A DNA stretch of 62,781 nucleotides, taken from a virus. Taxonomy: Duplodnaviria; Caudoviricetes. The notes under the pieces are model-generated. The model was not told the DNA's origin. It ran no database searches and saw only the letters and a list, made by a program, of their open reading frames with translations. The translations under genes and the position numbers were made by a program. Positions 1-62,781 of this stretch are shown one piece after another (the stretch's first letter is position 1; the number at the start of each line of letters is the position of its first letter). Where the stretch lies: positions 1-62,781 of IMG/VR virus record IMGVR_UViG_3300020171_000437, one strand, 5' to 3'.

Positions 1-287
1 ACCAAGAATTAGTTGTTGGTGAAGCACGGATTATAGGCCTCAAGCTGACACGGACGATTGGAGAGAGCAAAACAGAGATCACTCCCGATTCGGCAACCAT
101 TGCAGCCGTCGATGCTGAGGCCGTTGTGGTCATTACAGAAAAGGCAGCATCAATTTCAGGCACTGGTGTCTATTCTCTGATTTCTGTAGCGGACATCACA
201 GAAGCAGCCGGAGTGTTTACAGTTACATGGAAAGTAACCTACGGCACTGAAATCATCATCGAGACACAGACCATTACGGTGACATGA
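1..287 (+). CDS. 3' part of first late-operon gene (complete copy at 62191-62490); small beta-rich putative virion protein
   Basis: Same frame as 62191-62490; TGA overlaps ATG at 284 (ATGA). Confidence 0.8.
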   Translation, partial: QELVVGEARIIGLKLTRTIGESKTEITPDSATIAAVDAEAVVVITEKAASISGTGVYSLISVADITEAAGVFTVTWKVTYGTEIIIETQTITVT

Positions 288-551
288 ACTACATAGCGAC
301 CGATTTATATCCGAACTTTACATCGACCGACACTGCTGCGGCCTTTGAAGGCTTTGAATTCTGGTTCTACATCGAGACGCATGTTCATAGCGTGGTGATC
401 CCTACTGGCGCGATTGATGGCTCCAACACTTCGTACTCAGTCACAGCCGACCAGCTTGAGGTAATGATCAACGGCCTGCACGTGACGTTCACGAAGACAG
501 TAGGCGGGTTCACTCTTGATGAGGCCCCGACTGCTGGAGACATCTTGTGGT
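1..551. repeat. Left copy of imperfect terminal direct repeat (matches 62204-62781)
   Basis: Direct comparison: 1-300 has 4 SNPs (128, 182, 201, 227) plus one at 301; ~322-445 is diverged with a 27-nt indel; ~446-551 is identical. Confidence 0.97.
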
Positions 552-571
552 GTGAGGTGATTAACGAGTAA
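284..571 (+). CDS. Small beta-rich putative virion protein, paralog of 571-789
   Basis: PTGAIDGSNT...VMINGL...FTLDEAPTAGD motif; coupled start/stop at both ends. Confidence 0.75.
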   Translation: MNYIATDLYPNFTSTDTAAAFEGFEFWFYIETHVHSVVIPTGAIDGSNTSYSVTADQLEVMINGLHVTFTKTVGGFTLDEAPTAGDILWCEVINE

Positions 572-789
572 TGGCGCACTCGCACACCGATCCGATTACA
601 CCGACAGGGACAGTGAACGGAGTGAATACAGTGTTCACGTTGGCCACAACCTATGTTAAGGTGCGTTACTTCGTGAACGGACTAGAGCAGTTAGAGGACA
701 CGGACTACACGGTGGCAGGAACGGTCCTGACAGTAGATCCTCCGCCGGAAACAGGAGACGAGCATTGGATACTAGGGGAGGTTGCATGA
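571..789 (+). CDS. Small beta-rich putative virion protein
   Basis: PTGTVNGVNTVFTL...FVNGLEQ...DYTVAGTVLT...PPETGD; TAATG and ATGA coupling. Confidence 0.75.
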   Translation: MAHSHTDPITPTGTVNGVNTVFTLATTYVKVRYFVNGLEQLEDTDYTVAGTVLTVDPPPETGDEHWILGEVA

Positions 790-1274
790 TCCACAAGAGC
801 GCAGATGTGCATCCATCCGCCATTATCGGTGAAGGGACTCAGATTTGGAACAATGCGCAAGTGCGCGAAGGGGCCATCATTGGCTCCAATTGTCACATTG
901 GTTCAGGGGCGCACATCGGCAAGGGCGTTCTGATTGGTGACAACTGCAAGATTCTCAACAATGCCTGCCTGTTTGAAGGAGTGACGCTAGAAGATGGGGT
1001 GTTCGTTGGGCCCGGCTCGATATTTTGTAATGATTCTTACCCAAGGGCAGTTCATGAAGATGGCGCAATCATTGAGGCGGGAGAATGGCTCCCACAGCAT
1101 TCTTATGTCGCGAGCCAAGCATCAATCGGCGCGAACGCGACCATCCTGCCCGGAGTCTTTATTGGAATTGGTTCAATGATCGGCGCGGGGGCTGTAGTTA
1201 CGAAAGATACTCAGCCATGGCGCTTGTATGTAGGCAATCCAGCAAGGGAGATACGACAATGCCTAGTGACGTAA
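786..1274 (+). CDS. Left-handed beta-helix sugar N-acetyltransferase, WbpD/WlbB-like
   Basis: Hexapeptide repeats, GPGSIFCNDSYPR, IGAGAVVTKD...GNPAR; ATG at 786 after GGGGAGG. Confidence 0.92.
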   Translation: MIHKSADVHPSAIIGEGTQIWNNAQVREGAIIGSNCHIGSGAHIGKGVLIGDNCKILNNACLFEGVTLEDGVFVGPGSIFCNDSYPRAVHEDGAIIEAGEWLPQHSYVASQASIGANATILPGVFIGIGSMIGAGAVVTKDTQPWRLYVGNPAREIRQCLVT

Positions 1275-2323
1275 AGATTGCACAACCGATCATCGGAGAA
1301 GAAGAGAAGGCAGCCGTGATGGAAGTGCTTGAGTCTGGCAACATTGCTCAGGGAGAGAAGGTCGAAGAATTTGAAGCAGCGTTTGCCAAGTATGTAGGAG
1401 CACGACACGCCATTGCCGTTTCATCTGGGACAGCAGCCCTTCATCTGGCATTGCTTGCCAATGGGGTTGGTCCCCACACCGAAGTCATTACAACCCCCTT
1501 TAGCTTCATCTCAACAGCTAATGCCATCTTGCACTGTGATGCGACAGTAAAATTTGGCGATGTCAATCCTGTGTCGTTCAATCTGACTCCGGAATCTGCC
1601 GAAGCACAGATCGGCCCATCCACACGGGCGATCATGCCGGTGCATCTCTATGGCAACCCAGCCGATCTCGATGCGTTCAGGGCGCTAGGCAATAAGCATG
1701 GATTGATGATCATCGAGGATGCCTGCCAAGCGGTGGGGGCTGTCTACAAAGGGCAGAAGATTGGATCGATCAACACGACCTGTTTCTCTTTCTATCCCTC
1801 AAAAAATATGACCACTGCCGAGGGTGGCATGGTCACAACCCACGATGATGCCGTAGCCTGGAACGTTCGCAATATGAGACAGCACGGAATGGGCGGTAAA
1901 TCAGTTGGGTTCAATTATAGATTAACCGACATTCAGGCAGCAATAGGCATCGAACAGCTAAAGAAACTCGATGAGTTCAACTCAATCCGGCGCAAGAATG
2001 CCGAGATGCTGACTGCTGGCCTGTCTGAGATAGTTATATGCCCCGTGGGGGCCGAAGAGTCTACGCACTGCTGGCACCTATACACAATTCGTTTGAAACG
2101 AAGACGGCAAACAGTTCTCAAGGCCCTCCATGAGGCAGGTATTGATGCACGGGTGTATTACGAGAAGCCGATCCATCTCTGTCCTCCGTTTAACGGGAAG
2201 ACTATCTCTCGTCCGAATGCAGAGAAACTGTCGAATAACATTATCTCATTGCCGGTCCATCCTGGTGTGACAGAAGAAAACATCGCGACAATGATCGAGG
2301 TGATTACATGCGCATTGGCGTAA
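1259..2323 (+). CDS. DegT/DnrJ/EryC1/StrS PLP aminotransferase, WbpE/WlbC-like
   Basis: SSGTAALHLAL, PVHLYG, IEDACQA, SFYPSKNMTTAEGG (PLP lysine); start moved to MPSDVK. Confidence 0.95.
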   Translation: MPSDVKIAQPIIGEEEKAAVMEVLESGNIAQGEKVEEFEAAFAKYVGARHAIAVSSGTAALHLALLANGVGPHTEVITTPFSFISTANAILHCDATVKFGDVNPVSFNLTPESAEAQIGPSTRAIMPVHLYGNPADLDAFRALGNKHGLMIIEDACQAVGAVYKGQKIGSINTTCFSFYPSKNMTTAEGGMVTTHDDAVAWNVRNMRQHGMGGKSVGFNYRLTDIQAAIGIEQLKKLDEFNSIRRKNAEMLTAGLSEIVICPVGAEESTHCWHLYTIRLKRRRQTVLKALHEAGIDARVYYEKPIHLCPPFNGKTISRPNAEKLSNNIISLPVHPGVTEENIATMIEVITCALA

Positions 2324-3270
2324 TCGGCCTAGGGAACATGGGGCGCAATCATGCTCGTGTTCTATCCGAGATTGCTGATCTTGTTGCCGTGTGTGACACA
2401 TGTGCCGCTGCATTAGCAACCTGGCACGGCTCAGGGACTAAGTTTCTTGATCCAATGAAGATGCTGAAAGATCCTGACATGGCTCTCGATGCTGTTGTGG
2501 TAGCTGTCCCGACATCTAGACACGCTGTGATAACGATGACTGCAATCGAGGCAGGCATCGATGTCCTAGTAGAGAAGCCATTGGCTGGTAATGTTGGAGA
2601 CGCGCAGGTGCTTGTAGAGACAGCGAAAGAGAAAGGCGTCTTCCTCGCCACTGGGCACATCGAGCGATTCAACCCAGCGATCGTCGCGCTGAAAGATCGT
2701 TGGTCGCAGCTTGGCGAAGTGCATGAGATTGGCTTTGAGCGACTAGGCCCGTTCCCGGAGCATGTGCGCGATACTGGAGTCATTTACGATCTTGCCACTC
2801 ATGACTTTGATTTGCTGCGATATCTTGCTAGTCATTCTCCGATCATATCATTAGAGAGCCGATTCGTGATAGATAAAGGGATGGATGTCTCTGTCGCAGC
2901 GATTGCTCTACTAAAGGATGGCGGGATTGCAACATTCAGAGAAAGCTGGACGACCCCTACTAAGATCAGGCGCGTGACGGTATGGGGCGAGCAAGGGATG
3001 TTTGTTGCCGACCTGTTGCGTCAAGAACTGATGTTCTATGAAAACAATTATATCCCTGTTGATTGGGGAGCTATGGAGCCGTTCTTCGGAGTATCGGAGG
3101 GCGATGTGACACGGTACAAGATCAAGAAACAAGAGCCGTTAAGGCTTGAGTTGCAAGCGTTTCTTGATGCTGCTAATGGGCGAGGGAGAGACTGCCCAAC
3201 CGGGGAAGATGGACTCGAAGCCGTAAGGCTGGCTGAATGGATGAAGGAGGCCGCTGGATATGAGGAATAG
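2308..3270 (+). CDS. Gfo/Idh/MocA NAD-dependent oxidoreductase, WbpB/WlbA-like
   Basis: GVIGLGNMG, VLVEKP, GHIERFNPA, DLATHDFD. Confidence 0.93.
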   Translation: MRIGVIGLGNMGRNHARVLSEIADLVAVCDTCAAALATWHGSGTKFLDPMKMLKDPDMALDAVVVAVPTSRHAVITMTAIEAGIDVLVEKPLAGNVGDAQVLVETAKEKGVFLATGHIERFNPAIVALKDRWSQLGEVHEIGFERLGPFPEHVRDTGVIYDLATHDFDLLRYLASHSPIISLESRFVIDKGMDVSVAAIALLKDGGIATFRESWTTPTKIRRVTVWGEQGMFVADLLRQELMFYENNYIPVDWGAMEPFFGVSEGDVTRYKIKKQEPLRLELQAFLDAANGRGRDCPTGEDGLEAVRLAEWMKEAAGYEE

Positions 3271-3448
3271 AACGATGAAACGCAAGAAATTGCGCAACTA
3301 TCTGACAGAAAACTATGCAACCTTCATCACGTTCACGAAGAACCCAGAAAAAGGGCAAACTACGGCATATTACAAATGTCTTCGTGGTGCCCAAATGACG
3401 GAAGTTCTCGACAAGATTATGGAGATCTTCAGCGATGCAAAAAATTAG
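3260..3448 (+). CDS. Hypothetical protein
   Basis: Overlap-coupled ORF within the operon, upstream AAGGAGG. Confidence 0.5.
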   Translation: MRNRTMKRKKLRNYLTENYATFITFTKNPEKGQTTAYYKCLRGAQMTEVLDKIMEIFSDAKN

Positions 3449-3623
3449 AGCGAGTTCTCAGTTTAACGATGACGAATCGAGGCTACTTACTGATGACCAG
3501 AAAGCCTCTATTGCTGTGCTGATCACATCTGATCCTGCGGCTGGAGACTTCACAATAACTGAGATCTATCGGAATTCAAGTGGCCAGATCGTCGTTGTTT
3601 ATGATGACGTGGCTGTTTCATAA
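3435..3623 (+). CDS. Small protein with SDP...YDD C-terminal module shared with 3640-3996
   Basis: SDPAAGDFTITEIYRNSSGQIVVVYDD aligns with the next gene's C-terminus. Confidence 0.65.
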   Translation: MQKIRASSQFNDDESRLLTDDQKASIAVLITSDPAAGDFTITEIYRNSSGQIVVVYDDVAVS

Positions 3624-3639
3624 CAGGAGGTAGAAGAAA

Positions 3640-3996
3640 ATGGCACTAGCAAGTACAACGATGCCGACTTCAACAACGGTATCAACGGCTCAATCACACG
3701 CGCTTGTGGCGTCTTCGGCGGCGTCTCTCGCCACGATTGATGCGTCAGAAGCGTCCTCAATGGCATCATACGCATCAGTAAATGCGTCGATTGCTGACAG
3801 CATTGCAGATGACGCTATTATTGATGCGTCCGAGGCGAAGTCCACAGGCCTTGTCGATAGTTCGGCAGCCTCGGTAACGAAGTCGATGGCTGTCTACAGC
3901 GATCCAGGCGCTAACGAGTATCCGGTCAAAGAGATCGTTATGAACGCGACACTCGACATGATCGTTACCTATGACGACTCTTCGATCGCAGCATAG
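3640..3996 (+). CDS. Ser/Ala/Thr-rich fibre-like (coiled-coil) protein
   Basis: ASEAS-type repeats reminiscent of fibre shafts; strong AGGAGG RBS. Confidence 0.7.
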   Translation: MALASTTMPTSTTVSTAQSHALVASSAASLATIDASEASSMASYASVNASIADSIADDAIIDASEAKSTGLVDSSAASVTKSMAVYSDPGANEYPVKEIVMNATLDMIVTYDDSSIAA

Positions 3997-4005
3997 TGAA
4001 AATAT

Positions 4006-4027
4006 CGGGGGGCCTTCGGGCCTCCCG
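4006..4027 (+). terminator. GC-rich hairpin with TTCG loop (weak terminator or mRNA stabiliser)
   Basis: CGGGGGGCC-TTCG-GGCCTCCCG; no clear U tract. Confidence 0.5.
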
Positions 4028-4045
4028 GCTACTTAGGAGTTGAAT

Positions 4046-5101
4046 ATGAAGGCAGCGCATTTTTCGAGCTGGGCGCCCTCCAGAAGCGGGCTCTTCGAGG
4101 CAGCAAAAGATCTTGTTCTAGCCGAACGGGCTGCTGGCATTGACTCTATGTTCATCAATATGAGCGTGGCTGACCCTGAGAAGCATCTTGCTGAGTGCCC
4201 TGGCGGGAGACTGGACGAGGCAAACCTAAAACCCAGCACATGGGAAGAAGCCAAGGACGCTAAGATCTGGGTCGTCCATCGTGGCATTCCAGCAGAACTG
4301 GTAGAAGAGGCTAAGAAGCATTACACGATCATGGCCATTCACGGCTCTCCTGAACACGTCTTGATCAACGACATCGAGAACAGCGGGAACGTGCAGGGAT
4401 TCAATGATCACATCAACATGGTAAGGAACTACAGCAAGGCTGTGGCACTGAACGAGCACGACTTTCATATCTGGAAACTGTACGCCGATCCGGGGCAGGT
4501 TGTTCATATCGAAGACTCCATTGATGTCTCTCGCTACTCACCGGAAGGCTACGCATGGGAGTTCCACGGATTGCCAGCGATTCTCTATGCTGACGTGTGC
4601 CGCAACATCAAGTTGCCGTTCACGTTGTACTGGGCAATGGCTGGAATTCATGAGAAGTTACCTGAAGCAAGACTTGAGATGTACGGGCTGCCATTTGCCG
4701 AGATCAACACATTCAGAAACACAATGGTTAGGGCAAGCAACATCAATCTGTTGGGCACACTCGAATCTGTCCAGCTCATCACGTCTGATCTGAGGCCGAT
4801 GATGAGGGGGGCACACATTGGAGTGAATCCTAACCTTAGCGGTGTGAAGTCTAGGGTTACGATGGAAATGATGGCGTGCGGGCTTCCGGTTGTTGCTTCA
4901 AATGGTGACTACCCAATTCGGCAGTACCGCACTTATGACACGGTTGGACTCGAACGGGCGATCTGTGTGGCATGGGAAGATATCAAAAAGGACATTCCAG
5001 CCGCACGAGAGAAGGCCAGAGCATGGGCTGTTGAACATTGGGATGTTAAGAAAGCCGTAGAGACGGGATGGCTACCTCTCTACGAGGAGGCCATGAAGTA
5101 A
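4046..5101 (+). CDS. GT-B fold glycosyltransferase, GT4-like
   Basis: C-terminal RVTMEMMACGLPVVAS motif; IDVSRYSP; N-terminal SGLFEAAKDL. Confidence 0.88.
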   Translation: MKAAHFSSWAPSRSGLFEAAKDLVLAERAAGIDSMFINMSVADPEKHLAECPGGRLDEANLKPSTWEEAKDAKIWVVHRGIPAELVEEAKKHYTIMAIHGSPEHVLINDIENSGNVQGFNDHINMVRNYSKAVALNEHDFHIWKLYADPGQVVHIEDSIDVSRYSPEGYAWEFHGLPAILYADVCRNIKLPFTLYWAMAGIHEKLPEARLEMYGLPFAEINTFRNTMVRASNINLLGTLESVQLITSDLRPMMRGAHIGVNPNLSGVKSRVTMEMMACGLPVVASNGDYPIRQYRTYDTVGLERAICVAWEDIKKDIPAAREKARAWAVEHWDVKKAVETGWLPLYEEAMK

Positions 5102-5976
5102 TGGCACTACAGACGATCAAGGTCCATGATCTTAGCGAGATGGCGCAAGAGCCAGGGGCTGACGATACCGGGAAAGGAATCAGCATCCTTGCAACCGTTG
5201 ATGCCAACGCAACCGGCATTGGGGCTGCAATGCACGAGGCTGCCGATGGTAATTGGGATGAGGCGGATGCCAGTGCCAGCACAACGGCACCATGCACCGG
5301 CCTTGCTCTCACAGCAGGAACTGGTGCCGGTAAAGAAATCTTGCTGGTCGGGCTTGTTCGCAATGATGGATGGGCGTGGACTACTGGCCCCGGCTCGGCT
5401 AGCCTCATCTATCTCAGTGCTACGACGGGCGCACTGACACAGACGGCCCCGACAACGCCAGATTTAGTCCAAGTTGTAGGCCACGCCATCACTGACGATG
5501 TGATGTTCTTCAATCCTCAATTGCAGTGGATAGAACTCGTCGGCGCGGCCCAAGGAACTGCGATCTTTAAGACGGCTGATGAGTCGGTTACAAGTTCAAC
5601 AACACTTCAGAATGATGATGAGTTGTTATGTTCTGTCGGCGCGAACGAGACAGTCATGATAGATATGTTTCTTTATATATATTCTACTTCTGCTACGCCA
5701 GACTGGAAGGGTGGATTCTCATTCCCGACTGGAGGAAGTATCTATTTTGCGCCATTAGCGGCGCTCGGCGGAATTGGAGTATCCGTAGCTTCTGGGGAAA
5801 CGATAGGAATTTTCGGTATGACTGCCGCCGCTGTAGGAATAGTAAACCTAAGAGGTATATACGTTGGCGGAGCAAATGCAGGCACACTTCAATTTATCTG
5901 GGCGCAGAACATCTCTGATGCGACAACTGTAACCGTGAAAAAGGCGTCTGTGATGCGTGTTTGGAGGGGAGCGTAA
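5101..5976 (+). CDS. Putative head fibre / capsid decoration protein
   Basis: Cement-like N-domain (IYLSATTGALTQTAP...VQVVGHA) plus C-terminal beta-sandwich (KTADESVTSSTTLQNDDEL). Confidence 0.6.
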   Translation: MALQTIKVHDLSEMAQEPGADDTGKGISILATVDANATGIGAAMHEAADGNWDEADASASTTAPCTGLALTAGTGAGKEILLVGLVRNDGWAWTTGPGSASLIYLSATTGALTQTAPTTPDLVQVVGHAITDDVMFFNPQLQWIELVGAAQGTAIFKTADESVTSSTTLQNDDELLCSVGANETVMIDMFLYIYSTSATPDWKGGFSFPTGGSIYFAPLAALGGIGVSVASGETIGIFGMTAAAVGIVNLRGIYVGGANAGTLQFIWAQNISDATTVTVKKASVMRVWRGA

Positions 5977-6356
5977 TGCCATTGTTATTAACGTACGTAA
6001 ACAGGGAAGAGCGCAAGGCACATCTCGTGGCTCACTCAGACAAAGTAATGCTACATGACGATTACGATGCTGACTGGAAGCATGGTGATGAGATACATGG
6101 CGTTCTCACGCTTGCTTTGCCTGGCGAGATTGCTGCACGAGTTGTCACTGCGGATGAGATAGACAGCAATACAGAAGCAGCAATCAATATCAAGATTCAT
6201 CCAACTGCTCCGCTCGGAGAACAGATAGGCATCCTTCGCAGTCAGATTGTCCAGATGCTCAATGGTGATATGTCTGCCAGTGAGGAGTTCACACGGCTGA
6301 ACGAAATCGCGGCTACGGAGATTGAGAAATCAGCAGCAGAGAAGGCGGTGTTGTAA
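5976..6356 (+). CDS. Hypothetical protein, possible fibre chaperone
   Basis: TAATG-coupled to fibre gene. Confidence 0.5.
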   Translation: MPLLLTYVNREERKAHLVAHSDKVMLHDDYDADWKHGDEIHGVLTLALPGEIAARVVTADEIDSNTEAAINIKIHPTAPLGEQIGILRSQIVQMLNGDMSASEEFTRLNEIAATEIEKSAAEKAVL

Positions 6357-6514
6357 TGCCAAAGACAACCCGGATTGACGTGACGAAATCGGACAAGCGT
6401 AAAATGGCTATCGAATCCCTGAAAGCTCGCGGCCCAGCATCGAACGAGAACAGCGTGCCGCAGTTGAGAGAACGAGTCGCGTTGCTTGAAGAGATACTTG
6501 GGTTGGAGGGCTAA
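6356..6514 (+). CDS. Small hypothetical protein, 52 aa (below ORF-track cutoff)
   Basis: Hand translation MPKTTRIDV...LEEILGLEG; fills the gap exactly with TAATG coupling. Confidence 0.6.
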   Translation: MPKTTRIDVTKSDKRKMAIESLKARGPASNENSVPQLRERVALLEEILGLEG

Positions 6515-6823
6515 ATGACACAGACAGTGATGCCAAGACGACTGCATGAGGCGGCGCTGGCAGCGATGAAACGGCTACTTGACCTTGGCGAACTTGCGTT
6601 TAGCAGTGGTGGTGGGCGCGAATCTGGTGCCTTCCGCAATTACAAGTTCCAGGTAATGCAACACATTGCCGACATGGAGCGAGAGCAGTTCGCGATCTTG
6701 AGTGATATTGGGCATGTAGAGCCATGTGAATGTGGCGACTCGCTAGTTGGTGGTCCGCGCTGGACAAGATGCGAGTTGTGTGCTGGAAGCGGATTCAAGC
6801 CTACAGGAGGCAAGAAGGAATGA
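6515..6823 (+). CDS. Hypothetical Zn-finger protein
   Basis: CECG...CELCAGSG; GGAGG RBS. Confidence 0.6.
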   Translation: MTQTVMPRRLHEAALAAMKRLLDLGELAFSSGGGRESGAFRNYKFQVMQHIADMEREQFAILSDIGHVEPCECGDSLVGGPRWTRCELCAGSGFKPTGGKKE

Positions 6824-8229
6824 AGACGATGGACAGATTAGCCGGGAGCCTTGGCGTCGTTGTCCCGCACGGGAAAGAGGCGGGCATTGCAAGGCCACGC
6901 GCACTTGATGATGGGTATAGCGACCGCGCATCCCGCGATTCCGATACATCTGATCTGATCTTTGCATATCGTTACCACTCGTGGGTATACAGCGCGGTGA
7001 GGGCTATTGCCGGGGCTTGTTCGTCTGTTCCGTTTGTTGTCATCAATTATCGTGGAACGGGGACGAGGAAGCCGCGACCTGTACGTGATTTTGCGATGAA
7101 GTATCGGTCAATTCAGGGATGGAATGAGATCCAGGATTGGGAGAAGCTCATGGACGCTTATCTCAAATCTGAGAACGCAGAGATCGTCACAGATCATGAA
7201 GTGCTTGATCTGCTTGCCCATCCTATGCCAGAAGCGGACAAGACGCGCACAGAGCTAATCCAGGCCATCGTAACAAACCTTGAACTAGACGGCAACGCAT
7301 ACGTTGAGAAGATTTGGAAGACGGGAAGAAGGGACGGAATCCCATCACAGCTTTGGGCAGAGATTGATCCCAGAAAGATCTACGTTATCCCGGGCAAAGG
7401 GGTTGTCTTCGGCGGCTTCATGTACGTTGGCGATACGGTCAAGTATTTCTTGCCGGAAGACATACTGGCATTCCGGTACTACAACCCATTGAATCCTTAT
7501 TATGGCCAATCTCCGACGCGGGTACTACGAACGGCGATTATCGGTGATGTTCGAGCTGTCGATTGGAACAGGATGTTCTTCGAGAACGATGCCACTCCGG
7601 GCGGGCTTATCTCTTCAAAAGAGAGGCTGACGCCTGATGACATCCGACTCATTGAGGACTCATGGAACAGCAAGAGGCGTGGTGCGGGGCGCTCTCACGG
7701 AATAGGGGTATTGGGTCTAGGGTCTACATTCCAGGCTCTCTCGCCAGCTCACAAAGATATGGGGTTTAAGGATTTGCGAGAGCTAACACAGCAAGAGGTA
7801 CAGGCAACATACGGCGTTCCTTCTGTTGTGCTAGGAAACTACAAGGATGCAAACCGTGCATCAGCAGTGACGCAGGCGCGGTTGTTTACTACCAACACGG
7901 TTCTACCGAGACTGGCAAAGATTGAATCTGTCCTTGATCGACACTTCTTCGGTGTTGATGGCAAGACGAAACTGATGTTTGACCTGTCGACGATTGAGGC
8001 GCTTCAAGAAGACATTCTCATTCGGGCACGAGCAGGAAGGTTGTTCACAGAGCAGCGATTCACTGTGAACGAGATCAGGGCGTTCAACAAACTGCCTCCG
8101 ATCTTGGGACAGTTTGCTGATGCTGTTCTCGTTCCGAACAACATGGTCGTCGCTGGCAGGATAGAAGGGTCTGAGGATGGACCAAATACAACGGCACCAG
8201 AAGAAGAAATAACGGAGGTGGAGACATAA
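6820..8229 (+). CDS. Portal protein, HK97 family
   Basis: VYSAVRAIA, LELDGNAY, YGQSP, FFENDATPGG, TVNEIRA. Confidence 0.95.
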   Translation: MKTMDRLAGSLGVVVPHGKEAGIARPRALDDGYSDRASRDSDTSDLIFAYRYHSWVYSAVRAIAGACSSVPFVVINYRGTGTRKPRPVRDFAMKYRSIQGWNEIQDWEKLMDAYLKSENAEIVTDHEVLDLLAHPMPEADKTRTELIQAIVTNLELDGNAYVEKIWKTGRRDGIPSQLWAEIDPRKIYVIPGKGVVFGGFMYVGDTVKYFLPEDILAFRYYNPLNPYYGQSPTRVLRTAIIGDVRAVDWNRMFFENDATPGGLISSKERLTPDDIRLIEDSWNSKRRGAGRSHGIGVLGLGSTFQALSPAHKDMGFKDLRELTQQEVQATYGVPSVVLGNYKDANRASAVTQARLFTTNTVLPRLAKIESVLDRHFFGVDGKTKLMFDLSTIEALQEDILIRARAGRLFTEQRFTVNEIRAFNKLPPILGQFADAVLVPNNMVVAGRIEGSEDGPNTTAPEEEITEVET

Positions 8230-10016
8230 TGAAACGAGTAGGCGCTTTTATAGCTTTACTCATGGTGGGCCTGATCTCGTTTGGTGGGATGGCAGCACTC
8301 GACTGGGAAACTTACATCGGGGGCGTCTATTTCCTCAATCTTGAACAGGCTGTGTTGACCGGGTTCACGTCAACGGGGATGTTTGATCTCATCGGCGGGG
8401 CACGGTTCGACAATGTGACGGCAGCTACGACACTCAGCATTACCGAAACGAACCTTGCATTCGCAGGGGTTACTACTTTCTATGGGGCAACGTTTAGCTT
8501 CGGATATGATGTCGGTGCAGCAATGACGTTCACGCCTACGGATGCAACAGGCGCAGTGGCGATCACACATGCTGGATCGGCCCCCGCGATCACATGGACA
8601 GCGGATTCGTTGGCTTTTACAGGAAACTTCAGTTCTGACGGGACAACGGCTGTTCTTGATGGCAGCACATCAGCCAGGATTCTCAGTGCGGGCTTTACGA
8701 GCTTAGAATCTGCGGCAAACCGTTTTGGCGTAAATGCGACAATCTATATGTCGGTCGCAACGACAGCGACAACTGGTATCACGACGATAACTCACACGGG
8801 TACGACCCCCACAGTAACTTGGACGGCGGACTCGTTTAGCTTCGTCGGTGCATTCAGTTCAGACAGCGCATCAACGGCTGTAGTCGATGGCGCAACATCA
8901 TTCCGTGGATTGAGTGCGGGATTCGTTAGCCTAGAATCTCCAGCGAATCGATTTGGCTTGAATGCCACCGAATACATACAGATTGCAACAACTATAACTA
9001 CTGGCATCACAACAATCACGCATACGGGATCAGCTCCTGCTGTAACGTGGACTGCTGACTCTCTGTCATTCGTTGGCAGTTTCGATACGAATGGCGCGAC
9101 GGTATCTCTAGACGGTAGTACATCGGTTCGTGCGATCAGTGCTGGCTTTAACAGTCTCGAATCTCCAGGAAACCGTTTCGGATCAGATGTAGCTGTCTAT
9201 ATGCAGATTGCGACGACTGCCACAACTGGAATCACTGCCATTACTCATACCGGATCAGCTGTTACTGTTACATGGACGGCCCCCGCATTTGACTTCGTTG
9301 GCACGATGGCGCTAGATGCCACAACGCTATCAGATGTGTTGACGTTCTCGGACGCAGGAACAATCGACAACACAGCAGCCGACACATTGACGATTACTGA
9401 AACCTACATCGCGCTTGCTGGAGAAGTGTCTATCAGCGGAGACCTCACGGTGACTGGTGGAGACATCATTGATGGCTCGGGTGGCGGCGCAACCGTAGCG
9501 AATAAGGGCACCTCCGTCGAAACGATGGGCGGGGCACAGAAGACCGTCATTACCTTCACATTGACTGGCGATCACGACATCGACACCCCTGATGGTGGAC
9601 AGTCTGCTGGCGTTCTGGTCTACGACTTCCCAGTGGGCTATATCCAAATCCTCGGTGCGTTGATTGATGCGTCGGTTGTGACGAATGCTGCCTACAACGC
9701 AACAGTAGCCGACCAATACTATATCAGTGTGGGAACTGTGGATGGTACGCAAGCAGCGAATGCCGATCTGACTGGCACCGAAGCTGACATCATCGCAAAG
9801 ACAACTCACGATACCGACTCAGGTGCCGGGGCAAACACACAACTCACGAATACGTGGCACGCTCAAGATTTGACCGCCGAGACGTTTGACGGAACGGGTA
9901 CAGCCATAGATCTCTTCGTGAACGTGGCTGTGCCGGATGCAAACAATACTGGCGCAACGACCCACGCGGTCACGGGAACCTTGACGATCTTCTGGATCAA
10001 CCATGGTGGGTACTAG
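8229..10016 (+). CDS. Thr-rich repeat protein with N-terminal signal-peptide-like segment
   Basis: MKR + hydrophobic core + GGMA; about 3.3 copies of a ~75-aa repeat (TGITTITHTG...WTADS...LES.ANRFG). Confidence 0.8.
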   Translation: MKRVGAFIALLMVGLISFGGMAALDWETYIGGVYFLNLEQAVLTGFTSTGMFDLIGGARFDNVTAATTLSITETNLAFAGVTTFYGATFSFGYDVGAAMTFTPTDATGAVAITHAGSAPAITWTADSLAFTGNFSSDGTTAVLDGSTSARILSAGFTSLESAANRFGVNATIYMSVATTATTGITTITHTGTTPTVTWTADSFSFVGAFSSDSASTAVVDGATSFRGLSAGFVSLESPANRFGLNATEYIQIATTITTGITTITHTGSAPAVTWTADSLSFVGSFDTNGATVSLDGSTSVRAISAGFNSLESPGNRFGSDVAVYMQIATTATTGITAITHTGSAVTVTWTAPAFDFVGTMALDATTLSDVLTFSDAGTIDNTAADTLTITETYIALAGEVSISGDLTVTGGDIIDGSGGGATVANKGTSVETMGGAQKTVITFTLTGDHDIDTPDGGQSAGVLVYDFPVGYIQILGALIDASVVTNAAYNATVADQYYISVGTVDGTQAANADLTGTEADIIAKTTHDTDSGAGANTQLTNTWHAQDLTAETFDGTGTAIDLFVNVAVPDANNTGATTHAVTGTLTIFWINHGGY

Positions 10017-10018
10017 CC

Positions 10019-10126
10019 ATGAAGGTCAGAACGGTTCCTGGTAAGCGGGCCTGGGCGAGTGGTGGGCGTCCGAAGGGCGGGAATAAAGAGGGCGACCCTC
10101 TCCGTAAGGGGGTAGTGAAGAAATGA
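10019..10126 (+). CDS. 35-aa basic peptide (below ORF-track cutoff)
   Basis: MKVRTVPGKRAWASGGRPKGGNKEGDPLRKGVVKK; TGA overlaps protease ATG. Confidence 0.5.
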   Translation: MKVRTVPGKRAWASGGRPKGGNKEGDPLRKGVVKK

Positions 10127-11178
10127 CTATTAGCCAAGCGAACATGACCGAAGTTAGACTGGCAGGGAAGGAAGTGAACACGCTTCTTTCCGGCCAAGAT
10201 CTTCGGGACGCGCTCCAAGGCAAAGAGGTTGACGCTATCTACAAATATAGCGTTGCCGATCAAAGCCGTGGCGGCGAAGTCAAAGCAATTCACACGATGA
10301 AGGGCGAATACCTAACCGGGATGCGTCCTATTGGAAAGTCCGTGATTACGTCTGCAACGATTGACCGCGACAAAGACATTGTCTTCACGAGTGGCATGAA
10401 GCTGACAGATGGATACATGAAGAATCCAGTTGTGCTTCCGATGCACCTCTATCGGGAGTTTCCAATTGGGTTTACGAAGCAGATCACGCAGTATGCGAAT
10501 CATGTGACTGCGACATGGGAATGGCTGACAGACCAACCGTTGACCAAGGCTGCGGAATACTACCAGCTTTGGGCAGCATATGTTCTGAATGCCGTTTCAA
10601 TCGGCTTTGCCCCCGACGAGTGGGAATGGAACAAAGGCCGGAGCGGACTTGATTTCGTTACCTGGGAGTTATTGGAGCATAGCATTGTGACGATCCCGGC
10701 GAATCCTGACGCACAACGGAGCCTGGGCGCGAAGCAATACATCAAACTCGTTGGTGAAAAGCTCATTGAAATGTCTCCGATTGTGCGTCGGGGACTGGAG
10801 ATAGCATTAACAGATGGAACAACTGTCAGCGTCAATTTGCCTGACGGCATGAAGAACAATGTCTCTAAACCTGATAACGAAAATGTGACTGCTGATGGAA
10901 CAATCGAAGCCAAGACAGAGGTACTTAGCGATAAGGCAAACGAGCCTGTCGTAGAGGAGCCAGAAGCCGTCGAGGCAAGTGTTAGCGTAGAAGAGACAGA
11001 AGGGCAGAAGTCTTTTGATGAAATCCTGTTGGCGTATGCCGCTGGGGTGATGGAGAAAAGCGAAGTTTTAGGCGTTCTGAACAAAGTGTTCAGTGCGCTT
11101 GAGGCGGAGCGCGATCTCTACAAAGGACAACTTGTCAACATGGCTCTCTCGATCATTGCAACAAAATCGGAGGTGTAA
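10123..11178 (+). CDS. Prohead maturation protease, HK97-type
   Basis: IDRDKDIV, NPVVLPMH, AVSIGF, LLEHSIVTIPANPDA. Confidence 0.93.
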   Translation: MTISQANMTEVRLAGKEVNTLLSGQDLRDALQGKEVDAIYKYSVADQSRGGEVKAIHTMKGEYLTGMRPIGKSVITSATIDRDKDIVFTSGMKLTDGYMKNPVVLPMHLYREFPIGFTKQITQYANHVTATWEWLTDQPLTKAAEYYQLWAAYVLNAVSIGFAPDEWEWNKGRSGLDFVTWELLEHSIVTIPANPDAQRSLGAKQYIKLVGEKLIEMSPIVRRGLEIALTDGTTVSVNLPDGMKNNVSKPDNENVTADGTIEAKTEVLSDKANEPVVEEPEAVEASVSVEETEGQKSFDEILLAYAAGVMEKSEVLGVLNKVFSALEAERDLYKGQLVNMALSIIATKSEV

Positions 11179-11180
11179 GC

Positions 11181-12398
11181 ATGAAGCTGGAAGACCTTAC
11201 CAAAGAGCAGCTTCAGGGATTGGTGGACAAAGGCTCCGAGTATCTCGAAGCCATGAAGGCGGGGACTCCCGGTGAGACCAAGGTAATCCTTGACGGACCA
11301 GAGATGAAGAAGCCTGATGAACTCACGGCTATTGATCTCGACGCCGCACTCACTCGTGAACCCGAGACAGTCCTACGATCCACGAAGCAGAAGGATGATG
11401 AGCTGAAGAACTTCAGCATCACAAAGGGCGTACAATTCATTCTGACCGGCCAGCGCAAAGGAAACGAGCTGGAAGCAGACTGGATTCGTAGCCGTGATGG
11501 CTTCGCGCCATCAACAAATAAGGACATGACCCTTTACAGCGATATTGCTGGCGGATTCCTGGTTCCTACGGTTGTCATCAACGAACTGATCGATCTTCTG
11601 AAGGCAGAAACGATCATGCGTCGAGCTGGCGCAACGATCTTGACATCGAATGCAAAGACCGTTCAGGTGCCACGGAAGACTGGATCGACAAGTGCATACT
11701 GGGTTGCCGATGAAATTACTACGGACATCACCAAGTCTGCCCCGACGTTCGGAGACCTGAACTTGACACTCAGAAATCTGGCTGCGCGGGTGCAGGTTGC
11801 GCGGAATTTGATCAAGTACGCATCGTTGTCAGTAGAGACACTCATCCGGCAAGACATCATCGAACAGATGGCGCTTACGGAGGATCTGGCCTTCCTTCAG
11901 GGGACGGGCGGAACACAGCCTGTCGGCCTGAAGAACTGGCCCGGAGTCAACTCTACCAGTTCGATCGGTGCGCCGAACTTCGACGACCTTCTAGCATGTC
12001 TGACGACTCTCAAGGCCCGCAACGTGCGTGTCTCTGAGAAGCAGACGAGCTGGTGGATGCACCCGAACGTGCTTGGGTATCTACAGAAGCACAAGACTGG
12101 TACTGGTCAGTACGATTACGTTATCGACCTGACTCAGCGACCTCCAGACCGAATTCTCGGCCTGCCTGTCTACACCAGTTCGCAGATCCCGATTACCCTC
12201 GGTGCTGGTAGCGAGACCTACATGGTCTGTGGCAATGCCAACACCTACGCGATTGCGCAGGGTGGCGGCATCGAGATCTTGGTAGATCCATACACGTTGT
12301 CGGCTCAACTGAAGATCCAGATCGTCGCCGTGTTTGAAGTAGACGGTGGCCCTCGCCGGATCGACGAGTTCCAGGTTCTTACTGGAGTAACTTACTAG
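11181..12398 (+). CDS. Major capsid protein, HK97 fold
   Basis: GGFLVPT, EDLAFLQGTG..QPVGL, WWMHP, ILGLPVY. Confidence 0.95.
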   Translation: MKLEDLTKEQLQGLVDKGSEYLEAMKAGTPGETKVILDGPEMKKPDELTAIDLDAALTREPETVLRSTKQKDDELKNFSITKGVQFILTGQRKGNELEADWIRSRDGFAPSTNKDMTLYSDIAGGFLVPTVVINELIDLLKAETIMRRAGATILTSNAKTVQVPRKTGSTSAYWVADEITTDITKSAPTFGDLNLTLRNLAARVQVARNLIKYASLSVETLIRQDIIEQMALTEDLAFLQGTGGTQPVGLKNWPGVNSTSSIGAPNFDDLLACLTTLKARNVRVSEKQTSWWMHPNVLGYLQKHKTGTGQYDYVIDLTQRPPDRILGLPVYTSSQIPITLGAGSETYMVCGNANTYAIAQGGGIEILVDPYTLSAQLKIQIVAVFEVDGGPRRIDEFQVLTGVTY

Positions 12399-12408
12399 GA
12401 GGTGAAGA

Positions 12409-12798
12409 ATGGCTGGTTTGAATAGAGACCTAACTAACGTCCTTAATGTTGTTCGTCTGCTTGCCCCTGCGACTTATTCGGCGGCAGCAGAGCAGACGAC
12501 AGCCGCGATCGACACTGATTTTATGCGTGATGGCATTTTGGTGATCGACTGTGGCGTGATTGCAGCTACGTCAACGGTTGGAGTGCAACTCCAAACTTGC
12601 GACACATCTGACGGCACGTATGCCGATGTCATGGCAGCAGACGGAGCACTTACGGTAGCACACACGCTTACCGCTGTCTCTTACGCTGTCAAAGATCTGA
12701 AGCGATACGTGAAGTTCCAGTACGACGTTGATACAGACGTTGCGTTGTTCGGGGCTGTCCTTGTTGGGGCGCACCGACCGTTGAATCCTCCGTCCTAG
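12409..12798 (+). CDS. Putative capsid decoration / minor head protein
   Basis: Directly after MCP; beta-sandwich with LKRYVK motif. Confidence 0.6.
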   Translation: MAGLNRDLTNVLNVVRLLAPATYSAAAEQTTAAIDTDFMRDGILVIDCGVIAATSTVGVQLQTCDTSDGTYADVMAADGALTVAHTLTAVSYAVKDLKRYVKFQYDVDTDVALFGAVLVGAHRPLNPPS

Positions 12799-12811
12799 CG
12801 AGGTGATCTGA

Positions 12812-13444
12812 ATGGCATGGCCAACTGGCGCTGATGTGCAGCAAAGAACTGACATCACACTCACACTGACAGGAAGTGTCTATACAACTAGCTACGGACT
12901 GAGCGTGACAGAGATGATCAGCGATGCTATCGCTGCGGCTGCTTTGGAATGCCTCAGAGATCCCGAGTACGGTTTCGACGAAGCGGAAGTGACTGAAACA
13001 TTCGATGGGAGGAGTTGCCTCCAAGTGAGCCACCCTCCCATCTTGTCTGTTTCTTCTTTAACCAGCAACAGCGAAGAGATGGACGAGGATGACTACGTCA
13101 TTTATCCAAGAGACATCAAAATACTTGACGAAGACAGCAAGATCTTGCTGCAAAGCTACGCTCCGGTGCGCCCGACAAGGCAGCTTTACTCGCTGATTTA
13201 CACGGGTGGCTATTCTGATTCGGCGGTAGGGACACATAAAGCGATCCCACGCAGCCTCAAAGCAATCATCTTAGAGATGGTCGTCAGGGAATTGCTGCGG
13301 ATTGACCAACGATATCGTGTCTACGCTGGTGTTAGCGCAGCACAGATCGGATCAACGGACTACCGATTCACATCGGACAATGCTTTGCTGTCAGACCTTT
13401 ATCGAAGACTACGAGATGGCCCGTGGACGGTGATTGGAATTTGA
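12812..13444 (+). CDS. Head-tail adaptor (gp6-like)
   Basis: Position; TETFDG, PILSVSSL, YTGGY, IPRSLKAIILEMV. Confidence 0.75.
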   Translation: MAWPTGADVQQRTDITLTLTGSVYTTSYGLSVTEMISDAIAAAALECLRDPEYGFDEAEVTETFDGRSCLQVSHPPILSVSSLTSNSEEMDEDDYVIYPRDIKILDEDSKILLQSYAPVRPTRQLYSLIYTGGYSDSAVGTHKAIPRSLKAIILEMVVRELLRIDQRYRVYAGVSAAQIGSTDYRFTSDNALLSDLYRRLRDGPWTVIGI

Positions 13445-13791
13445 TCGGACTAAACATCAAGGTGGACATCCATCGCAGAGCTGCAGCAGCGGCTTCTGGT
13501 TGGGGAGACACCAGCGACATGACTTGGGTTGCCATTCCGACATACAGGGATGTCAGGGCAAGGATTTCGACGCTTCGGGTAGAAGAGAGAGAAGCGTTGG
13601 CTAGTGCTGGCGGGAATATTGCCACCATTGCTGCGCATCGTATCTTCTTCAATCCTGAGACGGATGTTTTGATCGGAGACCACATTGTCTATGACGGAAA
13701 GACTTACGAGATGGTATCGATTGAAGACATGGACAAATCGGAGCAGCATCTAGAAGGCTTCATTGTCTTCTGGAAGGGGGTAGTTGCCTAA
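13441..13791 (+). CDS. Head closure / head-tail joining protein
   Basis: DVLIGDHIVYDGKTYEM; position; TTG start assumed. Confidence 0.75.
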   Translation: MIGLNIKVDIHRRAAAAASGWGDTSDMTWVAIPTYRDVRARISTLRVEEREALASAGGNIATIAAHRIFFNPETDVLIGDHIVYDGKTYEMVSIEDMDKSEQHLEGFIVFWKGVVA

Positions 13792-14309
13792 TGGCTTGGT
13801 ATGGCGGCGGTAAACTACAACAGTTTGGCCCTAATGGGTATATCTACGTTGATCTTAACCCAGGCCCACTATTTGCTGTTGTTGACGCAACCATCTACTC
13901 GCGCATGGAGGCGGCAATGAAACTGGCGGCTGAGACTGCCAGAGACAACATGCAGGACATGACTCCTCCCTCTGCTCCTTGGGACATGCCAGCGATCGAT
14001 TCTGGAACACTTAAAGAAAACATCGAGTACAAGATCTTCGACAGCCCGGATCGAATTATTGGGGCCTTTGGTGTCTTCAAAGAGTCTGCTACCAATAAGG
14101 CGACAGGGAAGGTCGTGGACATGATCTATGCCCTATATCTGGAGACCGGAACGTACAAGATGGACCCACGGCCCTGGTTGACACTCACTCTTGCCGAAGT
14201 TTGGGATCAGTGGAAGTCAATCTTCGGAGCTGGTGGTTCCGGCGCTGAGACTGTCGCTTCATTCTCGATGGGTGGCCGAGAAGACAATACGGCCCTGGAG
14301 CACGCATAA
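13791..14309 (+). CDS. HK97 gp10-like tail completion protein
   Basis: PAIDSGTLKENI, YALYLETGTYKMDPRPWL. Confidence 0.85.
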   Translation: MAWYGGGKLQQFGPNGYIYVDLNPGPLFAVVDATIYSRMEAAMKLAAETARDNMQDMTPPSAPWDMPAIDSGTLKENIEYKIFDSPDRIIGAFGVFKESATNKATGKVVDMIYALYLETGTYKMDPRPWLTLTLAEVWDQWKSIFGAGGSGAETVASFSMGGREDNTALEHA

Positions 14310-14731
14310 TGCGAAACGATGTTGTAGTACCGTTCACGAAAGCGGTGATAGCCAAGTTGCTTGCTACAAGCGGCGTTACGGCAATTACTGGCACGAGGAT
14401 TGGTCCAGGGTCAGAGAATCAAACGATGCCGTTCATTGTTGTTGATCCATTGCCGGAGACCCCACATCACGGGATCGGCTTTAATGAACCTGCTTATGTA
14501 ACGGCACGCGCACAAATAGCTGGCTTTGTAAAGACGAAACATGGAAGTCTTGAGCTTGCTGGCGCAATTTCCAAGGCACTTGATGGAGAAACCTTAACCG
14601 TGAGCGGTTGGGGTTCAGGAAGGATGGTTGGCATTGGCATTACTCCGTTGCAAATAGATGTAAACGGTGTAACTGCCTATAAGGCCGCAAGGCGCATTAC
14701 TGTCAATCTTCCAAATCAAGATACACGATAG
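14309..14731 (+). CDS. Tail terminator (DUF3168-like)
   Basis: Position; GTRIGP, PFIV, AISKALDG. Confidence 0.7.
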   Translation: MRNDVVVPFTKAVIAKLLATSGVTAITGTRIGPGSENQTMPFIVVDPLPETPHHGIGFNEPAYVTARAQIAGFVKTKHGSLELAGAISKALDGETLTVSGWGSGRMVGIGITPLQIDVNGVTAYKAARRITVNLPNQDTR

Positions 14732-14747
14732 ACGGAGGTGTTAAAAG

Positions 14748-15164
14748 ATGGCAGATACGTTTACCCCTAAAGGGGGTCATCTGGCTAGTTTGAAATACAA
14801 CACAAAGGTAGTCAATGTTCGCGGCGAGGTCCGCGTGACAGCGGCACGGGCAGTTATCGATATTTCTTGTATTGGTGACACCTTTGTGCCGTTCCGGTCC
14901 TTTACGCTAGGAATGCACGATCAGATGTCGTTCACAGTGCCGGTTCCTTACGACCCTGCGAACGATGGAATCATAGCAATCTTGGCGGCATCTGTGGCGG
15001 GGACACCTACCAGTTTGATACTGCTTGACGTGCTTGCAGGCACGACGCTGCTTTCTGGCACCGCGCTTGCTTCTTACGAGTACGCATCAAGCATGGACGA
15101 TGTTCAGCTCTTGAACGTGACGTTTACGTTCACGGGGGCGTTGACTGGCAACTTGGTAGTGTAG
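14748..15164 (+). CDS. Major tail tube protein
   Basis: Position, size, C-terminal VTFTFTGAL. Confidence 0.7.
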   Translation: MADTFTPKGGHLASLKYNTKVVNVRGEVRVTAARAVIDISCIGDTFVPFRSFTLGMHDQMSFTVPVPYDPANDGIIAILAASVAGTPTSLILLDVLAGTTLLSGTALASYEYASSMDDVQLLNVTFTFTGALTGNLVV

Positions 15165-15181
15165 GAGGAGGTGAATAGCTG

Positions 15182-16126
15182 ATGGCTGACACCTTTACCC
15201 CTATCAATGGGTTTCTGGCGGGGATATACAGATCCCCTGGAGTTCTAGTTGGTGCCGTAACGAAGCATCAGCTCCTTCTGAATCCATCGTTTGAAACAGG
15301 AGATCTGACGAGCTGGACTGACGACAGTGTGGCAACATCTACAGCTACAGCAACAGCCCTCAAAGGCTGGGAAGATCGTAGTTACGGTGTTGTCATGTCT
15401 GACAACGGCACGAATTTGTGCGGCATCTCTCAGATCACGACACTAGATGCAGCTTTATCTGCTGCGCAGGCGTTGACCCATAGGATCATCGCAAGCGTGT
15501 GGGTTAAGTTTGACTCCGCAAGCGATGATGCTGTATTGAAGGTCTCCGCGCTCGATGCGGCTGACGGCGTTCTTGGTACTGGCTCTGTGACGATGATCTC
15601 GTCCCATCCTTACTACGACGCTGCCGCTGCTGGATTTGGCGTGTGGAGCTACTTCAGTATTGCAATCAGTGCTGTTGAATTGACAAAGAAGGTGAAAGTC
15701 GAAATCTACTCTAATGCCGCAGCTGCGCAAGTGTGGAATATCGACAATCCTTCTGCAACCATCGTGGAGCAAGTTGCGGGCGCTTTCGGACAGGTCGTTA
15801 TGCCGATAGGCTACGACACCGAAGATGTCTCAACGTTTGCCACTGCCGGGACAGCCGGATGGCGATCAGTTGCCACGACATTGAAGAAGCAGAGCGCCAT
15901 AACGTTCCCCGAGTATTGGGTAAATTCTGAAGTGATGGCGGCTGAGAAGGCCGCTGTTACTAAGGTTTACATCATCTTGTGGACGCAAAAGGCGACGAAA
16001 ACTCAGGACCGATTTGAGTTCTGGGCATTGGTCAACGGGATTGAGTGGGCCGCGCCTGTTGGTGAAGTACAAAAGGGATCAGTAATGATCACTGCAACCG
16101 GCCATATTGGATACGCACACATTTAG
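15182..16126 (+). CDS. Second tail-tube paralog with inserted carbohydrate-binding-like domain
   Basis: Same MADTFTP start; LLNPSFETGDLTSW...IDN insert; tube-like C-terminus. Confidence 0.65.
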   Translation: MADTFTPINGFLAGIYRSPGVLVGAVTKHQLLLNPSFETGDLTSWTDDSVATSTATATALKGWEDRSYGVVMSDNGTNLCGISQITTLDAALSAAQALTHRIIASVWVKFDSASDDAVLKVSALDAADGVLGTGSVTMISSHPYYDAAAAGFGVWSYFSIAISAVELTKKVKVEIYSNAAAAQVWNIDNPSATIVEQVAGAFGQVVMPIGYDTEDVSTFATAGTAGWRSVATTLKKQSAITFPEYWVNSEVMAAEKAAVTKVYIILWTQKATKTQDRFEFWALVNGIEWAAPVGEVQKGSVMITATGHIGYAHI

Positions 16127-16133
16127 GAGAACG

Positions 16134-16847
16134 ATGAAATCTGAACTGCTAAAGACTTTTGAACTTGCATCCAAGACTACTCACGAACGAACCTTTCATT
16201 TTGATCTTGGGGAGGGGGTAGACCTAGTCTGCCCCCGCCTCAGCTTGAACGGGTGTGCAGCATTTGAACGACGTATGGTGGCAAAGCCAGGATCGAAGGG
16301 CTTCAGTCTGTCAATGCTGAAGAATACGGCGGCGATGAGAATGGCAGAGTGTAGTGGTGCCGTCCTAGAGGAGCTTCGGAAAGAAGGCGCACCAAGTGCA
16401 TTCAAAGACGAAGCCGATGCTCGTATGTGGGCGACTCAATTCCAGGCGAATCTGGTATCGAAGTTTGCACCATATTCTGAAAAGCTACTTGGGGACTTCC
16501 ACAAGGATGACCAGATCTTTGCCGTCACGTTGGCGCTGAAAGAGAAGTATGGCGACAGCGAGACGACAACAAAGGGCAAGGGCGAATCGAGGATAGAGGA
16601 AGAAGTCATCTTCGACGAGAAATTCATTCGTGTAATCTTTGATGCCGCGCCAGACATGCTTGATGCTATGTTCTTGTGGACAATTGGATTGGTGGATATC
16701 CCTGACGGGACAAGCCAAGAAGACATTGCAAAAGGATTGGATGACTTGGCCGCTTCGGTCGGTGGTTCGGGAAACGTAGTAAAACCGAGTCCGACGAAGA
16801 AATCAGTTACAGGAAAGAGGTCAACTACAAAGAATACGTCCCAATAA
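16134..16847 (+). CDS. Tail assembly chaperone (G-like)
   Basis: Between tube and tape measure; contains slippery site. Confidence 0.8.
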   Translation: MKSELLKTFELASKTTHERTFHFDLGEGVDLVCPRLSLNGCAAFERRMVAKPGSKGFSLSMLKNTAAMRMAECSGAVLEELRKEGAPSAFKDEADARMWATQFQANLVSKFAPYSEKLLGDFHKDDQIFAVTLALKEKYGDSETTTKGKGESRIEEEVIFDEKFIRVIFDAAPDMLDAMFLWTIGLVDIPDGTSQEDIAKGLDDLAASVGGSGNVVKPSPTKKSVTGKRSTTKNTSQ

Positions 16848-17101
16848 TACTGCACCACTATCCTCAATATGACCTTGAATCTGTCTTTGACCTTGATGAC
16901 CTTCAGTTCGCTTTTCTGATTAACGGACTGGACGCGATACATAGACTTGAACGTGCAAACACCCTACCGGGGATGGTAGACAACGACGGCATGAAGGCAA
17001 CGGTTGCTGCGGCTCCGAGGCCTAGAGTAGACAGCGAAAGTACGTTTGGCTGGCTACAAGAGCAATGTGAAGCAAAAGGGCTGACGCCCCCGGCGAGGTA
17101 A
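16769..17101 (+). CDS. -1 frameshift extension of tail chaperone (GT-like)
   Basis: In-frame G GGA AAC at 16769-16775; -1 frame open 110 codons to TAA 17099-17101. Confidence 0.88.
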   Translation, partial: GKRSKTESDEEISYRKEVNYKEYVPIILHHYPQYDLESVFDLDDLQFAFLINGLDAIHRLERANTLPGMVDNDGMKATVAAAPRPRVDSESTFGWLQEQCEAKGLTPPAR

Positions 17102-17104
17102 AAC

Positions 17105-20100
17105 ATGGCAGAAGGTACAAGTCTAGGTACTGCGTACATCACGCTGATGCTTGACAAGGCTGGGTTCCAGTCACAAGTGACTGGTCTTGGCCGGACATTG
17201 ACTGGCTCTCTCGGCGGGATTGTCGGCATGACTGCGAAACTAGCTGGTGTTGGCGCTGGCCTCTATGCCGTTAAGAGAGCCATCGGATATGTCAATGATG
17301 CCTTCCTAGAGTTCGACCAACAGATGCACAACGTCTGGACGCTGACAGACCAGACCGGCGATGAAATAGTCAAGCTATCCTCTGATCTCAGAGATCTTGC
17401 ATGGCAATACAATATCACAAGCACACAGGCCGCTAAGGCCATGTACCAGATCTACTCGGCAACCTTCTATGGCGCAGACGCCATGAAGATTCTTGAAGCA
17501 TCTACCCGTGCTGCTGCGGCAGGGCTGACTGACGTATTTACTGCTGCAAACATGGGGACTACTGTTCTAAATGCCTATGGTATGGCAGCAGAAGAGATAA
17601 CTCGTGTAAATGATTTGCTCTTCACTTCAATACGGTTTGGGAAGTGCGTCACCGGAGACACCCGTGTCTTGCTGGCCGATGGTCGCTACAAGCGAATCGA
17701 CGAACTAGAAGGCGGGGCTAAGGTCGTTTCTTACGATGGCAGATCGTTCTTGCCGATGGATGCCACATGGGTAGACCAAGGGACAAAGCCAACCGTCCGG
17801 CTGGAGACACATCTTGGCCGAGAAATCAAGACAACATGGAACCATCCTTATCTCACAGATGACGGATGGAAGAAGGTATCAGAGCTAAAGATTGGTGACC
17901 AGATTGCCATTCCTTCATCTCTTCCATTCTTCGGAGATAGACATGTTCACAAAAGCAGGGCGGCATTCTTGGGCCTATGGCTTGCTGAGGGAACTGGAGG
18001 TGCTTACTCGCCAGAGATAACGACAGACACATATGGGGCGCAAGTAACTGAGTGGGCAGAAGAATTTGGATGTAGTGTGTCGCGCAAGACAACAAGCACA
18101 GCAAGATGCCCCACATATCTTATGACTAGCGGGAGAGGAAATAGCGTTAATCCCGCGATGACTTTTCTCCGCGAGTTGGGGTTAGAGGGATGTCGCGCGG
18201 GAACAAAACACATCCCAGAAGAAGTCTTCTCTTGGGATCGAGAGTCAATTGCAACGATGTTGCATTGGTACTTCAATGGAGATGGATGGCTTGCTGACAG
18301 TAGGAAATATGAAAGTGGGGCTGGCTTCCATCTAGGATTTGCATCTAGTTCGAAGCAATTAGTCAAAGACATCTCGCACTTGCTTCTCCGATTTGGAATC
18401 ATGGGAAGAATCAGACGGAGACAAGAGACAAATTCATGGACTTGGGAGAGCAACCGATACAACGAAGTCAGACGATTTGTAGACATGATCGGGATTGATA
18501 GACCGATGAATGCCTTGGTCCCGACGCATGAGCCGAAGAAAACGCGGAAACGATATGGAGTAATCGATTATGACAAGATCGTCGTCATCGAGGCCCAAGA
18601 AGAGGAGCGCGTTTACGACCTATGTGTCCCCCATCTACACAACTTTGTAGCTGAAGATATCCTTGCTCATAATACAACCTACGGAGAACTCGCAGATCAA
18701 TTCGGTCGTTTGGCAGGAATTGCAGCCCCTGTTGGTGCGAGCATTGACGAGATGGCTGCCGCTATCGCAACACTCACCCGCCAGGGGATCACAACTGACT
18801 GGGCAGTCACTTCGTTGCGACAAACCCTGATGAAGATGCTACAACCCACCAAAGATCTTGAGAAGGCAATCAATGATCTTGGATTTGCATCTGGTGGTAC
18901 GATGGTCCGCACTCTCGGATTTGCCAAGTCACTTGGTGAGATCAAGAAGTGGGCAGACCAGAATGGCGTGGCGCTGGACAGGATGTTTACCAACGTCCGT
19001 GCTGTTACTGCTGTCCTGCCTCTTGCTACCACAGCCGCTAAAGGCTTCGCACTCGACCTTCAAAGGATGGCCGACTCTGCCGGGGCATCTGATGTAGCAT
19101 TTGGCAAACAGACACAATCATGGGCATATCAGATGTCGATTTTGAAATCTCGGCTAAATGACGTTGGCATTTCTCTAGGGAAAGTTGTCACGCCAGCTAT
19201 TTACGGATTCACAAAGGGCGTTTTGGCCTTGCTCAAACCTCTCGGTGGCATGTCCGAGTTGTTGAATACAATGGGAGTTCCGTTTCTTCTTAAATGGGCA
19301 GCGACTCTCGGCACAGTTGTCATAGGGCTAACTGTTCTGACCAAGGCATTTCGTGCTCTTAACGTTGCTATGCTTGCTTCTCAGGCTTTTATGTTCTCCA
19401 CGCTTGGCGTTGGTGGAGGATTGTCTGGGGCGATAATGAAGGGTATGTTCACAGCCGGTGGTGGATCAATGCTGGCTGGTCTCGGGATTGGGGCCGCCGG
19501 TCTTGTAGCAACGTCAATTGGGCTTAAAGGTCTTGTAGAACTTGAATTGGTGGCAGGGCAAATAGTCGGCGGCGAAGAAGTTAAGGGGGCAATGAAGGCG
19601 TCGCTGATGAGCATCTTCGGGAGTGTGGTCGGTGGGGCCATCTTCGGGAAGATGTTCCTTGGAGGACTGGTTGGATCTGGAGTTGGAGCGGCTATCGGTG
19701 CCGGAATAGCTGCGGCGGCGACAGCCTCAATCTTTGTCTACCATATCATCAAGAAGGCAGCCGAAACACACGAAGAACGTGTTTCTGTCGTTAGCGACAC
19801 GATGAGAGCATGGGGCGCATTACCTTACGAACTAGAATCTGGCCCAGAATCAATTACTGAATTGAGAGATACGTTGTCGCGTCTTAACCCAGAGATAGAA
19901 AGAACAACTGCGTTTTTTAATGCAGTTCAAAGTGCAGTTGAAGATTTATACAAGATGCGATTTGATTCTCTCTTCGAGCCTGGGAAATGGGAACTAGAAG
20001 ATAAATACCGCGGAGTCAGAACTCTTGCAGACATAACCGGCATTGCATTCCCTACGGAGGATGTAACCCGCGTCGCGCAAATGTGGAAGAAATCATTGTC

Positions 20101-23100
20101 TGACGCAAATCTAGAGGCATTGGCTGGATTGTCTGATGCCATTCTGTCTAATTTGGAAGATGAAACCAGAGAGATCATTATCGGGATGCAAGATGTCGCA
20201 TTGGAGGAACTCAGCAGAACAGAATGGGGAGATTTCAGTGAGTTTATCGTTAAAACGATGACAGAGTGGGCAGAGAGTGTCGGGGCCGTTCTTGAACAAG
20301 GTGACATTATTGAACATGCAAATATGTTAGCAAATGCTCTTTTCGCACTCAAAAAGGTTCCCGCAGGAGACGTTGAGGCAGCAGAGGAAGCAGCCGCTGG
20401 ATATCTGAAGGTGAAGGAATCATTTGCTGAACTGATGAAGGGGCTCGACGATGAAGAGCGCATTGCAGCGATGTTCCAAGTTATCCCCATCGCGCTAGAA
20501 GCAAGCATGGGCGAATTAGTTGATGTCATGGGCATATCTACAGCCGATCTTATTGCGCGAGTTTTAGCGGAGATCGAAGCTGCAACGCAGCCTCCAATCC
20601 CGTCTACACCTATTCCTGCCGTACAGGAGCAAGTAGACAGAGCGAGAAAAGAATTTGACGAGCTATTTGCATCCCTAGAATCTGGCGACTTCATGCTAGG
20701 GCAGGCGACTACAATGTTCGATGACTTGTCTGCAATGGCAGCAGAATGGACAAAGAATGCAGACATAGCCGAGATCACAGGCAGGGCTTATGCCGAAATG
20801 CTGCAAGTGCTTGCCGACTACATGAATGAAATGATCTCTTCTTCCGTCCTGTCTGCTATTCAAGAACTAATCAAGAGTTACGAAGAGGCAAAGGCCGCGT
20901 ATCTTGATTCCGCAGAAGCGACACTTGAGCGGGCGATGGCAGAAAAAGATTTGACTGGCATCTCAGAGAAACTTGCTGGTTATCAAGAACTTCTAGGGCT
21001 TTCGGCAGAAGACCTTACAGGCGACTGGAAAGAGATGGTTGATTGGCTAGAGTCTGTCGGGATAGCGATCAACAAGATTACTGTCTTGCCCTTTGCAAAA
21101 CAGATAGAGGTATACCAGGCGGCGCTGGCAAGGGCGTTAGAGGCGGGCAACATTGCAGCATCAGTCACAGCCTTGTCTGGTTTGAGCGGGATATACAACA
21201 CGATGGTAGCGAGTGTCGATTTGCTGACAGCTGCTGGCCTGGAAGGATCAGGAGCTCTCAACGTATTGATACTAGGCTTAGAGAAGCTGTATGGATTCAC
21301 AAGGGATGCAGCAGATGGAATAGGGAAACTTAGCGACGAAATCAACAATATGCTAGGGGCAATCTCTGGAGCTATCGGGGAAATGTCATCCGCCGTAGGA
21401 TTAAGATCACCAGAGATTGCCTCATTGCTGAATGTAGTGCCAGCCTTGCTATCGGCAGGAGACGCGCTTTGGAAGGTGTTCGGTCCTGACGGGTTGTATG
21501 AAAAGAGCCTTGAGAAAGCAGCGTCGGCAGGTGCTGCTGCAAGGGCATCAGAAATTACGAACAAAATTCTATCAGCAGGAATGGCTATGTGGTCTAAGAT
21601 GCCCGGTGCTGGCGGGGCAGACCAGATTGCTGCTGCATCTGCCGCAACAGTGGATGTGAAACTTGCTGCTGATGCGGCAGCAGAATCAGCCATTGCTTCA
21701 ACAGTCGCAGCGATTGCTGGCGTAGCTACAGGGCTTGGCGCTGTCTTTGCGATTGTAGGGGCAGTAATACAAGTGTTTGATGTGTTTGCTGCGGCGAGGA
21801 AGAGACGAGAGGAAGAGCTGGCCGCGGCAGCAGAGGAACTGAAACAGAATTTTCTTAATCTCGCAGATGCCGCCATTACAGCAGCCTCTTCTCTGTGGGA
21901 TTTGGCACAACAGGCAGAGAGCCTTCAGGCATTACAGTCCGGGTGGATGGAAGTTCAGGGAGCGATCATCACGGCGCTGCTTGGATTCCTGTGGCCGATT
22001 GCTGGCATATTTGAACTGATAATGGACTCTCTTGAGGATAGCGTTGACGCCATAGAGGAAGAGGCAGAGGCCCGACGAGCAAGCCTGAACGTGCCAACTG
22101 GATACAAGGTGCGTCGTGCTGAGTGGATGGCGGCGATGCCAGGACAGCCAGGAGACCTGATAGATGATTCGACGGTGCGAGACGATATTGAAGAGACGCT
22201 GACATGGTGGCAAGAGATTGTGCGGTCATTTGGAGCAGAGCTAGATAATGCCATTGCCCCAATACGTAACTTCATCGACAGGATGAACGACCTTTGGAAG
22301 AAGTTGGCACCGGCGATCATCAATGCCGTTATCCCAATGCTCAACACGTTTGGCTGGACTCTTGGCGAGATCGCAACGTGGATGGAGACAGTGTTTGCAC
22401 CAGACCTAGAGAAGTTTTCTGCAGGATTCAGACGATTCTGGGAAGAGAAGGTTGATCCATTCTGGAAAGAGGATATGGGGCCGCAGATCGCAGTGTGGCT
22501 TCAGAGAGTCTATGACTGGTTCGCGCCGGTTCTTACATTCATGGAGAACAAGGTGTGGCCATGGCTTGTAAATGATGTGTGGCCAGCGATCAAGCCGTAT
22601 GTGGAAAGCATTCTTGGTATGCTGGAAGACTGGGCGCGATGGATTGACGCGAACTGGGACACCATCAAAGTCAATTTGCTAGAAAATCTGACGACATGGC
22701 TTGGCAATCTTGGCGAGTCAATCAGGCGAGCGGCTGAATATATTCTTGATCTGCTAGGAATAGCATCACCATGGACAGGAACAACGACGCAAGTTCCTGC
22801 ATCTGGCGGAGTGTACCAGACACCATCTGGCCCTGGCCCATCTGAAACGATGTGGGAGCAAGTTCTGACGCCTGGGCCGAATCAAGGGACGTATGTAGTG
22901 CCTGCTCCGACGACTAGCCAATCAGACGCTGCAATCATTGCGGCACATGGTGGATTTGGCGGCGTTATGGGATCAACTGGACAATGGGTTCCTTATTCAA
23001 CATGGAATGGAGTTCCTGTATCTCAACTAGCCAGGGGGGGCAAGCTGCTGACTGATGGCCTTGTGTTTGGGCATCAGAATGAGATTATGGTTCCTGCCAG

Positions 23101-23278
23101 CGTGTCTCCCCTGCCATCTTCTATCGGCCTGAACAATTCTACAGAGATGGTCAATCACGTTATCGTGACGCTTGACGGGCGTGTGTTGACCAAGCAGATC
23201 ACTCGTGAAAAGAGACATAGCGAGAAACTGATGACTGGCTCTCCAAACGGACGGCGCTGGGAGCGGGTGGGCGCATGA
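17105..23278 (+). CDS. Tape measure protein (TP901-like) containing an intein
   Basis: LGTAYITL start, TP901-type core, long helical Ala/Glu and Trp-periodic regions, 2057 aa. Confidence 0.95.
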   Translation: MAEGTSLGTAYITLMLDKAGFQSQVTGLGRTLTGSLGGIVGMTAKLAGVGAGLYAVKRAIGYVNDAFLEFDQQMHNVWTLTDQTGDEIVKLSSDLRDLAWQYNITSTQAAKAMYQIYSATFYGADAMKILEASTRAAAAGLTDVFTAANMGTTVLNAYGMAAEEITRVNDLLFTSIRFGKCVTGDTRVLLADGRYKRIDELEGGAKVVSYDGRSFLPMDATWVDQGTKPTVRLETHLGREIKTTWNHPYLTDDGWKKVSELKIGDQIAIPSSLPFFGDRHVHKSRAAFLGLWLAEGTGGAYSPEITTDTYGAQVTEWAEEFGCSVSRKTTSTARCPTYLMTSGRGNSVNPAMTFLRELGLEGCRAGTKHIPEEVFSWDRESIATMLHWYFNGDGWLADSRKYESGAGFHLGFASSSKQLVKDISHLLLRFGIMGRIRRRQETNSWTWESNRYNEVRRFVDMIGIDRPMNALVPTHEPKKTRKRYGVIDYDKIVVIEAQEEERVYDLCVPHLHNFVAEDILAHNTTYGELADQFGRLAGIAAPVGASIDEMAAAIATLTRQGITTDWAVTSLRQTLMKMLQPTKDLEKAINDLGFASGGTMVRTLGFAKSLGEIKKWADQNGVALDRMFTNVRAVTAVLPLATTAAKGFALDLQRMADSAGASDVAFGKQTQSWAYQMSILKSRLNDVGISLGKVVTPAIYGFTKGVLALLKPLGGMSELLNTMGVPFLLKWAATLGTVVIGLTVLTKAFRALNVAMLASQAFMFSTLGVGGGLSGAIMKGMFTAGGGSMLAGLGIGAAGLVATSIGLKGLVELELVAGQIVGGEEVKGAMKASLMSIFGSVVGGAIFGKMFLGGLVGSGVGAAIGAGIAAAATASIFVYHIIKKAAETHEERVSVVSDTMRAWGALPYELESGPESITELRDTLSRLNPEIERTTAFFNAVQSAVEDLYKMRFDSLFEPGKWELEDKYRGVRTLADITGIAFPTEDVTRVAQMWKKSLSDANLEALAGLSDAILSNLEDETREIIIGMQDVALEELSRTEWGDFSEFIVKTMTEWAESVGAVLEQGDIIEHANMLANALFALKKVPAGDVEAAEEAAAGYLKVKESFAELMKGLDDEERIAAMFQVIPIALEASMGELVDVMGISTADLIARVLAEIEAATQPPIPSTPIPAVQEQVDRARKEFDELFASLESGDFMLGQATTMFDDLSAMAAEWTKNADIAEITGRAYAEMLQVLADYMNEMISSSVLSAIQELIKSYEEAKAAYLDSAEATLERAMAEKDLTGISEKLAGYQELLGLSAEDLTGDWKEMVDWLESVGIAINKITVLPFAKQIEVYQAALARALEAGNIAASVTALSGLSGIYNTMVASVDLLTAAGLEGSGALNVLILGLEKLYGFTRDAADGIGKLSDEINNMLGAISGAIGEMSSAVGLRSPEIASLLNVVPALLSAGDALWKVFGPDGLYEKSLEKAASAGAAARASEITNKILSAGMAMWSKMPGAGGADQIAAASAATVDVKLAADAAAESAIASTVAAIAGVATGLGAVFAIVGAVIQVFDVFAAARKRREEELAAAAEELKQNFLNLADAAITAASSLWDLAQQAESLQALQSGWMEVQGAIITALLGFLWPIAGIFELIMDSLEDSVDAIEEEAEARRASLNVPTGYKVRRAEWMAAMPGQPGDLIDDSTVRDDIEETLTWWQEIVRSFGAELDNAIAPIRNFIDRMNDLWKKLAPAIINAVIPMLNTFGWTLGEIATWMETVFAPDLEKFSAGFRRFWEEKVDPFWKEDMGPQIAVWLQRVYDWFAPVLTFMENKVWPWLVNDVWPAIKPYVESILGMLEDWARWIDANWDTIKVNLLENLTTWLGNLGESIRRAAEYILDLLGIASPWTGTTTQVPASGGVYQTPSGPGPSETMWEQVLTPGPNQGTYVVPAPTTSQSDAAIIAAHGGFGGVMGSTGQWVPYSTWNGVPVSQLARGGKLLTDGLVFGHQNEIMVPASVSPLPSSIGLNNSTEMVNHVIVTLDGRVLTKQITREKRHSEKLMTGSPNGRRWERVGA
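17645..18673 (+). mobile_element. Intein with LAGLIDADG homing endonuclease, 343 aa
   Basis: Block A CVTGDTRV, B TTWNHPY, C FLGLWLAEG, E YFNGDG, F/G VYDLCV...ILAHN then +1 Thr. Confidence 0.96.
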
Positions 23279-24816
23279 GAACAATAGTTGGTGCGACAGA
23301 TAAAGCGGCAGCGAGCATCCGCATGACAGTGAAGGACCATGCTGATTCTTGGCGAGACATCAGTGCTCGTGTCCGCAGCATGACTTATTCTGACGACGTA
23401 GAATCAGATTCGTGTGCAATCACCATCCAGTTGAGAAATTCCTGGTGGGCCTATGTCAATGTCACGCCGAACGTAAATCTTGATCCATTAGATCAGGCAT
23501 CTGACTTCAATCTAATCAGTGCCGTCTACTACCCTCTTCTTGCGCGTTACAACGAGATCAAGATCGAGATAACTAAGAATGCTGGCGTGAATTGGTATGA
23601 GATATTCAGGGGATATGTTGGTCCGGGGAGTGTGACGGTTGACACAGACATAGAGGGTGAAGACATGATCTCTGTGAAGCCGGTTGACATCTCATTCCCA
23701 TACAAGGAATTCTATTTCTACGACCCGCTTATCTACACGAATGCTGATGCTGTCTCAATTATGGGGCAGATGTTTGCAGATCATCGGTTCACGCAGACGA
23801 TCGTCGAGACTGACGCGCCAGGATTTCATGTCGAGGAGTACAAGACAGGGCAGATCAATCTTTGGGATTCACAGCAGAGCCTTCTTGAGCCGACCGGATT
23901 TATCTATCGGATCAGATGGGATTCAGGAACATCGTCTTTCAAGCCGACAGTCTACGATCCTGTGAGGACGAATACGACGCCCGATTGGACATGCGATGGA
24001 GACTTCTCGCATAGAAGGCTTGACTTAGACGAGTATGATGTCAGAACAGAGGTTGTGATCTTCTATCGTCTGAGAGACGTTGGGACACTGAAGACATTCC
24101 AGCTCTCAAATGATGCTGCAAGATTGAAGTATGGCATACCGGATGGGAATGGCGGGCGGCTTCACAAGACGATGTGGTACGTCACTAAGGGCATCGGCGC
24201 ACGGCATTCGATGATAGACATGGTTAGCGAGGCACAGACACTTGGCGAGTACATGCTGCACGACCTTGAAGAGCCAGCACCAGACATCGAGATTCAACTT
24301 CCTTACATACATCCAGGCATTGAGACGCACGATCTTATCAGTTTCGTGGGGAGAGATTACACGGTCCTGGTTGGCGTTATGAGCGTTGACTGGAGCATAG
24401 ATGTCAACAACATGATAGGGACTACGACTATCAGAGGAACTGCTGACAGAGTGATCGGACAGTATCGTAGATGGACCGCAAGAGATGCCAGATCTTCTGA
24501 GGTCAGGGACGAACAACTGCTGGCAGATCTCCAGGGCGACGGATTGCGGCCTCCAAGACCGTTGAACTGCACAGGACGTTCCTATATGGGTAAGGACGCT
24601 TCGACGGGCAAAGAGACCACAATCACGCTGTTCCAAGTTTCGGATGTAGAAGTTTGGGATAGAGGTGGCTATATGTGGAAGTGGTGGCTGTCCGGCGAGA
24701 ACAAAGTGACAACTGTTTACACGGCAGACCCGAAGCTGATCTTGCAAGGATTGCCGTCTGGAGAAACTGCGAAAGCTGAATGCTACGTTTACGATTGGAG
24801 CCACACCGGAGGGTGA
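23275..24816 (+). CDS. Tail hub / minor tail protein
   Basis: Directly after tape measure; IFRGYV, ARLKYG, IETHDLISF. Confidence 0.7.
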   Translation: MRTIVGATDKAAASIRMTVKDHADSWRDISARVRSMTYSDDVESDSCAITIQLRNSWWAYVNVTPNVNLDPLDQASDFNLISAVYYPLLARYNEIKIEITKNAGVNWYEIFRGYVGPGSVTVDTDIEGEDMISVKPVDISFPYKEFYFYDPLIYTNADAVSIMGQMFADHRFTQTIVETDAPGFHVEEYKTGQINLWDSQQSLLEPTGFIYRIRWDSGTSSFKPTVYDPVRTNTTPDWTCDGDFSHRRLDLDEYDVRTEVVIFYRLRDVGTLKTFQLSNDAARLKYGIPDGNGGRLHKTMWYVTKGIGARHSMIDMVSEAQTLGEYMLHDLEEPAPDIEIQLPYIHPGIETHDLISFVGRDYTVLVGVMSVDWSIDVNNMIGTTTIRGTADRVIGQYRRWTARDARSSEVRDEQLLADLQGDGLRPPRPLNCTGRSYMGKDASTGKETTITLFQVSDVEVWDRGGYMWKWWLSGENKVTTVYTADPKLILQGLPSGETAKAECYVYDWSHTGG

Positions 24817-24817
24817 T

Positions 24818-25213
24818 ATGGACAAGACTGTTGAAACGATTCTAACACACGCATCATTGGCACAAGGAGTGGCGACGGCGCTTACGGACTGTGACGAGCA
24901 CACCGATCTTTCGAGAATGATTGCCTTCACTCTTCGGGTTCAGATGACGTTTGCAGCGGCTGTAAGTGCAGACCCAACTGTGGCAATCTGGGCATCTGAT
25001 GCGGCGGTTAATGCAAGTTACGACACCACTGCCTGGAAGACATGGACGTTCCCAAGATCTGTTGGCAATACCGTTACATTGCACTGGCCTGCCTCTGATG
25101 AGATCAAGCCTTTACCCAAGTACATCAAGGTGATTGTGACGAACAACTCTGGCGCTGGCGCGAATACTGGCATCACAAACATCACTGTAAAGAAAGTGCC
25201 TCTAGCCATTTAG
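24818..25213 (+). CDS. Small tail protein, standalone paralog of the C-terminal domain of 25486-27456
   Basis: Shared ALTDCDEH, AVSADPT, AWKTWTFPRS, PLPKYIK, NNSGAGANT. Confidence 0.8.
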   Translation: MDKTVETILTHASLAQGVATALTDCDEHTDLSRMIAFTLRVQMTFAAAVSADPTVAIWASDAAVNASYDTTAWKTWTFPRSVGNTVTLHWPASDEIKPLPKYIKVIVTNNSGAGANTGITNITVKKVPLAI

Positions 25214-25220
25214 GAGAACT

Positions 25221-25493
25221 ATGCGATGGGAAATTGAACCTTCAGGATGCTGCGAACGCAAAGGAATGCGTCAAGTTAGGTTGTGTTTTTATTTAGAGCC
25301 AGGCGATGAGCGATACCACGAACATCATGTAAAGGTTCAAGAGAAGTGGCAGACGAATCCATTTCATAACCACTTTATCATGGTGCCTCTAGGAACGACA
25401 GATGACCAGATTGAGGATGAGGCGAAGAAGCTACTCGATCACTTCTACGGGAAATGGAGTAAGAGAGAGAGGCTCGGTGTGACTGATGGCTAG
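25221..25493 (+). CDS. Hypothetical protein
   Basis: AGGAG RBS; within operon. Confidence 0.6.
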   Translation: MRWEIEPSGCCERKGMRQVRLCFYLEPGDERYHEHHVKVQEKWQTNPFHNHFIMVPLGTTDDQIEDEAKKLLDHFYGKWSKRERLGVTDG

Positions 25494-27456
25494 TATTGAC
25501 ATTGGAATGGCGGCGATCGATAGGACTGGAAGTGCTTCTGATGGCTTCACTCGCATTGCATTAGGAAATCCCGCGAACGTTGGTGGGAGCCTAGATACCG
25601 TAGAGATATATCTTGGAGTTGGCGGCGCGAATGTCAAGGTTGGAACATTTTATGGGGGCACAGCCACTAAAACTAACCGAGATTACGAAACGATTGGAAC
25701 TGTTACAGGTTATTCAAAACAGACGTTTTCCGGCCTGTCAATTGGTGTAGAGGCTGACGACTGTATTGGTTTCTATGGAACCGCTGGCGAAATGAAGTTT
25801 TCAGACTATGGCAGCGGGTTATTGCAGAAAAGCGGAGATCAGTTTGATGCTGGCGAGCAGGCATATACATTGACCGGCAGCCAGGAGATGAGTCTATATG
25901 CATCTGGCTCCACGGTTGCCCCAACAGTTACAACTCAAGCTGTGTCTGATATTGCTTATAGCAGCGGGACGGGAAACGGAAACATAATAAGCATTGGCGG
26001 AGAGACTGTTACAAGAAGGGGCTTCTGCTATATGGTCGGCGTGGCAGGAGATCCGACTACGGCAAACAGCGTGGCTTATGATGATGGATCGTTTGGCACG
26101 GGTGCGTACACAAAAGCCATTACTGGTCTCACGCCGGAAGAGAGCTATCGAGTCAGGGCTTATGCCATCAACCCCGTTGGCACAAGTTATGGGTCCACGG
26201 TTCAAATGCTTACAAAGGTTGCTGCTCCAACAGACGTAGCCGCAACTGACGGTGCGCACACTGACAAAGTTACAGTTACTTGGACAAAATCAACTGGTGC
26301 TACCGGGTACCAGATCTACCGTGATGGCACTCCTTTAGGCTGGCTAGGAGATGTGGCTACTGGAGATGACTCAGGGGCAGACGCGCCTGTCATCACGCCA
26401 GGAACAGCTGTGGCAACAGACGGCGAATCTTCTGCCCATGTTGCTCTATCTCTATCTGGCGAGAGTGTAGCCAGCGGAACAACCCATTCTTACGTCGTAA
26501 GGGCCAAGACAGCTACAGATGAGAGCGCGGACAGTTCAGCGGACAATGGATACATAGGAGTGGGGGCATTAACGTATCAGTGGCAACGAAGTGCTGCTGA
26601 TAGCGATGCTAACTACTCGAATATAAACGGGGCTACTACAGAGGCATACAATGACACAGAGGCACCAGTTAATGGTGATGGACGGTATTTTAAGTGTGTG
26701 CTTGACGCTACTGGTGCTGCACAGCAGACATCTACTCCTGACAGAGGATATATTGCCGTCGCTCCGTCAGTAACGACTCAGGCAGTAGCAGACATTACAG
26801 ATACCAATGCGACATTGAATGGCAACATCACTGACGAGGGGACTAAAGATGTCACGCGGCGAGGATTCTGTTACTTCGAGGGAACATCAGGCGATCCAGA
26901 CACGACCGACAGCACATCCTATGACGATGGATCATTCGATACCGGCGCATACACAAAAGCCATCACGGTGCTATCAGCCGGAACATACTATCGAGTTAGG
27001 GCTTATGCTGTAAATCTGGAAGGAACTGGGTATGGTACGACTGTTCAGATGCTTACCACTGGCAGTGCAACCGTCGAAATTATCCTAGAACATGCGACAT
27101 TGTTGCAGGGCGCAGAAACGGCACTAACAGATTGTGATGAACACATAGATCTATCTAGAGTTGCACGCATCTCCTTCTTCGTCGAAATGACTTTCGAGGC
27201 TGCTGTGAGCGCAGACCCAACCATTTCTATCTTCGCATCCCCAGAGAATGACGACGATGAATATGATACATCTGCATGGAAAACTTGGACATTCCCAAGG
27301 TCCGCAGGGAATACTATATCTCTGCACTGGCCCTACACAGATGAGATTAGGCCTTTGCCAAAGTACATCAAGACGAAGGTGAAGAACAACAGCGGGGCTG
27401 GCGCGAACACATCCATTACGTCGATAACGATTAAGAAGGTGATCCTTGGATTATGA
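25486..27456 (+). CDS. Tail fibre/appendage protein with FN3-like repeats
   Basis: Two copies of PTVTTQAV...RRGFCY...YRVRAYA.N..GT.YG plus further Ig/FN3-like units. Confidence 0.8.
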   Translation: MASIDIGMAAIDRTGSASDGFTRIALGNPANVGGSLDTVEIYLGVGGANVKVGTFYGGTATKTNRDYETIGTVTGYSKQTFSGLSIGVEADDCIGFYGTAGEMKFSDYGSGLLQKSGDQFDAGEQAYTLTGSQEMSLYASGSTVAPTVTTQAVSDIAYSSGTGNGNIISIGGETVTRRGFCYMVGVAGDPTTANSVAYDDGSFGTGAYTKAITGLTPEESYRVRAYAINPVGTSYGSTVQMLTKVAAPTDVAATDGAHTDKVTVTWTKSTGATGYQIYRDGTPLGWLGDVATGDDSGADAPVITPGTAVATDGESSAHVALSLSGESVASGTTHSYVVRAKTATDESADSSADNGYIGVGALTYQWQRSAADSDANYSNINGATTEAYNDTEAPVNGDGRYFKCVLDATGAAQQTSTPDRGYIAVAPSVTTQAVADITDTNATLNGNITDEGTKDVTRRGFCYFEGTSGDPDTTDSTSYDDGSFDTGAYTKAITVLSAGTYYRVRAYAVNLEGTGYGTTVQMLTTGSATVEIILEHATLLQGAETALTDCDEHIDLSRVARISFFVEMTFEAAVSADPTISIFASPENDDDEYDTSAWKTWTFPRSAGNTISLHWPYTDEIRPLPKYIKTKVKNNSGAGANTSITSITIKKVILGL

Positions 27457-28916
27457 TTGAACTTCAAGATTGGGCAGTGATTGACAAAAACGTTATGGAT
27501 GTGGCCAGGACTGGGATGTCAGATCCAAGCGAGTTCGGTTCGATTGTTGTTGCCTCAGACACAATCGCACCATCCGCGCCAACGTTCTCCATCGTTGCAG
27601 CGGCTGGGCAATTGGTTCTAACAATAGTCAGGCCGACAACGAGAGCGAATGGCGAGCCTCTGAACAACTTCAGAGAGTTTGCGATCTACCATTCGACGGC
27701 GGCGGCGATAGACATTTCTAATCCTGCAACATACGACGGGATCATCTATTCATCCAGCACTGAAGTTCCATATCCATGCACAGTTAAGACGTACTTCGTG
27801 ATAACGGCACTCAACACATTCAGCGTTGAGTCTTTGCCATCAGCAGAAGATAGCAAAACACCATTAGGGCTTGATGCTCTCGTAACAAACATTCCAGACG
27901 GCGCGACCAATCTAGTCTTCGATGATGCGGTGTCAGCAGACGGCATTGTCCTGGGTGACGGCATCATCGGCATTGCCTTCAAGCAGCCTGGTGTAGCGTG
28001 GGTCAACTTCGATAGATACCGGCTTGAATATGCGGTTAATACTGGCGCTGGATTCGGGGCATGGATAGCAATATCGAATGATTCAAGAACGGGGTATGTC
28101 CACAAGAACCTCAGCACTGCCTATGCCTACAAGTACCGTGCCTACATCGTTGCTACCGACGGAACAGAAAGTACGACACCTGACGTTGAGGACAACGCAA
28201 CGGCTGGCTTCACGCCAAACCAAGCCGACAATTCTGCCATCGTTGCCGTTCTTGTCCTGGCAGAGAACATCATTGCGACGAATGAGATTCGTGGAGAGCA
28301 TATCAAAGCAACTTCAACCATTACAGCCGGATCAGGCACTGATGTTGGAGTGCTAAATGGAGCGGACGCTACCTACAGAATTTATGCTGGCCACTCTACA
28401 CCTGCGTCCGCTCCATTCCGGGTGACAAAGGCGGGCAAACTGTATTGCACGGGAGCGGACATCAGAGGCACTTTGGTTGCCGATGATATCACATCTGGAA
28501 CGATGAACTTCGCAAGGATCTCAGCAGCATCTGTCTCAATAATTTCAGCCATGATGGCTAACAACTCAGTCGATAGGCCTGCGGTTGTAAATGGCGCGAT
28601 AAACGTGTCGAAGCTATACATAGACGGCGGGCTCGACATGGCGGCTGGAGGCGGGGTCAATGAAGTGTTCCATTGCAGTGCTGTCAGGGCAGACGGATTG
28701 GGCGGAACATTGAATGCCAACATTTTATTGGCAGCAACTGGCCTTTACTTACAATCTGGAACACAGGCAGGGAATGACGTTTACATAGCCTCTGTCGATG
28801 ACGTTTTTCTGGACGCTACCGGCCAGGTCAAAATCGTATCAATCCCCACGTCAGATCCAGGGGAAGCCGGTGCTTTGTGGAGCTACAACAGCTATGTGCG
28901 CATATCTGCAGGGTAG
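27453..28916 (+). CDS. Tail tip / central fibre protein
   Basis: FN3-like N-terminus, APFRVTKAG, ADDITSGT, C-terminal PTSDPGEAGALW. Confidence 0.7.
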   Translation: MIELQDWAVIDKNVMDVARTGMSDPSEFGSIVVASDTIAPSAPTFSIVAAAGQLVLTIVRPTTRANGEPLNNFREFAIYHSTAAAIDISNPATYDGIIYSSSTEVPYPCTVKTYFVITALNTFSVESLPSAEDSKTPLGLDALVTNIPDGATNLVFDDAVSADGIVLGDGIIGIAFKQPGVAWVNFDRYRLEYAVNTGAGFGAWIAISNDSRTGYVHKNLSTAYAYKYRAYIVATDGTESTTPDVEDNATAGFTPNQADNSAIVAVLVLAENIIATNEIRGEHIKATSTITAGSGTDVGVLNGADATYRIYAGHSTPASAPFRVTKAGKLYCTGADIRGTLVADDITSGTMNFARISAASVSIISAMMANNSVDRPAVVNGAINVSKLYIDGGLDMAAGGGVNEVFHCSAVRADGLGGTLNANILLAATGLYLQSGTQAGNDVYIASVDDVFLDATGQVKIVSIPTSDPGEAGALWSYNSYVRISAG

Positions 28917-28930
28917 GAGTTGGTGACAAA

Positions 28931-29404
28931 ATGAGCATACACGGATCATTACTTAGTGTCTCTTCGTTGGCAATCCTGCTCTTCTTCTTCTTTGCTGGTG
29001 CAGACATCGTACTCGACGACATCGAAATCGGAGTGTTCGTGGGCAGAGACAGCGTTTCTATCGGCATTCATCCTGAATTTCTTGTGTGGACAGACTCTAT
29101 GTGGTTTCGTAAGAATCTTGGTATGGGGGTAGCGCACGGGAACGTTGCTGTCTTATCGTCTCTTGCGAAGGACGAACTAGAAAGCTGGGACATGAGCTTC
29201 GATTGCGTCGTGGAGCATGAAAAGAGGCATCTTGAGCAATTCAGGGCGCTTGGTGAGTTTGCATGGCCAGCGCAATACATCCTGCCGATTGAACCAAAGA
29301 ACCGCGACTGGGATGACCCATCTGTCGAGCTTGCTGAAATGTGGTCTCCGCCAAAATGGTGGCCATTCTGGTGGACGTTTGTGATGCTTGAGATCAATAC
29401 TTGA
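28931..29404 (+). CDS. Membrane-anchored putative HExxH metallopeptidase
   Basis: N-terminal hydrophobic helix; VVEHEKRHLEQF. Confidence 0.55.
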   Translation: MSIHGSLLSVSSLAILLFFFFAGADIVLDDIEIGVFVGRDSVSIGIHPEFLVWTDSMWFRKNLGMGVAHGNVAVLSSLAKDELESWDMSFDCVVEHEKRHLEQFRALGEFAWPAQYILPIEPKNRDWDDPSVELAEMWSPPKWWPFWWTFVMLEINT

Positions 29405-29413
29405 AGGAGAGAC

Positions 29414-29746
29414 ATGCCTGAAGGAAAACTGACTGAACTTGAACACTACAAACTGACTTCACGCGAGATGGAGCTTTCTGCGATGGCCGAGAAAGAGGCG
29501 CGGATGATGGAATTGCAACGGAATGCGAATCTTACGATTGAACTCGCAGAGAGAGAGATTCTATCCCTGAAATCCGAGAGGGCGAATGCGATCCTTCGTA
29601 AGTCGTCATTGTTCAAAGAGATCGGGCAGCGACTTGAAGCTGTGGGCGATGTTGATAGCTGGGATGCCAGACTAGATCCCAAAAATCCAGAGAAAAGCAT
29701 TCTTATTTGGAAAGAAGCATTGAATGACGGATTGGCCTCTAATTAG
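29414..29746 (+). CDS. Coiled-coil hypothetical protein
   Basis: AAGGAG RBS; heptad pattern. Confidence 0.6.
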   Translation: MPEGKLTELEHYKLTSREMELSAMAEKEARMMELQRNANLTIELAEREILSLKSERANAILRKSSLFKEIGQRLEAVGDVDSWDARLDPKNPEKSILIWKEALNDGLASN

Positions 29747-29796
29747 AGATGATGCCGTGGAGACCCTGAACGAGGGGAGAGGAAGGTGCGGCAAGG

Positions 29797-30093
29797 ATGA
29801 TTAGTGCATGGTGGATAATTTTGGCGTTTGGCGGCGGGTTTATGATCGGGCTTCCTGTTGGTGCGTGTGTGAAGTTTCTGAGCACGAAAGAAACAATTCA
29901 GGGAGCATTTGCGTGGCTGATCTTGGCCGTTTGGGTTTGCAGCTTTACGGCGGCGGTTGTCATTGAAGAGTACCGGACACCGTTTGAGATTCATGCAGCA
30001 CTGGGGATGGTTGGCGGCTGGTTGTTTGGCCAAGGTCTAATTAGTGGGATAGTACGTCGAAACGGGGGGAAAAAAGATGAGGACAAGATTTGA
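29797..30093 (+). CDS. Three-TM membrane protein, holin-like
   Basis: Three hydrophobic segments, charged C-tail. Confidence 0.55.
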   Translation: MISAWWIILAFGGGFMIGLPVGACVKFLSTKETIQGAFAWLILAVWVCSFTAAVVIEEYRTPFEIHAALGMVGGWLFGQGLISGIVRRNGGKKDEDKI

Positions 30094-30544
30094 GCGGGTG
30101 AAGTATGGGCTCTTATTTGCTGCGCTGTTTGGTCTACTGTTCCCGGCGATTGCGTACGTAGTTGAGTTTTTGCCAGAATATGCTGATCGTCGGGCACCGG
30201 CATCTGATTGGATTCAGGTAATTGGTGCTAGGATTCTTTCGTATGACGAGGAGACGAGCATTGCGTGGTATCAGTGGCACAGACGGGCGGTGATGCCTCT
30301 AACGGTGCATGTGTATATTGATCTGATCAATGTTGTCGGCTCTGACAGTCAGTTGTGGTCTGTAGTCTACAAGGACGTTTACTACCAGGAAGGCGAGTAC
30401 AACTTTATGAACTTCCGGTTTGAGAACTTTCCTAATTTGCCACCAGGGGAATATCGGCTTTTGGGCCTTCTGTGTTTCAAGACTGAACGTGGAGTGGCCA
30501 AGCAGTTGACGTTCGAGTTTGATCCCTATATCGTGGAGGAATAA
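30077..30544 (+). CDS. Single-TM protein with extracytoplasmic beta domain
   Basis: N-terminal TM; LPPGEYRL. Confidence 0.6.
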   Translation: MRTRFERVKYGLLFAALFGLLFPAIAYVVEFLPEYADRRAPASDWIQVIGARILSYDEETSIAWYQWHRRAVMPLTVHVYIDLINVVGSDSQLWSVVYKDVYYQEGEYNFMNFRFENFPNLPPGEYRLLGLLCFKTERGVAKQLTFEFDPYIVEE

Positions 30545-30834
30545 TGGACGAAAATATTGTGAAGAAACTCATCGGTGATGCCCTTAGTGGCATCGCGGGC
30601 GCGTGGAAAGTGAAGCTGGGGTCTCGCAAGTTCATCGCGTACATTGCTGCCAACGTTCTGCTGATGGTGGCTGGATTTGCGAAACTCGTATCGTCAGATG
30701 ATTTTGCTGGCATCTTCAAGATCGTCACAATCGGCTATTGGGGGACTCAGGGCGGCATCGACGCCATCAAAGAACTTGGCAACATCCTGCAGAAGAAACG
30801 CAATGGAAACGGGGGGACTGTTATTGGGCAATAA
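30544..30834 (+). CDS. Holin-like membrane protein
   Basis: KLGSRKFI followed by two TM segments. Confidence 0.6.
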   Translation: MDENIVKKLIGDALSGIAGAWKVKLGSRKFIAYIAANVLLMVAGFAKLVSSDDFAGIFKIVTIGYWGTQGGIDAIKELGNILQKKRNGNGGTVIGQ

Positions 30835-30872
30835 ACCTGCTATAATGTATCGAATCGTGGAGGAGGTGAACC

Positions 30873-31139
30873 GTGAAGATGTTAAGTTGGATACCTGACG
30901 CACTGAAACTGTTGGGGGCACTTGCGCCATTCATTCGGGGACTCATCGAGTCTTTTGAAAGTCCTGGCCTTGGGCCGGAGAAGAAACAAATGGTTCTGGA
31001 GGCCGTCAAGGAATCTCTTGATAAACTAGAAATTCCAGCGGTAGTTCAGACGTTCATCATGTGGTTTGCAGATTGGCTTATAGACCGGATTGTCGAGCAA
31101 CTCAACAAGTCCGGAGTTTTCAAACACCAGGAGGTGTAG
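30873..31139 (+). CDS. Hypothetical protein, holin-associated type
   Basis: GPEKKQMVL...IDRIVEQLN; GGAGGAGG RBS; TGcTATAAT at 30838-30846. Confidence 0.55.
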   Translation: MKMLSWIPDALKLLGALAPFIRGLIESFESPGLGPEKKQMVLEAVKESLDKLEIPAVVQTFIMWFADWLIDRIVEQLNKSGVFKHQEV

Positions 31140-31143
31140 CAGT

Positions 31144-31611
31144 ATGAAACGAGCATTAGTTCTATCCCTGATTTACCTGTTTGGGCTGTCATTGACAGCA
31201 TTTGGTTTCTTCGGATTCGGATACACGCACGCAATTCCCGACAACGATGCAAAGCTGTTTGCTGGGTTTGATTTCGGGCCTGACAACTCGCAGTTCAACA
31301 TCGACGGCTATCTTGGCGATATTTGGGGGACTGGCGGCGGCGGCAATTCTTTGATGTTCCTCGGCCTCAACGCATTCTACATTGGCGAATCAGAGCCTTT
31401 CGACATTGAAGTTGGCGCATACATGGAGTCAACAAAGCTCGTAGACTGGCCCGCTGTCACCTTAGCAGACGCAGGATTCTACGGAGATATGACGATACAT
31501 GTCCTCGACAACGAAACACTTAAATGGGACTTGTTCGCATCCTTGAATCTTGACGTAACTGGCGGGAACCTTGGCCTCGGCGCTGAGTTCGGGTTTGAAG
31601 TCAATCTTTGA
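31144..31611 (+). CDS. Secreted putative outer-membrane beta-barrel protein
   Basis: Signal peptide; alternating amphipathic strands; ends GAEFGFEVNL. Confidence 0.55.
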   Translation: MKRALVLSLIYLFGLSLTAFGFFGFGYTHAIPDNDAKLFAGFDFGPDNSQFNIDGYLGDIWGTGGGGNSLMFLGLNAFYIGESEPFDIEVGAYMESTKLVDWPAVTLADAGFYGDMTIHVLDNETLKWDLFASLNLDVTGGNLGLGAEFGFEVNL

Positions 31612-31683
31612 CTAGCCCCGGCACCGACAGGAACGATTGTCGGCGACGTGCGATACCCGTAGAGCAGGACTGATCGACAATAA

Positions 31684-31709
31684 GGGGCCTCTTCGGGGGC
31701 CCCATTTTC
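31684..31709 (+). terminator. Intrinsic terminator
   Basis: GGGGCCTC-TTCG-GGGGCCCC-ATTTTC. Confidence 0.7.
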
Positions 31710-31720
31710 TAGGAGGACCA

Positions 31721-32164
31721 ATGAAATTAACTAAACTAGCTGCACTTGGAATTATGGCGGTGGTGGCACTCGCACTCGCGGGATGCTTCCCTCCAACCAT
31801 AGTGCCCCCTGGCGATCCAGTCCCACCCGTTCTCACCCTTCCAGTAGCGGCGTTTTCCTACTCCGCGCTAGAGAGTCCTATCCAGACAGATTCGTTAGTG
31901 AGATTCAACGGATCAGCGTCTTACGCCCCTGATGGAGAGATCATGTGGGGGCGTTGGGATTTTGATGATGACACAGTCATTGAAGGCCAGTGGACGAAGA
32001 TGGTTTCTCGGTGGGAGAACGGCAAAGAAGTGTGGGAGAAGGAGTCTGTCCGAAGAGAAGTGACTCATGCCTACGACACAATTGGAACCTATGCAGTCAT
32101 GCTGACCGTATGGGATGGAGAAGGGAATCAATCATCGAAGACCCGCAACGTCCGTGTGAGATAG
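31721..32164 (+). CDS. PKD-domain lipoprotein
   Basis: Lipobox LAGC; PVAAF, FNGSASY.PDG, WDFDD, THAY...GTYAVMLTV.D. Confidence 0.85.
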   Translation: MKLTKLAALGIMAVVALALAGCFPPTIVPPGDPVPPVLTLPVAAFSYSALESPIQTDSLVRFNGSASYAPDGEIMWGRWDFDDDTVIEGQWTKMVSRWENGKEVWEKESVRREVTHAYDTIGTYAVMLTVWDGEGNQSSKTRNVRVR

Positions 32165-32186
32165 AGGACGACATTGGAGGGGAATC

Positions 32187-33083
32187 ATGAAGCTGAAACT
32201 GCTTGCTTTGCTTTGCTGTATGGCGGTCCTCGGAGGATGTTCTTTCTTCGACGACCCTATTGAACTTGTTGTAACTGCTGAGAGGCTGGCTGCTCACCCG
32301 CCAGCGACTATTGCTATCCGAGCCGACCTGCTTCCAGGTTGGCATTTTGTATTTAAGACAGATGTGAGAACGTTTGAGCCGGGGACCAATGAACAGATCA
32401 TCACGTTCTATATGTTGCCTGCTATTGTGACCGTCACGGCATCCAAGGCTGGAGAAGTTGATAGAAAAGGCGAGGTGTTCATCGACCTGATAAACAGTCC
32501 GGTGAACATGGACGACAGGCCGTTCGTGGCCAGCTATGGGTATATTCAGGGGGGGACTCTCCCAAACGCATTTAAGAGCCTTCTCAGCCCATTACACGCC
32601 AGTCCTTCGGGAGATCACTTCCTCTCTCCGCTCTCTTACGAAGTGTTCTTCTGTGAAAGAGATGAGGGCGAGCCGTTCTGGCCTGGGGACATCTCTCTTG
32701 ACTGGGGATTCTACGATCCTGACGGCGATGACTGGAAGATCGTTGAGGTTGTGGCTTGGTATGAAGCCGCTGGAATCAACGGAGCCGACGCAGTGTTTGC
32801 GTCAGTCCCTTACAGAGGCGCAGGCTTCTACGAGTTCAAGGGCCATGACGATGCGTTCCTGATCATCCCAAGCTGGCCTCAGATCATCGACACGGAGACC
32901 TATCTGTACAAGGCTCCTCCGGGTGGAGTGCCGGGATATCCTAGCGTCTGTCATGAATATGATTGCAGCGTTAGTCCCTATCCTGAGCAAGACTACTTTG
33001 TGCGGATCACGACCGAGGACGCGTTTGGGGCAAGGAATACCAAGACGTTCAAGTATCGGTTGTTGCCGACTGGGTGTTACTAA
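32187..33083 (+). CDS. Lipoprotein, unknown function
   Basis: Lipobox LGGC after hydrophobic core. Confidence 0.75.
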   Translation: MKLKLLALLCCMAVLGGCSFFDDPIELVVTAERLAAHPPATIAIRADLLPGWHFVFKTDVRTFEPGTNEQIITFYMLPAIVTVTASKAGEVDRKGEVFIDLINSPVNMDDRPFVASYGYIQGGTLPNAFKSLLSPLHASPSGDHFLSPLSYEVFFCERDEGEPFWPGDISLDWGFYDPDGDDWKIVEVVAWYEAAGINGADAVFASVPYRGAGFYEFKGHDDAFLIIPSWPQIIDTETYLYKAPPGGVPGYPSVCHEYDCSVSPYPEQDYFVRITTEDAFGARNTKTFKYRLLPTGCY

Positions 33084-33286
33084 TGAAAAACATGGGCTTC
33101 ATCACATCAAAAGAGTGTCTGTCTCCTGAGCAAGCTGACGAAATCATGGCTGCGTGGGGGGCTGGTCGTGTCGGATTGCGAAAACGATCGTTGTTGAGGA
33201 AGCTGTTGGATCGGCGCAGACGAAAGAGATACAAGCTCTGTCGGAAGGAAATGGTCAACTGGAATAAACTGTTCTACGAGAATTGA
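33083..33286 (+). CDS. Small basic hypothetical protein
   Basis: TAATG coupling. Confidence 0.5.
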   Translation: MKNMGFITSKECLSPEQADEIMAAWGAGRVGLRKRSLLRKLLDRRRRKRYKLCRKEMVNWNKLFYEN

Positions 33287-33291
33287 GGACT

Positions 33292-33666
33292 ATGATGCCA
33301 AAGAAGAAGCAAGAGAAATGGCAATTACTTCGTCACGATAACATCTCGTATGCGAACATCAAACGGTCGCGGGTGCAAGGACTGATCCTCAAAGGGCCAC
33401 TCAATCGAAGCGAGTTGCTGCTTGCCGGACATGAGGCACTTGCCTTTGCGGCAACGTATATGCCGGATGTTCAAGGCATCGCTTTGTTCCTCTGGACCGA
33501 CCGCAAAAAGGTTGGCAAGGAGGAGGCAGTTGCTTCCGTACATTGGTGCCCTCATGGCCATTGGGAATGGCTGGGGCAGTATCCAGTGACGGACAACATA
33601 TTTGAAGTGGAATTTGACAGGCAGAGCGAGGAGGAGAGTGATGCCGAAAGGAGTATATCCACATAA
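33292..33666 (+). CDS. Hypothetical protein
   Basis: GAGGA RBS; within operon. Confidence 0.55.
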   Translation: MMPKKKQEKWQLLRHDNISYANIKRSRVQGLILKGPLNRSELLLAGHEALAFAATYMPDVQGIALFLWTDRKKVGKEEAVASVHWCPHGHWEWLGQYPVTDNIFEVEFDRQSEEESDAERSIST

Positions 33667-34129
33667 ACGAAGACCTTTAGCTAATAAATTTTGGGAAAAG
33701 GTTGACAAGAAAGGCCCAAATGACTGTTGGGAATGGACAGGCAGTAAAATCCTGGCTGGCTATGGGAAGATTAATGTGAGCGGTAAAACTGTCAGTGCTC
33801 ATCGCATTTCTTGGGAGATGGCTAACGATCCTATTCCAAAAGGAATGTGTGTTCTGCATCACTGTGACAATAAGGCTTGCGTGAATCCTGCGCATCTTTT
33901 CCTCGGCACGAACGCAGATAATAGCCGTGATATGACAGAAAAGGAGCGTCAAGCTCGTGGCGAGGCAAACGGAGAATCTAAACTCACAGAACAAGACATT
34001 CACGAGATCCGTGTTTTCTTAGATGCTGGATATATTCAAAGTGAAATCGCAGAGGGGTATGGGGTGGGCCATGTGGCAATTCACTATATCAAGACAGGCT
34101 ATAGATGGGGCTGGCTTACGGAGGGATAA
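33641..34129 (+). CDS. HNH homing endonuclease
   Basis: CWEWTG, AHRISW, HHCDNKACVNPAHLFLGTNADN, C-terminal KLTE HTH. Confidence 0.93.
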   Translation: MPKGVYPHKRRPLANKFWEKVDKKGPNDCWEWTGSKILAGYGKINVSGKTVSAHRISWEMANDPIPKGMCVLHHCDNKACVNPAHLFLGTNADNSRDMTEKERQARGEANGESKLTEQDIHEIRVFLDAGYIQSEIAEGYGVGHVAIHYIKTGYRWGWLTEG

Positions 34130-34368
34130 TGGAAAAACTACTGATAGAAATGCCAGAAGAAGATGGTTTGCCGCAAATTCAACTTAATGGTAAAAACATT
34201 ACTCAAACAGTTGCTGCGATCATAATAAAAATGAAGCCTGGTGATTGCTCTATTCTTATCCATCTTCAGGCTGATCCAGACAATTCCAACTCACCGTCTG
34301 CAATGTTAGGAGCGCGATTTAAGGGGACGATCAACCTTGAGCTCAACGACTTCCCAATCAGGCACTAG
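34129..34368 (+). CDS. Hypothetical protein
   Basis: TAATG coupling; GGAGG RBS. Confidence 0.5.
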   Translation: MEKLLIEMPEEDGLPQIQLNGKNITQTVAAIIIKMKPGDCSILIHLQADPDNSNSPSAMLGARFKGTINLELNDFPIRH

Positions 34369-36070
34369 CCTCCCAGAATTGCTGGCACGGGTGCGCGGAC
34401 AAGCTGGGCGCGGGCCGTATCAATTTGCTCGCGCCTTTCGTGTCTTCCCCGGAGGATTGAGCTACGGCATCTTCCACAAGCCTCGTTTCTATCCATTCTT
34501 GTGGGAAGTGTATGAGGCATTACGCAATCTTCCTCAGTCTGGATCAGTTGTGGTGATGAAGTGCGCACAGACTGGATGGACTGAGACGGCACTGAATCTT
34601 GCTCTGTGGTTTATGGCGTTCAGGCGTGAAGGCGTTCTCTATATGCTGCCTACTGAGTCTCAGCTTTCCGACTTTTCTCAAGCTCGCATCACACCAATCA
34701 TTGCTCTGTCTCCAGTGTTCAGGGACGCATTCAGTAGTGCTGACAACGTTGGTCTAAAGCTAGCATTTGGATTTCCAATATATCTGCGTGGTGCGCGGTC
34801 TACAGACAAGCTAAGAGAGATCCCGGTTGGGCTTGTTATCCGTGATGAGTATGACGTAATGGACAAAGGAGGGGCAGCACAGGCACTCAGCAGATTGGGA
34901 GCCAGCCAGAACAAGTGGGTATACGACATCAGTAACCCAACATTTCCAACAGAGACTGGTATCTTCGGTCGCTACATGGCTGGCACTCAAGAAGAGTTTG
35001 TCATCAAGTGCCCACGATGTGATCTCATAGCCGCACCGACATGGCCGGATAGCTACAACGAGAAGATGCCATACTCGATTGTCTGTCCTGATTGTAAGAC
35101 GCTACTGAATCTTGAAGAACGTTGGGCAAAGAAGGCTGCGTATTGGCAGGCGAACAATCCAACGGCTAGATATAGATCGTTCCATATGAACCAACTCATC
35201 TCACCAACTGTACAGCCTTGGGAAATCATGCAGCAATGGGAAGAAGCACAAGGCGAGATTGGGAAGATGCAGACCTTCTATAACATGACACTGGGCCTTC
35301 CTTATGCTCCAGCCGGATCACGCATCACGGCAGACATCATTCGGCAATTGCCGCGTGGTGAGAGCATGTTGCCGGGGAGTCCTGGCCCTTGTTGCATGGG
35401 CGTCGATGTCGGCGGCAAGTTACATGCGGTTGTCAGGCGAATGGATGGCGGCATCGTGTGGGTAGGTGCCTGCACATGGGAGATCATGGCAAGGCTCATG
35501 CACTCCTACAACGTCACCCACTGTGGCATCGACATTGCGCCAGAGACAAGAAAGGCAAAAGAGTTTGCAACCTTCTTCCCAGGCAGAGTGACACTGATTC
35601 GGTACAAACCGAGTTCGACTGCCACGGGCCAGGACGAAGCCGAGGAAGAGGGGCTTCGCAAGATCAACATCTCGCGCACAGAGGCGCTGGATAAAGGGAT
35701 GTCCCGTTTCCTCGCTCTCGAAGAGACGGTGCCTACTAATTTGCCAGAAGAGTTCTGGCGGCATATCATGGCATTGACGCGAGTAATCATTGAAGATGGA
35801 GATAAGGTCTACGCAGCATGGGAGAAGGATGGGCCGGATCACTATGCACACGCATTTGCGTATTCGGAAATTGTAAGAAAATCAGGTGGGGTATATGCAA
35901 CATCACAGATCTTCCCGCCAGGAGCAAGTAGGAGGAAAGAAAATGTCGGAGAACACCCCGGAGACATATCAAGGAACAAAGAAGGCGTCCTTATGGAAAG
36001 TCTCGATTTCGGACAAGAGCGGATTGACCAGCTCGGAGGGCCTCGCCGTCCTGGCAGATTCCAAGGTTGA
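34337..36070 (+). CDS. terL: Terminase large subunit, GpA family
   Basis: VVMKCAQTGWTE, YMLPT, IRDEYD, ISNPT, CxxC pairs, FYNMTLGLPY, MGVDVG, DHYAHA. Confidence 0.92.
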   Translation: MSSTTSQSGTSLPELLARVRGQAGRGPYQFARAFRVFPGGLSYGIFHKPRFYPFLWEVYEALRNLPQSGSVVVMKCAQTGWTETALNLALWFMAFRREGVLYMLPTESQLSDFSQARITPIIALSPVFRDAFSSADNVGLKLAFGFPIYLRGARSTDKLREIPVGLVIRDEYDVMDKGGAAQALSRLGASQNKWVYDISNPTFPTETGIFGRYMAGTQEEFVIKCPRCDLIAAPTWPDSYNEKMPYSIVCPDCKTLLNLEERWAKKAAYWQANNPTARYRSFHMNQLISPTVQPWEIMQQWEEAQGEIGKMQTFYNMTLGLPYAPAGSRITADIIRQLPRGESMLPGSPGPCCMGVDVGGKLHAVVRRMDGGIVWVGACTWEIMARLMHSYNVTHCGIDIAPETRKAKEFATFFPGRVTLIRYKPSSTATGQDEAEEEGLRKINISRTEALDKGMSRFLALEETVPTNLPEEFWRHIMALTRVIIEDGDKVYAAWEKDGPDHYAHAFAYSEIVRKSGGVYATSQIFPPGASRRKENVGEHPGDISRNKEGVLMESLDFGQERIDQLGGPRRPGRFQG

Positions 36071-36170
36071 AGCAAAGAAAGACGTGCGGGTGCTGGCAGA
36101 GATGACCAGAATGGGTCTCACATCGAAGACAGCAAAGATCGTCATTGAAGAAGTCTGCCCTGTCTTGTAA
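35943..36170 (+). CDS. Hypothetical protein overlapping terL 3' end
   Basis: AGGAGG RBS before ATG at 35943. Confidence 0.5.
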   Translation: MSENTPETYQGTKKASLWKVSISDKSGLTSSEGLAVLADSKVEAKKDVRVLAEMTRMGLTSKTAKIVIEEVCPVL

Positions 36171-36176
36171 TGGGGA

Positions 36177-36206
36177 TTGGCATAACGCAACGGTTTGTGG
36201 TACACT
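36177..36206 (+). promoter_or_regulatory. Sigma70-like promoter
   Basis: TTGGCA-18-TGgTACACT. Confidence 0.55.
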
Positions 36207-36233
36207 GACGGGGATATTTACCGGAGGTGTTAT

Positions 36234-36431
36234 ATGCCACAGAAGAATGAAGATGCGATTAGCATTTACGTGAGCCAGGAGAAGCAAGAGAAGAAGATTG
36301 TTCCACGACTGAACGCACTGGCGAAGGCACAGAAGCGGACGGCCAACTGGCTAGTGAACGAAGCGATCGAGCAATATCTTGAGCGCGAGGAACGGAGGAT
36401 AGAGGACAGCGCAGTCAGGATTAGGGGGTGA
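36234..36431 (+). CDS. Ribbon-helix-helix regulator
   Basis: ISIYV...RLNALAKAQKRTANWLVNEAIEQYL. Confidence 0.8.
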   Translation: MPQKNEDAISIYVSQEKQEKKIVPRLNALAKAQKRTANWLVNEAIEQYLEREERRIEDSAVRIRG

Positions 36432-36435
36432 CGGA

Positions 36436-36627
36436 ATGGCATGGGATCAAGCGAAGGTTGAGGCAGCGTTCTCAACATTAAGCGATTCTCTTGGTTGCAA
36501 TTACTCTGTGTCTATCGAAACCAACGCTGACACGGAAGAACTAGAACCAGTTGATGGATTTAGGAGTTACAAGATTGTACCAGATAGCCATAAGGCGATC
36601 ATCACGATCACCAAGAAAGAAGGATAG
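36436..36627 (+). CDS. Hypothetical protein
   Basis: GGGGG RBS; last plus-strand ORF before convergence. Confidence 0.5.
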   Translation: MAWDQAKVEAAFSTLSDSLGCNYSVSIETNADTEELEPVDGFRSYKIVPDSHKAIITITKKEG

Positions 36628-36647
36628 CCGAACGTTCGGCTTGTGTT

Positions 36648-37016
36648 TTACCCTTTTCCATGCGAATCGAGGGCAGCGAACCCTGGCTGTCCTCTTCGCT
36701 TTAGAAGTTCGTTGATTTGTTCCATGCAGGCCATCGGATCTTTCTTGAGCATCCCGTCGGTGTAGCGAAGAACAACCCATCCCATCGAAGATGCCATGTT
36801 GTATTTCTCGCAGTCTTTCTCGAAGCCTACGCCACGAACATGTCTGCCACTAGAATGCACAGCCCCTTCTAATTCAACACAAACCAACTGTTCGGGCCAT
36901 GCTGCGTCCATCCGCCACTTTCTTGTAGAATGAAACCTATACTCGCACTCCCAAGGAGGTAGCTTGGCAATGCGAGCATAGTGTTCAAATGTTCTTTCCA
37001 GATCTGATTTTGCCAT
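36648..37016 (-). CDS. PD-(D/E)XK / Vsr-like nuclease, possible junction resolvase
   Basis: EYRFH..RKWRMD.AWP...VELEG..H...EKYN...GW.VLR. Confidence 0.85.
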   Translation of the reverse strand: MAKSDLERTFEHYARIAKLPPWECEYRFHSTRKWRMDAAWPEQLVCVELEGAVHSSGRHVRGVGFEKDCEKYNMASSMGWVVLRYTDGMLKKDPMACMEQINELLKRRGQPGFAALDSHGKG

Positions 37017-37416
37017 TACGCAGTCATACTTGCCGCGTAGATTGTAACTGTGCTCCCGTTTGGTGTTGCGCCAAACTTAGACCTGATTATAAAATATGGG
37101 AACCTGTGTGTTGTTACAGCATAGGCTGAAGCCCCTGCTGTTACTGTCGTCCCTACAATCTCTATCGGAACACTCCTGCGTCTGTTGCCACATCAAGCCC
37201 AGACTCAAACGCACCGTACAACGTGATGACCATATCCTTGTCACTGAGGTTAGTTGCACCATAAAGGATTCCTCCGCCAGCAGGAATACTTACCTCCATC
37301 GCATGATAGTCTTGATCGTCAGCAACGAATGTTCCTGTCAGAAACCGGGCTTCACGCGATTGCAGATTGGCGAGGTCTTTGCTCAACGCCTCTGCGGTGA
37401 TTGCTACATCAGCCAT
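37016..37416 (-). pseudogene. Beta-sandwich protein interrupted by an apparent 1-nt deletion near 37167
   Basis: Frame 0 stops at TTC CGA TAG; -1 frame continues PIEIVG...FPYFIIR...TA to a TAATG junction at 37016. Confidence 0.7.
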
Positions 37417-37458
37417 AACTACCTCCTTGTTTCAAGATCAGTATACAGCAGAGGCGCA

Positions 37459-37842
37459 TCAAATGTCGCGTTCGTCATCCTCCTTCGTCTCTTCGTCGAT
37501 TCCGAGTAAAGAGAGTGCTCCCTTACGGGATAGCCAGTCGAACCCGCTCTCTATGTCCGCAAATGGGATGCCCTGCTCATTGACCACTAGGCCGATGTAG
37601 TTCTCGCAGAGAATCTCCGTGATGTCCTTATCCCATACGAATCTCAACGTGGTATTAAAGAAGCCGAGATTTGTGAAGAGCCTCCAGTACCACGGAGCCT
37701 CGGTCCTGAGCCAGCGATTGTGAGCCCGTCGTGCTGCGGTCTCCATCAGATAAATGCGTCCTTCCGACCAAGATACCAATCTTGCCTTGCTCATCATCAT
37801 CTCTCCTTCGGCCCAATCCTCAACGGCTACCCTTCTTTTCAA
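37459..37842 (-). CDS. Hypothetical protein
   Basis: Minus-strand operon continuity; start uncertain. Confidence 0.55.
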   Translation of the reverse strand: MKRRVAVEDWAEGEMMMSKARLVSWSEGRIYLMETAARRAHNRWLRTEAPWYWRLFTNLGFFNTTLRFVWDKDITEILCENYIGLVVNEQGIPFADIESGFDWLSRKGALSLLGIDEETKEDDERDI

Positions 37843-37854
37843 GAAACAGGTCGG

Positions 37855-38382
37855 TTAGTTTGGCCCCTTTATCAGTTCTGGGCGTTCGATGTCTGCAAGA
37901 ACCGCACCAAGAAATTCCTGCCACTCAGGCAACTTGTGTTTGATTCTCTGGCTGTAGATGTTTGAGAGACACTTGTAGTTCATGCAGACAATTCTTCGTT
38001 GTAGAAATCCTTCCGGCAGCAAGCCTTTTGCAGCCACTAATTGTTTTGACCGTATCCGCAGGTTGATCGTGTTGATGATCCCAAGTGGAAGCGGAACGCA
38101 GAAGTCGTCCTGAGTAACTGGACGCGCCAGCAGCGTGTGCATCGTTGACGCAGACTGAGATGATATTCCAGTTCTATATGTTGCAAACTGTGCCCACCAA
38201 AACCGGGGCGCTGTTACATCAAGCCAGACAACAATACTTTCTAGGAACTTTGCATGGCTGCCTCCTTTTTTGACCAGTGTTTTGGCAACTTCAGGCATAT
38301 CTACAACATACTTGTTGTAGCTAAGAGACAAGCCCAGCATTGCTTCATCATGTCCAGTCTCATTTAGAACAAATACTTTCAT
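37855..38382 (-). CDS. ThyX-like (flavin-dependent thymidylate synthase-related) protein
   Basis: HAKFLE, APRFWWAQFATYR, SASTMH, LPEG, NY..L.NIY.QR..H.LPEW. Confidence 0.7.
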   Translation of the reverse strand: MKVFVLNETGHDEAMLGLSLSYNKYVVDMPEVAKTLVKKGGSHAKFLESIVVWLDVTAPRFWWAQFATYRTGISSQSASTMHTLLARPVTQDDFCVPLPLGIINTINLRIRSKQLVAAKGLLPEGFLQRRIVCMNYKCLSNIYSQRIKHKLPEWQEFLGAVLADIERPELIKGPN

Positions 38383-38591
38383 TTTGTATCCTTCAGATCA
38401 TCGATATAGATAATCCCTATATTCCTGTCATACACGGCGTTCGCAATCATGCAGCCAACATGCACCGGCTTTGCTTGCATAATGTTGCCTTTATCAGACC
38501 CAAAGATTGGGACCAAACAACACTCTTCGTCGCGATTAGTCCCGCATATTGGACAGATGGCGGCATCTGGGAAGTTCGGGAATTTGTTCAT
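38379..38591 (-). CDS. Small Zn-binding hypothetical protein
   Basis: CPICG...HVGC. Confidence 0.55.
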   Translation of the reverse strand: MNKFPNFPDAAICPICGTNRDEECCLVPIFGSDKGNIMQAKPVHVGCMIANAVYDRNIGIIYIDDLKDTK

Positions 38592-38603
38592 TTTGTCTCC
38601 TTT

Positions 38604-38873
38604 TCAAACATCATGGCTGGCAAACATAGATATCTTGGCATGGTCATCCTCATATTTATCCTTTTGCATCCGGGCGATTCTCCACTTGCCGTCCCTCTCC
38701 TCAAATTCGAGGGAAGAAGACTTCTTCATGAATGCCATTACTTCTGCAAATTCTTCGTGCGTATACATATCTGCTATTAGCATCAAGTCTGCCTCATGTG
38801 CCCATTTGTTGTTGTGACGCATATTGGCGATCACTTTCGATGCTCTCATTGCCGTTTCTTTGTTCATTGGCAT
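38604..38873 (-). CDS. Hypothetical protein
   Basis: Operon continuity. Confidence 0.5.
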   Translation of the reverse strand: MPMNKETAMRASKVIANMRHNNKWAHEADLMLIADMYTHEEFAEVMAFMKKSSSLEFEERDGKWRIARMQKDKYEDDHAKISMFASHDV

Positions 38874-38946
38874 ATTTGTGCCACCAAGGCGGGCAAGGCG
38901 AAAGAAATAGCCTCTCGCTTCATTGTAGGGCGTCGCCAGCCAACGA

Positions 38947-39975
38947 TCACAGCCACGATATGCCTACCAATTCTTCGGCTTCCATATCCTCGTCTGTCCA
39001 GAATGGTATCTCTTGCCCACGGTTGTCGTAGACACAGAACGCATTCTTCCCGCGCTTGACGGTGAATCCATGTGCGAATTTCTGGACAGATATGACCATT
39101 GGACCTGTCTTTGACGTTTCATCCGTCATCGGGCTTTGACGGCCAGCCACCTTCGTAATCAGCATTTCCAGATCTGAAATCCTGGCAAGCGTCTTCTCGC
39201 CAGATCCCCACATCAGCACATACATCCTCGGTTGTTCTATCTTCACGCCAAGTTCTGCCAGCGCCCTGGCAATGTCCGACTTCGATTGGTCAACCGCAGC
39301 ATACAGCATTGCCTGGATTGTCTCTTTGCTGCACAGGGTCCACAGCCTGCGCTGTGACGCACTGACAAACTTGTTGACCTTGCTCACGACCAAGCCTCTT
39401 GGCCATTCAAGATCGTGTTGTTCTATCCATTCAGCCGCCTGAATCTGCTTCATTGCCACTTCAGAATCAAAGCCTTCCGACGAAAGCATCTGCTCTGGTG
39501 ACGCGGCATCTGGGGCAAGTAAATCATAATCTTCGTACAATTCAAGCATGGCTTTGGCCCTGTCTGCTTCAAACATCCGGTCTCCACGCACTGCTGTCAG
39601 TAGCTCACCAAGATGTTCTTTGACTAACCGCGCATGAAGCCAGATGTCTCTGTGCGAGATATCAATTCCGTTGTGATCTACGATATCCAGCACTGGATAC
39701 GGGACGCCAGCCTCGCAGTAGTCGGGGTCCATCTCGACGATCCGGTATGCCTTGGTCGGGTGATGAAGGAGATTATGACAGTTCCTACAAGCATAGAGGA
39801 GGTTCTTCTTGTCGTTCGTCCAGTGTTCGTCGGACTGCCCTCCCATGCCGGAATGAATCCGGTGGACAATATCCATCGGGTTGCCATCCTCTCCCATGTA
39901 GTTCGTTCTATGAAAGAGTTGACAACATTGATCTGCTCTAGCTTTTACGAACTCTCGTGTTGCATCATTGATCAT
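38947..39975 (-). CDS. Protein with N-terminal HNH-like domain
   Basis: CQL...DIVHRIH...NLLYACRNCHNLLH. Confidence 0.6.
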   Translation of the reverse strand: MINDATREFVKARADQCCQLFHRTNYMGEDGNPMDIVHRIHSGMGGQSDEHWTNDKKNLLYACRNCHNLLHHPTKAYRIVEMDPDYCEAGVPYPVLDIVDHNGIDISHRDIWLHARLVKEHLGELLTAVRGDRMFEADRAKAMLELYEDYDLLAPDAASPEQMLSSEGFDSEVAMKQIQAAEWIEQHDLEWPRGLVVSKVNKFVSASQRRLWTLCSKETIQAMLYAAVDQSKSDIARALAELGVKIEQPRMYVLMWGSGEKTLARISDLEMLITKVAGRQSPMTDETSKTGPMVISVQKFAHGFTVKRGKNAFCVYDNRGQEIPFWTDEDMEAEELVGISWL

Positions 39976-40550
39976 GAAATCACCTTCCTTCGGTCGTCAC
40001 CCTTCAGTTGCAGCATCTTGCACTGCCCTCGCCATCTCGACATCACCCGGTCCCCATACCGTCTAGCCATGTCTTCTGACGAAAGGTTTGTTGTCACCAC
40101 AATCGGTAACTCGTTCTCCCATCGCGCATCAAAGATAGCCTGGAATGACGAAAAGATGAAGTCTCCTTTGCCGTCATATTCTGCACCAAGATCATCAAGC
40201 AAGAGCAGATGGGCCTTCTTGCAGAGAGTAACTTGATCGTACTCTCCATCTCGCAATTTCGATGCCAAGTCAGGCGACTTCCAGTATGCGAACGTCTTCG
40301 CTATTGTGAATCCCTCAATGCCGTTTACGACCTTCTCAACAGGTATGTTTGCGGCCTCAATGTCGTTTAGGATCGAGATAAGGATGTGTGTCTTGCCGGT
40401 TCCGACAGGCCCCTGCAAGATGAGTCCAGTCATCGTTCCTTCAACGATCTTCTTCGCAAACTCAATGGCTTTCTTGTTGTTTGCATCGACGATGCAAGTC
40501 GCAAGAGATGCGGCCTTAAACCTAGTCCCTATCTGCGATCCGTAGATCAT
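39972..40550 (-). CDS. DnaC/IstB-like AAA+ helicase loader
   Basis: GPVGTGKTH, LLLLDDLGAE, TTNL, DRVMSR, GDDRR. Confidence 0.93.
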   Translation of the reverse strand: MIYGSQIGTRFKAASLATCIVDANNKKAIEFAKKIVEGTMTGLILQGPVGTGKTHILISILNDIEAANIPVEKVVNGIEGFTIAKTFAYWKSPDLASKLRDGEYDQVTLCKKAHLLLLDDLGAEYDGKGDFIFSSFQAIFDARWENELPIVVTTNLSSEDMARRYGDRVMSRWRGQCKMLQLKGDDRRKVIS

Positions 40551-40987
40551 GCCACGATCACGTATCCTCGGATGTCTGCTGCATCTTCGATCAATGCAAG
40601 CATGTTGTCAGCAGCGTCGGCCTTCTCTCCAGGCGATTCTGCGTTGCACCACAACTCAAACGGGGACATCTCTCCTGAACAGGTGTCGTGAGGAGGGGAT
40701 TGAGATCTAGGCCACTCGATTAGGCATTTACCACAAGCCTTCTCTTCGGCCTCGGAGTCTATTCCCCATCTAAAGCCAGCATTCCAGCAACATGGGCACT
40801 GAAGTGGAATTTTAGGCACATCTCCGCCATTCTCTTTCCATCGTGGCCATTCTGCCTTGTCTCGGCTACGCCCTTGTCTCGCTTCGTCCCTCATCCACAG
40901 CCACAGCTCGTAACACAGCGCAAGAACGTGGCCTTTGCTGTCTCGTCGATATCTGATTTTCACAAATGGGATTTCTAGTCTAAGCAT
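40547..40987 (-). CDS. Cys-rich hypothetical protein
   Basis: CPCC...CGKCLIEW; ATGA coupling. Confidence 0.55.
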   Translation of the reverse strand: MLRLEIPFVKIRYRRDSKGHVLALCYELWLWMRDEARQGRSRDKAEWPRWKENGGDVPKIPLQCPCCWNAGFRWGIDSEAEEKACGKCLIEWPRSQSPPHDTCSGEMSPFELWCNAESPGEKADAADNMLALIEDAADIRGYVIVA

Positions 40988-41204
40988 GGTTCTCCTCCTC
41001 GGACAGCATGGCTATGGCCGCTTCGTATTTCTCAATCATGTCTACTGCCGACATTGTTTGTTCGTCCCACATCATCAGCAAGGCATCTCTCACTAGGCCT
41101 AGCTTCGCGGCGACGATGGATTCTACTGCGCACAATTCCTCGCTAGTCATCAGCCCTTCTTTGTATATATCGTCAGCAATCTGTTTCGCTAATTTCATCT
41201 TCAT
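40980..41204 (-). CDS. Hypothetical protein
   Basis: GAGGAGG RBS; start moved to MKMKL. Confidence 0.5.
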   Translation of the reverse strand: MKMKLAKQIADDIYKEGLMTSEELCAVESIVAAKLGLVRDALLMMWDEQTMSAVDMIEKYEAAIAMLSEEENHA

Positions 41205-42012
41205 CCTCCTCAAATAGTCCGGCAAACTCTTTTGGATCTCTCGTAAGCGATCTGTTCGGCGTTCCGTTCGTGCTCTTGCGGCCACCAGCGTCCCATCTCT
41301 TAGCGGCGTTTACGTTGTTCTCAAACTTCGTTGGTCGGAATAGTGTTTCCGGCGTCAAGTATTTCTCCATCTCCGGATTGCCAAGCCAATCTGCAACCTT
41401 GAAGTCGATCATCAGCTTACAATCATCAAATGAGAACTTCTCAGCAAGTCGTGCGTGAATGTTCTCTCTGGATGCTTTGCTATGACGATAGGCAGCTTTT
41501 GATTTCGTGTTCAGATAGTCAATGATTGAATCAGTTTCGGCGAAGTCGACAGAAGTTTCCTGATCCTGATCCTGTTCCTTTCTCTGATCCTGTTCCTGTT
41601 CCTTGTCGTATACGGTATCGATAGGGTATCGATAGGGTATATCTAATTCGGAGTAGCGTTCGAGAAACTGCCCTATTAAAGGGCTTTTGTGCAATCCTTC
41701 TAAATGTGTCCCGATGTTTTTCAGCAATTTCCTGGAATGGCTCTGATAACGGAACATATTTACTACCCAAATTAGGTTGGATATGGTATCGATACGCACC
41801 AGATACCCTATCGATAGGGTATCAATCCCTTTGAGAACATCTGCTGTTTTTAGCCCTGTTTCGTGTGAAATGGTAGATGTCGGCACATAATATAGCCCCG
41901 AAAAATGTGCGTGAGGCGACGTGATGAAATAGAGAAAGAGGAGTTTATTCTCTGGCGATAGTTGTTTTACTTTGGGGTCTGTCCAGAATCTTGCGTCTAT
42001 AGTTCGGTACAT
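41173..42012 (-). CDS. Replication initiator (replisome organiser) with conserved phage C-terminal domain
   Basis: YRTIDARFWTD, KLLFLY, QEQDQ linker, IIDYLN, YLTPETLFRPTKFE; upstream of DnaC-like gene. Confidence 0.9.
   Translation of the reverse strand: MYRTIDARFWTDPKVKQLSPENKLLFLYFITSPHAHFSGLYYVPTSTISHETGLKTADVLKGIDTLSIGYLVRIDTISNLIWVVNMFRYQSHSRKLLKNIGTHLEGLHKSPLIGQFLERYSELDIPYRYPIDTVYDKEQEQDQRKEQDQDQETSVDFAETDSIIDYLNTKSKAAYRHSKASRENIHARLAEKFSFDDCKLMIDFKVADWLGNPEMEKYLTPETLFRPTKFENNVNAAKRWDAGGRKSTNGTPNRSLTRDPKEFAGLFEEDEDEISETDC
41614..41823. repeat. Iteron-like repeats, candidate origin inside initiator gene
   Basis: GGTATCGATAG x2.5 at 41614-41640; 22-bp palindrome GATACCCTATCGATAGGGTATC at 41802-41823. 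Confidence 0.7.
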
Positions 42013-42290
42013 TGCCCATCACCTATCTTCTCAAGCAAGCAGTCGTGGAAGAAATCTGCACCAATATGTTTGTATGCAAATTTAGATGACTCTCTGTTGC
42101 ATAGCGAGTGTAGTTGCCGATGGCACGATGGGCACAATCCAAGCAGGTTGTCTCTGTCGTCACCTCCGCCAACATTGCGAGGAACAATATGATGCAACAG
42201 ATCCATATCTGCTGTTTTGCATATCGCGCATTTTCCATTCTGTTCTTTGAGGATTAACAGGTATCTTTTTACTCGTTTGCTGTAAGGCAC
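41997..42290 (-). CDS. Small HNH endonuclease
   Basis: CAIC...HHIVP..GG.D..NL..LC..CH. Confidence 0.88.
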   Translation of the reverse strand: MPYSKRVKRYLLILKEQNGKCAICKTADMDLLHHIVPRNVGGGDDRDNLLGLCPSCHRQLHSLCNRESSKFAYKHIGADFFHDCLLEKIGDGQCTEL

Positions 42291-42292
42291 TA

Positions 42293-42385
42293 TGTCTACC
42301 TCCTACAGTAGGTTAGCGAACGGCCCGCACCGTCTGTAGGACGGGCGAGACAGCGTCAGCCCACGGGTTGGGCCGTCCACAAACC
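42293..42385 (-). promoter_or_regulatory. Structured leader able to sequester the RBS of the HNH/initiator genes
   Basis: Minus strand: ACGGCCC/GGGCCGT and TCCTACAG/CTGTAGGA pairings, the latter overlapping AGGAGG. Confidence 0.55.
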
Positions 42386-42661
42386 TTATTCTATCACATC
42401 CTGTGGATCAGGGACAACTACCCTATGCTGCACTGGGGAGAAGTCTGAACAACATGTTTTGTCCGCCGTGAAACATCTTTCTGGATCATTGATCCGTCCG
42501 CGTTTTTTGCAAAACTGGACCATTCTCGGATCATCTTCGTAGAGAACATCCCTCATCCAGAACACGCGGTCGCCGCTGAGAAGTTGCTTCCGGGCAGTAA
42601 AGTGATCTTCATAGTTCAGATGTTTACAACCGCTGAACGTTACTGTTACAGAATTCATCAC
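42386..42661 (-). CDS. Cys-rich hypothetical protein
   Basis: AGGAGG RBS; operon continuity. Confidence 0.55.
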   Translation of the reverse strand: MMNSVTVTFSGCKHLNYEDHFTARKQLLSGDRVFWMRDVLYEDDPRMVQFCKKRGRINDPERCFTADKTCCSDFSPVQHRVVVPDPQDVIE

Positions 42662-42873
42662 TCCTCCTTGTCCAACTCAACCTCTTGAAGCTCGACTACC
42701 GGCGCACCTTCTGCAAACCGTTCGGCCTCCTCGAGTGTGGCAAACACCGGCAACGCCCCTACCTGTCCATCACACCACTTCAGCTTGAGAAAAGGCAGCT
42801 TGAACGGCAGATTGCTCTCGACTTCCATCTCTGTCCTAATCGTGCCGACAGCGTAGAATACTCGTCGCTCCAT
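42658..42873 (-). CDS. Hypothetical protein
   Basis: Start MERRVF after AGGAGGAG. Confidence 0.55.
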   Translation of the reverse strand: MERRVFYAVGTIRTEMEVESNLPFKLPFLKLKWCDGQVGALPVFATLEEAERFAEGAPVVELQEVELDKEE

Positions 42874-43037
42874 CACTCCTCCTTCTTCCCTATCTTCGGC
42901 ACAGCACACACCGCGACGATTGCGAAGATGCCGAAGAAGCAGCCCAGCAGAAACCATCCACCGCCACTACGGCCCTTCTCACTTGCGATGTACGCACACA
43001 GCGCCCCTGACAGCAACCAAATGAATAGAAAGGCCAT
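42873..43037 (-). CDS. Small two-TM membrane protein, 54 aa (below ORF-track cutoff)
   Basis: MAFLFIW...IASEKGRSGGGWFLLGCFFGIFA. Confidence 0.65.
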   Translation of the reverse strand: MAFLFIWLLSGALCAYIASEKGRSGGGWFLLGCFFGIFAIVAVCAVPKIGKKEE

Positions 43038-43197
43038 TACTCATCACTCTCCTTCTTCTCCTCAAAGTCATGCTCCCCGCCAGCGGAACAGTTATTCGCA
43101 GAAGGGATTACAGTAGCCCCGGCGTCCTGTAGCATCGCGAGAAGCATCAGCCTTTTCAGAGATTTGCCACACTTGTTGCAGCATTTCGTATCTGACA

Positions 43198-44181
43198 TCA
43201 CTCATCCCCTCCTTGCAACCGGCTGATCGTGCGCTTCATGTACGAAGACGCGGCCACTGTGAACTCCTTCTTCTGGACGAGCTTGCCCTCTACAAACCAA
43301 TCGCCGCAAATGAAGACCTCGGGCAGTTCCTTAATCATGTCCTTGACCTTTTTGTCGGCCTGGTTGTAGAGCTTGCTGGCTTCTGCGTTTTGATCCCTGA
43401 TTTCGAGCAACTCTTCAAGTTCAGGATTTTCGAAGATTTCGGCCCCCGTTCCCGTGGTGATGAGAGGCTGGCAGATGACGTTAAAGGGGCATTCTCGGCA
43501 GTATCCAGTCTCAAGCCTATCAGGAGCCGCATCTTTGGCGATTGCCTTATTCACGGCACTGGCCTTGTCAAGCATCTGGTTTGCCAAGTCGTAATCGAGA
43601 GGCACCCAAATGTCCTTGATTCGGTATGTCGTCTTGTTCTTCAAGATGAGCAGACCAACCGGCTTCTCGATGCCCAACAGGTAGATCTGTAGCTGCCCTG
43701 GGTACTTCTTGATCCAGTGCTTGTCGGACGCGATGATGTCCTCATACGAGTTGATCGAATCCCAGATCCAGGGAGACATCGACTTGATTTCTGTCGGCAC
43801 CCACATTGGCTTGCCGTTATCTTCGAGTGGCCAGTCCGGCCATTCGTTGATGTTGATCGGGACAGTGTTGCCGTCGATCGATCCACTGATTTCGTAGTGG
43901 GCGAGGTCGATAGCCCGCTGTTGCTGGTTCAGTTGTAGGCCAAACCGGCGCAGCATCTCTTCTGTGTTGCGTTCTTGAACTTTACCTTCTTCAAAGATCT
44001 CAAGTAGTCCGACATCTGGCAGCGGACGCTGGTTCCAAGCCGTCCGCATGTAATACAAATATCTAACGCATGGATGCCCCATTTCAGAGGCGCGGTTTGA
44101 TCGGACTGGCCATTCTTCTCGTTGAGAGAGGATTCCAGCCCTGATCTTCTCAGCTATCATTCCGTTCTGTGGCAAGTTCAT
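43198..44181 (-). CDS. Cas4-like PD-(D/E)XK exonuclease with Fe-S cysteines
   Basis: RASEMGHPC, GSIDG, EIKS, QLQIY, CRECPFNVIC. Confidence 0.88.
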   Translation of the reverse strand: MNLPQNGMIAEKIRAGILSQREEWPVRSNRASEMGHPCVRYLYYMRTAWNQRPLPDVGLLEIFEEGKVQERNTEEMLRRFGLQLNQQQRAIDLAHYEISGSIDGNTVPININEWPDWPLEDNGKPMWVPTEIKSMSPWIWDSINSYEDIIASDKHWIKKYPGQLQIYLLGIEKPVGLLILKNKTTYRIKDIWVPLDYDLANQMLDKASAVNKAIAKDAAPDRLETGYCRECPFNVICQPLITTGTGAEIFENPELEELLEIRDQNAEASKLYNQADKKVKDMIKELPEVFICGDWFVEGKLVQKKEFTVAASSYMKRTISRLQGGDE

Positions 44182-44440
44182 TGCGGTCCTCCTTCACGTC
44201 GTGCTTGATCTGGGCGATCATGGCAGACATGTTTGCGAAGTTTTCCAGGTAGTACCATTCGCACGGCTGGGATATGTATCCACCGATCGTGAACTGCGGT
44301 TCATCTCCAAGACTGCGGTATGTATCCTGTTGAACCTCGACAGCCGTATGGTGGTAAGTACCATCAAAGAGCTTGTCGAGTTCCCTCTCCAACCTGCTGA
44401 TGCGCTTCATGTTCTTCTTCAAGAACTGTTCTAGGTTCAT
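44150..44440 (-). CDS. Hypothetical protein
   Basis: Operon continuity. Confidence 0.5.
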   Translation of the reverse strand: MNLEQFLKKNMKRISRLERELDKLFDGTYHHTAVEVQQDTYRSLGDEPQFTIGGYISQPCEWYYLENFANMSAMIAQIKHDVKEDRNELATERNDS

Positions 44441-44442
44441 GT

Positions 44443-44769
44443 TTACTCTCCTGGAAAGACTCCAACGCATTCAAGCAGTTGGAGGATGAGGTCTTCTGCC
44501 GTGGGGGCAGAGACAGGGGGCTTCTCGTCTATGGCGCACCAAGGCAACAGCCCGTGGTCAACCAGCACTTGCCGTTCGAGGTAGACGGTCTCCCTCTTTA
44601 TACCGGCACCTGCCGTGGAGTCTCTTCCGTCCTCTTCTACCTTGCTGATTGCCAGCGAAACGGCCCACAGCCGAGGGTTCGGTTCACCATCATGGCGAGG
44701 GAACTCATACGTCTTCCTTCTCAGTCCTTCAGTTCCCGTCGTCGTTATCCGCACTATCGTCTCTTTCAT
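44443..44769 (-). CDS. Hypothetical protein
   Basis: GAGGAGG RBS. Confidence 0.55.
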   Translation of the reverse strand: MKETIVRITTTGTEGLRRKTYEFPRHDGEPNPRLWAVSLAISKVEEDGRDSTAGAGIKRETVYLERQVLVDHGLLPWCAIDEKPPVSAPTAEDLILQLLECVGVFPGE

Positions 44770-44935
44770 GTTCGGCCTCCTCCTCGTGAATCGTCATCAT
44801 CATGGCCTGGCAGACCATCCCCGCGAAAGGGAATGGCCCGCCGATTAGAGTATCATCGCTGTCGAGGCGGGAGTTGACCCACGAAGACAGGCCCTCGGTA
44901 GTTGTCTCTGTAAGGATTGTATAGACCTTATCCAT
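44729..44935 (-). CDS. Small hypothetical protein
   Basis: MDKVYTIL...LIGGPF...CQAM. Confidence 0.5.
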   Translation of the reverse strand: MDKVYTILTETTTEGLSSWVNSRLDSDDTLIGGPFPFAGMVCQAMMMTIHEEEAEHERDDSADNDDGN

Positions 44936-45830
44936 CTTCAAACCCCCTGAACGGAAGTGGCTGTTCTTCGTCGTTATCCCCACCGCCATCCTGTTGCATG
45001 TCGGACATGAAGATCTTGTACATATCTCTGATCTTCCCGAGGTTGACATCGAGCCGCTTGCCGTTGAGCTTGGTCATCGGGACGCCAGGAACCATCGTTC
45101 CGTCCTTGCCCTCGAACGCGGATGTTTGAAGCAGCAACGCATTTGCCGCCTTTGTGTCTCCACCGGAAATCTCTACAAGCATGTTCCAGAGTTCCGTCTT
45201 CTTCTCTAGGTCTCCTTCGGTCGGTGCTGTTTGAGAAGTGCGGCTGATCTTGGCTACCTTGCCCTTCTCGATGCCGTGCTTCTCCAGGTCTTCCCACGTC
45301 AAGTTCCGAAGTCCAAGGATAATCTGGACGCCACGGGCGAGAGCATTAGTGTAACTTGACTTGCGGACAGATGCCTCATCGATCTGGTCAATCGGGATTG
45401 CCTGTCCGCCACGAATGCCAAAGAACGGGTCTTTCGAGCTTCTGGTGCCCAAGATGTCGATGACTCGGCCCATTCTTGGAGCAGAGATTCGGAGCGTGGT
45501 GAGCCAGATGTAGGAATCGTCCTTGATGGTCTTCTCTTGCTTGATAATCTGCCACGAGATCCCCCAGAGGGCGGCAGTTTTCTCACTACCGGAACTCTGT
45601 AGGTAAGGCTTGCCGCTCTGGTCAACCCAATCCTGGGGATTGGTGGCACTCAGGCTCGCAAGCTGAATCTGCCGCATAGCCTTGGCGATTGCAGGAGCCT
45701 GCTCGGCCATCTTAATCAATGTGTCGAACGAGTATCCGGTCAAGGACATCTCGTTTACGATCTGGACATCACCTACATCTGCGAAATCTGTATCTTCGTC
45801 GATGATTCTTAGACCTGTGTTGTGTTCCAT
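44928..45830 (-). CDS. Putative single-strand annealing protein (Rad52/Sak-like)
   Basis: PYLQSSGSEK, KSSYTNALARGV; same operon as Cas4-like exonuclease. Confidence 0.6.
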   Translation of the reverse strand: MEHNTGLRIIDEDTDFADVGDVQIVNEMSLTGYSFDTLIKMAEQAPAIAKAMRQIQLASLSATNPQDWVDQSGKPYLQSSGSEKTAALWGISWQIIKQEKTIKDDSYIWLTTLRISAPRMGRVIDILGTRSSKDPFFGIRGGQAIPIDQIDEASVRKSSYTNALARGVQIILGLRNLTWEDLEKHGIEKGKVAKISRTSQTAPTEGDLEKKTELWNMLVEISGGDTKAANALLLQTSAFEGKDGTMVPGVPMTKLNGKRLDVNLGKIRDMYKIFMSDMQQDGGGDNDEEQPLPFRGFEDG

Positions 45831-45994
45831 TTGGATTCCTCCTTTTGCGCGTTCAGCGCCTCTTCCCACAGCAACCCTTTGGTTGCTAGATCCCTGATCC
45901 GTTCTGACATTGCGCCTTTGTGGCAGGCTTCTGCCTCCTCGATCAAGGTGTCGTCCTTGCCCTGTGTGAGTGTTACTCCGATAACCATCTTCAT
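45809..45994 (-). CDS. Small RHH-like regulator
   Basis: IGVTL...MSERIRDLATKGL; first gene after promoter. Confidence 0.55.
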   Translation of the reverse strand: MKMVIGVTLTQGKDDTLIEEAEACHKGAMSERIRDLATKGLLWEEALNAQKEESKWNTTQV

Positions 45995-46022
45995 GATTCC
46001 CCTCCTAACGATTGAATGATGG

Positions 46023-46097
46023 ATTGTAGCACGAATACCATACGTTGTCAAGAGGCTATCAAAAAGACTTGTATTCCTTGACCCAATCTGCTATACT
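46023..46097. promoter_or_regulatory. Back-to-back divergent sigma70-like promoters
   Basis: Minus: TTGACA(46051-46046)-17-TACAAT; plus: TTGTAT(46069)-17-TGcTATACT. Confidence 0.8.
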
Positions 46098-46196
46098 CGT
46101 TCTACCTCTATCTCTAGTGAAAGGCGATAGAATGGGGTCGAGATCTATACTAAGCATGTGCCGATCTCGGCCCCGACCCTAAAGGAGGAATGAGGG

Positions 46197-46595
46197 ATGG
46201 AAACCGAACGATGGGGAGATTATGCAATCTACAGCTATCACGCGAAGGTTCTTAAGATTGTTGATGGGGACACGCTGCGTCTAGATGTCGATCTTGGAAT
46301 GTATGTTCATATTGTAGAAACCGTTCGTCTTCTTGGCGTGAACACACCCGAAACCTACGGCGTAAAAAAGGACTCCGAGGAATACGCGAAGGGGATGGTG
46401 GCGAAGGCATGGCTAATCGGACAACTCGAAACAAACCCAATGATTGATGACGATGAGTTTGTTCCTGTGCGGATTCGGACACACAAGGATGCGAAAGGAA
46501 AGTACGGGCGCTATCTAGTCGAACTCTATGTTGGCGACGATCCTGAGTCGATCAACACGAAGCTAATCCACATGGGATACGGAGCTGAGTACTGA
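46197..46595 (+). CDS. Thermonuclease (SNase-like)
   Basis: KIVDGDT, VRLLGVNTPE, GKYGRYL. Confidence 0.92.
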   Translation: METERWGDYAIYSYHAKVLKIVDGDTLRLDVDLGMYVHIVETVRLLGVNTPETYGVKKDSEEYAKGMVAKAWLIGQLETNPMIDDDEFVPVRIRTHKDAKGKYGRYLVELYVGDDPESINTKLIHMGYGAEY

Positions 46596-46677
46596 TGATA
46601 TTCTGGCTCATTTGGACGATAGTGATTACCTTGATGATCGTCATGATGTCGGTTGAGATAATCAATTTGTAAGGAGC

Positions 46678-47277
46678 GTGAACATGCCATTGAGTGACAA
46701 GCAAATCAAGAAACTGTGTCCCGGCGGCAGCGGAATGCCAAAGATGGTTTCACCATTCATCAGGACCCAAGAAGGCTTCCCAAGCTACGGTCTTGGCCCG
46801 TTTGGATACGACATTCGGCTTGGCAATACAATCCGAATCTTCAAGGACAACGTGCTTATTGATCCAAGCGCAGATGTTTCAGCCCTGGAAAACACAAACG
46901 AGATGCACGTCTTCAACGTGCCTATTGGCCAACAGTTTGTTGTCCATCCACATACAACGGTGATAGTTGAGAGCCTTGAGCAATTCAGGATGCCTGACGA
47001 CGTAATGGGATGGATTGTTGGCAAGTCCACATACACACGGCTGGGGCTGATCCTTAGCGCGACAGTGATTGAACCTGGATGGCGCGGACGGCTGAAGTTT
47101 GCTGTCATCAATCCTACTGCCGCACGGATCAAGCTGAATTCGGGGGCAGGAATTGCTCAAGTCATCTTTGACAACGGCGAGAAGCCTGAGCTGTCCTACT
47201 CTGGGCGATACCAGGACCAAGGTATCAATGTCGACGAGCCTACTTCGGACAATGAAGAGGATGAGGGGGAGGAATGA
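46678..47277 (+). CDS. dcd: dCTP deaminase
   Basis: SYGL...YDIRL, GKSTYTRLG, IEPGWRG, GIAQV, Y.GRYQ.Q. Confidence 0.92.
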   Translation: MNMPLSDKQIKKLCPGGSGMPKMVSPFIRTQEGFPSYGLGPFGYDIRLGNTIRIFKDNVLIDPSADVSALENTNEMHVFNVPIGQQFVVHPHTTVIVESLEQFRMPDDVMGWIVGKSTYTRLGLILSATVIEPGWRGRLKFAVINPTAARIKLNSGAGIAQVIFDNGEKPELSYSGRYQDQGINVDEPTSDNEEDEGEE

Positions 47278-47460
47278 ACGTAAGTCCTGGAGAGGTGGCG
47301 GCATGGCTTGGCGTGGCAATACTGTGGGTGCTAACGGTGTCGATTATTTCTTCTGTGCTCATCAATCTATTCAGGCGAAGAAAATGAACCCAGCAGCGAT
47401 TGTTGTTGTGTTTGTCATACTAGGAATGATCGCAACCGCGATTGCGGGGAGAACAGGGCG

Positions 47461-47874
47461 ATGATCCGGCTCGAATTGCTAACAATCTTATTCGACGGCA
47501 TCGCAGACGGAATTGCGAAGATTGAACAAGCAATGAACGAGATCAACGAACAAATGGGGGTGAAGATGCGACTGAGAGCACGAGTTCTGAGGCTTGAATG
47601 TGAACTGGAAGCAGAGAAGGAATCCCTTAGCAAGCTAGTTACGCAATTTAACCAATTGGTATGCGAACATGAACCCGAGATCAGACCTGTCACTTATAGC
47701 ACATATTATGAACGGTTGGGATTCGTCTGCAGCAAATGCGACAAGGTGCTGAATGCCCACCCATCCGAAAAGGAACGGGCTGAGTTCAGATTGGAGCAGG
47801 CACAGGCGGAAGTAGCCAAGAACAAAGCGACATTGGCTAGGATGAAGAAGGGAGAGAGGGGCAATGGTTCGTAG
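47461..47874 (+). CDS. Coiled-coil protein with Zn motif
   Basis: Heptads; CEH...CSKC. Confidence 0.55.
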   Translation: MIRLELLTILFDGIADGIAKIEQAMNEINEQMGVKMRLRARVLRLECELEAEKESLSKLVTQFNQLVCEHEPEIRPVTYSTYYERLGFVCSKCDKVLNAHPSEKERAEFRLEQAQAEVAKNKATLARMKKGERGNGS

Positions 47875-48223
47875 AAATGGCAAATTCGTCTTCTGGTCAC
47901 TGATCTTTGCTCTCACAGTTTTCGTGTGCTGCAAAGCATTCGCACAAGAGACAGCAACCGAGGTCTTTCAATTAAGCCAGAATGAAGGCTACGACTTTGT
48001 TACAAAGGACGACAAGCAAGACTGGATGGCGTTCTGGCTCTGCCGAGAACTAGACTCACTCCGTGAACTAATAACAGCAAATTCAGAGGCACGCAGAGAA
48101 GATGACAAAGAACTCCGAGCACAGCTCTGGAAACTAGCCCTCATTGTCGGCGGAGGAAGCGCAATCGGCGGAGTTGGCGGAGCTGCTGCAATCAAGCGGA
48201 AGAAAAACGGAGGATCGAAATGA
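47864..48223 (+). CDS. Membrane/secreted coiled-coil protein
   Basis: Signal-like N-terminus (AFA), Gly-rich C-terminal TM, basic tail. Confidence 0.6.
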   Translation: MVRRNGKFVFWSLIFALTVFVCCKAFAQETATEVFQLSQNEGYDFVTKDDKQDWMAFWLCRELDSLRELITANSEARREDDKELRAQLWKLALIVGGGSAIGGVGGAAAIKRKKNGGSK

Positions 48224-48441
48224 ACAATGCCGGAAAATGCTGCGACTGTAAATGGTGGAGCGGACAAAGCGATCGTGTCTGCATAGCCATATGCTTGTTG
48301 TGGAGCCACCGTGGCCCCAATCGCAAACTACGCATAAAGACGATATTTGACCATGTCGGAATCCCAGCATGGATAGAAACAGAACCATCCTTCGGTTGTA
48401 TCTGCATGGACCCCCGAGAGGCAACACGAAATGAGGGATAG
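48220..48441 (+). CDS. Small Cys-rich protein
   Basis: CCDCKWW...FGC; ATGA coupling. Confidence 0.5.
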   Translation: MNNAGKCCDCKWWSGQSDRVCIAICLLWSHRGPNRKLRIKTIFDHVGIPAWIETEPSFGCICMDPREATRNEG

Positions 48442-48690
48442 AAAAATATGAACTGGCCTATAATCCACGGAATGCTCCTGCTCTCCATCCTCATCGCCTC
48501 CGGATGGTTCTGCGCCGCCCTAGATGGCCACAAAGAAGATCTCAATATCCAAGCCTCCATCGACCAAATACGTAAATGCGCGGAGAAAGATAATGTCTCG
48601 CCATTCTAACCCCCTCCTAGCAGCCCTTAAACTAAGACAAACATCCTTAAACCATAGGAAATGCCCAGTGGCTCTACATAAACCCCCCCA

Positions 48691-48745
48691 CTACCAAAAC
48701 TATATAGCCCTACCAAAACTATATAGTTTTCTGGAATCTATGGAG
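48691..48745. repeat. Left palindromic repeat site
   Basis: CTACCAAAACTATATAG twice (19-bp period); palindrome AAAACTATATAGTTTT at 48715-48730. Confidence 0.9.
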
Positions 48746-48895
48746 TTTTGGGGGGCGAAGACACTCTGCACTCCCTATCTTGCAGCGCAAATCGGCAGAC
48801 CCTCTAATATCTCGTACCTGCCTCTGCAATCTTCGCCCCCCTCCCCTTTTTCAAGCCTCTCAGCTTCCACCTCCCCCCCACTAAAGGAGTAATCT

Positions 48896-49510
48896 ATGTC
48901 CCGCTACCTCTCCAAAGAACAATGGCTCCAAGCCGAAGAACGCTTCGTCTACGGTGACTCCATCACCCACGCCGAACTCGCCGCCCTAATCGGCGTCTCC
49001 GATACCACAGTCTCTAAACATGCCTCACCCAAAGACGGTAACTGGCTCTATAAACGTAACGTCGCCCAAAAAGAACTTCGCCTCGACGCCAAGGCCCGCC
49101 TCATTAAGGATAATCAAGAGCTGAACCTCGTCCGTGAACAATCTTTCGAGGATCGCTTCGAGCAATCTAGTAGTAAAATGAACGACCTCCTCGATCTACT
49201 CCTCGATTATTTCGTCCCAAGTCCCGACGCTTCCCATGAGCAAATTAAAGCCTGTAAAGAACAGCTCGACCTCCTCTCCTCTAACCAGAAGGCCACTCTC
49301 GTCGTACGCTGCGTTGAACGATTGTCAGGTGTTGCAAAGACTAAGCAATTGCTCTCTGGTGGGGAAACAGAGCGCCTCCTGATTGATCTTCGCGGTGGTG
49401 CTGATGTGAGTCTTGATGCGCAAACAGAGGCCCTGATTGAAGAAGTGCTACAGAAGGCTAGGGATAGCAGGGCATCAAGCGACGCAAGTGAGTGGGAAAG
49501 CGCCAGATAA
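48896..49510 (+). CDS. Probable terminase small subunit (N-terminal HTH, helical body)
   Basis: W..AE..FV.G...ELA..IGVS..TV.K......W...R; C-terminal LLSGGETER; AAGGAG RBS. Confidence 0.65.
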   Translation: MSRYLSKEQWLQAEERFVYGDSITHAELAALIGVSDTTVSKHASPKDGNWLYKRNVAQKELRLDAKARLIKDNQELNLVREQSFEDRFEQSSSKMNDLLDLLLDYFVPSPDASHEQIKACKEQLDLLSSNQKATLVVRCVERLSGVAKTKQLLSGGETERLLIDLRGGADVSLDAQTEALIEEVLQKARDSRASSDASEWESAR

Positions 49511-49519
49511 TCGCCCGAT

Positions 49520-49554
49520 CGCGTGTATACTCGTAGGGGACAAGTATACACGCG
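49520..49554. terminator. Hairpin between convergent genes
   Basis: CGCGTGTATACT...AGTATACACGCG followed by CTTTT. Confidence 0.7.
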
Positions 49555-49571
49555 CTTTTGCTTAGTGGGTG

Positions 49572-49985
49572 TTAGGCGAGGGAATCTTCGAGAAGCGCCC
49601 GCAGGAACTCAGTTTTGGATATGTTGGTCTGTTGCAGGCGGATGTTGAGTTTGTTTTCGAGGAACGGGCTGATTCTGAATGACACGAGGATTGATTTCGC
49701 TCGATCGCTGTTCAGGTCGGGGGAAGAGAGATCGTCTGGTGTTGTATACTCGATGGTGTCAAGGTTTCGCCCAGAATCGCTGTTCTGATCGAGTATACAT
49801 GCTTGTGTGATGGGACGTATACTTGATGGGGGCTTGGTTTTCGCCGGGGGTTTTGTTGAAACTGTCTGAACGATCTTGGTGGCTATCTCCATTCGGCCCT
49901 TCCTGAAGCAAGAGGTGCATGTGTTGTATTCTTTCTCGATTGCAGACAGGATGGGCATTCCGCATGTTTTGCAGTGTTGAGGCAT
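49572..49985 (-). CDS. Zn-finger plus C-terminal RHH protein
   Basis: CKTCG...CTSC; VSFRI...SKTEFLRALLE; AAGGAG RBS. Confidence 0.65.
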   Translation of the reverse strand: MPQHCKTCGMPILSAIEKEYNTCTSCFRKGRMEIATKIVQTVSTKPPAKTKPPSSIRPITQACILDQNSDSGRNLDTIEYTTPDDLSSPDLNSDRAKSILVSFRISPFLENKLNIRLQQTNISKTEFLRALLEDSLA

Positions 49986-50092
49986 GATAGACTCTCCTTT
50001 GATGTATACTTGATGGGATCGAGTATACACGGAGTTTCGCCCTGAATCAATAAGCGCCCGATTTTCGCCGTTTCGCCCAATAAACGCCCAAT

Positions 50093-50147
50093 CTCCATAG
50101 ATCGCCAGGAACTATATAGATTTCCAAAAACTATATAGTTTTGGTAG
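50093..50147. repeat. Right palindromic repeat site, inverted relative to 48691-48745
   Basis: 50127-50147 is the exact reverse complement of 48710-48730; CTCCATAGAT mirrors ATCTATGGAG. Confidence 0.9.
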
Positions 50148-50193
50148 AACTCCGAAGAGAGGGCGGACTTTCGCCCGCCCGAGAATCGCCCAG

Positions 50194-50478
50194 TTATCGC
50201 CCAAGATCCTCCTCCCTTGATACCTCGTTCACTCCGAAGAATTTGCGCAGTTCTTGATCCGCCGCATAAGACGTTGCGGCCCATCGTCCGATTCTGCACT
50301 CGCCATCGAATGCGTTTGAGACTGGGGCACACCATAGCTCGCCGTGTTGATCTTGATATACCTCAAAGGGCCTGTTCCCGTTGCCGGGGAGGTGTGCTTG
50401 GTATTGTCCGGCGATCTTTACGGGATCGATGAATCCGAGGTGGCCTTTGCTCTTCCGAATCGCTTGTGTCGTCTCCAT
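50194..50478 (-). CDS. Hypothetical protein
   Basis: Start METTQ after AAGGGAGG. Confidence 0.65.
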   Translation of the reverse strand: METTQAIRKSKGHLGFIDPVKIAGQYQAHLPGNGNRPFEVYQDQHGELWCAPVSNAFDGECRIGRWAATSYAADQELRKFFGVNEVSREEDLGR

Positions 50479-50485
50479 TAGTCCT

Positions 50486-50545
50486 CCCTTATAGCTCATC
50501 AGTAGTGAGCCTAGACGCCCCCGGAGGGGCGTTTCGCTACAAGGG
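50486..50545 (-). ncRNA. Type II hammerhead ribozyme
   Basis: CCCUUGUAGC-GAA-ACGCCCC(UCCG)GGGGCGU-C/UAG(GCUCA)CUA-CUGAUGA-GCUAUAAGGG; complete core and three stems. Confidence 0.92.
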
Positions 50546-50685
50546 GTTATTCTGTAGCGCACAGTAGAATTCCGGTCCGTCGTAGAAGAAGACCGAAGTT
50601 TCATCCATCTGGTCAATACACGTTGCGCACGGTTCACTCTCCGGGTTCTTCTCAATGTTTGCACACCCTTCACAAAAGTCTGGTC

Positions 50686-50919
50686 TCATGCTTCAGCCCT
50701 CCTAGGAACTAAGCAGAGGCGCGGCCTTTCGATTTCCATAGGACAGACGGCCAACTTAGCGCAGTTGATCACTGCGGGCCATTCAGGGCCACCGGACCAA
50801 TGGATTTCTATATCGTCTCGCCATTCTTCAGCGTGTCTCAGGACCAACAAGAAGCGGACGCCCGGGAAGGCATCCGCTAGTTTTGATTGAATCTTGTCCA
50901 TCGTTTCTTGGCGTGTCAT
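50686..50919 (-). CDS. Hypothetical protein (LPD29-like pattern)
   Basis: L..AFPGVRF...IEIHWSGGP. Confidence 0.55.
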   Translation of the reverse strand: MTRQETMDKIQSKLADAFPGVRFLLVLRHAEEWRDDIEIHWSGGPEWPAVINCAKLAVCPMEIERPRLCLVPRRAEA

Positions 50920-50928
50920 GCTCCCCCC

Positions 50929-51117
50929 TTACAGACCGTGGCTAATCATCAAATCAGACAGACAGAGAACTTTCCCGGCCTTGGCATCTTCCGAGAATTG
51001 TTCCCGTTGTGCGGCTAACTTTGCCTGCCGGGCTGGGTCATCCTTTTTGATGTGCTCGTATCGGATCACGTCTTCGTCAGTCCCGGTGAATTTCTTCTTG
51101 TTGGTTGCTTCACTCAT
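50929..51117 (-). CDS. Hypothetical protein
   Basis: GGGAGG RBS before MSEAT. Confidence 0.5.
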   Translation of the reverse strand: MSEATNKKKFTGTDEDVIRYEHIKKDDPARQAKLAAQREQFSEDAKAGKVLCLSDLMISHGL

Positions 51118-51649
51118 AGCTACAGACCTCCCCTTGGGGCGTTGCAATCTCGCCCATATAGATCCATGGACCTTCCTTCTCGAATCGTTGCAACGTTGAG
51201 AACGTCGGCCTCCCCGTCTTTGGATCGTGGCCCGCCGCTTCGCCTACCTGAATGCACTTTCCTGACCATGTAGCGGGCGGGAGTACACAATACCACCACT
51301 CCCGGAGTTCATCGTCTACAGTGTCTCCGATGTTCAGGTAAGTACTGATACAAAGATGCGACAAGTGCCACTCCTCTTTGGTGGCGTGCTTTTGTGGTGG
51401 GTTGTATGCCTTCCCGCGCAACACCTCATGAAAGTCTGGCGCGTGGCCTTGAACCTGGTAGCCTGTGTCGTTAATGGGGATTGCGTCCCAGGCCCAACCA
51501 TCATCGAGCTTCGCCGCGTATTCATCGAGCGTAGCGCGGGCGTGCTGTTCGCATACCGCCGCCCCAGGCACGCGCTCATAGTTGAATCGCGTCCAGTATT
51601 GTGCCATTTTGTGGCATCGTTTCCCGTTGTCATACGCTGTGCATAACAT
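51110..51649 (-). CDS. Hypothetical protein, first gene of leftward early operon
   Basis: RBS and promoter upstream; IGDTVD...LPP...QVGE. Confidence 0.6.
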   Translation of the reverse strand: MLCTAYDNGKRCHKMAQYWTRFNYERVPGAAVCEQHARATLDEYAAKLDDGWAWDAIPINDTGYQVQGHAPDFHEVLRGKAYNPPQKHATKEEWHLSHLCISTYLNIGDTVDDELREWWYCVLPPATWSGKCIQVGEAAGHDPKTGRPTFSTLQRFEKEGPWIYMGEIATPQGEVCSYE

Positions 51650-51681
51650 TTGGAACCTCCCTTATAGCTGTTGATTGATTG

Positions 51682-51952
51682 ATCCTATCACGATCCGCCC
51701 ACGATGTCAAGATCCGCCCATGAATAACGCCCTTTTTTCGCCAGATTTTCGCCGTTATGGCGTCAAACCGGCCCAAGCTCGATTTGGTACATTCGGTACA
51801 TTGTGCCATGTGTGCCAATCCAGATCCGGCACATTGGCACACGTGTGCCAGTGTACCATAGTCTAAGGGACAACTGTCACCACAAGATAGTGGACAAAGT
51901 TGCTGTTAGAATAGGTCACAGGACTTGACTTGGCTACCAGCTAGATTATACT
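51682..51952. promoter_or_regulatory. Divergent promoters with a central GG(C/T)ACA motif array
   Basis: Minus TTGACA(51710-51705)-17-TAGGAT; plus TTGACT(51925)-16-TATACT; about 8 motifs in 51786-51858. Confidence 0.75.
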
Positions 51953-52001
51953 GAAGACGTGAATCAGTGAATGATTCAACACCAAGGCGAAAGGGGAAAA
52001 C

Positions 52002-52220
52002 ATGAGAACGATCGAAGTCACGGAAAGGGAAGCAAGCGACATCATGTTTGGAATGGACAACATAGGGTACTGCCTATCTTGTGGGGAAGAGGCGTACGGA
52101 TGCGAGCCGGATGCTCGCAACTACACGTGCGAATCTTGTGGAGAGCGGCAGGTGTTCGGGTTTGAGGAATGCCTGATTATGGGCAACGTCACAATTATAG
52201 AGAGTGATTCTGAATGCTAA
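52002..52220 (+). CDS. Zn-ribbon protein
   Basis: GYCLSCG...EPDA..Y.CESCG..VFG. Confidence 0.7.
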   Translation: MRTIEVTEREASDIMFGMDNIGYCLSCGEEAYGCEPDARNYTCESCGERQVFGFEECLIMGNVTIIESDSEC

Positions 52221-52462
52221 GGCTCTATACTGAGGATACTACACTTGTCCGAAAACAAGTCTTGCAAGCGATGCGGAAGGGTCTTAACTGCACTCAGTAC
52301 GTTGGGCAAGGCAGTTGGAAGGGGATTCCCGAGAACAGCCTTGTAGTCGAGTCAACTGATGACTCCCTCCCTACATTGCGTGAACTATCGAAGGCGATCA
52401 TTGAAAAGGCAAACCAGACAGCTACTCTACTGGTTAAACTACAATCGGAAGTGATATCATGA
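52214..52462 (+). CDS. Hypothetical protein
   Basis: GQGSWKG..E.SLVVE...NQ. Confidence 0.6.
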   Translation: MLRLYTEDTTLVRKQVLQAMRKGLNCTQYVGQGSWKGIPENSLVVESTDDSLPTLRELSKAIIEKANQTATLLVKLQSEVIS

Positions 52463-52671
52463 TATGCAAGCATTGCGATTGCGTGCGGATCAATGGGACA
52501 ATTTGTCACGAGTTTGGGTGTCCGAACAAACATGGAGAATTAGAAAAGGGGAAGGGGAAGTGAACTTTGCTAGTGTGCTCGTTGGCAGTGGTGGCACACT
52601 ACCATTGACAGCGTGGTTAGTGCTAGGCCTAATTGTGGTACTAGTGTGGGGATTGAAAGGGAGGAAATGAC

Positions 52672-52944
52672 ATGTTTATAGTGCGATGTCCTGGCGAATT
52701 GCAAGCAACGTTGCTTGATATAGCAGAGAGTAGGCCTGAGCTGCTCCCGCAGCTTGTGCACGCGTTGGCAAGGCTTATCGGCAAGTGCCTTGACGAGAAA
52801 GGGTACGACGTGAATACAGTTGAACTATACTCAGACAGGGGGCAATGGTGTTTCGGTTGGGTCTTGACTTATCATGATGGGGGACAACTTGTAGGTGGCC
52901 TGAATTATCATGCAAGCGATGGTAGCTGGAGTCTGAATACCTAA
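52672..52944 (+). CDS. Hypothetical protein
   Basis: LYSD...F.W...GGL.YH...WS.NT. Confidence 0.6.
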   Translation: MFIVRCPGELQATLLDIAESRPELLPQLVHALARLIGKCLDEKGYDVNTVELYSDRGQWCFGWVLTYHDGGQLVGGLNYHASDGSWSLNT

Positions 52945-52955
52945 GCGGAAACTCT

Positions 52956-52985
52956 AAGGGTCCGGACCCCCCGGACCCTTTTCTC
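52956..52985 (+). terminator. Intrinsic terminator
   Basis: AAGGGTCCGG-ACCCC-CCGGACCCTT-TTCT. Confidence 0.85.
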
Positions 52986-53224
52986 TTGCCTATTCACACA
53001 CTATAAAGCGAATACATTATAGTATAAAATGGGACCCTAAAGTCCAAACGACCCCCCCCAGCGCTTCGCGCATCAACTTCTCCGCGCAGATGAGTCCCGA
53101 TGTTTCCCTTAGTTTACCTTTCAGCGAGAGGCGCATGATATTATGTAGTTTCATTTAGGGGTGGGGGTGGGGGCATAATGCGGGGATGATTTTCATGGTG
53201 GGTGGGGGGGTGGGTGTGGCAAGT

Positions 53225-53253
53225 TTGACGTTTACCCGAGTTTCTGATACACT
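53225..53253 (+). promoter_or_regulatory. Sigma70-like promoter
   Basis: TTGACG-17-TGaTACACT. Confidence 0.7.
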
Positions 53254-53282
53254 ATTGTTATGGAGGGTGGGGGGTGGGAGAC

Positions 53283-53471
53283 ATGAACTCAACAGATCTT
53301 TTAGTGGGGGTTTACAAGGCTTACAATTTTGTTCCTAAGACGCGGATGGAGTTATGGGAGGATTGGTTGGAGGAGTGCGACAGGCGGATGGAGACTGGTG
53401 ATGGGGTGTTACGTCCTAGGATGCCATTTGACGAAGATTGGGACACGATGAGGGGGATGTGGGGGGATTGA
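53283..53471 (+). CDS. Small acidic hypothetical protein
   Basis: Follows promoter and GGGAG RBS. Confidence 0.45.
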   Translation: MNSTDLLVGVYKAYNFVPKTRMELWEDWLEECDRRMETGDGVLRPRMPFDEDWDTMRGMWGD

Positions 53472-53498
53472 TTGCTGAGGGGTGGTTGGTGATTGCCC

Positions 53499-53527
53499 TT
53501 GACATTGGTTAGTGGATGACGTATGTT
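53499..53527 (+). promoter_or_regulatory. Sigma70-like promoter
   Basis: TTGACA-17-TATGTT. Confidence 0.7.
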
Positions 53528-54168
53528 ATTATTGAAATGAGAAACCAAAGAGATTATACTCAGAACATCCGCGCAGTCCGGCGAGACCCATCAGCGGTCG
53601 AATCTTTCTCATTTCACGCCGGGCTGCCGTCTGTTTTGAGCAGCGACAAATCCAGTCTAGTAGGTGAGGTTATGACCCCGCCTTGCAAAGCAGACGCTGT
53701 GGGGCGTTCTTTGCTAACACGACGTGAAGAAACTGGGCAACGAAGGTTCTTTTCTACGTTCAACCTCAAAATGAACGCACCGGTTAAGCCGGACCATATT
53801 CAAGATGGTGGTAACGGAAGATTCTGTTCACGCGAATACTTTCCCACCCAGACGAGGGCCGTGCGTTGTGTAACAACACAGAAGCGGATGGTCGATAACA
53901 GCTTACTAGATTCCCACACTGCGAAGAAACTAACCGACGCCCCAATCTAAATCCAAGGCTTGGGTTAATTCAAGAGCTCTCCGCAGGTTTCCACGGGGTC
54001 CAGGGGTCTAAGTAATTTACTACTAGAAGTAGAGGCAAGCGTATAGGTTTGGAGATGAATGATGAAGAAACCTGAGCGCAAAGCCATGAAGAAAGAACAA
54101 AGAGGGCGATGTTTTTATTGCGGGACGAAGCTCATAGATGATTCCCATTTGGTAAATGTTTCCGTTAT

Positions 54169-54197
54169 TTGACACTCCCCCCATTTTCTGATATACT
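54169..54197 (+). promoter_or_regulatory. Sigma70-like promoter
   Basis: TTGACA-17-TGaTATACT. Confidence 0.85.
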
Positions 54198-54217
54198 CAG
54201 CAGCAGATTGAAGGAGG

Positions 54218-54694
54218 ATGACGATGAAGACTGAGGCGATTAAGGCAATCTTGTCCGCATTACAGGAATACGCTGGGCCGTTAGAGGAGCAAGAGGAAGA
54301 AGTGCTCGTAGCACTTGCCGAACTCGCCGCCCTTGAGAAGCAGGTCGGGTGGCTGAGACAGGCGCTAGAGTTCTGTTCGGCGCATCTAACAAACGATCCA
54401 TTGGCCGCGCATGAGAGAATCAGGGCAGTCCTTTTTACTGCGCCTAGCGGGAAGGCGCTGAAGGATATAAGGATTACCGATGGCGGCAAGGAAACTACTA
54501 ACGTGCTGGTCGATATCGAGAAGCTACGTGAAGCGTGTACAAGTCTTGAAATGGCACCAGCAGGCCCAAACGAGATCTATCGATGTCTTCTGTGCGACCA
54601 CCATTCTCTGCGTCGTGATGGAATTCGACACGCTGACAACTGCTGGCTTGGCAACATTCTGAAGACGGCGAGGGAAGGGGGAGAGAATGTCTGA
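54218..54694 (+). CDS. Hypothetical protein
   Basis: AAGGAGG RBS; CLLC...HADNC. Confidence 0.6.
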   Translation: MTMKTEAIKAILSALQEYAGPLEEQEEEVLVALAELAALEKQVGWLRQALEFCSAHLTNDPLAAHERIRAVLFTAPSGKALKDIRITDGGKETTNVLVDIEKLREACTSLEMAPAGPNEIYRCLLCDHHSLRRDGIRHADNCWLGNILKTAREGGENV

Positions 54695-55157
54695 GTTGAA
54701 GTCGTGCCCGTTTTGTGGGGATAAAGATCCACTCGTCGAGGCAGACGAAGTTGACGACGGTATGTCCGTGGTGCGTTGTATCGGGGTCCGATGTGGAATC
54801 CGTGTCGGCTTTTTCATGTCTGAAGATGAAGCTATCACCGCCTGGAACACCCGCGCCGATGAAGCCCAGGTCCGCAGAGAGACAATAGAGAAGTGTATCA
54901 CAATCATCTCGCAGAACACACCGATGGAAGGATGCTATGGGTGTGAAACTAATTTATACGAGAAGCTCCGCGCGCTCGCCCCCGACAGCGGCAAGGTGAT
55001 TGATGCAACAGTTTACTACCCTGGCAAATATGGGGCTCACAAGCCTGTAGAGGCCGCCGAAGAAAACGCCGAATTCTTAGCACATTTCAATGCTGCTTCA
55101 CCTCATTTGGTCAATGAGCTGAGAGAGGCGTTAGGTTTAATCAAGCTGCCAGAATAG
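54687..55157 (+). CDS. Lar (restriction alleviation)-like Zn-finger protein
   Basis: ELKSCPFCG...C...C...EAITAWNTR. Confidence 0.8.
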   Translation: MSELKSCPFCGDKDPLVEADEVDDGMSVVRCIGVRCGIRVGFFMSEDEAITAWNTRADEAQVRRETIEKCITIISQNTPMEGCYGCETNLYEKLRALAPDSGKVIDATVYYPGKYGAHKPVEAAEENAEFLAHFNAASPHLVNELREALGLIKLPE

Positions 55158-55163
55158 TGGATC

Positions 55164-55550
55164 ATGCCGGCACTGAACTACCAACAATGGAAGGCTGAGA
55201 AGGTCAAGTCTGGCGAGTGCGTGCAGACGATCCGGGCGCAGCGCAAGCGTCCATTTCAAGTTGGGGATCGATTGTACCACTACACCGGGATGAGGACGAA
55301 GGAGTGCAGGAAGCTACTCGAAAACGAGTGTCTCCAGGCACTAGACATCATGATCGACGGCGTTTGTGTGGTGATCGACCACGGAATTCCTTTGGATGCT
55401 GACCAACGGGAAATGCTGGCACAGGCTGACGGGTTCGCTTCTTACGACGACATGGAAGCATGGTTCGGTGAATCTCACGGGTTCCCGTTCAACGGACAAC
55501 TCATCCTGTGGGAGTTCACAAGTGAAGGAGGAGTGAAATGCCTGAGTTGA
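55164..55550 (+). CDS. ASCH/PUA-like protein
   Basis: SGE..QTIR, GDRL.HYTGMRT, LAQADGF. Confidence 0.7.
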   Translation: MPALNYQQWKAEKVKSGECVQTIRAQRKRPFQVGDRLYHYTGMRTKECRKLLENECLQALDIMIDGVCVVIDHGIPLDADQREMLAQADGFASYDDMEAWFGESHGFPFNGQLILWEFTSEGGVKCLS

Positions 55551-55855
55551 AACCATGCCCGTTCTGCGATGCCGATTCATACTCTATCCGAGTTGAGACG
55601 TTCGGCATCAAGAACCAGCTACATCGGGCTGGGTGCGGGTCTTGCCTTGCTGAGGGGCCGCTATGTGAGAGCGAAGAAAAGGCGATTATTGCCTGGAACG
55701 TCCGTCCTGACGAAGCCCGTGTTCGCCGTGAGACAATCAAGGAGTGTGCCTCAGTATTGACAGAGAGCGCGAACCCCTTCACGGGAATAAATGCTTCTGT
55801 TGTCGGGGCGTTATATGCAGCGGCGAGAGAGTTGCTTGATATGATTGAGGTGTGA
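55538..55855 (+). CDS. Second Lar-like protein
   Basis: ELKPCPFC...CGSC.AEGP...AIIAWN.R. Confidence 0.8.
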   Translation: MPELKPCPFCDADSYSIRVETFGIKNQLHRAGCGSCLAEGPLCESEEKAIIAWNVRPDEARVRRETIKECASVLTESANPFTGINASVVGALYAAARELLDMIEV

Positions 55856-55868
55856 AGATGAATCTCTC

Positions 55869-55980
55869 TTCACAACAAGACATGATTGTGCTATAATCTT
55901 TGCGTTGCCCTAGTTGTCCTATTGGCGACCTCCTTTTCAGTCCGACGACCGCCCCATGACAAGAGGGGCGGTTGTCTTTA
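55869..55980 (+). ncRNA. Candidate ~77-nt sRNA with its own promoter and terminator
   Basis: TTCACA-17-TGcTATAAT; hairpin; ACCTCCTTT; GACGACCGCCCC/GGGGCGGTTGTC-TTT. Confidence 0.55.
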
Positions 55981-56056
55981 TGGGTCCAGAAATCTGTTAG
56001 TAATCGCATTTCTTCAATTCCAGTCTATATCCGGAGTGTATATTTCTAAATGCCCC

Positions 56057-56085
56057 TTGTATTCCCCCACGTCATTCGCTATACT
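56057..56085 (+). promoter_or_regulatory. Sigma70-like promoter
   Basis: TTGTAT-17-TATACT. Confidence 0.7.
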
Positions 56086-56109
56086 ATTACAACTATGAAG
56101 GAGGAACGG

Positions 56110-56277
56110 ATGGAAAGACCAGGAAAGACGGTCGTTCGGTCATTCTCGATCCCTGTTGGGCTGTCAATAAAGCTCGATGAGAGGGCCGAGAAGGAGCGGC
56201 GTCCAAGATCGTGGATTGTTGTTGCGGCGTTGGGGCAATATCTTGGCACAAGGAAGAGATTTGGGAGGATAAAGTGA
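56110..56277 (+). CDS. Ribbon-helix-helix regulator
   Basis: RSFSIP..L..KLDERAEKERRPRSWIV..AL.QYL. Confidence 0.75.
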   Translation: MERPGKTVVRSFSIPVGLSIKLDERAEKERRPRSWIVVAALGQYLGTRKRFGRIK

Positions 56278-56492
56278 ATCCAGACCTGAAACAGGCAATC
56301 CTCGAATGCCTTACGTGGTATTACGATCAGATCTACGACGGCGGCATAGAGCCGTTCTGGGTGGACCAGATGATCGAACGGTACTGTGCAGACGATGGGA
56401 TCACAGATTTCCGTGATGCTCTAGATCACTTTGAAAACGAGATGGGCAAATACCGGCAAGAGATGAAGGGCCATAAGGAGGCCAAAGAATGA
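56274..56492 (+). CDS. Hypothetical protein
   Basis: GGAGG + GTG start. Confidence 0.5.
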   Translation: MNPDLKQAILECLTWYYDQIYDGGIEPFWVDQMIERYCADDGITDFRDALDHFENEMGKYRQEMKGHKEAKE

Positions 56493-56677
56493 ACGACAAG
56501 ACGCTAGATCTGGCGCTTGAAGAAGTTGAGCGGTTTCTCATAAAAGCTCATGTCTACAAGGAAGCCATCAAGGGGGCGAAATTTCCAGAGCTTGATTTTG
56601 GCAAACAACGATCTGCCATGAAGCGGTCCAGCATGGATCTATCTCGCGTGCTGGCCGATCTGAGACAAGGAAGATAA
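56489..56677 (+). CDS. Hypothetical protein
   Basis: AAGGAGG RBS; ATGA coupling. Confidence 0.6.
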   Translation: MNDKTLDLALEEVERFLIKAHVYKEAIKGAKFPELDFGKQRSAMKRSSMDLSRVLADLRQGR

Positions 56678-56687
56678 GGAGGCTGAA

Positions 56688-57089
56688 ATGGAATTTGCAG
56701 GCAAGATGTACTTGGTGTGTTTGGGACTGGCGGTGCTGATCTTTGCGATCTTCCCCGCACAGGACACGTACTACGTGTCGCCAGTGGAAATTATCGAACG
56801 ACCAATCGAGGTGCGCGAGATTCAGTCAGTTGAGACGCAGGTGGTTGTTGATGTTGATATTCGGCAGCAGACGCTGGCTAACACAGCATTGATTGCGGCG
56901 ATGCAAGCCACTGTCAATAAGTTATCCGTTAAGACCACAGCCATTGATGTGCAAATTGATGCAGCCAGAACGGGGATGGTATCGTGGCATGAACTCTTAG
57001 TGGCCGGGTATGTTGTCCTGGGCCTATTGGCCATGCTTCTCATTTACAAGATTGCAAAATGGAGGCGCAATGCCTTATCACGCCACTAA
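56688..57089 (+). CDS. Two-TM coiled-coil membrane protein
   Basis: N- and C-terminal hydrophobic helices. Confidence 0.6.
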   Translation: MEFAGKMYLVCLGLAVLIFAIFPAQDTYYVSPVEIIERPIEVREIQSVETQVVVDVDIRQQTLANTALIAAMQATVNKLSVKTTAIDVQIDAARTGMVSWHELLVAGYVVLGLLAMLLIYKIAKWRRNALSRH

Positions 57090-57432
57090 GGTCAATGAGT
57101 ACGTTGCCAACAGACAGGTTCTCATTCGGACCATCCCGCGAGGAGACCCGCTAGTTGTTATACGGGCAGACAACCAGGATTTACTCAGCATCGATCTGAA
57201 ACAGCTTGTAGAGGCAGCAGTGGAGATCGGTGCGATTGAGGCGGTCGTTCGAGAAGTCGAACCTGATTGTGTGGAAGAAATAGCAGAAGCAATCCGTGAC
57301 CACATGGCGGACCAGCCTGAGTCAATTGTGTGTTCTAGCTGCGGAGAAGACCTTAACTACGATGCTGTACTGCACTATAGGGGCAGCCTAGACATCAAGG
57401 TTGATCCATGTAGCTGTGTGAAGGAGGACTAA
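57070..57432 (+). CDS. Hypothetical Zn-binding protein
   Basis: CSSCG...PCSC; GGAGG RBS. Confidence 0.55.
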   Translation: MPYHATKVNEYVANRQVLIRTIPRGDPLVVIRADNQDLLSIDLKQLVEAAVEIGAIEAVVREVEPDCVEEIAEAIRDHMADQPESIVCSSCGEDLNYDAVLHYRGSLDIKVDPCSCVKED

Positions 57433-57607
57433 TGAACAACGCAAGGAAGCTGACGCTACTGGAGAAGGCGATCGATCTGATGGCTGCGGAGATTGTTCGG
57501 GGAGAGGGCAAGGGCACTGAATTCCAAGCTACGGTGAAGCGAGAGTTATTGATGGACCTCTGCCAGTGGCGCATCAACCTGAACAGCTCACCAGATCAGG
57601 AGGACTA

Positions 57608-57895
57608 ATGACACCAGCGGCCCTAAAAGCAGAACTGTCAGCGTTGATGGCGAAGGCCGTCATGAGCTTCCCTTTCCCAGGAGAGGGACCTGCGTTGGAT
57701 ATGCTGGTTGAACACGCGGCACGACTGCCAATAGGCCAACAAATGATGGCGAGGATGTTGTTCGATCAAGGGATGCAGGAATGGCATCAATCATTGATGA
57801 AGGTGGCAACTGGATACGGGACGCTTGGAATCGAGTTTGAGTTGGTGCCGATTGAACAATCAACGTTCTTGGATAAGTTGTTCTCTTCCGAATGA
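57608..57895 (+). CDS. Hypothetical protein
   Basis: AGGAGG RBS. Confidence 0.55.
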   Translation: MTPAALKAELSALMAKAVMSFPFPGEGPALDMLVEHAARLPIGQQMMARMLFDQGMQEWHQSLMKVATGYGTLGIEFELVPIEQSTFLDKLFSSE

Positions 57896-57896
57896 C

Positions 57897-58010
57897 TTAA
57901 CATTTTTGCCGATTCGTGATATGATGTTGTTCCTCGTATCCTCTTTGAGACGAGCAAGACGTCCAGAATCTACCTGTTCCCTCCAGGCAAACAGGCTGGG
58001 CGTCTTCTCA
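57897..58010 (+). ncRNA. Candidate ~80-nt sRNA with its own promoter
   Basis: TTAACA-17-TGaTATGAT; CTCGT/ACGAG hairpin; AAGACGTCCAG/CTGGGCGTCTT hairpin. Confidence 0.45.
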
Positions 58011-58042
58011 TTGGATGACAAGATGCAGTCCCTGTCGCAAAG

Positions 58043-58071
58043 TTGACTATGTATACACATTGTGGTATAGT
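58043..58071 (+). promoter_or_regulatory. Sigma70-like promoter with GTATAC motif in spacer
   Basis: TTGACT-17-TGgTATAGT. Confidence 0.8.
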
Positions 58072-58085
58072 GACCAGAAAGGAGT

Positions 58086-58526
58086 GTGAACATGAAACTG
58101 CGCTACACAAGTTACCTCTTCAAGGAGCATGTCGATGCTCTCAAGGCAATGGCCGAGAAGACTCAGATGCCGGTTAGCTCGTTGATCGGGCTTGCCCTAG
58201 ATGGATTCTTGCATCCTCTTGGGTGGATCAATGTCAAGTACGAGGCCCCATACGAGCAGTTGTTTCTCATGAAGAACCAAGGAGCGGCGTCAGACATCCG
58301 ATATGTCGGGGCGTCAGGTTCGGCCACAATCGTCCCTATAGGCAAGGCGTTTGCTGTCAAGATCACACTGCATGGCAAGACAACGAAACTTTGTCCGCTG
58401 GCGGAAGGCGTTCGGTGTGTGAACATCAAGAGCGTTGTTGCGGAGGGGATTACGATTGGAATGGGGGCCTCGAAGGCGTGTGAGAACGAGCAGTTCTTGG
58501 CGTGGGAGGAGCATGATGAACAATAA
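58086..58526 (+). CDS. Protein with N-terminal RHH
   Basis: YTSYL...DALKAMAEKTQMPVSSLI..ALD.FL. Confidence 0.65.
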   Translation: MNMKLRYTSYLFKEHVDALKAMAEKTQMPVSSLIGLALDGFLHPLGWINVKYEAPYEQLFLMKNQGAASDIRYVGASGSATIVPIGKAFAVKITLHGKTTKLCPLAEGVRCVNIKSVVAEGITIGMGASKACENEQFLAWEEHDEQ

Positions 58527-58725
58527 GATCAGAGAAGTAATGGAAAACTCTGAACAAGCGGTTGGTGCGATGATTCTTGCAGTTGAGGAGGTCGATTACG
58601 ATGATGACAATTCAGCGGAGTGGATGGCATACGAGATCGCAATCCACACCGATCGTGGCATTCTGCGAATTACTGGATGCCATGATTTGGGGCCGGACTT
58701 GAAGTGGGAGGAAGCAAATGTTTGA
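58513..58725 (+). CDS. Small acidic hypothetical protein
   Basis: GGAGGAG RBS. Confidence 0.5.
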   Translation: MMNNKIREVMENSEQAVGAMILAVEEVDYDDDNSAEWMAYEIAIHTDRGILRITGCHDLGPDLKWEEANV

Positions 58726-59512
58726 GTCGCTGAGATCGAAACTGAAACTGGAATGTCCGATTGTATTCCTAGATCTGGAAACGACGGGCACTGATGTTGC
58801 AAATGACCGAATCGTTGAACTTGCATATCTTGAAATCCGGCCTCATGCAGTTGGCGAACTCGGATTCTTAAAGGAAGAGTACAAGATCAATCCAGGCATC
58901 CCAATCCCCGTGAGTTCTACTGCCATTCACGGGATCACGGACGCAGATGTGGCCGACTGTCCAACATTCCAATACATTTCTGCAGAGATTCATGACGTAT
59001 TGAAGGGCAGTGTCCTTTGCGGCCACAACATCAACGGATTCGACATCCCGATGTTGGCGAATGAATTTGAACGTGCTGGATCAGTGATGCCTCCGTATGA
59101 CTGCTCTGTCGATACATACGAGATCTTCAGATCATACTTCAATCACTCGTTGGAGGCTGCCCATCGTGTCTACTTAGGATTTGAGATGGAAGGGAATCAT
59201 CGGGCGCTGGCAGACGTATACGCAACGGCCAATGTCTTTGAACGGATGATCACGCTTCACAAGCTCAATCCAAATCCGTCTATCCTTGGTGCTACACCGA
59301 TCGACCCAACATGGATTGACCGTGGTGGCAAGTTCAGATGGAAAGACGGCGAAGCGGTGTTTACGTTTGGGAAGGTAGCCGGTCGTTCTCTCCGGGATGT
59401 TACCAAGAAAGATGAGGGGTTCTTGAGATGGATGCTCGGCAAGAACTTCAGCGATGAAGTCAAAGACATTGTTTGCGATGCACTGAAAGGAAACTTCCAT
59501 GACAAAGTGTAA
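58718..59512 (+). CDS. DnaQ/epsilon-like DEDDh 3'-5' exonuclease
   Basis: FLDLETTG, GHNI.GFD, HRALADV, FGK..G. Confidence 0.93.
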   Translation: MFESLRSKLKLECPIVFLDLETTGTDVANDRIVELAYLEIRPHAVGELGFLKEEYKINPGIPIPVSSTAIHGITDADVADCPTFQYISAEIHDVLKGSVLCGHNINGFDIPMLANEFERAGSVMPPYDCSVDTYEIFRSYFNHSLEAAHRVYLGFEMEGNHRALADVYATANVFERMITLHKLNPNPSILGATPIDPTWIDRGGKFRWKDGEAVFTFGKVAGRSLRDVTKKDEGFLRWMLGKNFSDEVKDIVCDALKGNFHDKV

Positions 59513-59676
59513 TGTGCCTCAAGAATACTGGATTAAGCCATTCAAGTTTGAGACTGAAAACAGCCAGATTCCATCCTCGCATCACGTTTCGATGTCAAAA
59601 TGGGGAAATCCTGCAAGGGCGGTACGCGGGAACAAGGGCCACGGCAAGAGCCTCAACACAAGGAAAAGGAGGGAGA

Positions 59677-60237
59677 ATGCCGATCAAATGCCTGGTTGAT
59701 CTCGTAACTGCCATTGATGACACCCCGGCTCCGCCATTATCAGATGAAGAACTTGCCAGCTGGGTGAATAAGTGGCGCAAGAAAGAAACCGCGCTTTACG
59801 AAAACCATGACGAAGGGGAACGATGTGCAAATCTGAACATCAACGCACAACTAATTGCCTGCATCGTCGAATTGATCCCAATTCGGAAAGAAAGTAGACA
59901 ATTAGGGCATCCACGGCAGGCATATCCAGGCAGGCGGCACAAGTTGGGGCGATGTAATCAAGCAAAGGATCATGCCCTATCCATTGGCGTCTCTTCTGTC
60001 GAGAAATGGGGACTGCGTAAATTTGCCTCATGCGATGCCTCTCCTGGCAAGGAAGGGCTTCTTATCGTATTCAGAGAGGACGGGGGAGGAGAACACGCCG
60101 TTAATCTTGGGAAACGACCGCCATATTATATCTGGTTCAAGCGCAAAATGGATGCAATGGAATATGGAGATGGTAACTACATGTTGTTGCCTGTTGATGT
60201 AGCTTCCGGTAGCTTTATATTGACACCAAGAGACTAA
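59677..60237 (+). CDS. Hypothetical protein
   Basis: AGGAGGGAG RBS before MPIKC. Confidence 0.5.
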   Translation: MPIKCLVDLVTAIDDTPAPPLSDEELASWVNKWRKKETALYENHDEGERCANLNINAQLIACIVELIPIRKESRQLGHPRQAYPGRRHKLGRCNQAKDHALSIGVSSVEKWGLRKFASCDASPGKEGLLIVFREDGGGEHAVNLGKRPPYYIWFKRKMDAMEYGDGNYMLLPVDVASGSFILTPRD

Positions 60238-60249
60238 ATACTAGGCTAC

Positions 60250-60278
60250 TTGCCATTATCGGGACAATCTGCTATTCT
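60250..60278 (+). promoter_or_regulatory. Sigma70-like promoter
   Basis: TTGCCA-17-TGcTATTCT. Confidence 0.7.
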
Positions 60279-60286
60279 GTGGGCGG

Positions 60287-60670
60287 GTGATAGTGATGGC
60301 ATTCGATGTGGTTAAGAAGAGAATTATCTCGAAGAATCCACAGATTCAAATCTACACGCGGGGGACGATCCATTTCAACATCGTGGCAATGAATATGATG
60401 GCAGGATGGCGGCATGTCCTCTTGTTATTTGACAAAGAAACTCGTAGGCTGCGGATGGTCCGTGATGTCTCTTTAGAAGACGAACGAGGGCGGCATTCAC
60501 GCAATGTTATAAAGAGCGGAAAGACGATCTGTATAATGGCAGCAAGGCTTTTGCGTGACTTTAATGTTGTCGAGCAGCACGACGTTCAATGTACTGACCA
60601 TGGGCTGAACTTCATCGAGTTTGGTCCGATTCGGTTGAAGGGAGATCCAGATGGCCCAAGTGATAGCTAA
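60287..60670 (+). CDS. Hypothetical protein
   Basis: Follows promoter. Confidence 0.55.
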   Translation: MIVMAFDVVKKRIISKNPQIQIYTRGTIHFNIVAMNMMAGWRHVLLLFDKETRRLRMVRDVSLEDERGRHSRNVIKSGKTICIMAARLLRDFNVVEQHDVQCTDHGLNFIEFGPIRLKGDPDGPSDS

Positions 60671-60872
60671 CATTGCCGTTGGTTGGTCTGTTGTAGTGGC
60701 GCTACTTGGCCTAAGCGGGAGCGTATTCGTGTTTGTCTACACGCAGCGCATGACTCCGCAACTGCTGAGAGAACAGTCCAGGACAACGTTGATGATAAGA
60801 AAAGTTGGCATCGGAGCCGTGGTCGCAAGTTTCATCGTTCTTTGCATCGTGGTTGGCAGCGCAATTCTGTAA
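60651..60872 (+). CDS. Two-TM membrane protein
   Basis: Two hydrophobic helices. Confidence 0.6.
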   Translation: MAQVIANIAVGWSVVVALLGLSGSVFVFVYTQRMTPQLLREQSRTTLMIRKVGIGAVVASFIVLCIVVGSAIL

Positions 60873-60881
60873 GGAGATCTG

Positions 60882-61289
60882 ATGGCAAAAGAGATGACGG
60901 AAGTTCAACGTAAGGCCCATCATCAGGGAGCCGTCGAGGCGACAAAGGCTTTCTTTGAGGCGCTGCAAAAGAATGAAGACTGGAGACCGTTCGCACAAAA
61001 GCATTATGCCAAGTGGGATCTGGCAGCACGCCCTCTCATCATGGCATTCGATGGATTCGAGGTGCAATATGCTGGCAAGGGCAAGGGCATGAACCACGAC
61101 GTTGGTGTGTCTGTCTGTGTTAGCCTGCGGGTGGCACAGATTGGCGGATCATTGTCACAACGGCGGATGGTCGGACGCATTGCCGTGTGGTGTGAAGAGG
61201 GGCCAATGAAGCCATCTGTCAATGGGACATGGGGAGTGGCCCCCCAATCGTTCCAGGTGAATGAAGGGATGGACAATCTTGACGTATGA
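60882..61289 (+). CDS. Hypothetical protein
   Basis: AAGGAG RBS. Confidence 0.6.
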   Translation: MAKEMTEVQRKAHHQGAVEATKAFFEALQKNEDWRPFAQKHYAKWDLAARPLIMAFDGFEVQYAGKGKGMNHDVGVSVCVSLRVAQIGGSLSQRRMVGRIAVWCEEGPMKPSVNGTWGVAPQSFQVNEGMDNLDV

Positions 61290-61487
61290 AATGATGGTTA
61301 AGTCTACTCTTGAGACTATAGAGCACTTTCTCATGTCTGGCGCAACTGGGGCATTAACAGTGGACGTTAAGCCAATGACAGACATTACGATAAAGGTGAG
61401 CGGAATCGTAATTGCTAAAAACGGCTTACCGCAGCACTGCATAGTTCCAAGTGTAGGATATTCAAGGGACTAGAGTGAGGGATCACA

Positions 61488-62081
61488 GTGCCTTATAAGA
61501 ATCGTGAAGATCAACGCGCATGGGCTGCAGCCTATTATGCCACTAACCGCAAGAAGATACGAGCCAGTCAAGCAGTGTATGAAGCATCGCGCAAGGAAGA
61601 GAAAGCGACCTATGATGTAGCCTACGCTGCCGCACATAAAGATCAGAGGATGGCTTATCGTGCCGAGAACTCCGAGAAGTTCCGCGCCTACGCTGTCGCC
61701 TATCGAGCGGCTAATTCTGAGAAGGTACTAGCCAGTCAAGCAGCCTACCGTTCATCTCATAAGGACGAGAAGGAAGCATACCGGTCCGCACATAGACCAG
61801 AACAGGCAGCGGGCTGCGCTATACGCAGGGCTAAGATACGCGGCTCGACCATCGGTGATCATGCAGAGATCGCGGAGATTTACAGGAAGTCCTCTGAAGA
61901 ACCGAACATCCGGTGCTACATCTGTAACAAGTTGATCCCTTTCGGCGAGCGCCATGTGGATCATATCATGCCTTTGGCTCAAAATGGACAGCATCGGCCA
62001 TCTAATTTGGCCGTCGCGTGCAGCCACTGCAATCTCATCAAGAGCGCAAAACATCCCAACGAACTAGGGATTCTGATATGA
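61488..62081 (+). CDS. HNH endonuclease with Ala/Tyr/Arg helical repeats
   Basis: CYIC...HVDHIMPL...G.H...NL..AC..CNL.K. Confidence 0.92.
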   Translation: MPYKNREDQRAWAAAYYATNRKKIRASQAVYEASRKEEKATYDVAYAAAHKDQRMAYRAENSEKFRAYAVAYRAANSEKVLASQAAYRSSHKDEKEAYRSAHRPEQAAGCAIRRAKIRGSTIGDHAEIAEIYRKSSEEPNIRCYICNKLIPFGERHVDHIMPLAQNGQHRPSNLAVACSHCNLIKSAKHPNELGILI

Positions 62082-62083
62082 GT

Positions 62084-62178
62084 TTGTAAATTGGATAGAT
62101 TCGTGCTAAACTACTGGTAGATAAGGAAGAACGGCTATAAGAAGCCGCCCTTTGCCTTTTGGCGAAGGGCGTTTACTT
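62084..62178 (+). promoter_or_regulatory. Probable late promoter followed by a leader terminator
   Basis: TTGTAA-17-TGcTAAACT; hairpin CGCCCTTTGCC-TTTT-GGCGAAGGGCG-TTT at 62146-62174. Confidence 0.65.
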
Positions 62179-62190
62179 TGTGGAGGCGTG

Positions 62191-62490
62191 ATGGCCCTAA
62201 GAGACCAAGAATTAGTTGTTGGTGAAGCACGGATTATAGGCCTCAAGCTGACACGGACGATTGGAGAGAGCAAAACAGAGATCACTCCCGATTCGGCAAC
62301 CATTGCAGCCGTCGATGCTGAGGCCGTTGTAGTCATTACAGAAAAGGCAGCATCAATTTCAGGCACTGGTGTCTATTCTCTGATCTCTGTAGCGGACATC
62401 ACAAAAGCAGCCGGAGTGTTTACAGTTACCTGGAAAGTAACCTACGGCACTGAAATCATCATCGAGACACAGACCATTACGGTGACATGA
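62191..62490 (+). CDS. First late-operon gene, small beta-rich putative virion protein
   Basis: GGAGG RBS; AGVFTVTWKV pattern. Confidence 0.7.
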   Translation: MALRDQELVVGEARIIGLKLTRTIGESKTEITPDSATIAAVDAEAVVVITEKAASISGTGVYSLISVADITKAAGVFTVTWKVTYGTEIIIETQTITVT

Positions 62491-62781
62491 ACTACATAGC
62501 GACAGATTTATATCCGAACTTTACCATCTTTGATGCCTCCTCTCTGTTTGTCGCGACTGACACTACTGCTGAATTTGATGGATTTGCATTCTGGTATGAG
62601 ATCGACACCCATGTCCATAGTGCAGTGATCCCAATTGGCGCAATTAACGGAGTGAATACAACGTATTCGATTACTGCCGACCAGCTTGAGGTAATGATCA
62701 ACGGCCTGCACGTGACGTTCACGAAGACAGTAGGCGGGTTCACTCTTGATGAGGCCCCGACTGCTGGAGACATCTTGTGGT
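62204..62781. repeat. Right copy of imperfect terminal direct repeat
   Basis: 578 bp versus 551 bp, a 27-nt insertion. Confidence 0.97.
62487..62781 (+). CDS. Variant allele of 284-571, truncated by window end
   Basis: MNYIATDLYPNFT-IFDASSLFV-ATDTTAEFDGFAFWYEIDTH...; frame intact. Confidence 0.8.
   Translation, partial: MNYIATDLYPNFTIFDASSLFVATDTTAEFDGFAFWYEIDTHVHSAVIPIGAINGVNTTYSITADQLEVMINGLHVTFTKTVGGFTLDEAPTAGDILW

What the first reader, a model, noticed from the sequence alone, without database searches (positions are those of the whole stretch)
786..5101. Phage-encoded amino-sugar pathway plus glycosyltransferase at the head of the virion operon: candidate self-supplied virion glycosylation system
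Seen: a beta-helix acetyltransferase, a DegT aminotransferase and a Gfo/Idh/MocA dehydrogenase overlap each other, and a GT4 follows. All are translationally coupled to small structural-type genes upstream of the portal, where terminase genes normally lie. Known: the WbpB/WbpE/WbpD (WlbA/C/B) trio converts UDP-GlcNAcA to UDP-GlcNAc(3NAc)A, and GT-mediated virion glycosylation is documented in some actinophages. Inference: this phage makes its own rare 3-acetamido donor late in infection and attaches it to Ser/Thr-rich virion proteins (3640-3996, 5101-5976, 8229-10016). No WbpA-type C6 dehydrogenase is present, so the substrate is host-derived or the pathway acts on UDP-GlcNAc, as GnnA/GnnB do.
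Basis: partly seen in the sequence, partly recalled or inferred. Interest (0 to 1): 0.9.

Follow-up and report, generated by a model that had tools for sequence, protein, structure and literature searches.

The report
Phage fibre glycosylation gene cassette
An uncultured tailed phage carries three enzymes predicted to make a rare doubly N-acetylated sugar, beside a sugar-attaching enzyme that in every relative found sits next to an alanine/serine-rich fibre-like protein, so the phage probably decorates part of its own particle with a sugar it makes itself.

Summary
Window 786-5101 encodes a left-handed beta-helix N-acetyltransferase, a DegT aminotransferase, a Gfo/Idh/MocA dehydrogenase and a GT-B/GT4-type glycosyltransferase. 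They overlap or abut small genes and lie upstream of the portal.

The dehydrogenase is GnnA-like (UDP-GlcNAc 3-dehydrogenase), not WbpB/WlbA-like, and no WbpA-type gene is present. The likely product is therefore UDP-2,3-diacetamido-2,3-dideoxyglucose made from host UDP-GlcNAc.

The new result is comparative. The glycosyltransferase belongs to an unnamed family of 351 representatives, with no tblastn match in GenBank phages. In 19 of 19 loci examined, with GT identity down to 34-38%, an Ala/Ser-rich protein (window 3640-3996) ends 22-76 nt upstream of the GT on the same strand. In 18 of 19 a second protein with the same ~34-residue C-terminal mini-domain lies further upstream.

The sugar-tailoring genes differ between lineages: this trio, SAM methyltransferases, or DegT plus GNAT. 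The module sits among portal, capsid, connector or tail genes. In one relative the same cassette follows the tape measure gene instead of preceding the portal.

No thymidylate-synthase-type hydroxymethylase, integrase or GT2 was found. Virion fibre O-glycosylation is the best reading (about 0.55), but no glycan has been shown.

The parts
284..571 (+). Small protein (95 aa), paralogue of 571-789. No family assigned.
   Evidence: Clusters with 571-789 in the all-against-all BLASTP (fam 8). Conserved in L003 at 68%. No Pfam or PHROG hit.
571..789 (+). Small protein (72 aa). Its stop overlaps the acetyltransferase start.
   Evidence: 85% identical in L002 and L003. ATGA overlap read. No family hit.
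786..1274 (+). Left-handed beta-helix N-acetyltransferase of the 3-amino-sugar type (WlbB/QdtC/FdtD-like).
   Evidence: Hexapep 3.3e-31. Best solved relatives are 7s3u 2.9e-31, 4mzu 3.7e-30, 3mqg 5.5e-26 and 3fs8 QdtC 4.1e-21.
1256..2323 (+). DegT-family PLP sugar aminotransferase.
   Evidence: PF01041 at 409 bits. WbpE 2.1e-59 and QdtB 5e-59, but perosamine synthetase and ArnB score higher. The SFYPSKN lysine motif is read.
2308..3270 (+). Gfo/Idh/MocA NAD-dependent sugar 3-dehydrogenase, GnnA-like.
   Evidence: NF040723 UDP-GlcNAc 3-dehydrogenase at 211.6 bits, cut-off 450. 7bvj at 1.9e-26 over residues 1-288, with the EKP and GHIxR motifs aligned. Cellular homologues at 42-46% identity are named UDP-N-acetylglucosamine 3-dehydrogenase by JGI.
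3260..3448 (+). Small basic protein (62 aa), function unknown.
   Evidence: 74% identical in L002 and L003. No family hit.
3435..3623 (+). 62-aa protein that is little more than the C-terminal mini-domain shared by the fibre-like proteins.
   Evidence: Mini-domain HMM 9.6e-20. The same domain closes collagen-like and 1264-aa proteins in L019 and L012.
3640..3996 (+). Ala/Ser-rich protein (118 aa: 25 Ala, 23 Ser, 11 Thr) with the C-terminal mini-domain. It is the constant upstream partner of the GT and the proposed acceptor.
   Evidence: Composition. Its family is found directly upstream of the GT in 19 of 19 loci. Alignment A5. AGGAGG ribosome-binding site. Atlas lead to viral alanine-zipper clusters at score 0.78, a lead only.
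4005..4028 (+). 10-bp GC-rich hairpin with a UUCG loop between the Ala/Ser-rich gene and the GT. No T-run follows.
   Evidence: -20.5 kcal/mol, z = -2.11, 8 of 200 shuffles fold as well. Kept with changed stem bases in L002 and L005. Other hairpins stand at the same place in L019, L032 and L006, and none in L009, L012 or L013.
4046..5101 (+). GT-B fold, GT4-like glycosyltransferase of an unnamed phage-associated family. GT4 is a retaining family.
   Evidence: Pfam 31.4 bits. AF2 model with pLDDT 94.6. Foldseek hits MshA, HepE, PglA, BshA, GtfA and PimA at E 1e-13 to 1e-10. 351 family representatives. No maximum hydropathy window above 1.05.
5101..5976 (+). 291-aa protein following the GT. Its N-domain (1-146) recurs after the GT in relatives and may be capsid-cement-like.
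   Evidence: Homologues follow the GT in L002 and L003 (duplicated N-domain) and L006. Atlas structural lead: residues 9-147 match ~140-aa viral proteins, and one such cluster is 19% Phage_cement_2. No Pfam hit even at E<=5.
6730..8229 (+). Portal protein (context).
   Evidence: PF04860 3.6e-52 and phrog_2662 3.6e-63.

Best explanation
This is a self-contained virion-glycosylation cassette.

Inferred from family relationships: the dehydrogenase (2308-3270) oxidises host UDP-GlcNAc at C3. The DegT enzyme (1256-2323) transaminates the 3-keto sugar. The beta-helix enzyme (786-1274) N-acetylates the new amine. The product is UDP-2,3-diacetamido-2,3-dideoxy-glucose or a very similar 3-acetamido UDP-sugar.

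Inferred from gene pairing and analogy: the soluble GT4-like enzyme (4046-5101) transfers this sugar in the cytoplasm to Ser/Thr of the Ala/Ser-rich protein encoded just upstream (3640-3996). It may also act on the neighbouring proteins that share that protein's C-terminal mini-domain or follow the GT (3435-3623, 5101-5976). These proteins are then built into the particle as short fibres or decorations.

Shown here: the enzyme families, the GT fold, the strict GT/partner gene pair, the position among virion genes, and the swapping of sugar-tailoring genes between lineages.

Not shown: the sugar, the transfer, the acceptor, and whether the partner is in the virion.
For: 1. Pathway.
- Dehydrogenase: best NCBIfam model is UDP-GlcNAc 3-dehydrogenase. 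Best PDB entry is 7bvj, which a preprint passage identifies as GnnA. The nearest cellular homologues at 42-46% identity carry the JGI name UDP-N-acetylglucosamine 3-dehydrogenase.
- Acetyltransferase: the four best solved relatives are 7s3u, 4mzu, 3mqg and QdtC.
- Aminotransferase: full-length DegT.
- No UDP-sugar 6-dehydrogenase in the record.

2. GT.
- Confident GT-B model.
- Nearest folds are GT4 enzymes that use UDP-HexNAc or UDP-hexose. They include GtfA, which O-GlcNAcylates serine-rich repeat proteins.
- H99, G15, R186, R270 and E274 are invariant or nearly so across 70 homologues.
- No hydrophobic segment.

3. Gene pair.
- In 19 of 19 loci (the window, 16 IMG/VR loci and 2 MAG contigs, 9 lineage groups, GT identity down to 34-38%) a member of the Ala/Ser-rich family ends 22-76 nt upstream of the GT on the same strand.
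- The partner HMM was built from 9 of these loci; the other 10 also match.
- In 18 of 19 a further mini-domain protein lies upstream.

4. Virion context.
- Portal follows in W, L002 and L003.
- Tape measure plus Dit-like gene precede in L004 and L005.
- Portal, protease and capsid precede and gp6-like and gp10-like connectors follow in L009 and L013.
- Portal and head closure precede and a Dit-like gene follows in L014-L018.
- A virion structural protein precedes in L012.
- Mini-domain proteins include collagen-like (GYSGISG) and 1264-1694-aa fibre-like proteins.

5. Modularity.
- Between the window and G001 the cassette proteins are 48-75% identical. Portal and capsid are 33% and TerL 44%.
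- The cassette sits at a different place in the virion module of G001.
- Other lineages carry class I methyltransferases or DegT plus GNAT instead of the trio.
- 15 of 36 long family members are GT-methyltransferase fusions.
- This is the pattern expected of a glycan that is being varied on a constant acceptor.

6. Rivals lack their parts.
- No ThyA-type hydroxymethylase.
- No tyrosine or serine recombinase.
- No GT2.

7. A hairpin follows the partner gene in 6 of the 9 loci examined. This fits an abundant structural product followed by a catalytic one.
Against: - No glycan, transfer or virion protein has been observed. Everything beyond the family assignments is inference.
- The Ala/Ser-rich protein and the mini-domain have no Pfam or PHROG assignment. 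Their virion location rests on neighbours and on fibre-like relatives.
- The dehydrogenase scores 211.6 bits against an equivalog cut-off of 450.
- The aminotransferase's best solved relatives are a scyllo-inositol transaminase, perosamine synthetase and ArnB. WbpE and QdtB follow. C3 regiochemistry is therefore inferred from its partners.
- In the window the cassette adjoins DNA-metabolism and HNH genes.
- In L006 the module is followed by convergent primase and polymerase genes.
- A weak ThyX-like match exists at 37855-38382 (15.8 bits, below cut-off).
- The record is estimated 94% complete, so a missing gene cannot be excluded.
- The 19 loci fall into only about 9 independent lineages, and several loci are near-duplicates.
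- The hairpin z-score is modest.
Confidence: 0.55

Rival explanations
1. Virion glycosylation, but of other proteins. The GT decorates capsid, tail-tube or tail-fibre subunits, as reported for mycobacteriophages. The Ala/Ser-rich protein is an adaptor, chaperone or scaffold for the GT rather than the acceptor.
For: The module lies next to capsid or tail genes. Passages in PMC12619734 report glycans on the C-termini of capsid and tail-tube subunits in Mycobacterium phages. Other Ser/Thr-rich virion-region proteins exist here, such as 8229-10016 at 26% S+T with roughly four ~75-residue repeats.
Against: The only gene that stays beside the GT in all 19 loci is the Ala/Ser-rich one, while capsid and tail neighbours change. 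The partner's serine-rich repeats of variable length look like a substrate rather than an enzyme cofactor.
Confidence: 0.17
2. Host envelope modification. The cassette makes a 3-acetamido sugar that the GT adds to a lipid-linked or cell-wall glycan of the host, for example to block superinfection or re-adsorption of progeny.
For: GT4 enzymes such as PglA, WaaG, PimA and TarM, which act on lipid-linked or envelope acceptors, are among the structural neighbours. GnnA/WbpE-type genes on viral contigs have been catalogued as auxiliary metabolic genes (PMC12783922, passages read).
Against: - No integrase or recombinase.
- No GT2 or Gtr-type gene.
- No hydrophobic segment in the GT or the trio beyond beta-helix or Rossmann cores.
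- Position inside virion modules, not a lysogeny module, in several lineages.
- This reading does not explain the constant Ala/Ser-rich partner.
Confidence: 0.12
3. DNA hypermodification. The GT glycosylates a modified base in phage DNA with the amino sugar, to evade restriction.
For: Phage GTs that glycosylate DNA are known (passage and reference to Pyle et al. 2024 in PMC12619734). In the window the cassette follows DNA-metabolism genes. A dCTP-deaminase-like gene (46678-47277), a Lar-like restriction-alleviation gene and a weak ThyX-like match are present.
Against: No ThyA-family hydroxymethylase. The ThyX-like match is below cut-off at 15.8 bits. In the relatives the GT sits among capsid, connector and tail genes, always beside a fibre-like protein. 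The fold neighbours listed are general GT4 enzymes, and no DNA glucosyltransferase appears among the PDB rows shown.
Confidence: 0.05
4. The glycoprotein is made but is not part of the virion. It could be a released or intracellular Ala/Ser-rich glycoprotein acting on the host or on competing phages.
For: The virion location of the partner is not shown, and it has no structural family assignment.
Against: Its C-terminal mini-domain is shared with collagen-like and very long fibre-like proteins in virion modules. It has no signal peptide-like hydrophobic N-terminus.
Confidence: 0.08

Closest known systems
Virion glycosylation in actinobacteriophages (Freeman et al. 2023). The paper is not held; it is known here only through passages in PMC12619734 and PMC13313380.
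   Same: Phage-encoded glycosyltransferases, often with methyltransferases, lie in or near virion genes and are held to glycosylate particle proteins. The wider family of this GT is likewise tied to methyltransferases.
   Different: - No sequence relationship was found: tblastn of the GT against 50,697 GenBank phage records gives no match at E<=1e-3.
- The reported acceptors there are capsid and tail-tube C-termini. Here the constant partner is a separate Ala/Ser-rich protein.
- This cassette adds a three-enzyme route to its own donor sugar. Whether any actinophage does so I could not check.
Giant-virus fibril glycosylation with virus-encoded rare amino-sugar pathways (Megavirinae; PMC10117803 and PMC8456856, abstracts seen in the listing).
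   Same: The virus makes its own bacterial-type amino sugars and attaches them to a fibre layer of the particle. The sugar sets differ between clades.
   Different: Those are eukaryotic giant viruses with gene clusters of different enzymes (viosamine and bacillosamine routes). This is a ~63-kb tailed phage with a 3-dehydrogenase/3-aminotransferase/3-N-acetyltransferase route and a different GT family.
GnnA/GnnB and the archaeal UDP-GlcNAc to UDP-GlcNAc3NAc route; WbpB/WbpE/WbpD (WlbA/C/B). The pathway steps are from my own knowledge.
   Same: The same three chemistries in the same order: C3 oxidation, transamination, N-acetylation of a UDP-2-acetamido sugar. The dehydrogenase is nearest GnnA. 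The acetyltransferase is near 3mqg, which I recall as WlbB.
   Different: - The dehydrogenase is not a WbpB/WlbA orthologue.
- No WbpA and no later oxidation or epimerase gene is present.
- It is below the equivalog cut-off.
- The genes lie in a phage virion region, not an LPS, lipid A or archaeal glycan locus.
GtfA/GtfB O-GlcNAcylation of serine-rich repeat adhesins in Gram-positive bacteria.
   Same: A soluble GT4-type GT-B enzyme acts in the cytoplasm on Ser-rich, Ala-containing repeats. GtfA (4pqg, 5e9t) is among the fold neighbours, at E 4.4e-12 and TM 0.66.
   Different: Only fold-level likeness, at 14-16% identity. There is no GtfB-like partner and no accessory Sec system. The acceptor here is short (118 aa) and ends in a phage-specific mini-domain.

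Membership tests
GT-B / GT4-like glycosyltransferases | Two Rossmann-like domains (GT-B fold) | tested here: met
   AF2 model pLDDT 94.6, pTM 0.93. Foldseek probability 1.00 to MshA, HepE, BshA, PglA, PimA and GtfA, TM up to 0.73.
GT-B / GT4-like glycosyltransferases | Pfam Glyco_trans_1_4 / Glycos_transf_1 match over the gathering score | tested here: met
   PF13692 at 31.4 bits against a cut-off of 27. PF00534 at 24.0 bits is below its cut-off of 26.4.
GT-B / GT4-like glycosyltransferases | Conserved C-terminal-domain donor-binding residues (Arg/Lys and the Glu of the E-x7-E region) | tested here: inconclusive
   R186, R254, R270, E274 and G279 are nearly invariant and H99 is invariant in 70 homologues. 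Mapping these to the canonical motif is my reading, not a superposition.
GT-B / GT4-like glycosyltransferases | Retaining stereochemistry; donor identity | not testable with these tools
   Needs an enzyme assay.
GnnA-type UDP-GlcNAc 3-dehydrogenase | Gfo/Idh/MocA N- and C-domains with the EKP motif | tested here: met
   PF01408 6.6e-23 and PF22725 4.8e-10. VEKPLA and GHIERFNP align to 7bvj.
GnnA-type UDP-GlcNAc 3-dehydrogenase | Scores over the NCBIfam equivalog cut-off (NF040723, archaeal) | tested here: not met
   211.6 bits against a cut-off of 450. It is nevertheless the best model by a wide margin; the next is iolG at 108.7 bits.
GnnA-type UDP-GlcNAc 3-dehydrogenase | Closer to GnnA than to other solved Gfo/Idh/MocA enzymes | tested here: met
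   7bvj at 1.9e-26 is the best of 58 matches. 7bvj is identified as GnnA in a bioRxiv passage.
WbpB/WlbA UDP-GlcNAcA 3-dehydrogenase with WbpA upstream | Orthology to WlbA/WbpB, and a UDP-GlcNAc 6-dehydrogenase in the cluster | tested here: not met
   3q2k at 9.5e-9 and 3q2i at 7.2e-7 (their identity as WlbA is recalled) fall far behind 7bvj. No PF03721 gene is present.
DegT/DnrJ/EryC1 sugar aminotransferases | Full-length family match and a PLP-lysine motif | tested here: met
   409 bits over profile positions 2-359 of 360. SFYPSKN is read; calling this the PLP lysine is from recall.
DegT/DnrJ/EryC1 sugar aminotransferases | C3 regiospecificity (WbpE/GnnB/QdtB-like) | tested here: inconclusive
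   WbpE at 2.1e-59 and QdtB at 5e-59 are outranked by a scyllo-inositol transaminase, perosamine synthetase and ArnB.
3-amino-sugar LbH N-acetyltransferases (WlbB/QdtC/FdtD type) | Hexapeptide beta-helix with closest solved relatives in this group | tested here: met
   Hexapep 3.3e-31. 7s3u, 4mzu, 3mqg and 3fs8 are the four best matches. The substrates of 7s3u and 4mzu and the identity of 3mqg as WlbB are recalled.
3-amino-sugar LbH N-acetyltransferases (WlbB/QdtC/FdtD type) | NCBIfam NeuD/PglB/VioB subfamily cut-off | tested here: not met
   104.2 bits against 160.8. That family is the 4-amino-sugar group, so this does not count against the 3-amino assignment.
Actinophage-type virion glycosylation system | GT encoded within or beside virion structural genes | tested here: met
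Actinophage-type virion glycosylation system | Homology to GTs of GenBank phage records, which I assume include the glycosylated actinophages | tested here: not met
   No tblastn match in 50,697 GenBank phage records. Only fold-level hits to Arthrobacter and Gordonia phage GTs.
Actinophage-type virion glycosylation system | Glycan found on virion proteins | not testable with these tools
   Needs virions and mass spectrometry.
Phage DNA glycosylation (hydroxymethyl-pyrimidine glycosyltransferases) | A thymidylate-synthase-family hydroxymethylase to make the acceptor base | tested here: not met
   PF00303 has no match; the control search hit 10 of 14 reference genomes. PF02511 gives a weak 15.8-bit match only.
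Lysogenic-conversion O-antigen modification (Gtr-type) | Integrase or recombinase and a GT2 bactoprenol glycosyltransferase | tested here: not met
   PF00589, PF00239 and PF00535 have no match.

The most novel reading that the evidence does not exclude
A widespread, undescribed module of tailed phages has three parts. One is a dedicated GT4-like glycosyltransferase family. The second is its cognate Ala/Ser-rich short fibre, which ends in a ~34-residue C-terminal mini-domain that may be foldon-like. The third is an exchangeable slot for sugar-tailoring genes: methyltransferases, DegT plus GNAT, or the full UDP-GlcNAc to UDP-GlcNAc3NAc trio seen here.

With it, phages outside the Actinobacteria would coat a virion fibre with a self-made, lineage-specific rare sugar. 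That would be a small-genome counterpart of the glycosylated fibrils of giant viruses. The cassette would move between head and tail modules by recombination.
Probability: 0.4. Interest if true: 0.8.

Novelty: new variant of a known kind. Interest (0 to 1): 0.66.

Why it matters
Protein glycosylation of phage particles is established experimentally only for a few actinobacteriophages, and there I know of no dedicated acceptor protein. If this reading holds, three things follow.

- A tailed phage of ordinary size carries everything needed to make and attach a rare diacetamido sugar: donor pathway, transferase and acceptor.
- The GT/partner pair is a recognisable marker for finding such systems in viromes, where these genes are at present listed as auxiliary metabolic genes such as gnnA and wbpE (passages of PMC12783922).
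- A compact four-enzyme-plus-substrate set becomes available for testing in E. coli. It could be useful for protein glyco-engineering and for asking what a glycan coat does for a phage: stability, adhesion, or escape from recognition.

Tried and rejected
- **First GT model.** The first AlphaFold run used only 9 close sequences and gave pLDDT 42. I discarded it and used a 70-sequence alignment instead.
- **Close relatives.** megablast of window 1-12000 against GenBank phages found nothing. The portal has only relatives below 28% identity there. tblastn of the dehydrogenase gave weak, mostly partial hits, several in records that look like bacterial contigs. A single-protein scan of IMG/VR with the dehydrogenase found nothing.
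- **GT homologues.** The word-indexed search found only 8 close homologues. The exhaustive profile search was needed.
- **PDB by sequence.** The GT has no PDB match by sequence, best E 0.4.
- **Pfam on the unassigned proteins.** At E<=5, 5101-5976 got no hit and the Ala/Ser-rich proteins only sub-threshold hits. There was no Phage_cement_2 hit and Alanine_zipper scored only E 1-1.8. The cement and alanine-zipper ideas therefore remain Atlas leads.
- **Mini-domain scan.** A degenerate DNA scan of IMG/VR for one form of the mini-domain motif gave 9 stretches. Three are contigs already held and one (L031) is a new true case at a contig end. The other five lack a significant mini-domain match, and none of the six newly fetched stretches holds the GT. 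It neither widened nor narrowed the co-occurrence.
- **Complex prediction.** Complex prediction of the GT with the 3640-3996 protein returned no answer, score 0.00. This is not evidence either way.
- **RNA runs.** The look-up of sequencing runs listed no RNA holder. This is not evidence on expression, and read laying was not used.
- **Repeats.** Tandem Repeats Finder saw no DNA-level repeat in 8229-10016. The ~75-residue protein repeats were seen by motif positions only.
- **tRNAs, promoters and terminators.** No tRNA was found. The promoter/terminator consensus scan of 1-12500 found fewer sites than shuffles and nothing at the cassette borders.
- **Closed or unavailable.** Freeman et al. 2023 is not held. 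Supplements of the papers cited were not opened. The AMG tables of PMC12783922 might list contigs like this one.
- **Host.** The host was not determined. Two contigs with distant GT relatives are binned in Syntrophorhabdus and Deltaproteobacteria MAGs and a 2.1-kb fragment is in an Anaerolineales MAG. That is weak evidence, and not for this phage.

Full report
**What the record is.** The window is a whole IMG/VR virus record of 62,781 bp. It is classed as linear and estimated 94% complete. It has no close relative among 50,697 GenBank phage records, and its portal finds only relatives below 28% identity there. It is a siphovirus-type genome. Assigned genes are:
- portal 6730-8229;
- a protease/scaffold-like gene 10123-11178;
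- HK97-type capsid 11181-12398;
- head-tail adaptor 12812-13444;
- tape measure 17105-23278;
- a tail-fibre-like gene 27453-28916;
- large terminase at 34337-36070, far from the portal.

The right end of the record carries a DNA polymerase exonuclease subunit and an HNH endonuclease. A dCTP-deaminase-like gene, a Lar-like gene and a Cas4-like exonuclease lie elsewhere in the record. In relative L003 the homologues of 60287-62490 run directly into those of 284-789. The break in the record is therefore arbitrary, and the cassette lies between that gene block and the portal.

**The observation.**
- a hexapeptide-repeat acetyltransferase, 786-1274;
- a DegT aminotransferase, 1256-2323 (409 bits);
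- a Gfo/Idh/MocA dehydrogenase, 2308-3270;
- a glycosyltransferase, 4046-5101, that passes the Glyco_trans_1_4 gathering score.

The genes overlap by 4, 19, 16, 11 and 14 nt up to 3623. A short gap with AGGAGG then precedes 3640-3996. A 49-nt gap with a hairpin precedes the GT. The GT stop overlaps the start of 5101-5976.

**The sugar pathway.** The dehydrogenase's best NCBIfam model is archaeal UDP-GlcNAc 3-dehydrogenase. It scores 211.6 bits, below the equivalog cut-off of 450, and the next model scores 108.7. Its best solved relative is 7bvj at 1.9e-26 over residues 1-288, with the EKP and GHIxR motifs aligned. A preprint passage identifies 7bvj as GnnA, UDP-GlcNAc 3-dehydrogenase. The entries I recall as WlbA (3q2k, 3q2i) score only 9.5e-9 and 7.2e-7. 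Cellular homologues at 42-46% identity are named UDP-N-acetylglucosamine 3-dehydrogenase by JGI's automatic annotation.

The acetyltransferase's four best solved relatives are 7s3u, 4mzu, 3mqg and QdtC. From recall, these are all N-acetyltransferases of 3-amino sugars. The aminotransferase is an ordinary DegT enzyme. WbpE and QdtB match at about 1e-59, but a scyllo-inositol transaminase, perosamine synthetase and ArnB match better, so its C3 specificity is inferred from its neighbours. No UDP-sugar 6-dehydrogenase is present. The most economical reading is UDP-GlcNAc, then the 3-keto sugar, then the 3-amino sugar, then UDP-2,3-diacetamido-2,3-dideoxyglucose.

**The glycosyltransferase.** It has no sequence match in the PDB, none in GenBank phages, and only 8 close relatives in the word-indexed search. 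An exhaustive profile search found 351 cluster representatives at E<=1e-3, of which 52 are at E<=1e-30.

With 70 of these as the alignment, AlphaFold gives a confident GT-B model with pLDDT 94.6. Its nearest solved folds are GT4 enzymes: MshA, HepE, PglA, BshA, PimA and WaaG. They also include GtfA, the O-GlcNAc transferase of serine-rich repeat adhesins. Viral neighbours are GT1-type enzymes of giant viruses, actinophages and uncultured phages.

I scanned 36 long family members. Of these, 15 carry Methyltransf_11 domains and 7 carry FkbM-type methyltransferase domains. One carries a GT11 and one a GT2-like domain. Five are interrupted by inteins. The protein has no hydrophobic segment.

**The comparative result.** Scans of IMG/VR with the GT gave 16 loci. 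The genome collection gave two MAG contigs with a full GT and one fragment. I grouped these into 9 lineages by similarity.

An HMM of the 3640-3996 family (alignment A5) finds a member ending 22-76 nt upstream of the GT, on the same strand. This holds in 19 of 19 loci including the window. Nine of the loci supplied the HMM and the other ten also match.

The family has three features:
- a conserved start (MA..S.tF.P);
- an Ala/Ser-rich repeat region of variable length;
- a C-terminal stretch related to a ~34-residue mini-domain (consensus ..S.P..GEY.VK.I.L.....VVVYDD.P).

The same mini-domain ends the 62-aa product of 3435-3623, collagen-like proteins (GYSGISG repeats) in L019, and a 1264-aa protein in L012, which holds two copies. 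A mini-domain protein lies upstream of the pair in 18 of 19 loci. The exception is L006, where the contig starts 70 nt before the pair.

Neither family is in Pfam or PHROGs. The likeness of the mini-domain to a foldon-type trimerisation unit is my own inference and was not tested.

**Where the module sits, and what varies.**
- In the window, L002 and L003 it precedes the portal.
- In L004 and L005 (GT 75% identical) the same order is kept: acetyltransferase, aminotransferase, dehydrogenase, Ala/Ser protein, GT. There it follows the tape measure and a Dit-like gene.
- On the full 69.5-kb record G001, TerL, portal, capsid, tape measure and cassette lie in that order on one strand.
- The cassette proteins are 48-75% identical between the two phages. 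Portal and capsid are 33% and TerL 44% identical. The cassette therefore looks exchanged as a unit.
- In L009 and L013 the pair follows portal, protease and two capsid paralogues, and precedes gp6-like and HK97 gp10-like connector genes. L009 additionally has a DegT, a GNAT acetyltransferase and methyltransferases inserted among those.
- In L014-L018, L032 and L033 it lies between portal/head-closure genes and a Dit-like gene. C1q-like and collagen-like proteins lie nearby.
- In five groups a class I SAM methyltransferase occupies the slot between the mini-domain protein and the Ala/Ser protein. In L004 and L005 the amino-sugar trio occupies that same slot.
- L006 is the least clear case. The pair is followed by an Ala/Ser-headed protein related to 5101-5976, and then by convergent primase and polymerase genes.

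**A small RNA feature.** A 10-bp GC-rich hairpin with a UUCG loop lies between the partner gene and the GT (4005-4028). It folds at -20.5 kcal/mol with z = -2.11, and 8 of 200 shuffles fold as well. It is kept with different stem bases in L002 and L005. Other hairpins stand at the same place in L019, L032 and L006, and none in L009, L012 or L013. I read it as a possible attenuator or stabiliser that lets the partner be made in larger amounts than the enzyme. This is inference.

**Rivals.**
- DNA glycosylation lacks its usual prerequisite. There is no ThyA-family gene and only a sub-threshold ThyX-like match.
- Lysogenic conversion of host glycans lacks an integrase, a recombinase and a GT2. 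It does not explain the partner gene.
- Glycosylation of other virion proteins remains quite possible and is a variant of the same idea.
- None of these is excluded by experiment.

**Comparison with what is known.**
- Passages in two papers record that glycans are found on capsid and tail-tube C-termini of Mycobacterium phages. They also record that a GT plus a methyltransferase is taken to suggest glycosylated virions in other actinophages. The primary paper is not held.
- Abstracts record that Megavirinae make clade-specific rare amino sugars for their fibrils with their own pathways.
- A sediment virome paper lists viral gnnA and wbpE as auxiliary metabolic genes without a structural interpretation.
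- My searches of the held library found no description of this GT family, of the Ala/Ser partner, or of a phage-encoded 2,3-diacetamido-sugar route tied to virion genes. That is a statement about those searches only.

**Verdict.** This is a GnnA-type rather than a WbpB-type pathway. It is a mobile cassette rather than a fixed operon head. There is one specific candidate acceptor. I rate it a new variant of a known kind (virus-encoded virion glycosylation), with interest 0.66. The chemistry and the acceptor are directly testable in E. coli.

Noticed in passing
window 34337-36070; G001:C1:31696-33276 (locus L036): The large terminase lies after the tail and presumed lysis genes, about 26 kb downstream of the portal. 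In relative G001 it lies about 6 kb upstream of the portal, and the match there contains one in-frame TGA.
   Followed up: partly
proteins P0013, P0016 and other long members of the GT family: 5 of 36 long family members carry intein splicing domains and 3 carry LAGLIDADG endonuclease domains inside the glycosyltransferase. An intein in a sugar transferase is unusual and suggests the gene is important to its phages.
   Followed up: no
window 8229-10016: A 595-aa protein just after the portal has a strongly hydrophobic N-terminus (KD 2.26) and about four ~75-residue Thr/Ser-rich repeats (ITHTGS...NRFG). It has no family. Only its first ~160 residues are conserved in L002.
   Followed up: partly
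window 61488-62081: An HNH endonuclease gene is absent from the otherwise collinear stretch of relative L003. It is probably a mobile insertion.
   Followed up: no
L009 5040-7302; L013 4455-6716: Two tandem paralogues of the HK97-type major capsid protein (407 and 341 aa) lie in the lineage-D phages.
   Followed up: no
L009 17224-20938: A second set of tailoring genes sits among head-tail connector genes: DegT aminotransferase, GNAT acetyltransferase, an N6_N4 DNA-methylase-like protein and a Methyltransf_24 protein.
   Followed up: partly
L014 7584-8369; L019 2853-8733; L014 8774-9994: A C1q-domain protein and collagen-like repeat proteins (GYSGISG, GDKGDKG) lie next to the GT module in other lineages. 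This recalls the collagen-like glycosylated fibres of giant viruses.
   Followed up: no
window 37855-38382 (-) and 46678-47277 (+): A weak ThyX-like match (15.8 bits, below cut-off) and a dCTP-deaminase/dUTPase-like gene are present. Together they look like ordinary dTTP supply, but this was not examined further.
   Followed up: no
L005 8317-9522: In lineage B the dehydrogenase ORF is 401 aa, about 88 residues longer than in the window. It clusters with the window's separate 62-aa gene 3260-3448 (fam 3). The two may be fused there, or the ORF call may run on.
   Followed up: no
L032, L033, L034: Contigs carrying distant GT relatives are binned in MAGs labelled Syntrophorhabdus, Deltaproteobacteria UBA8936 and Anaerolineales. 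L032 and L033 look like phage contigs from portal to tail genes, so the binning may reflect host or chance. L034 is a 2.1-kb fragment.
   Followed up: partly
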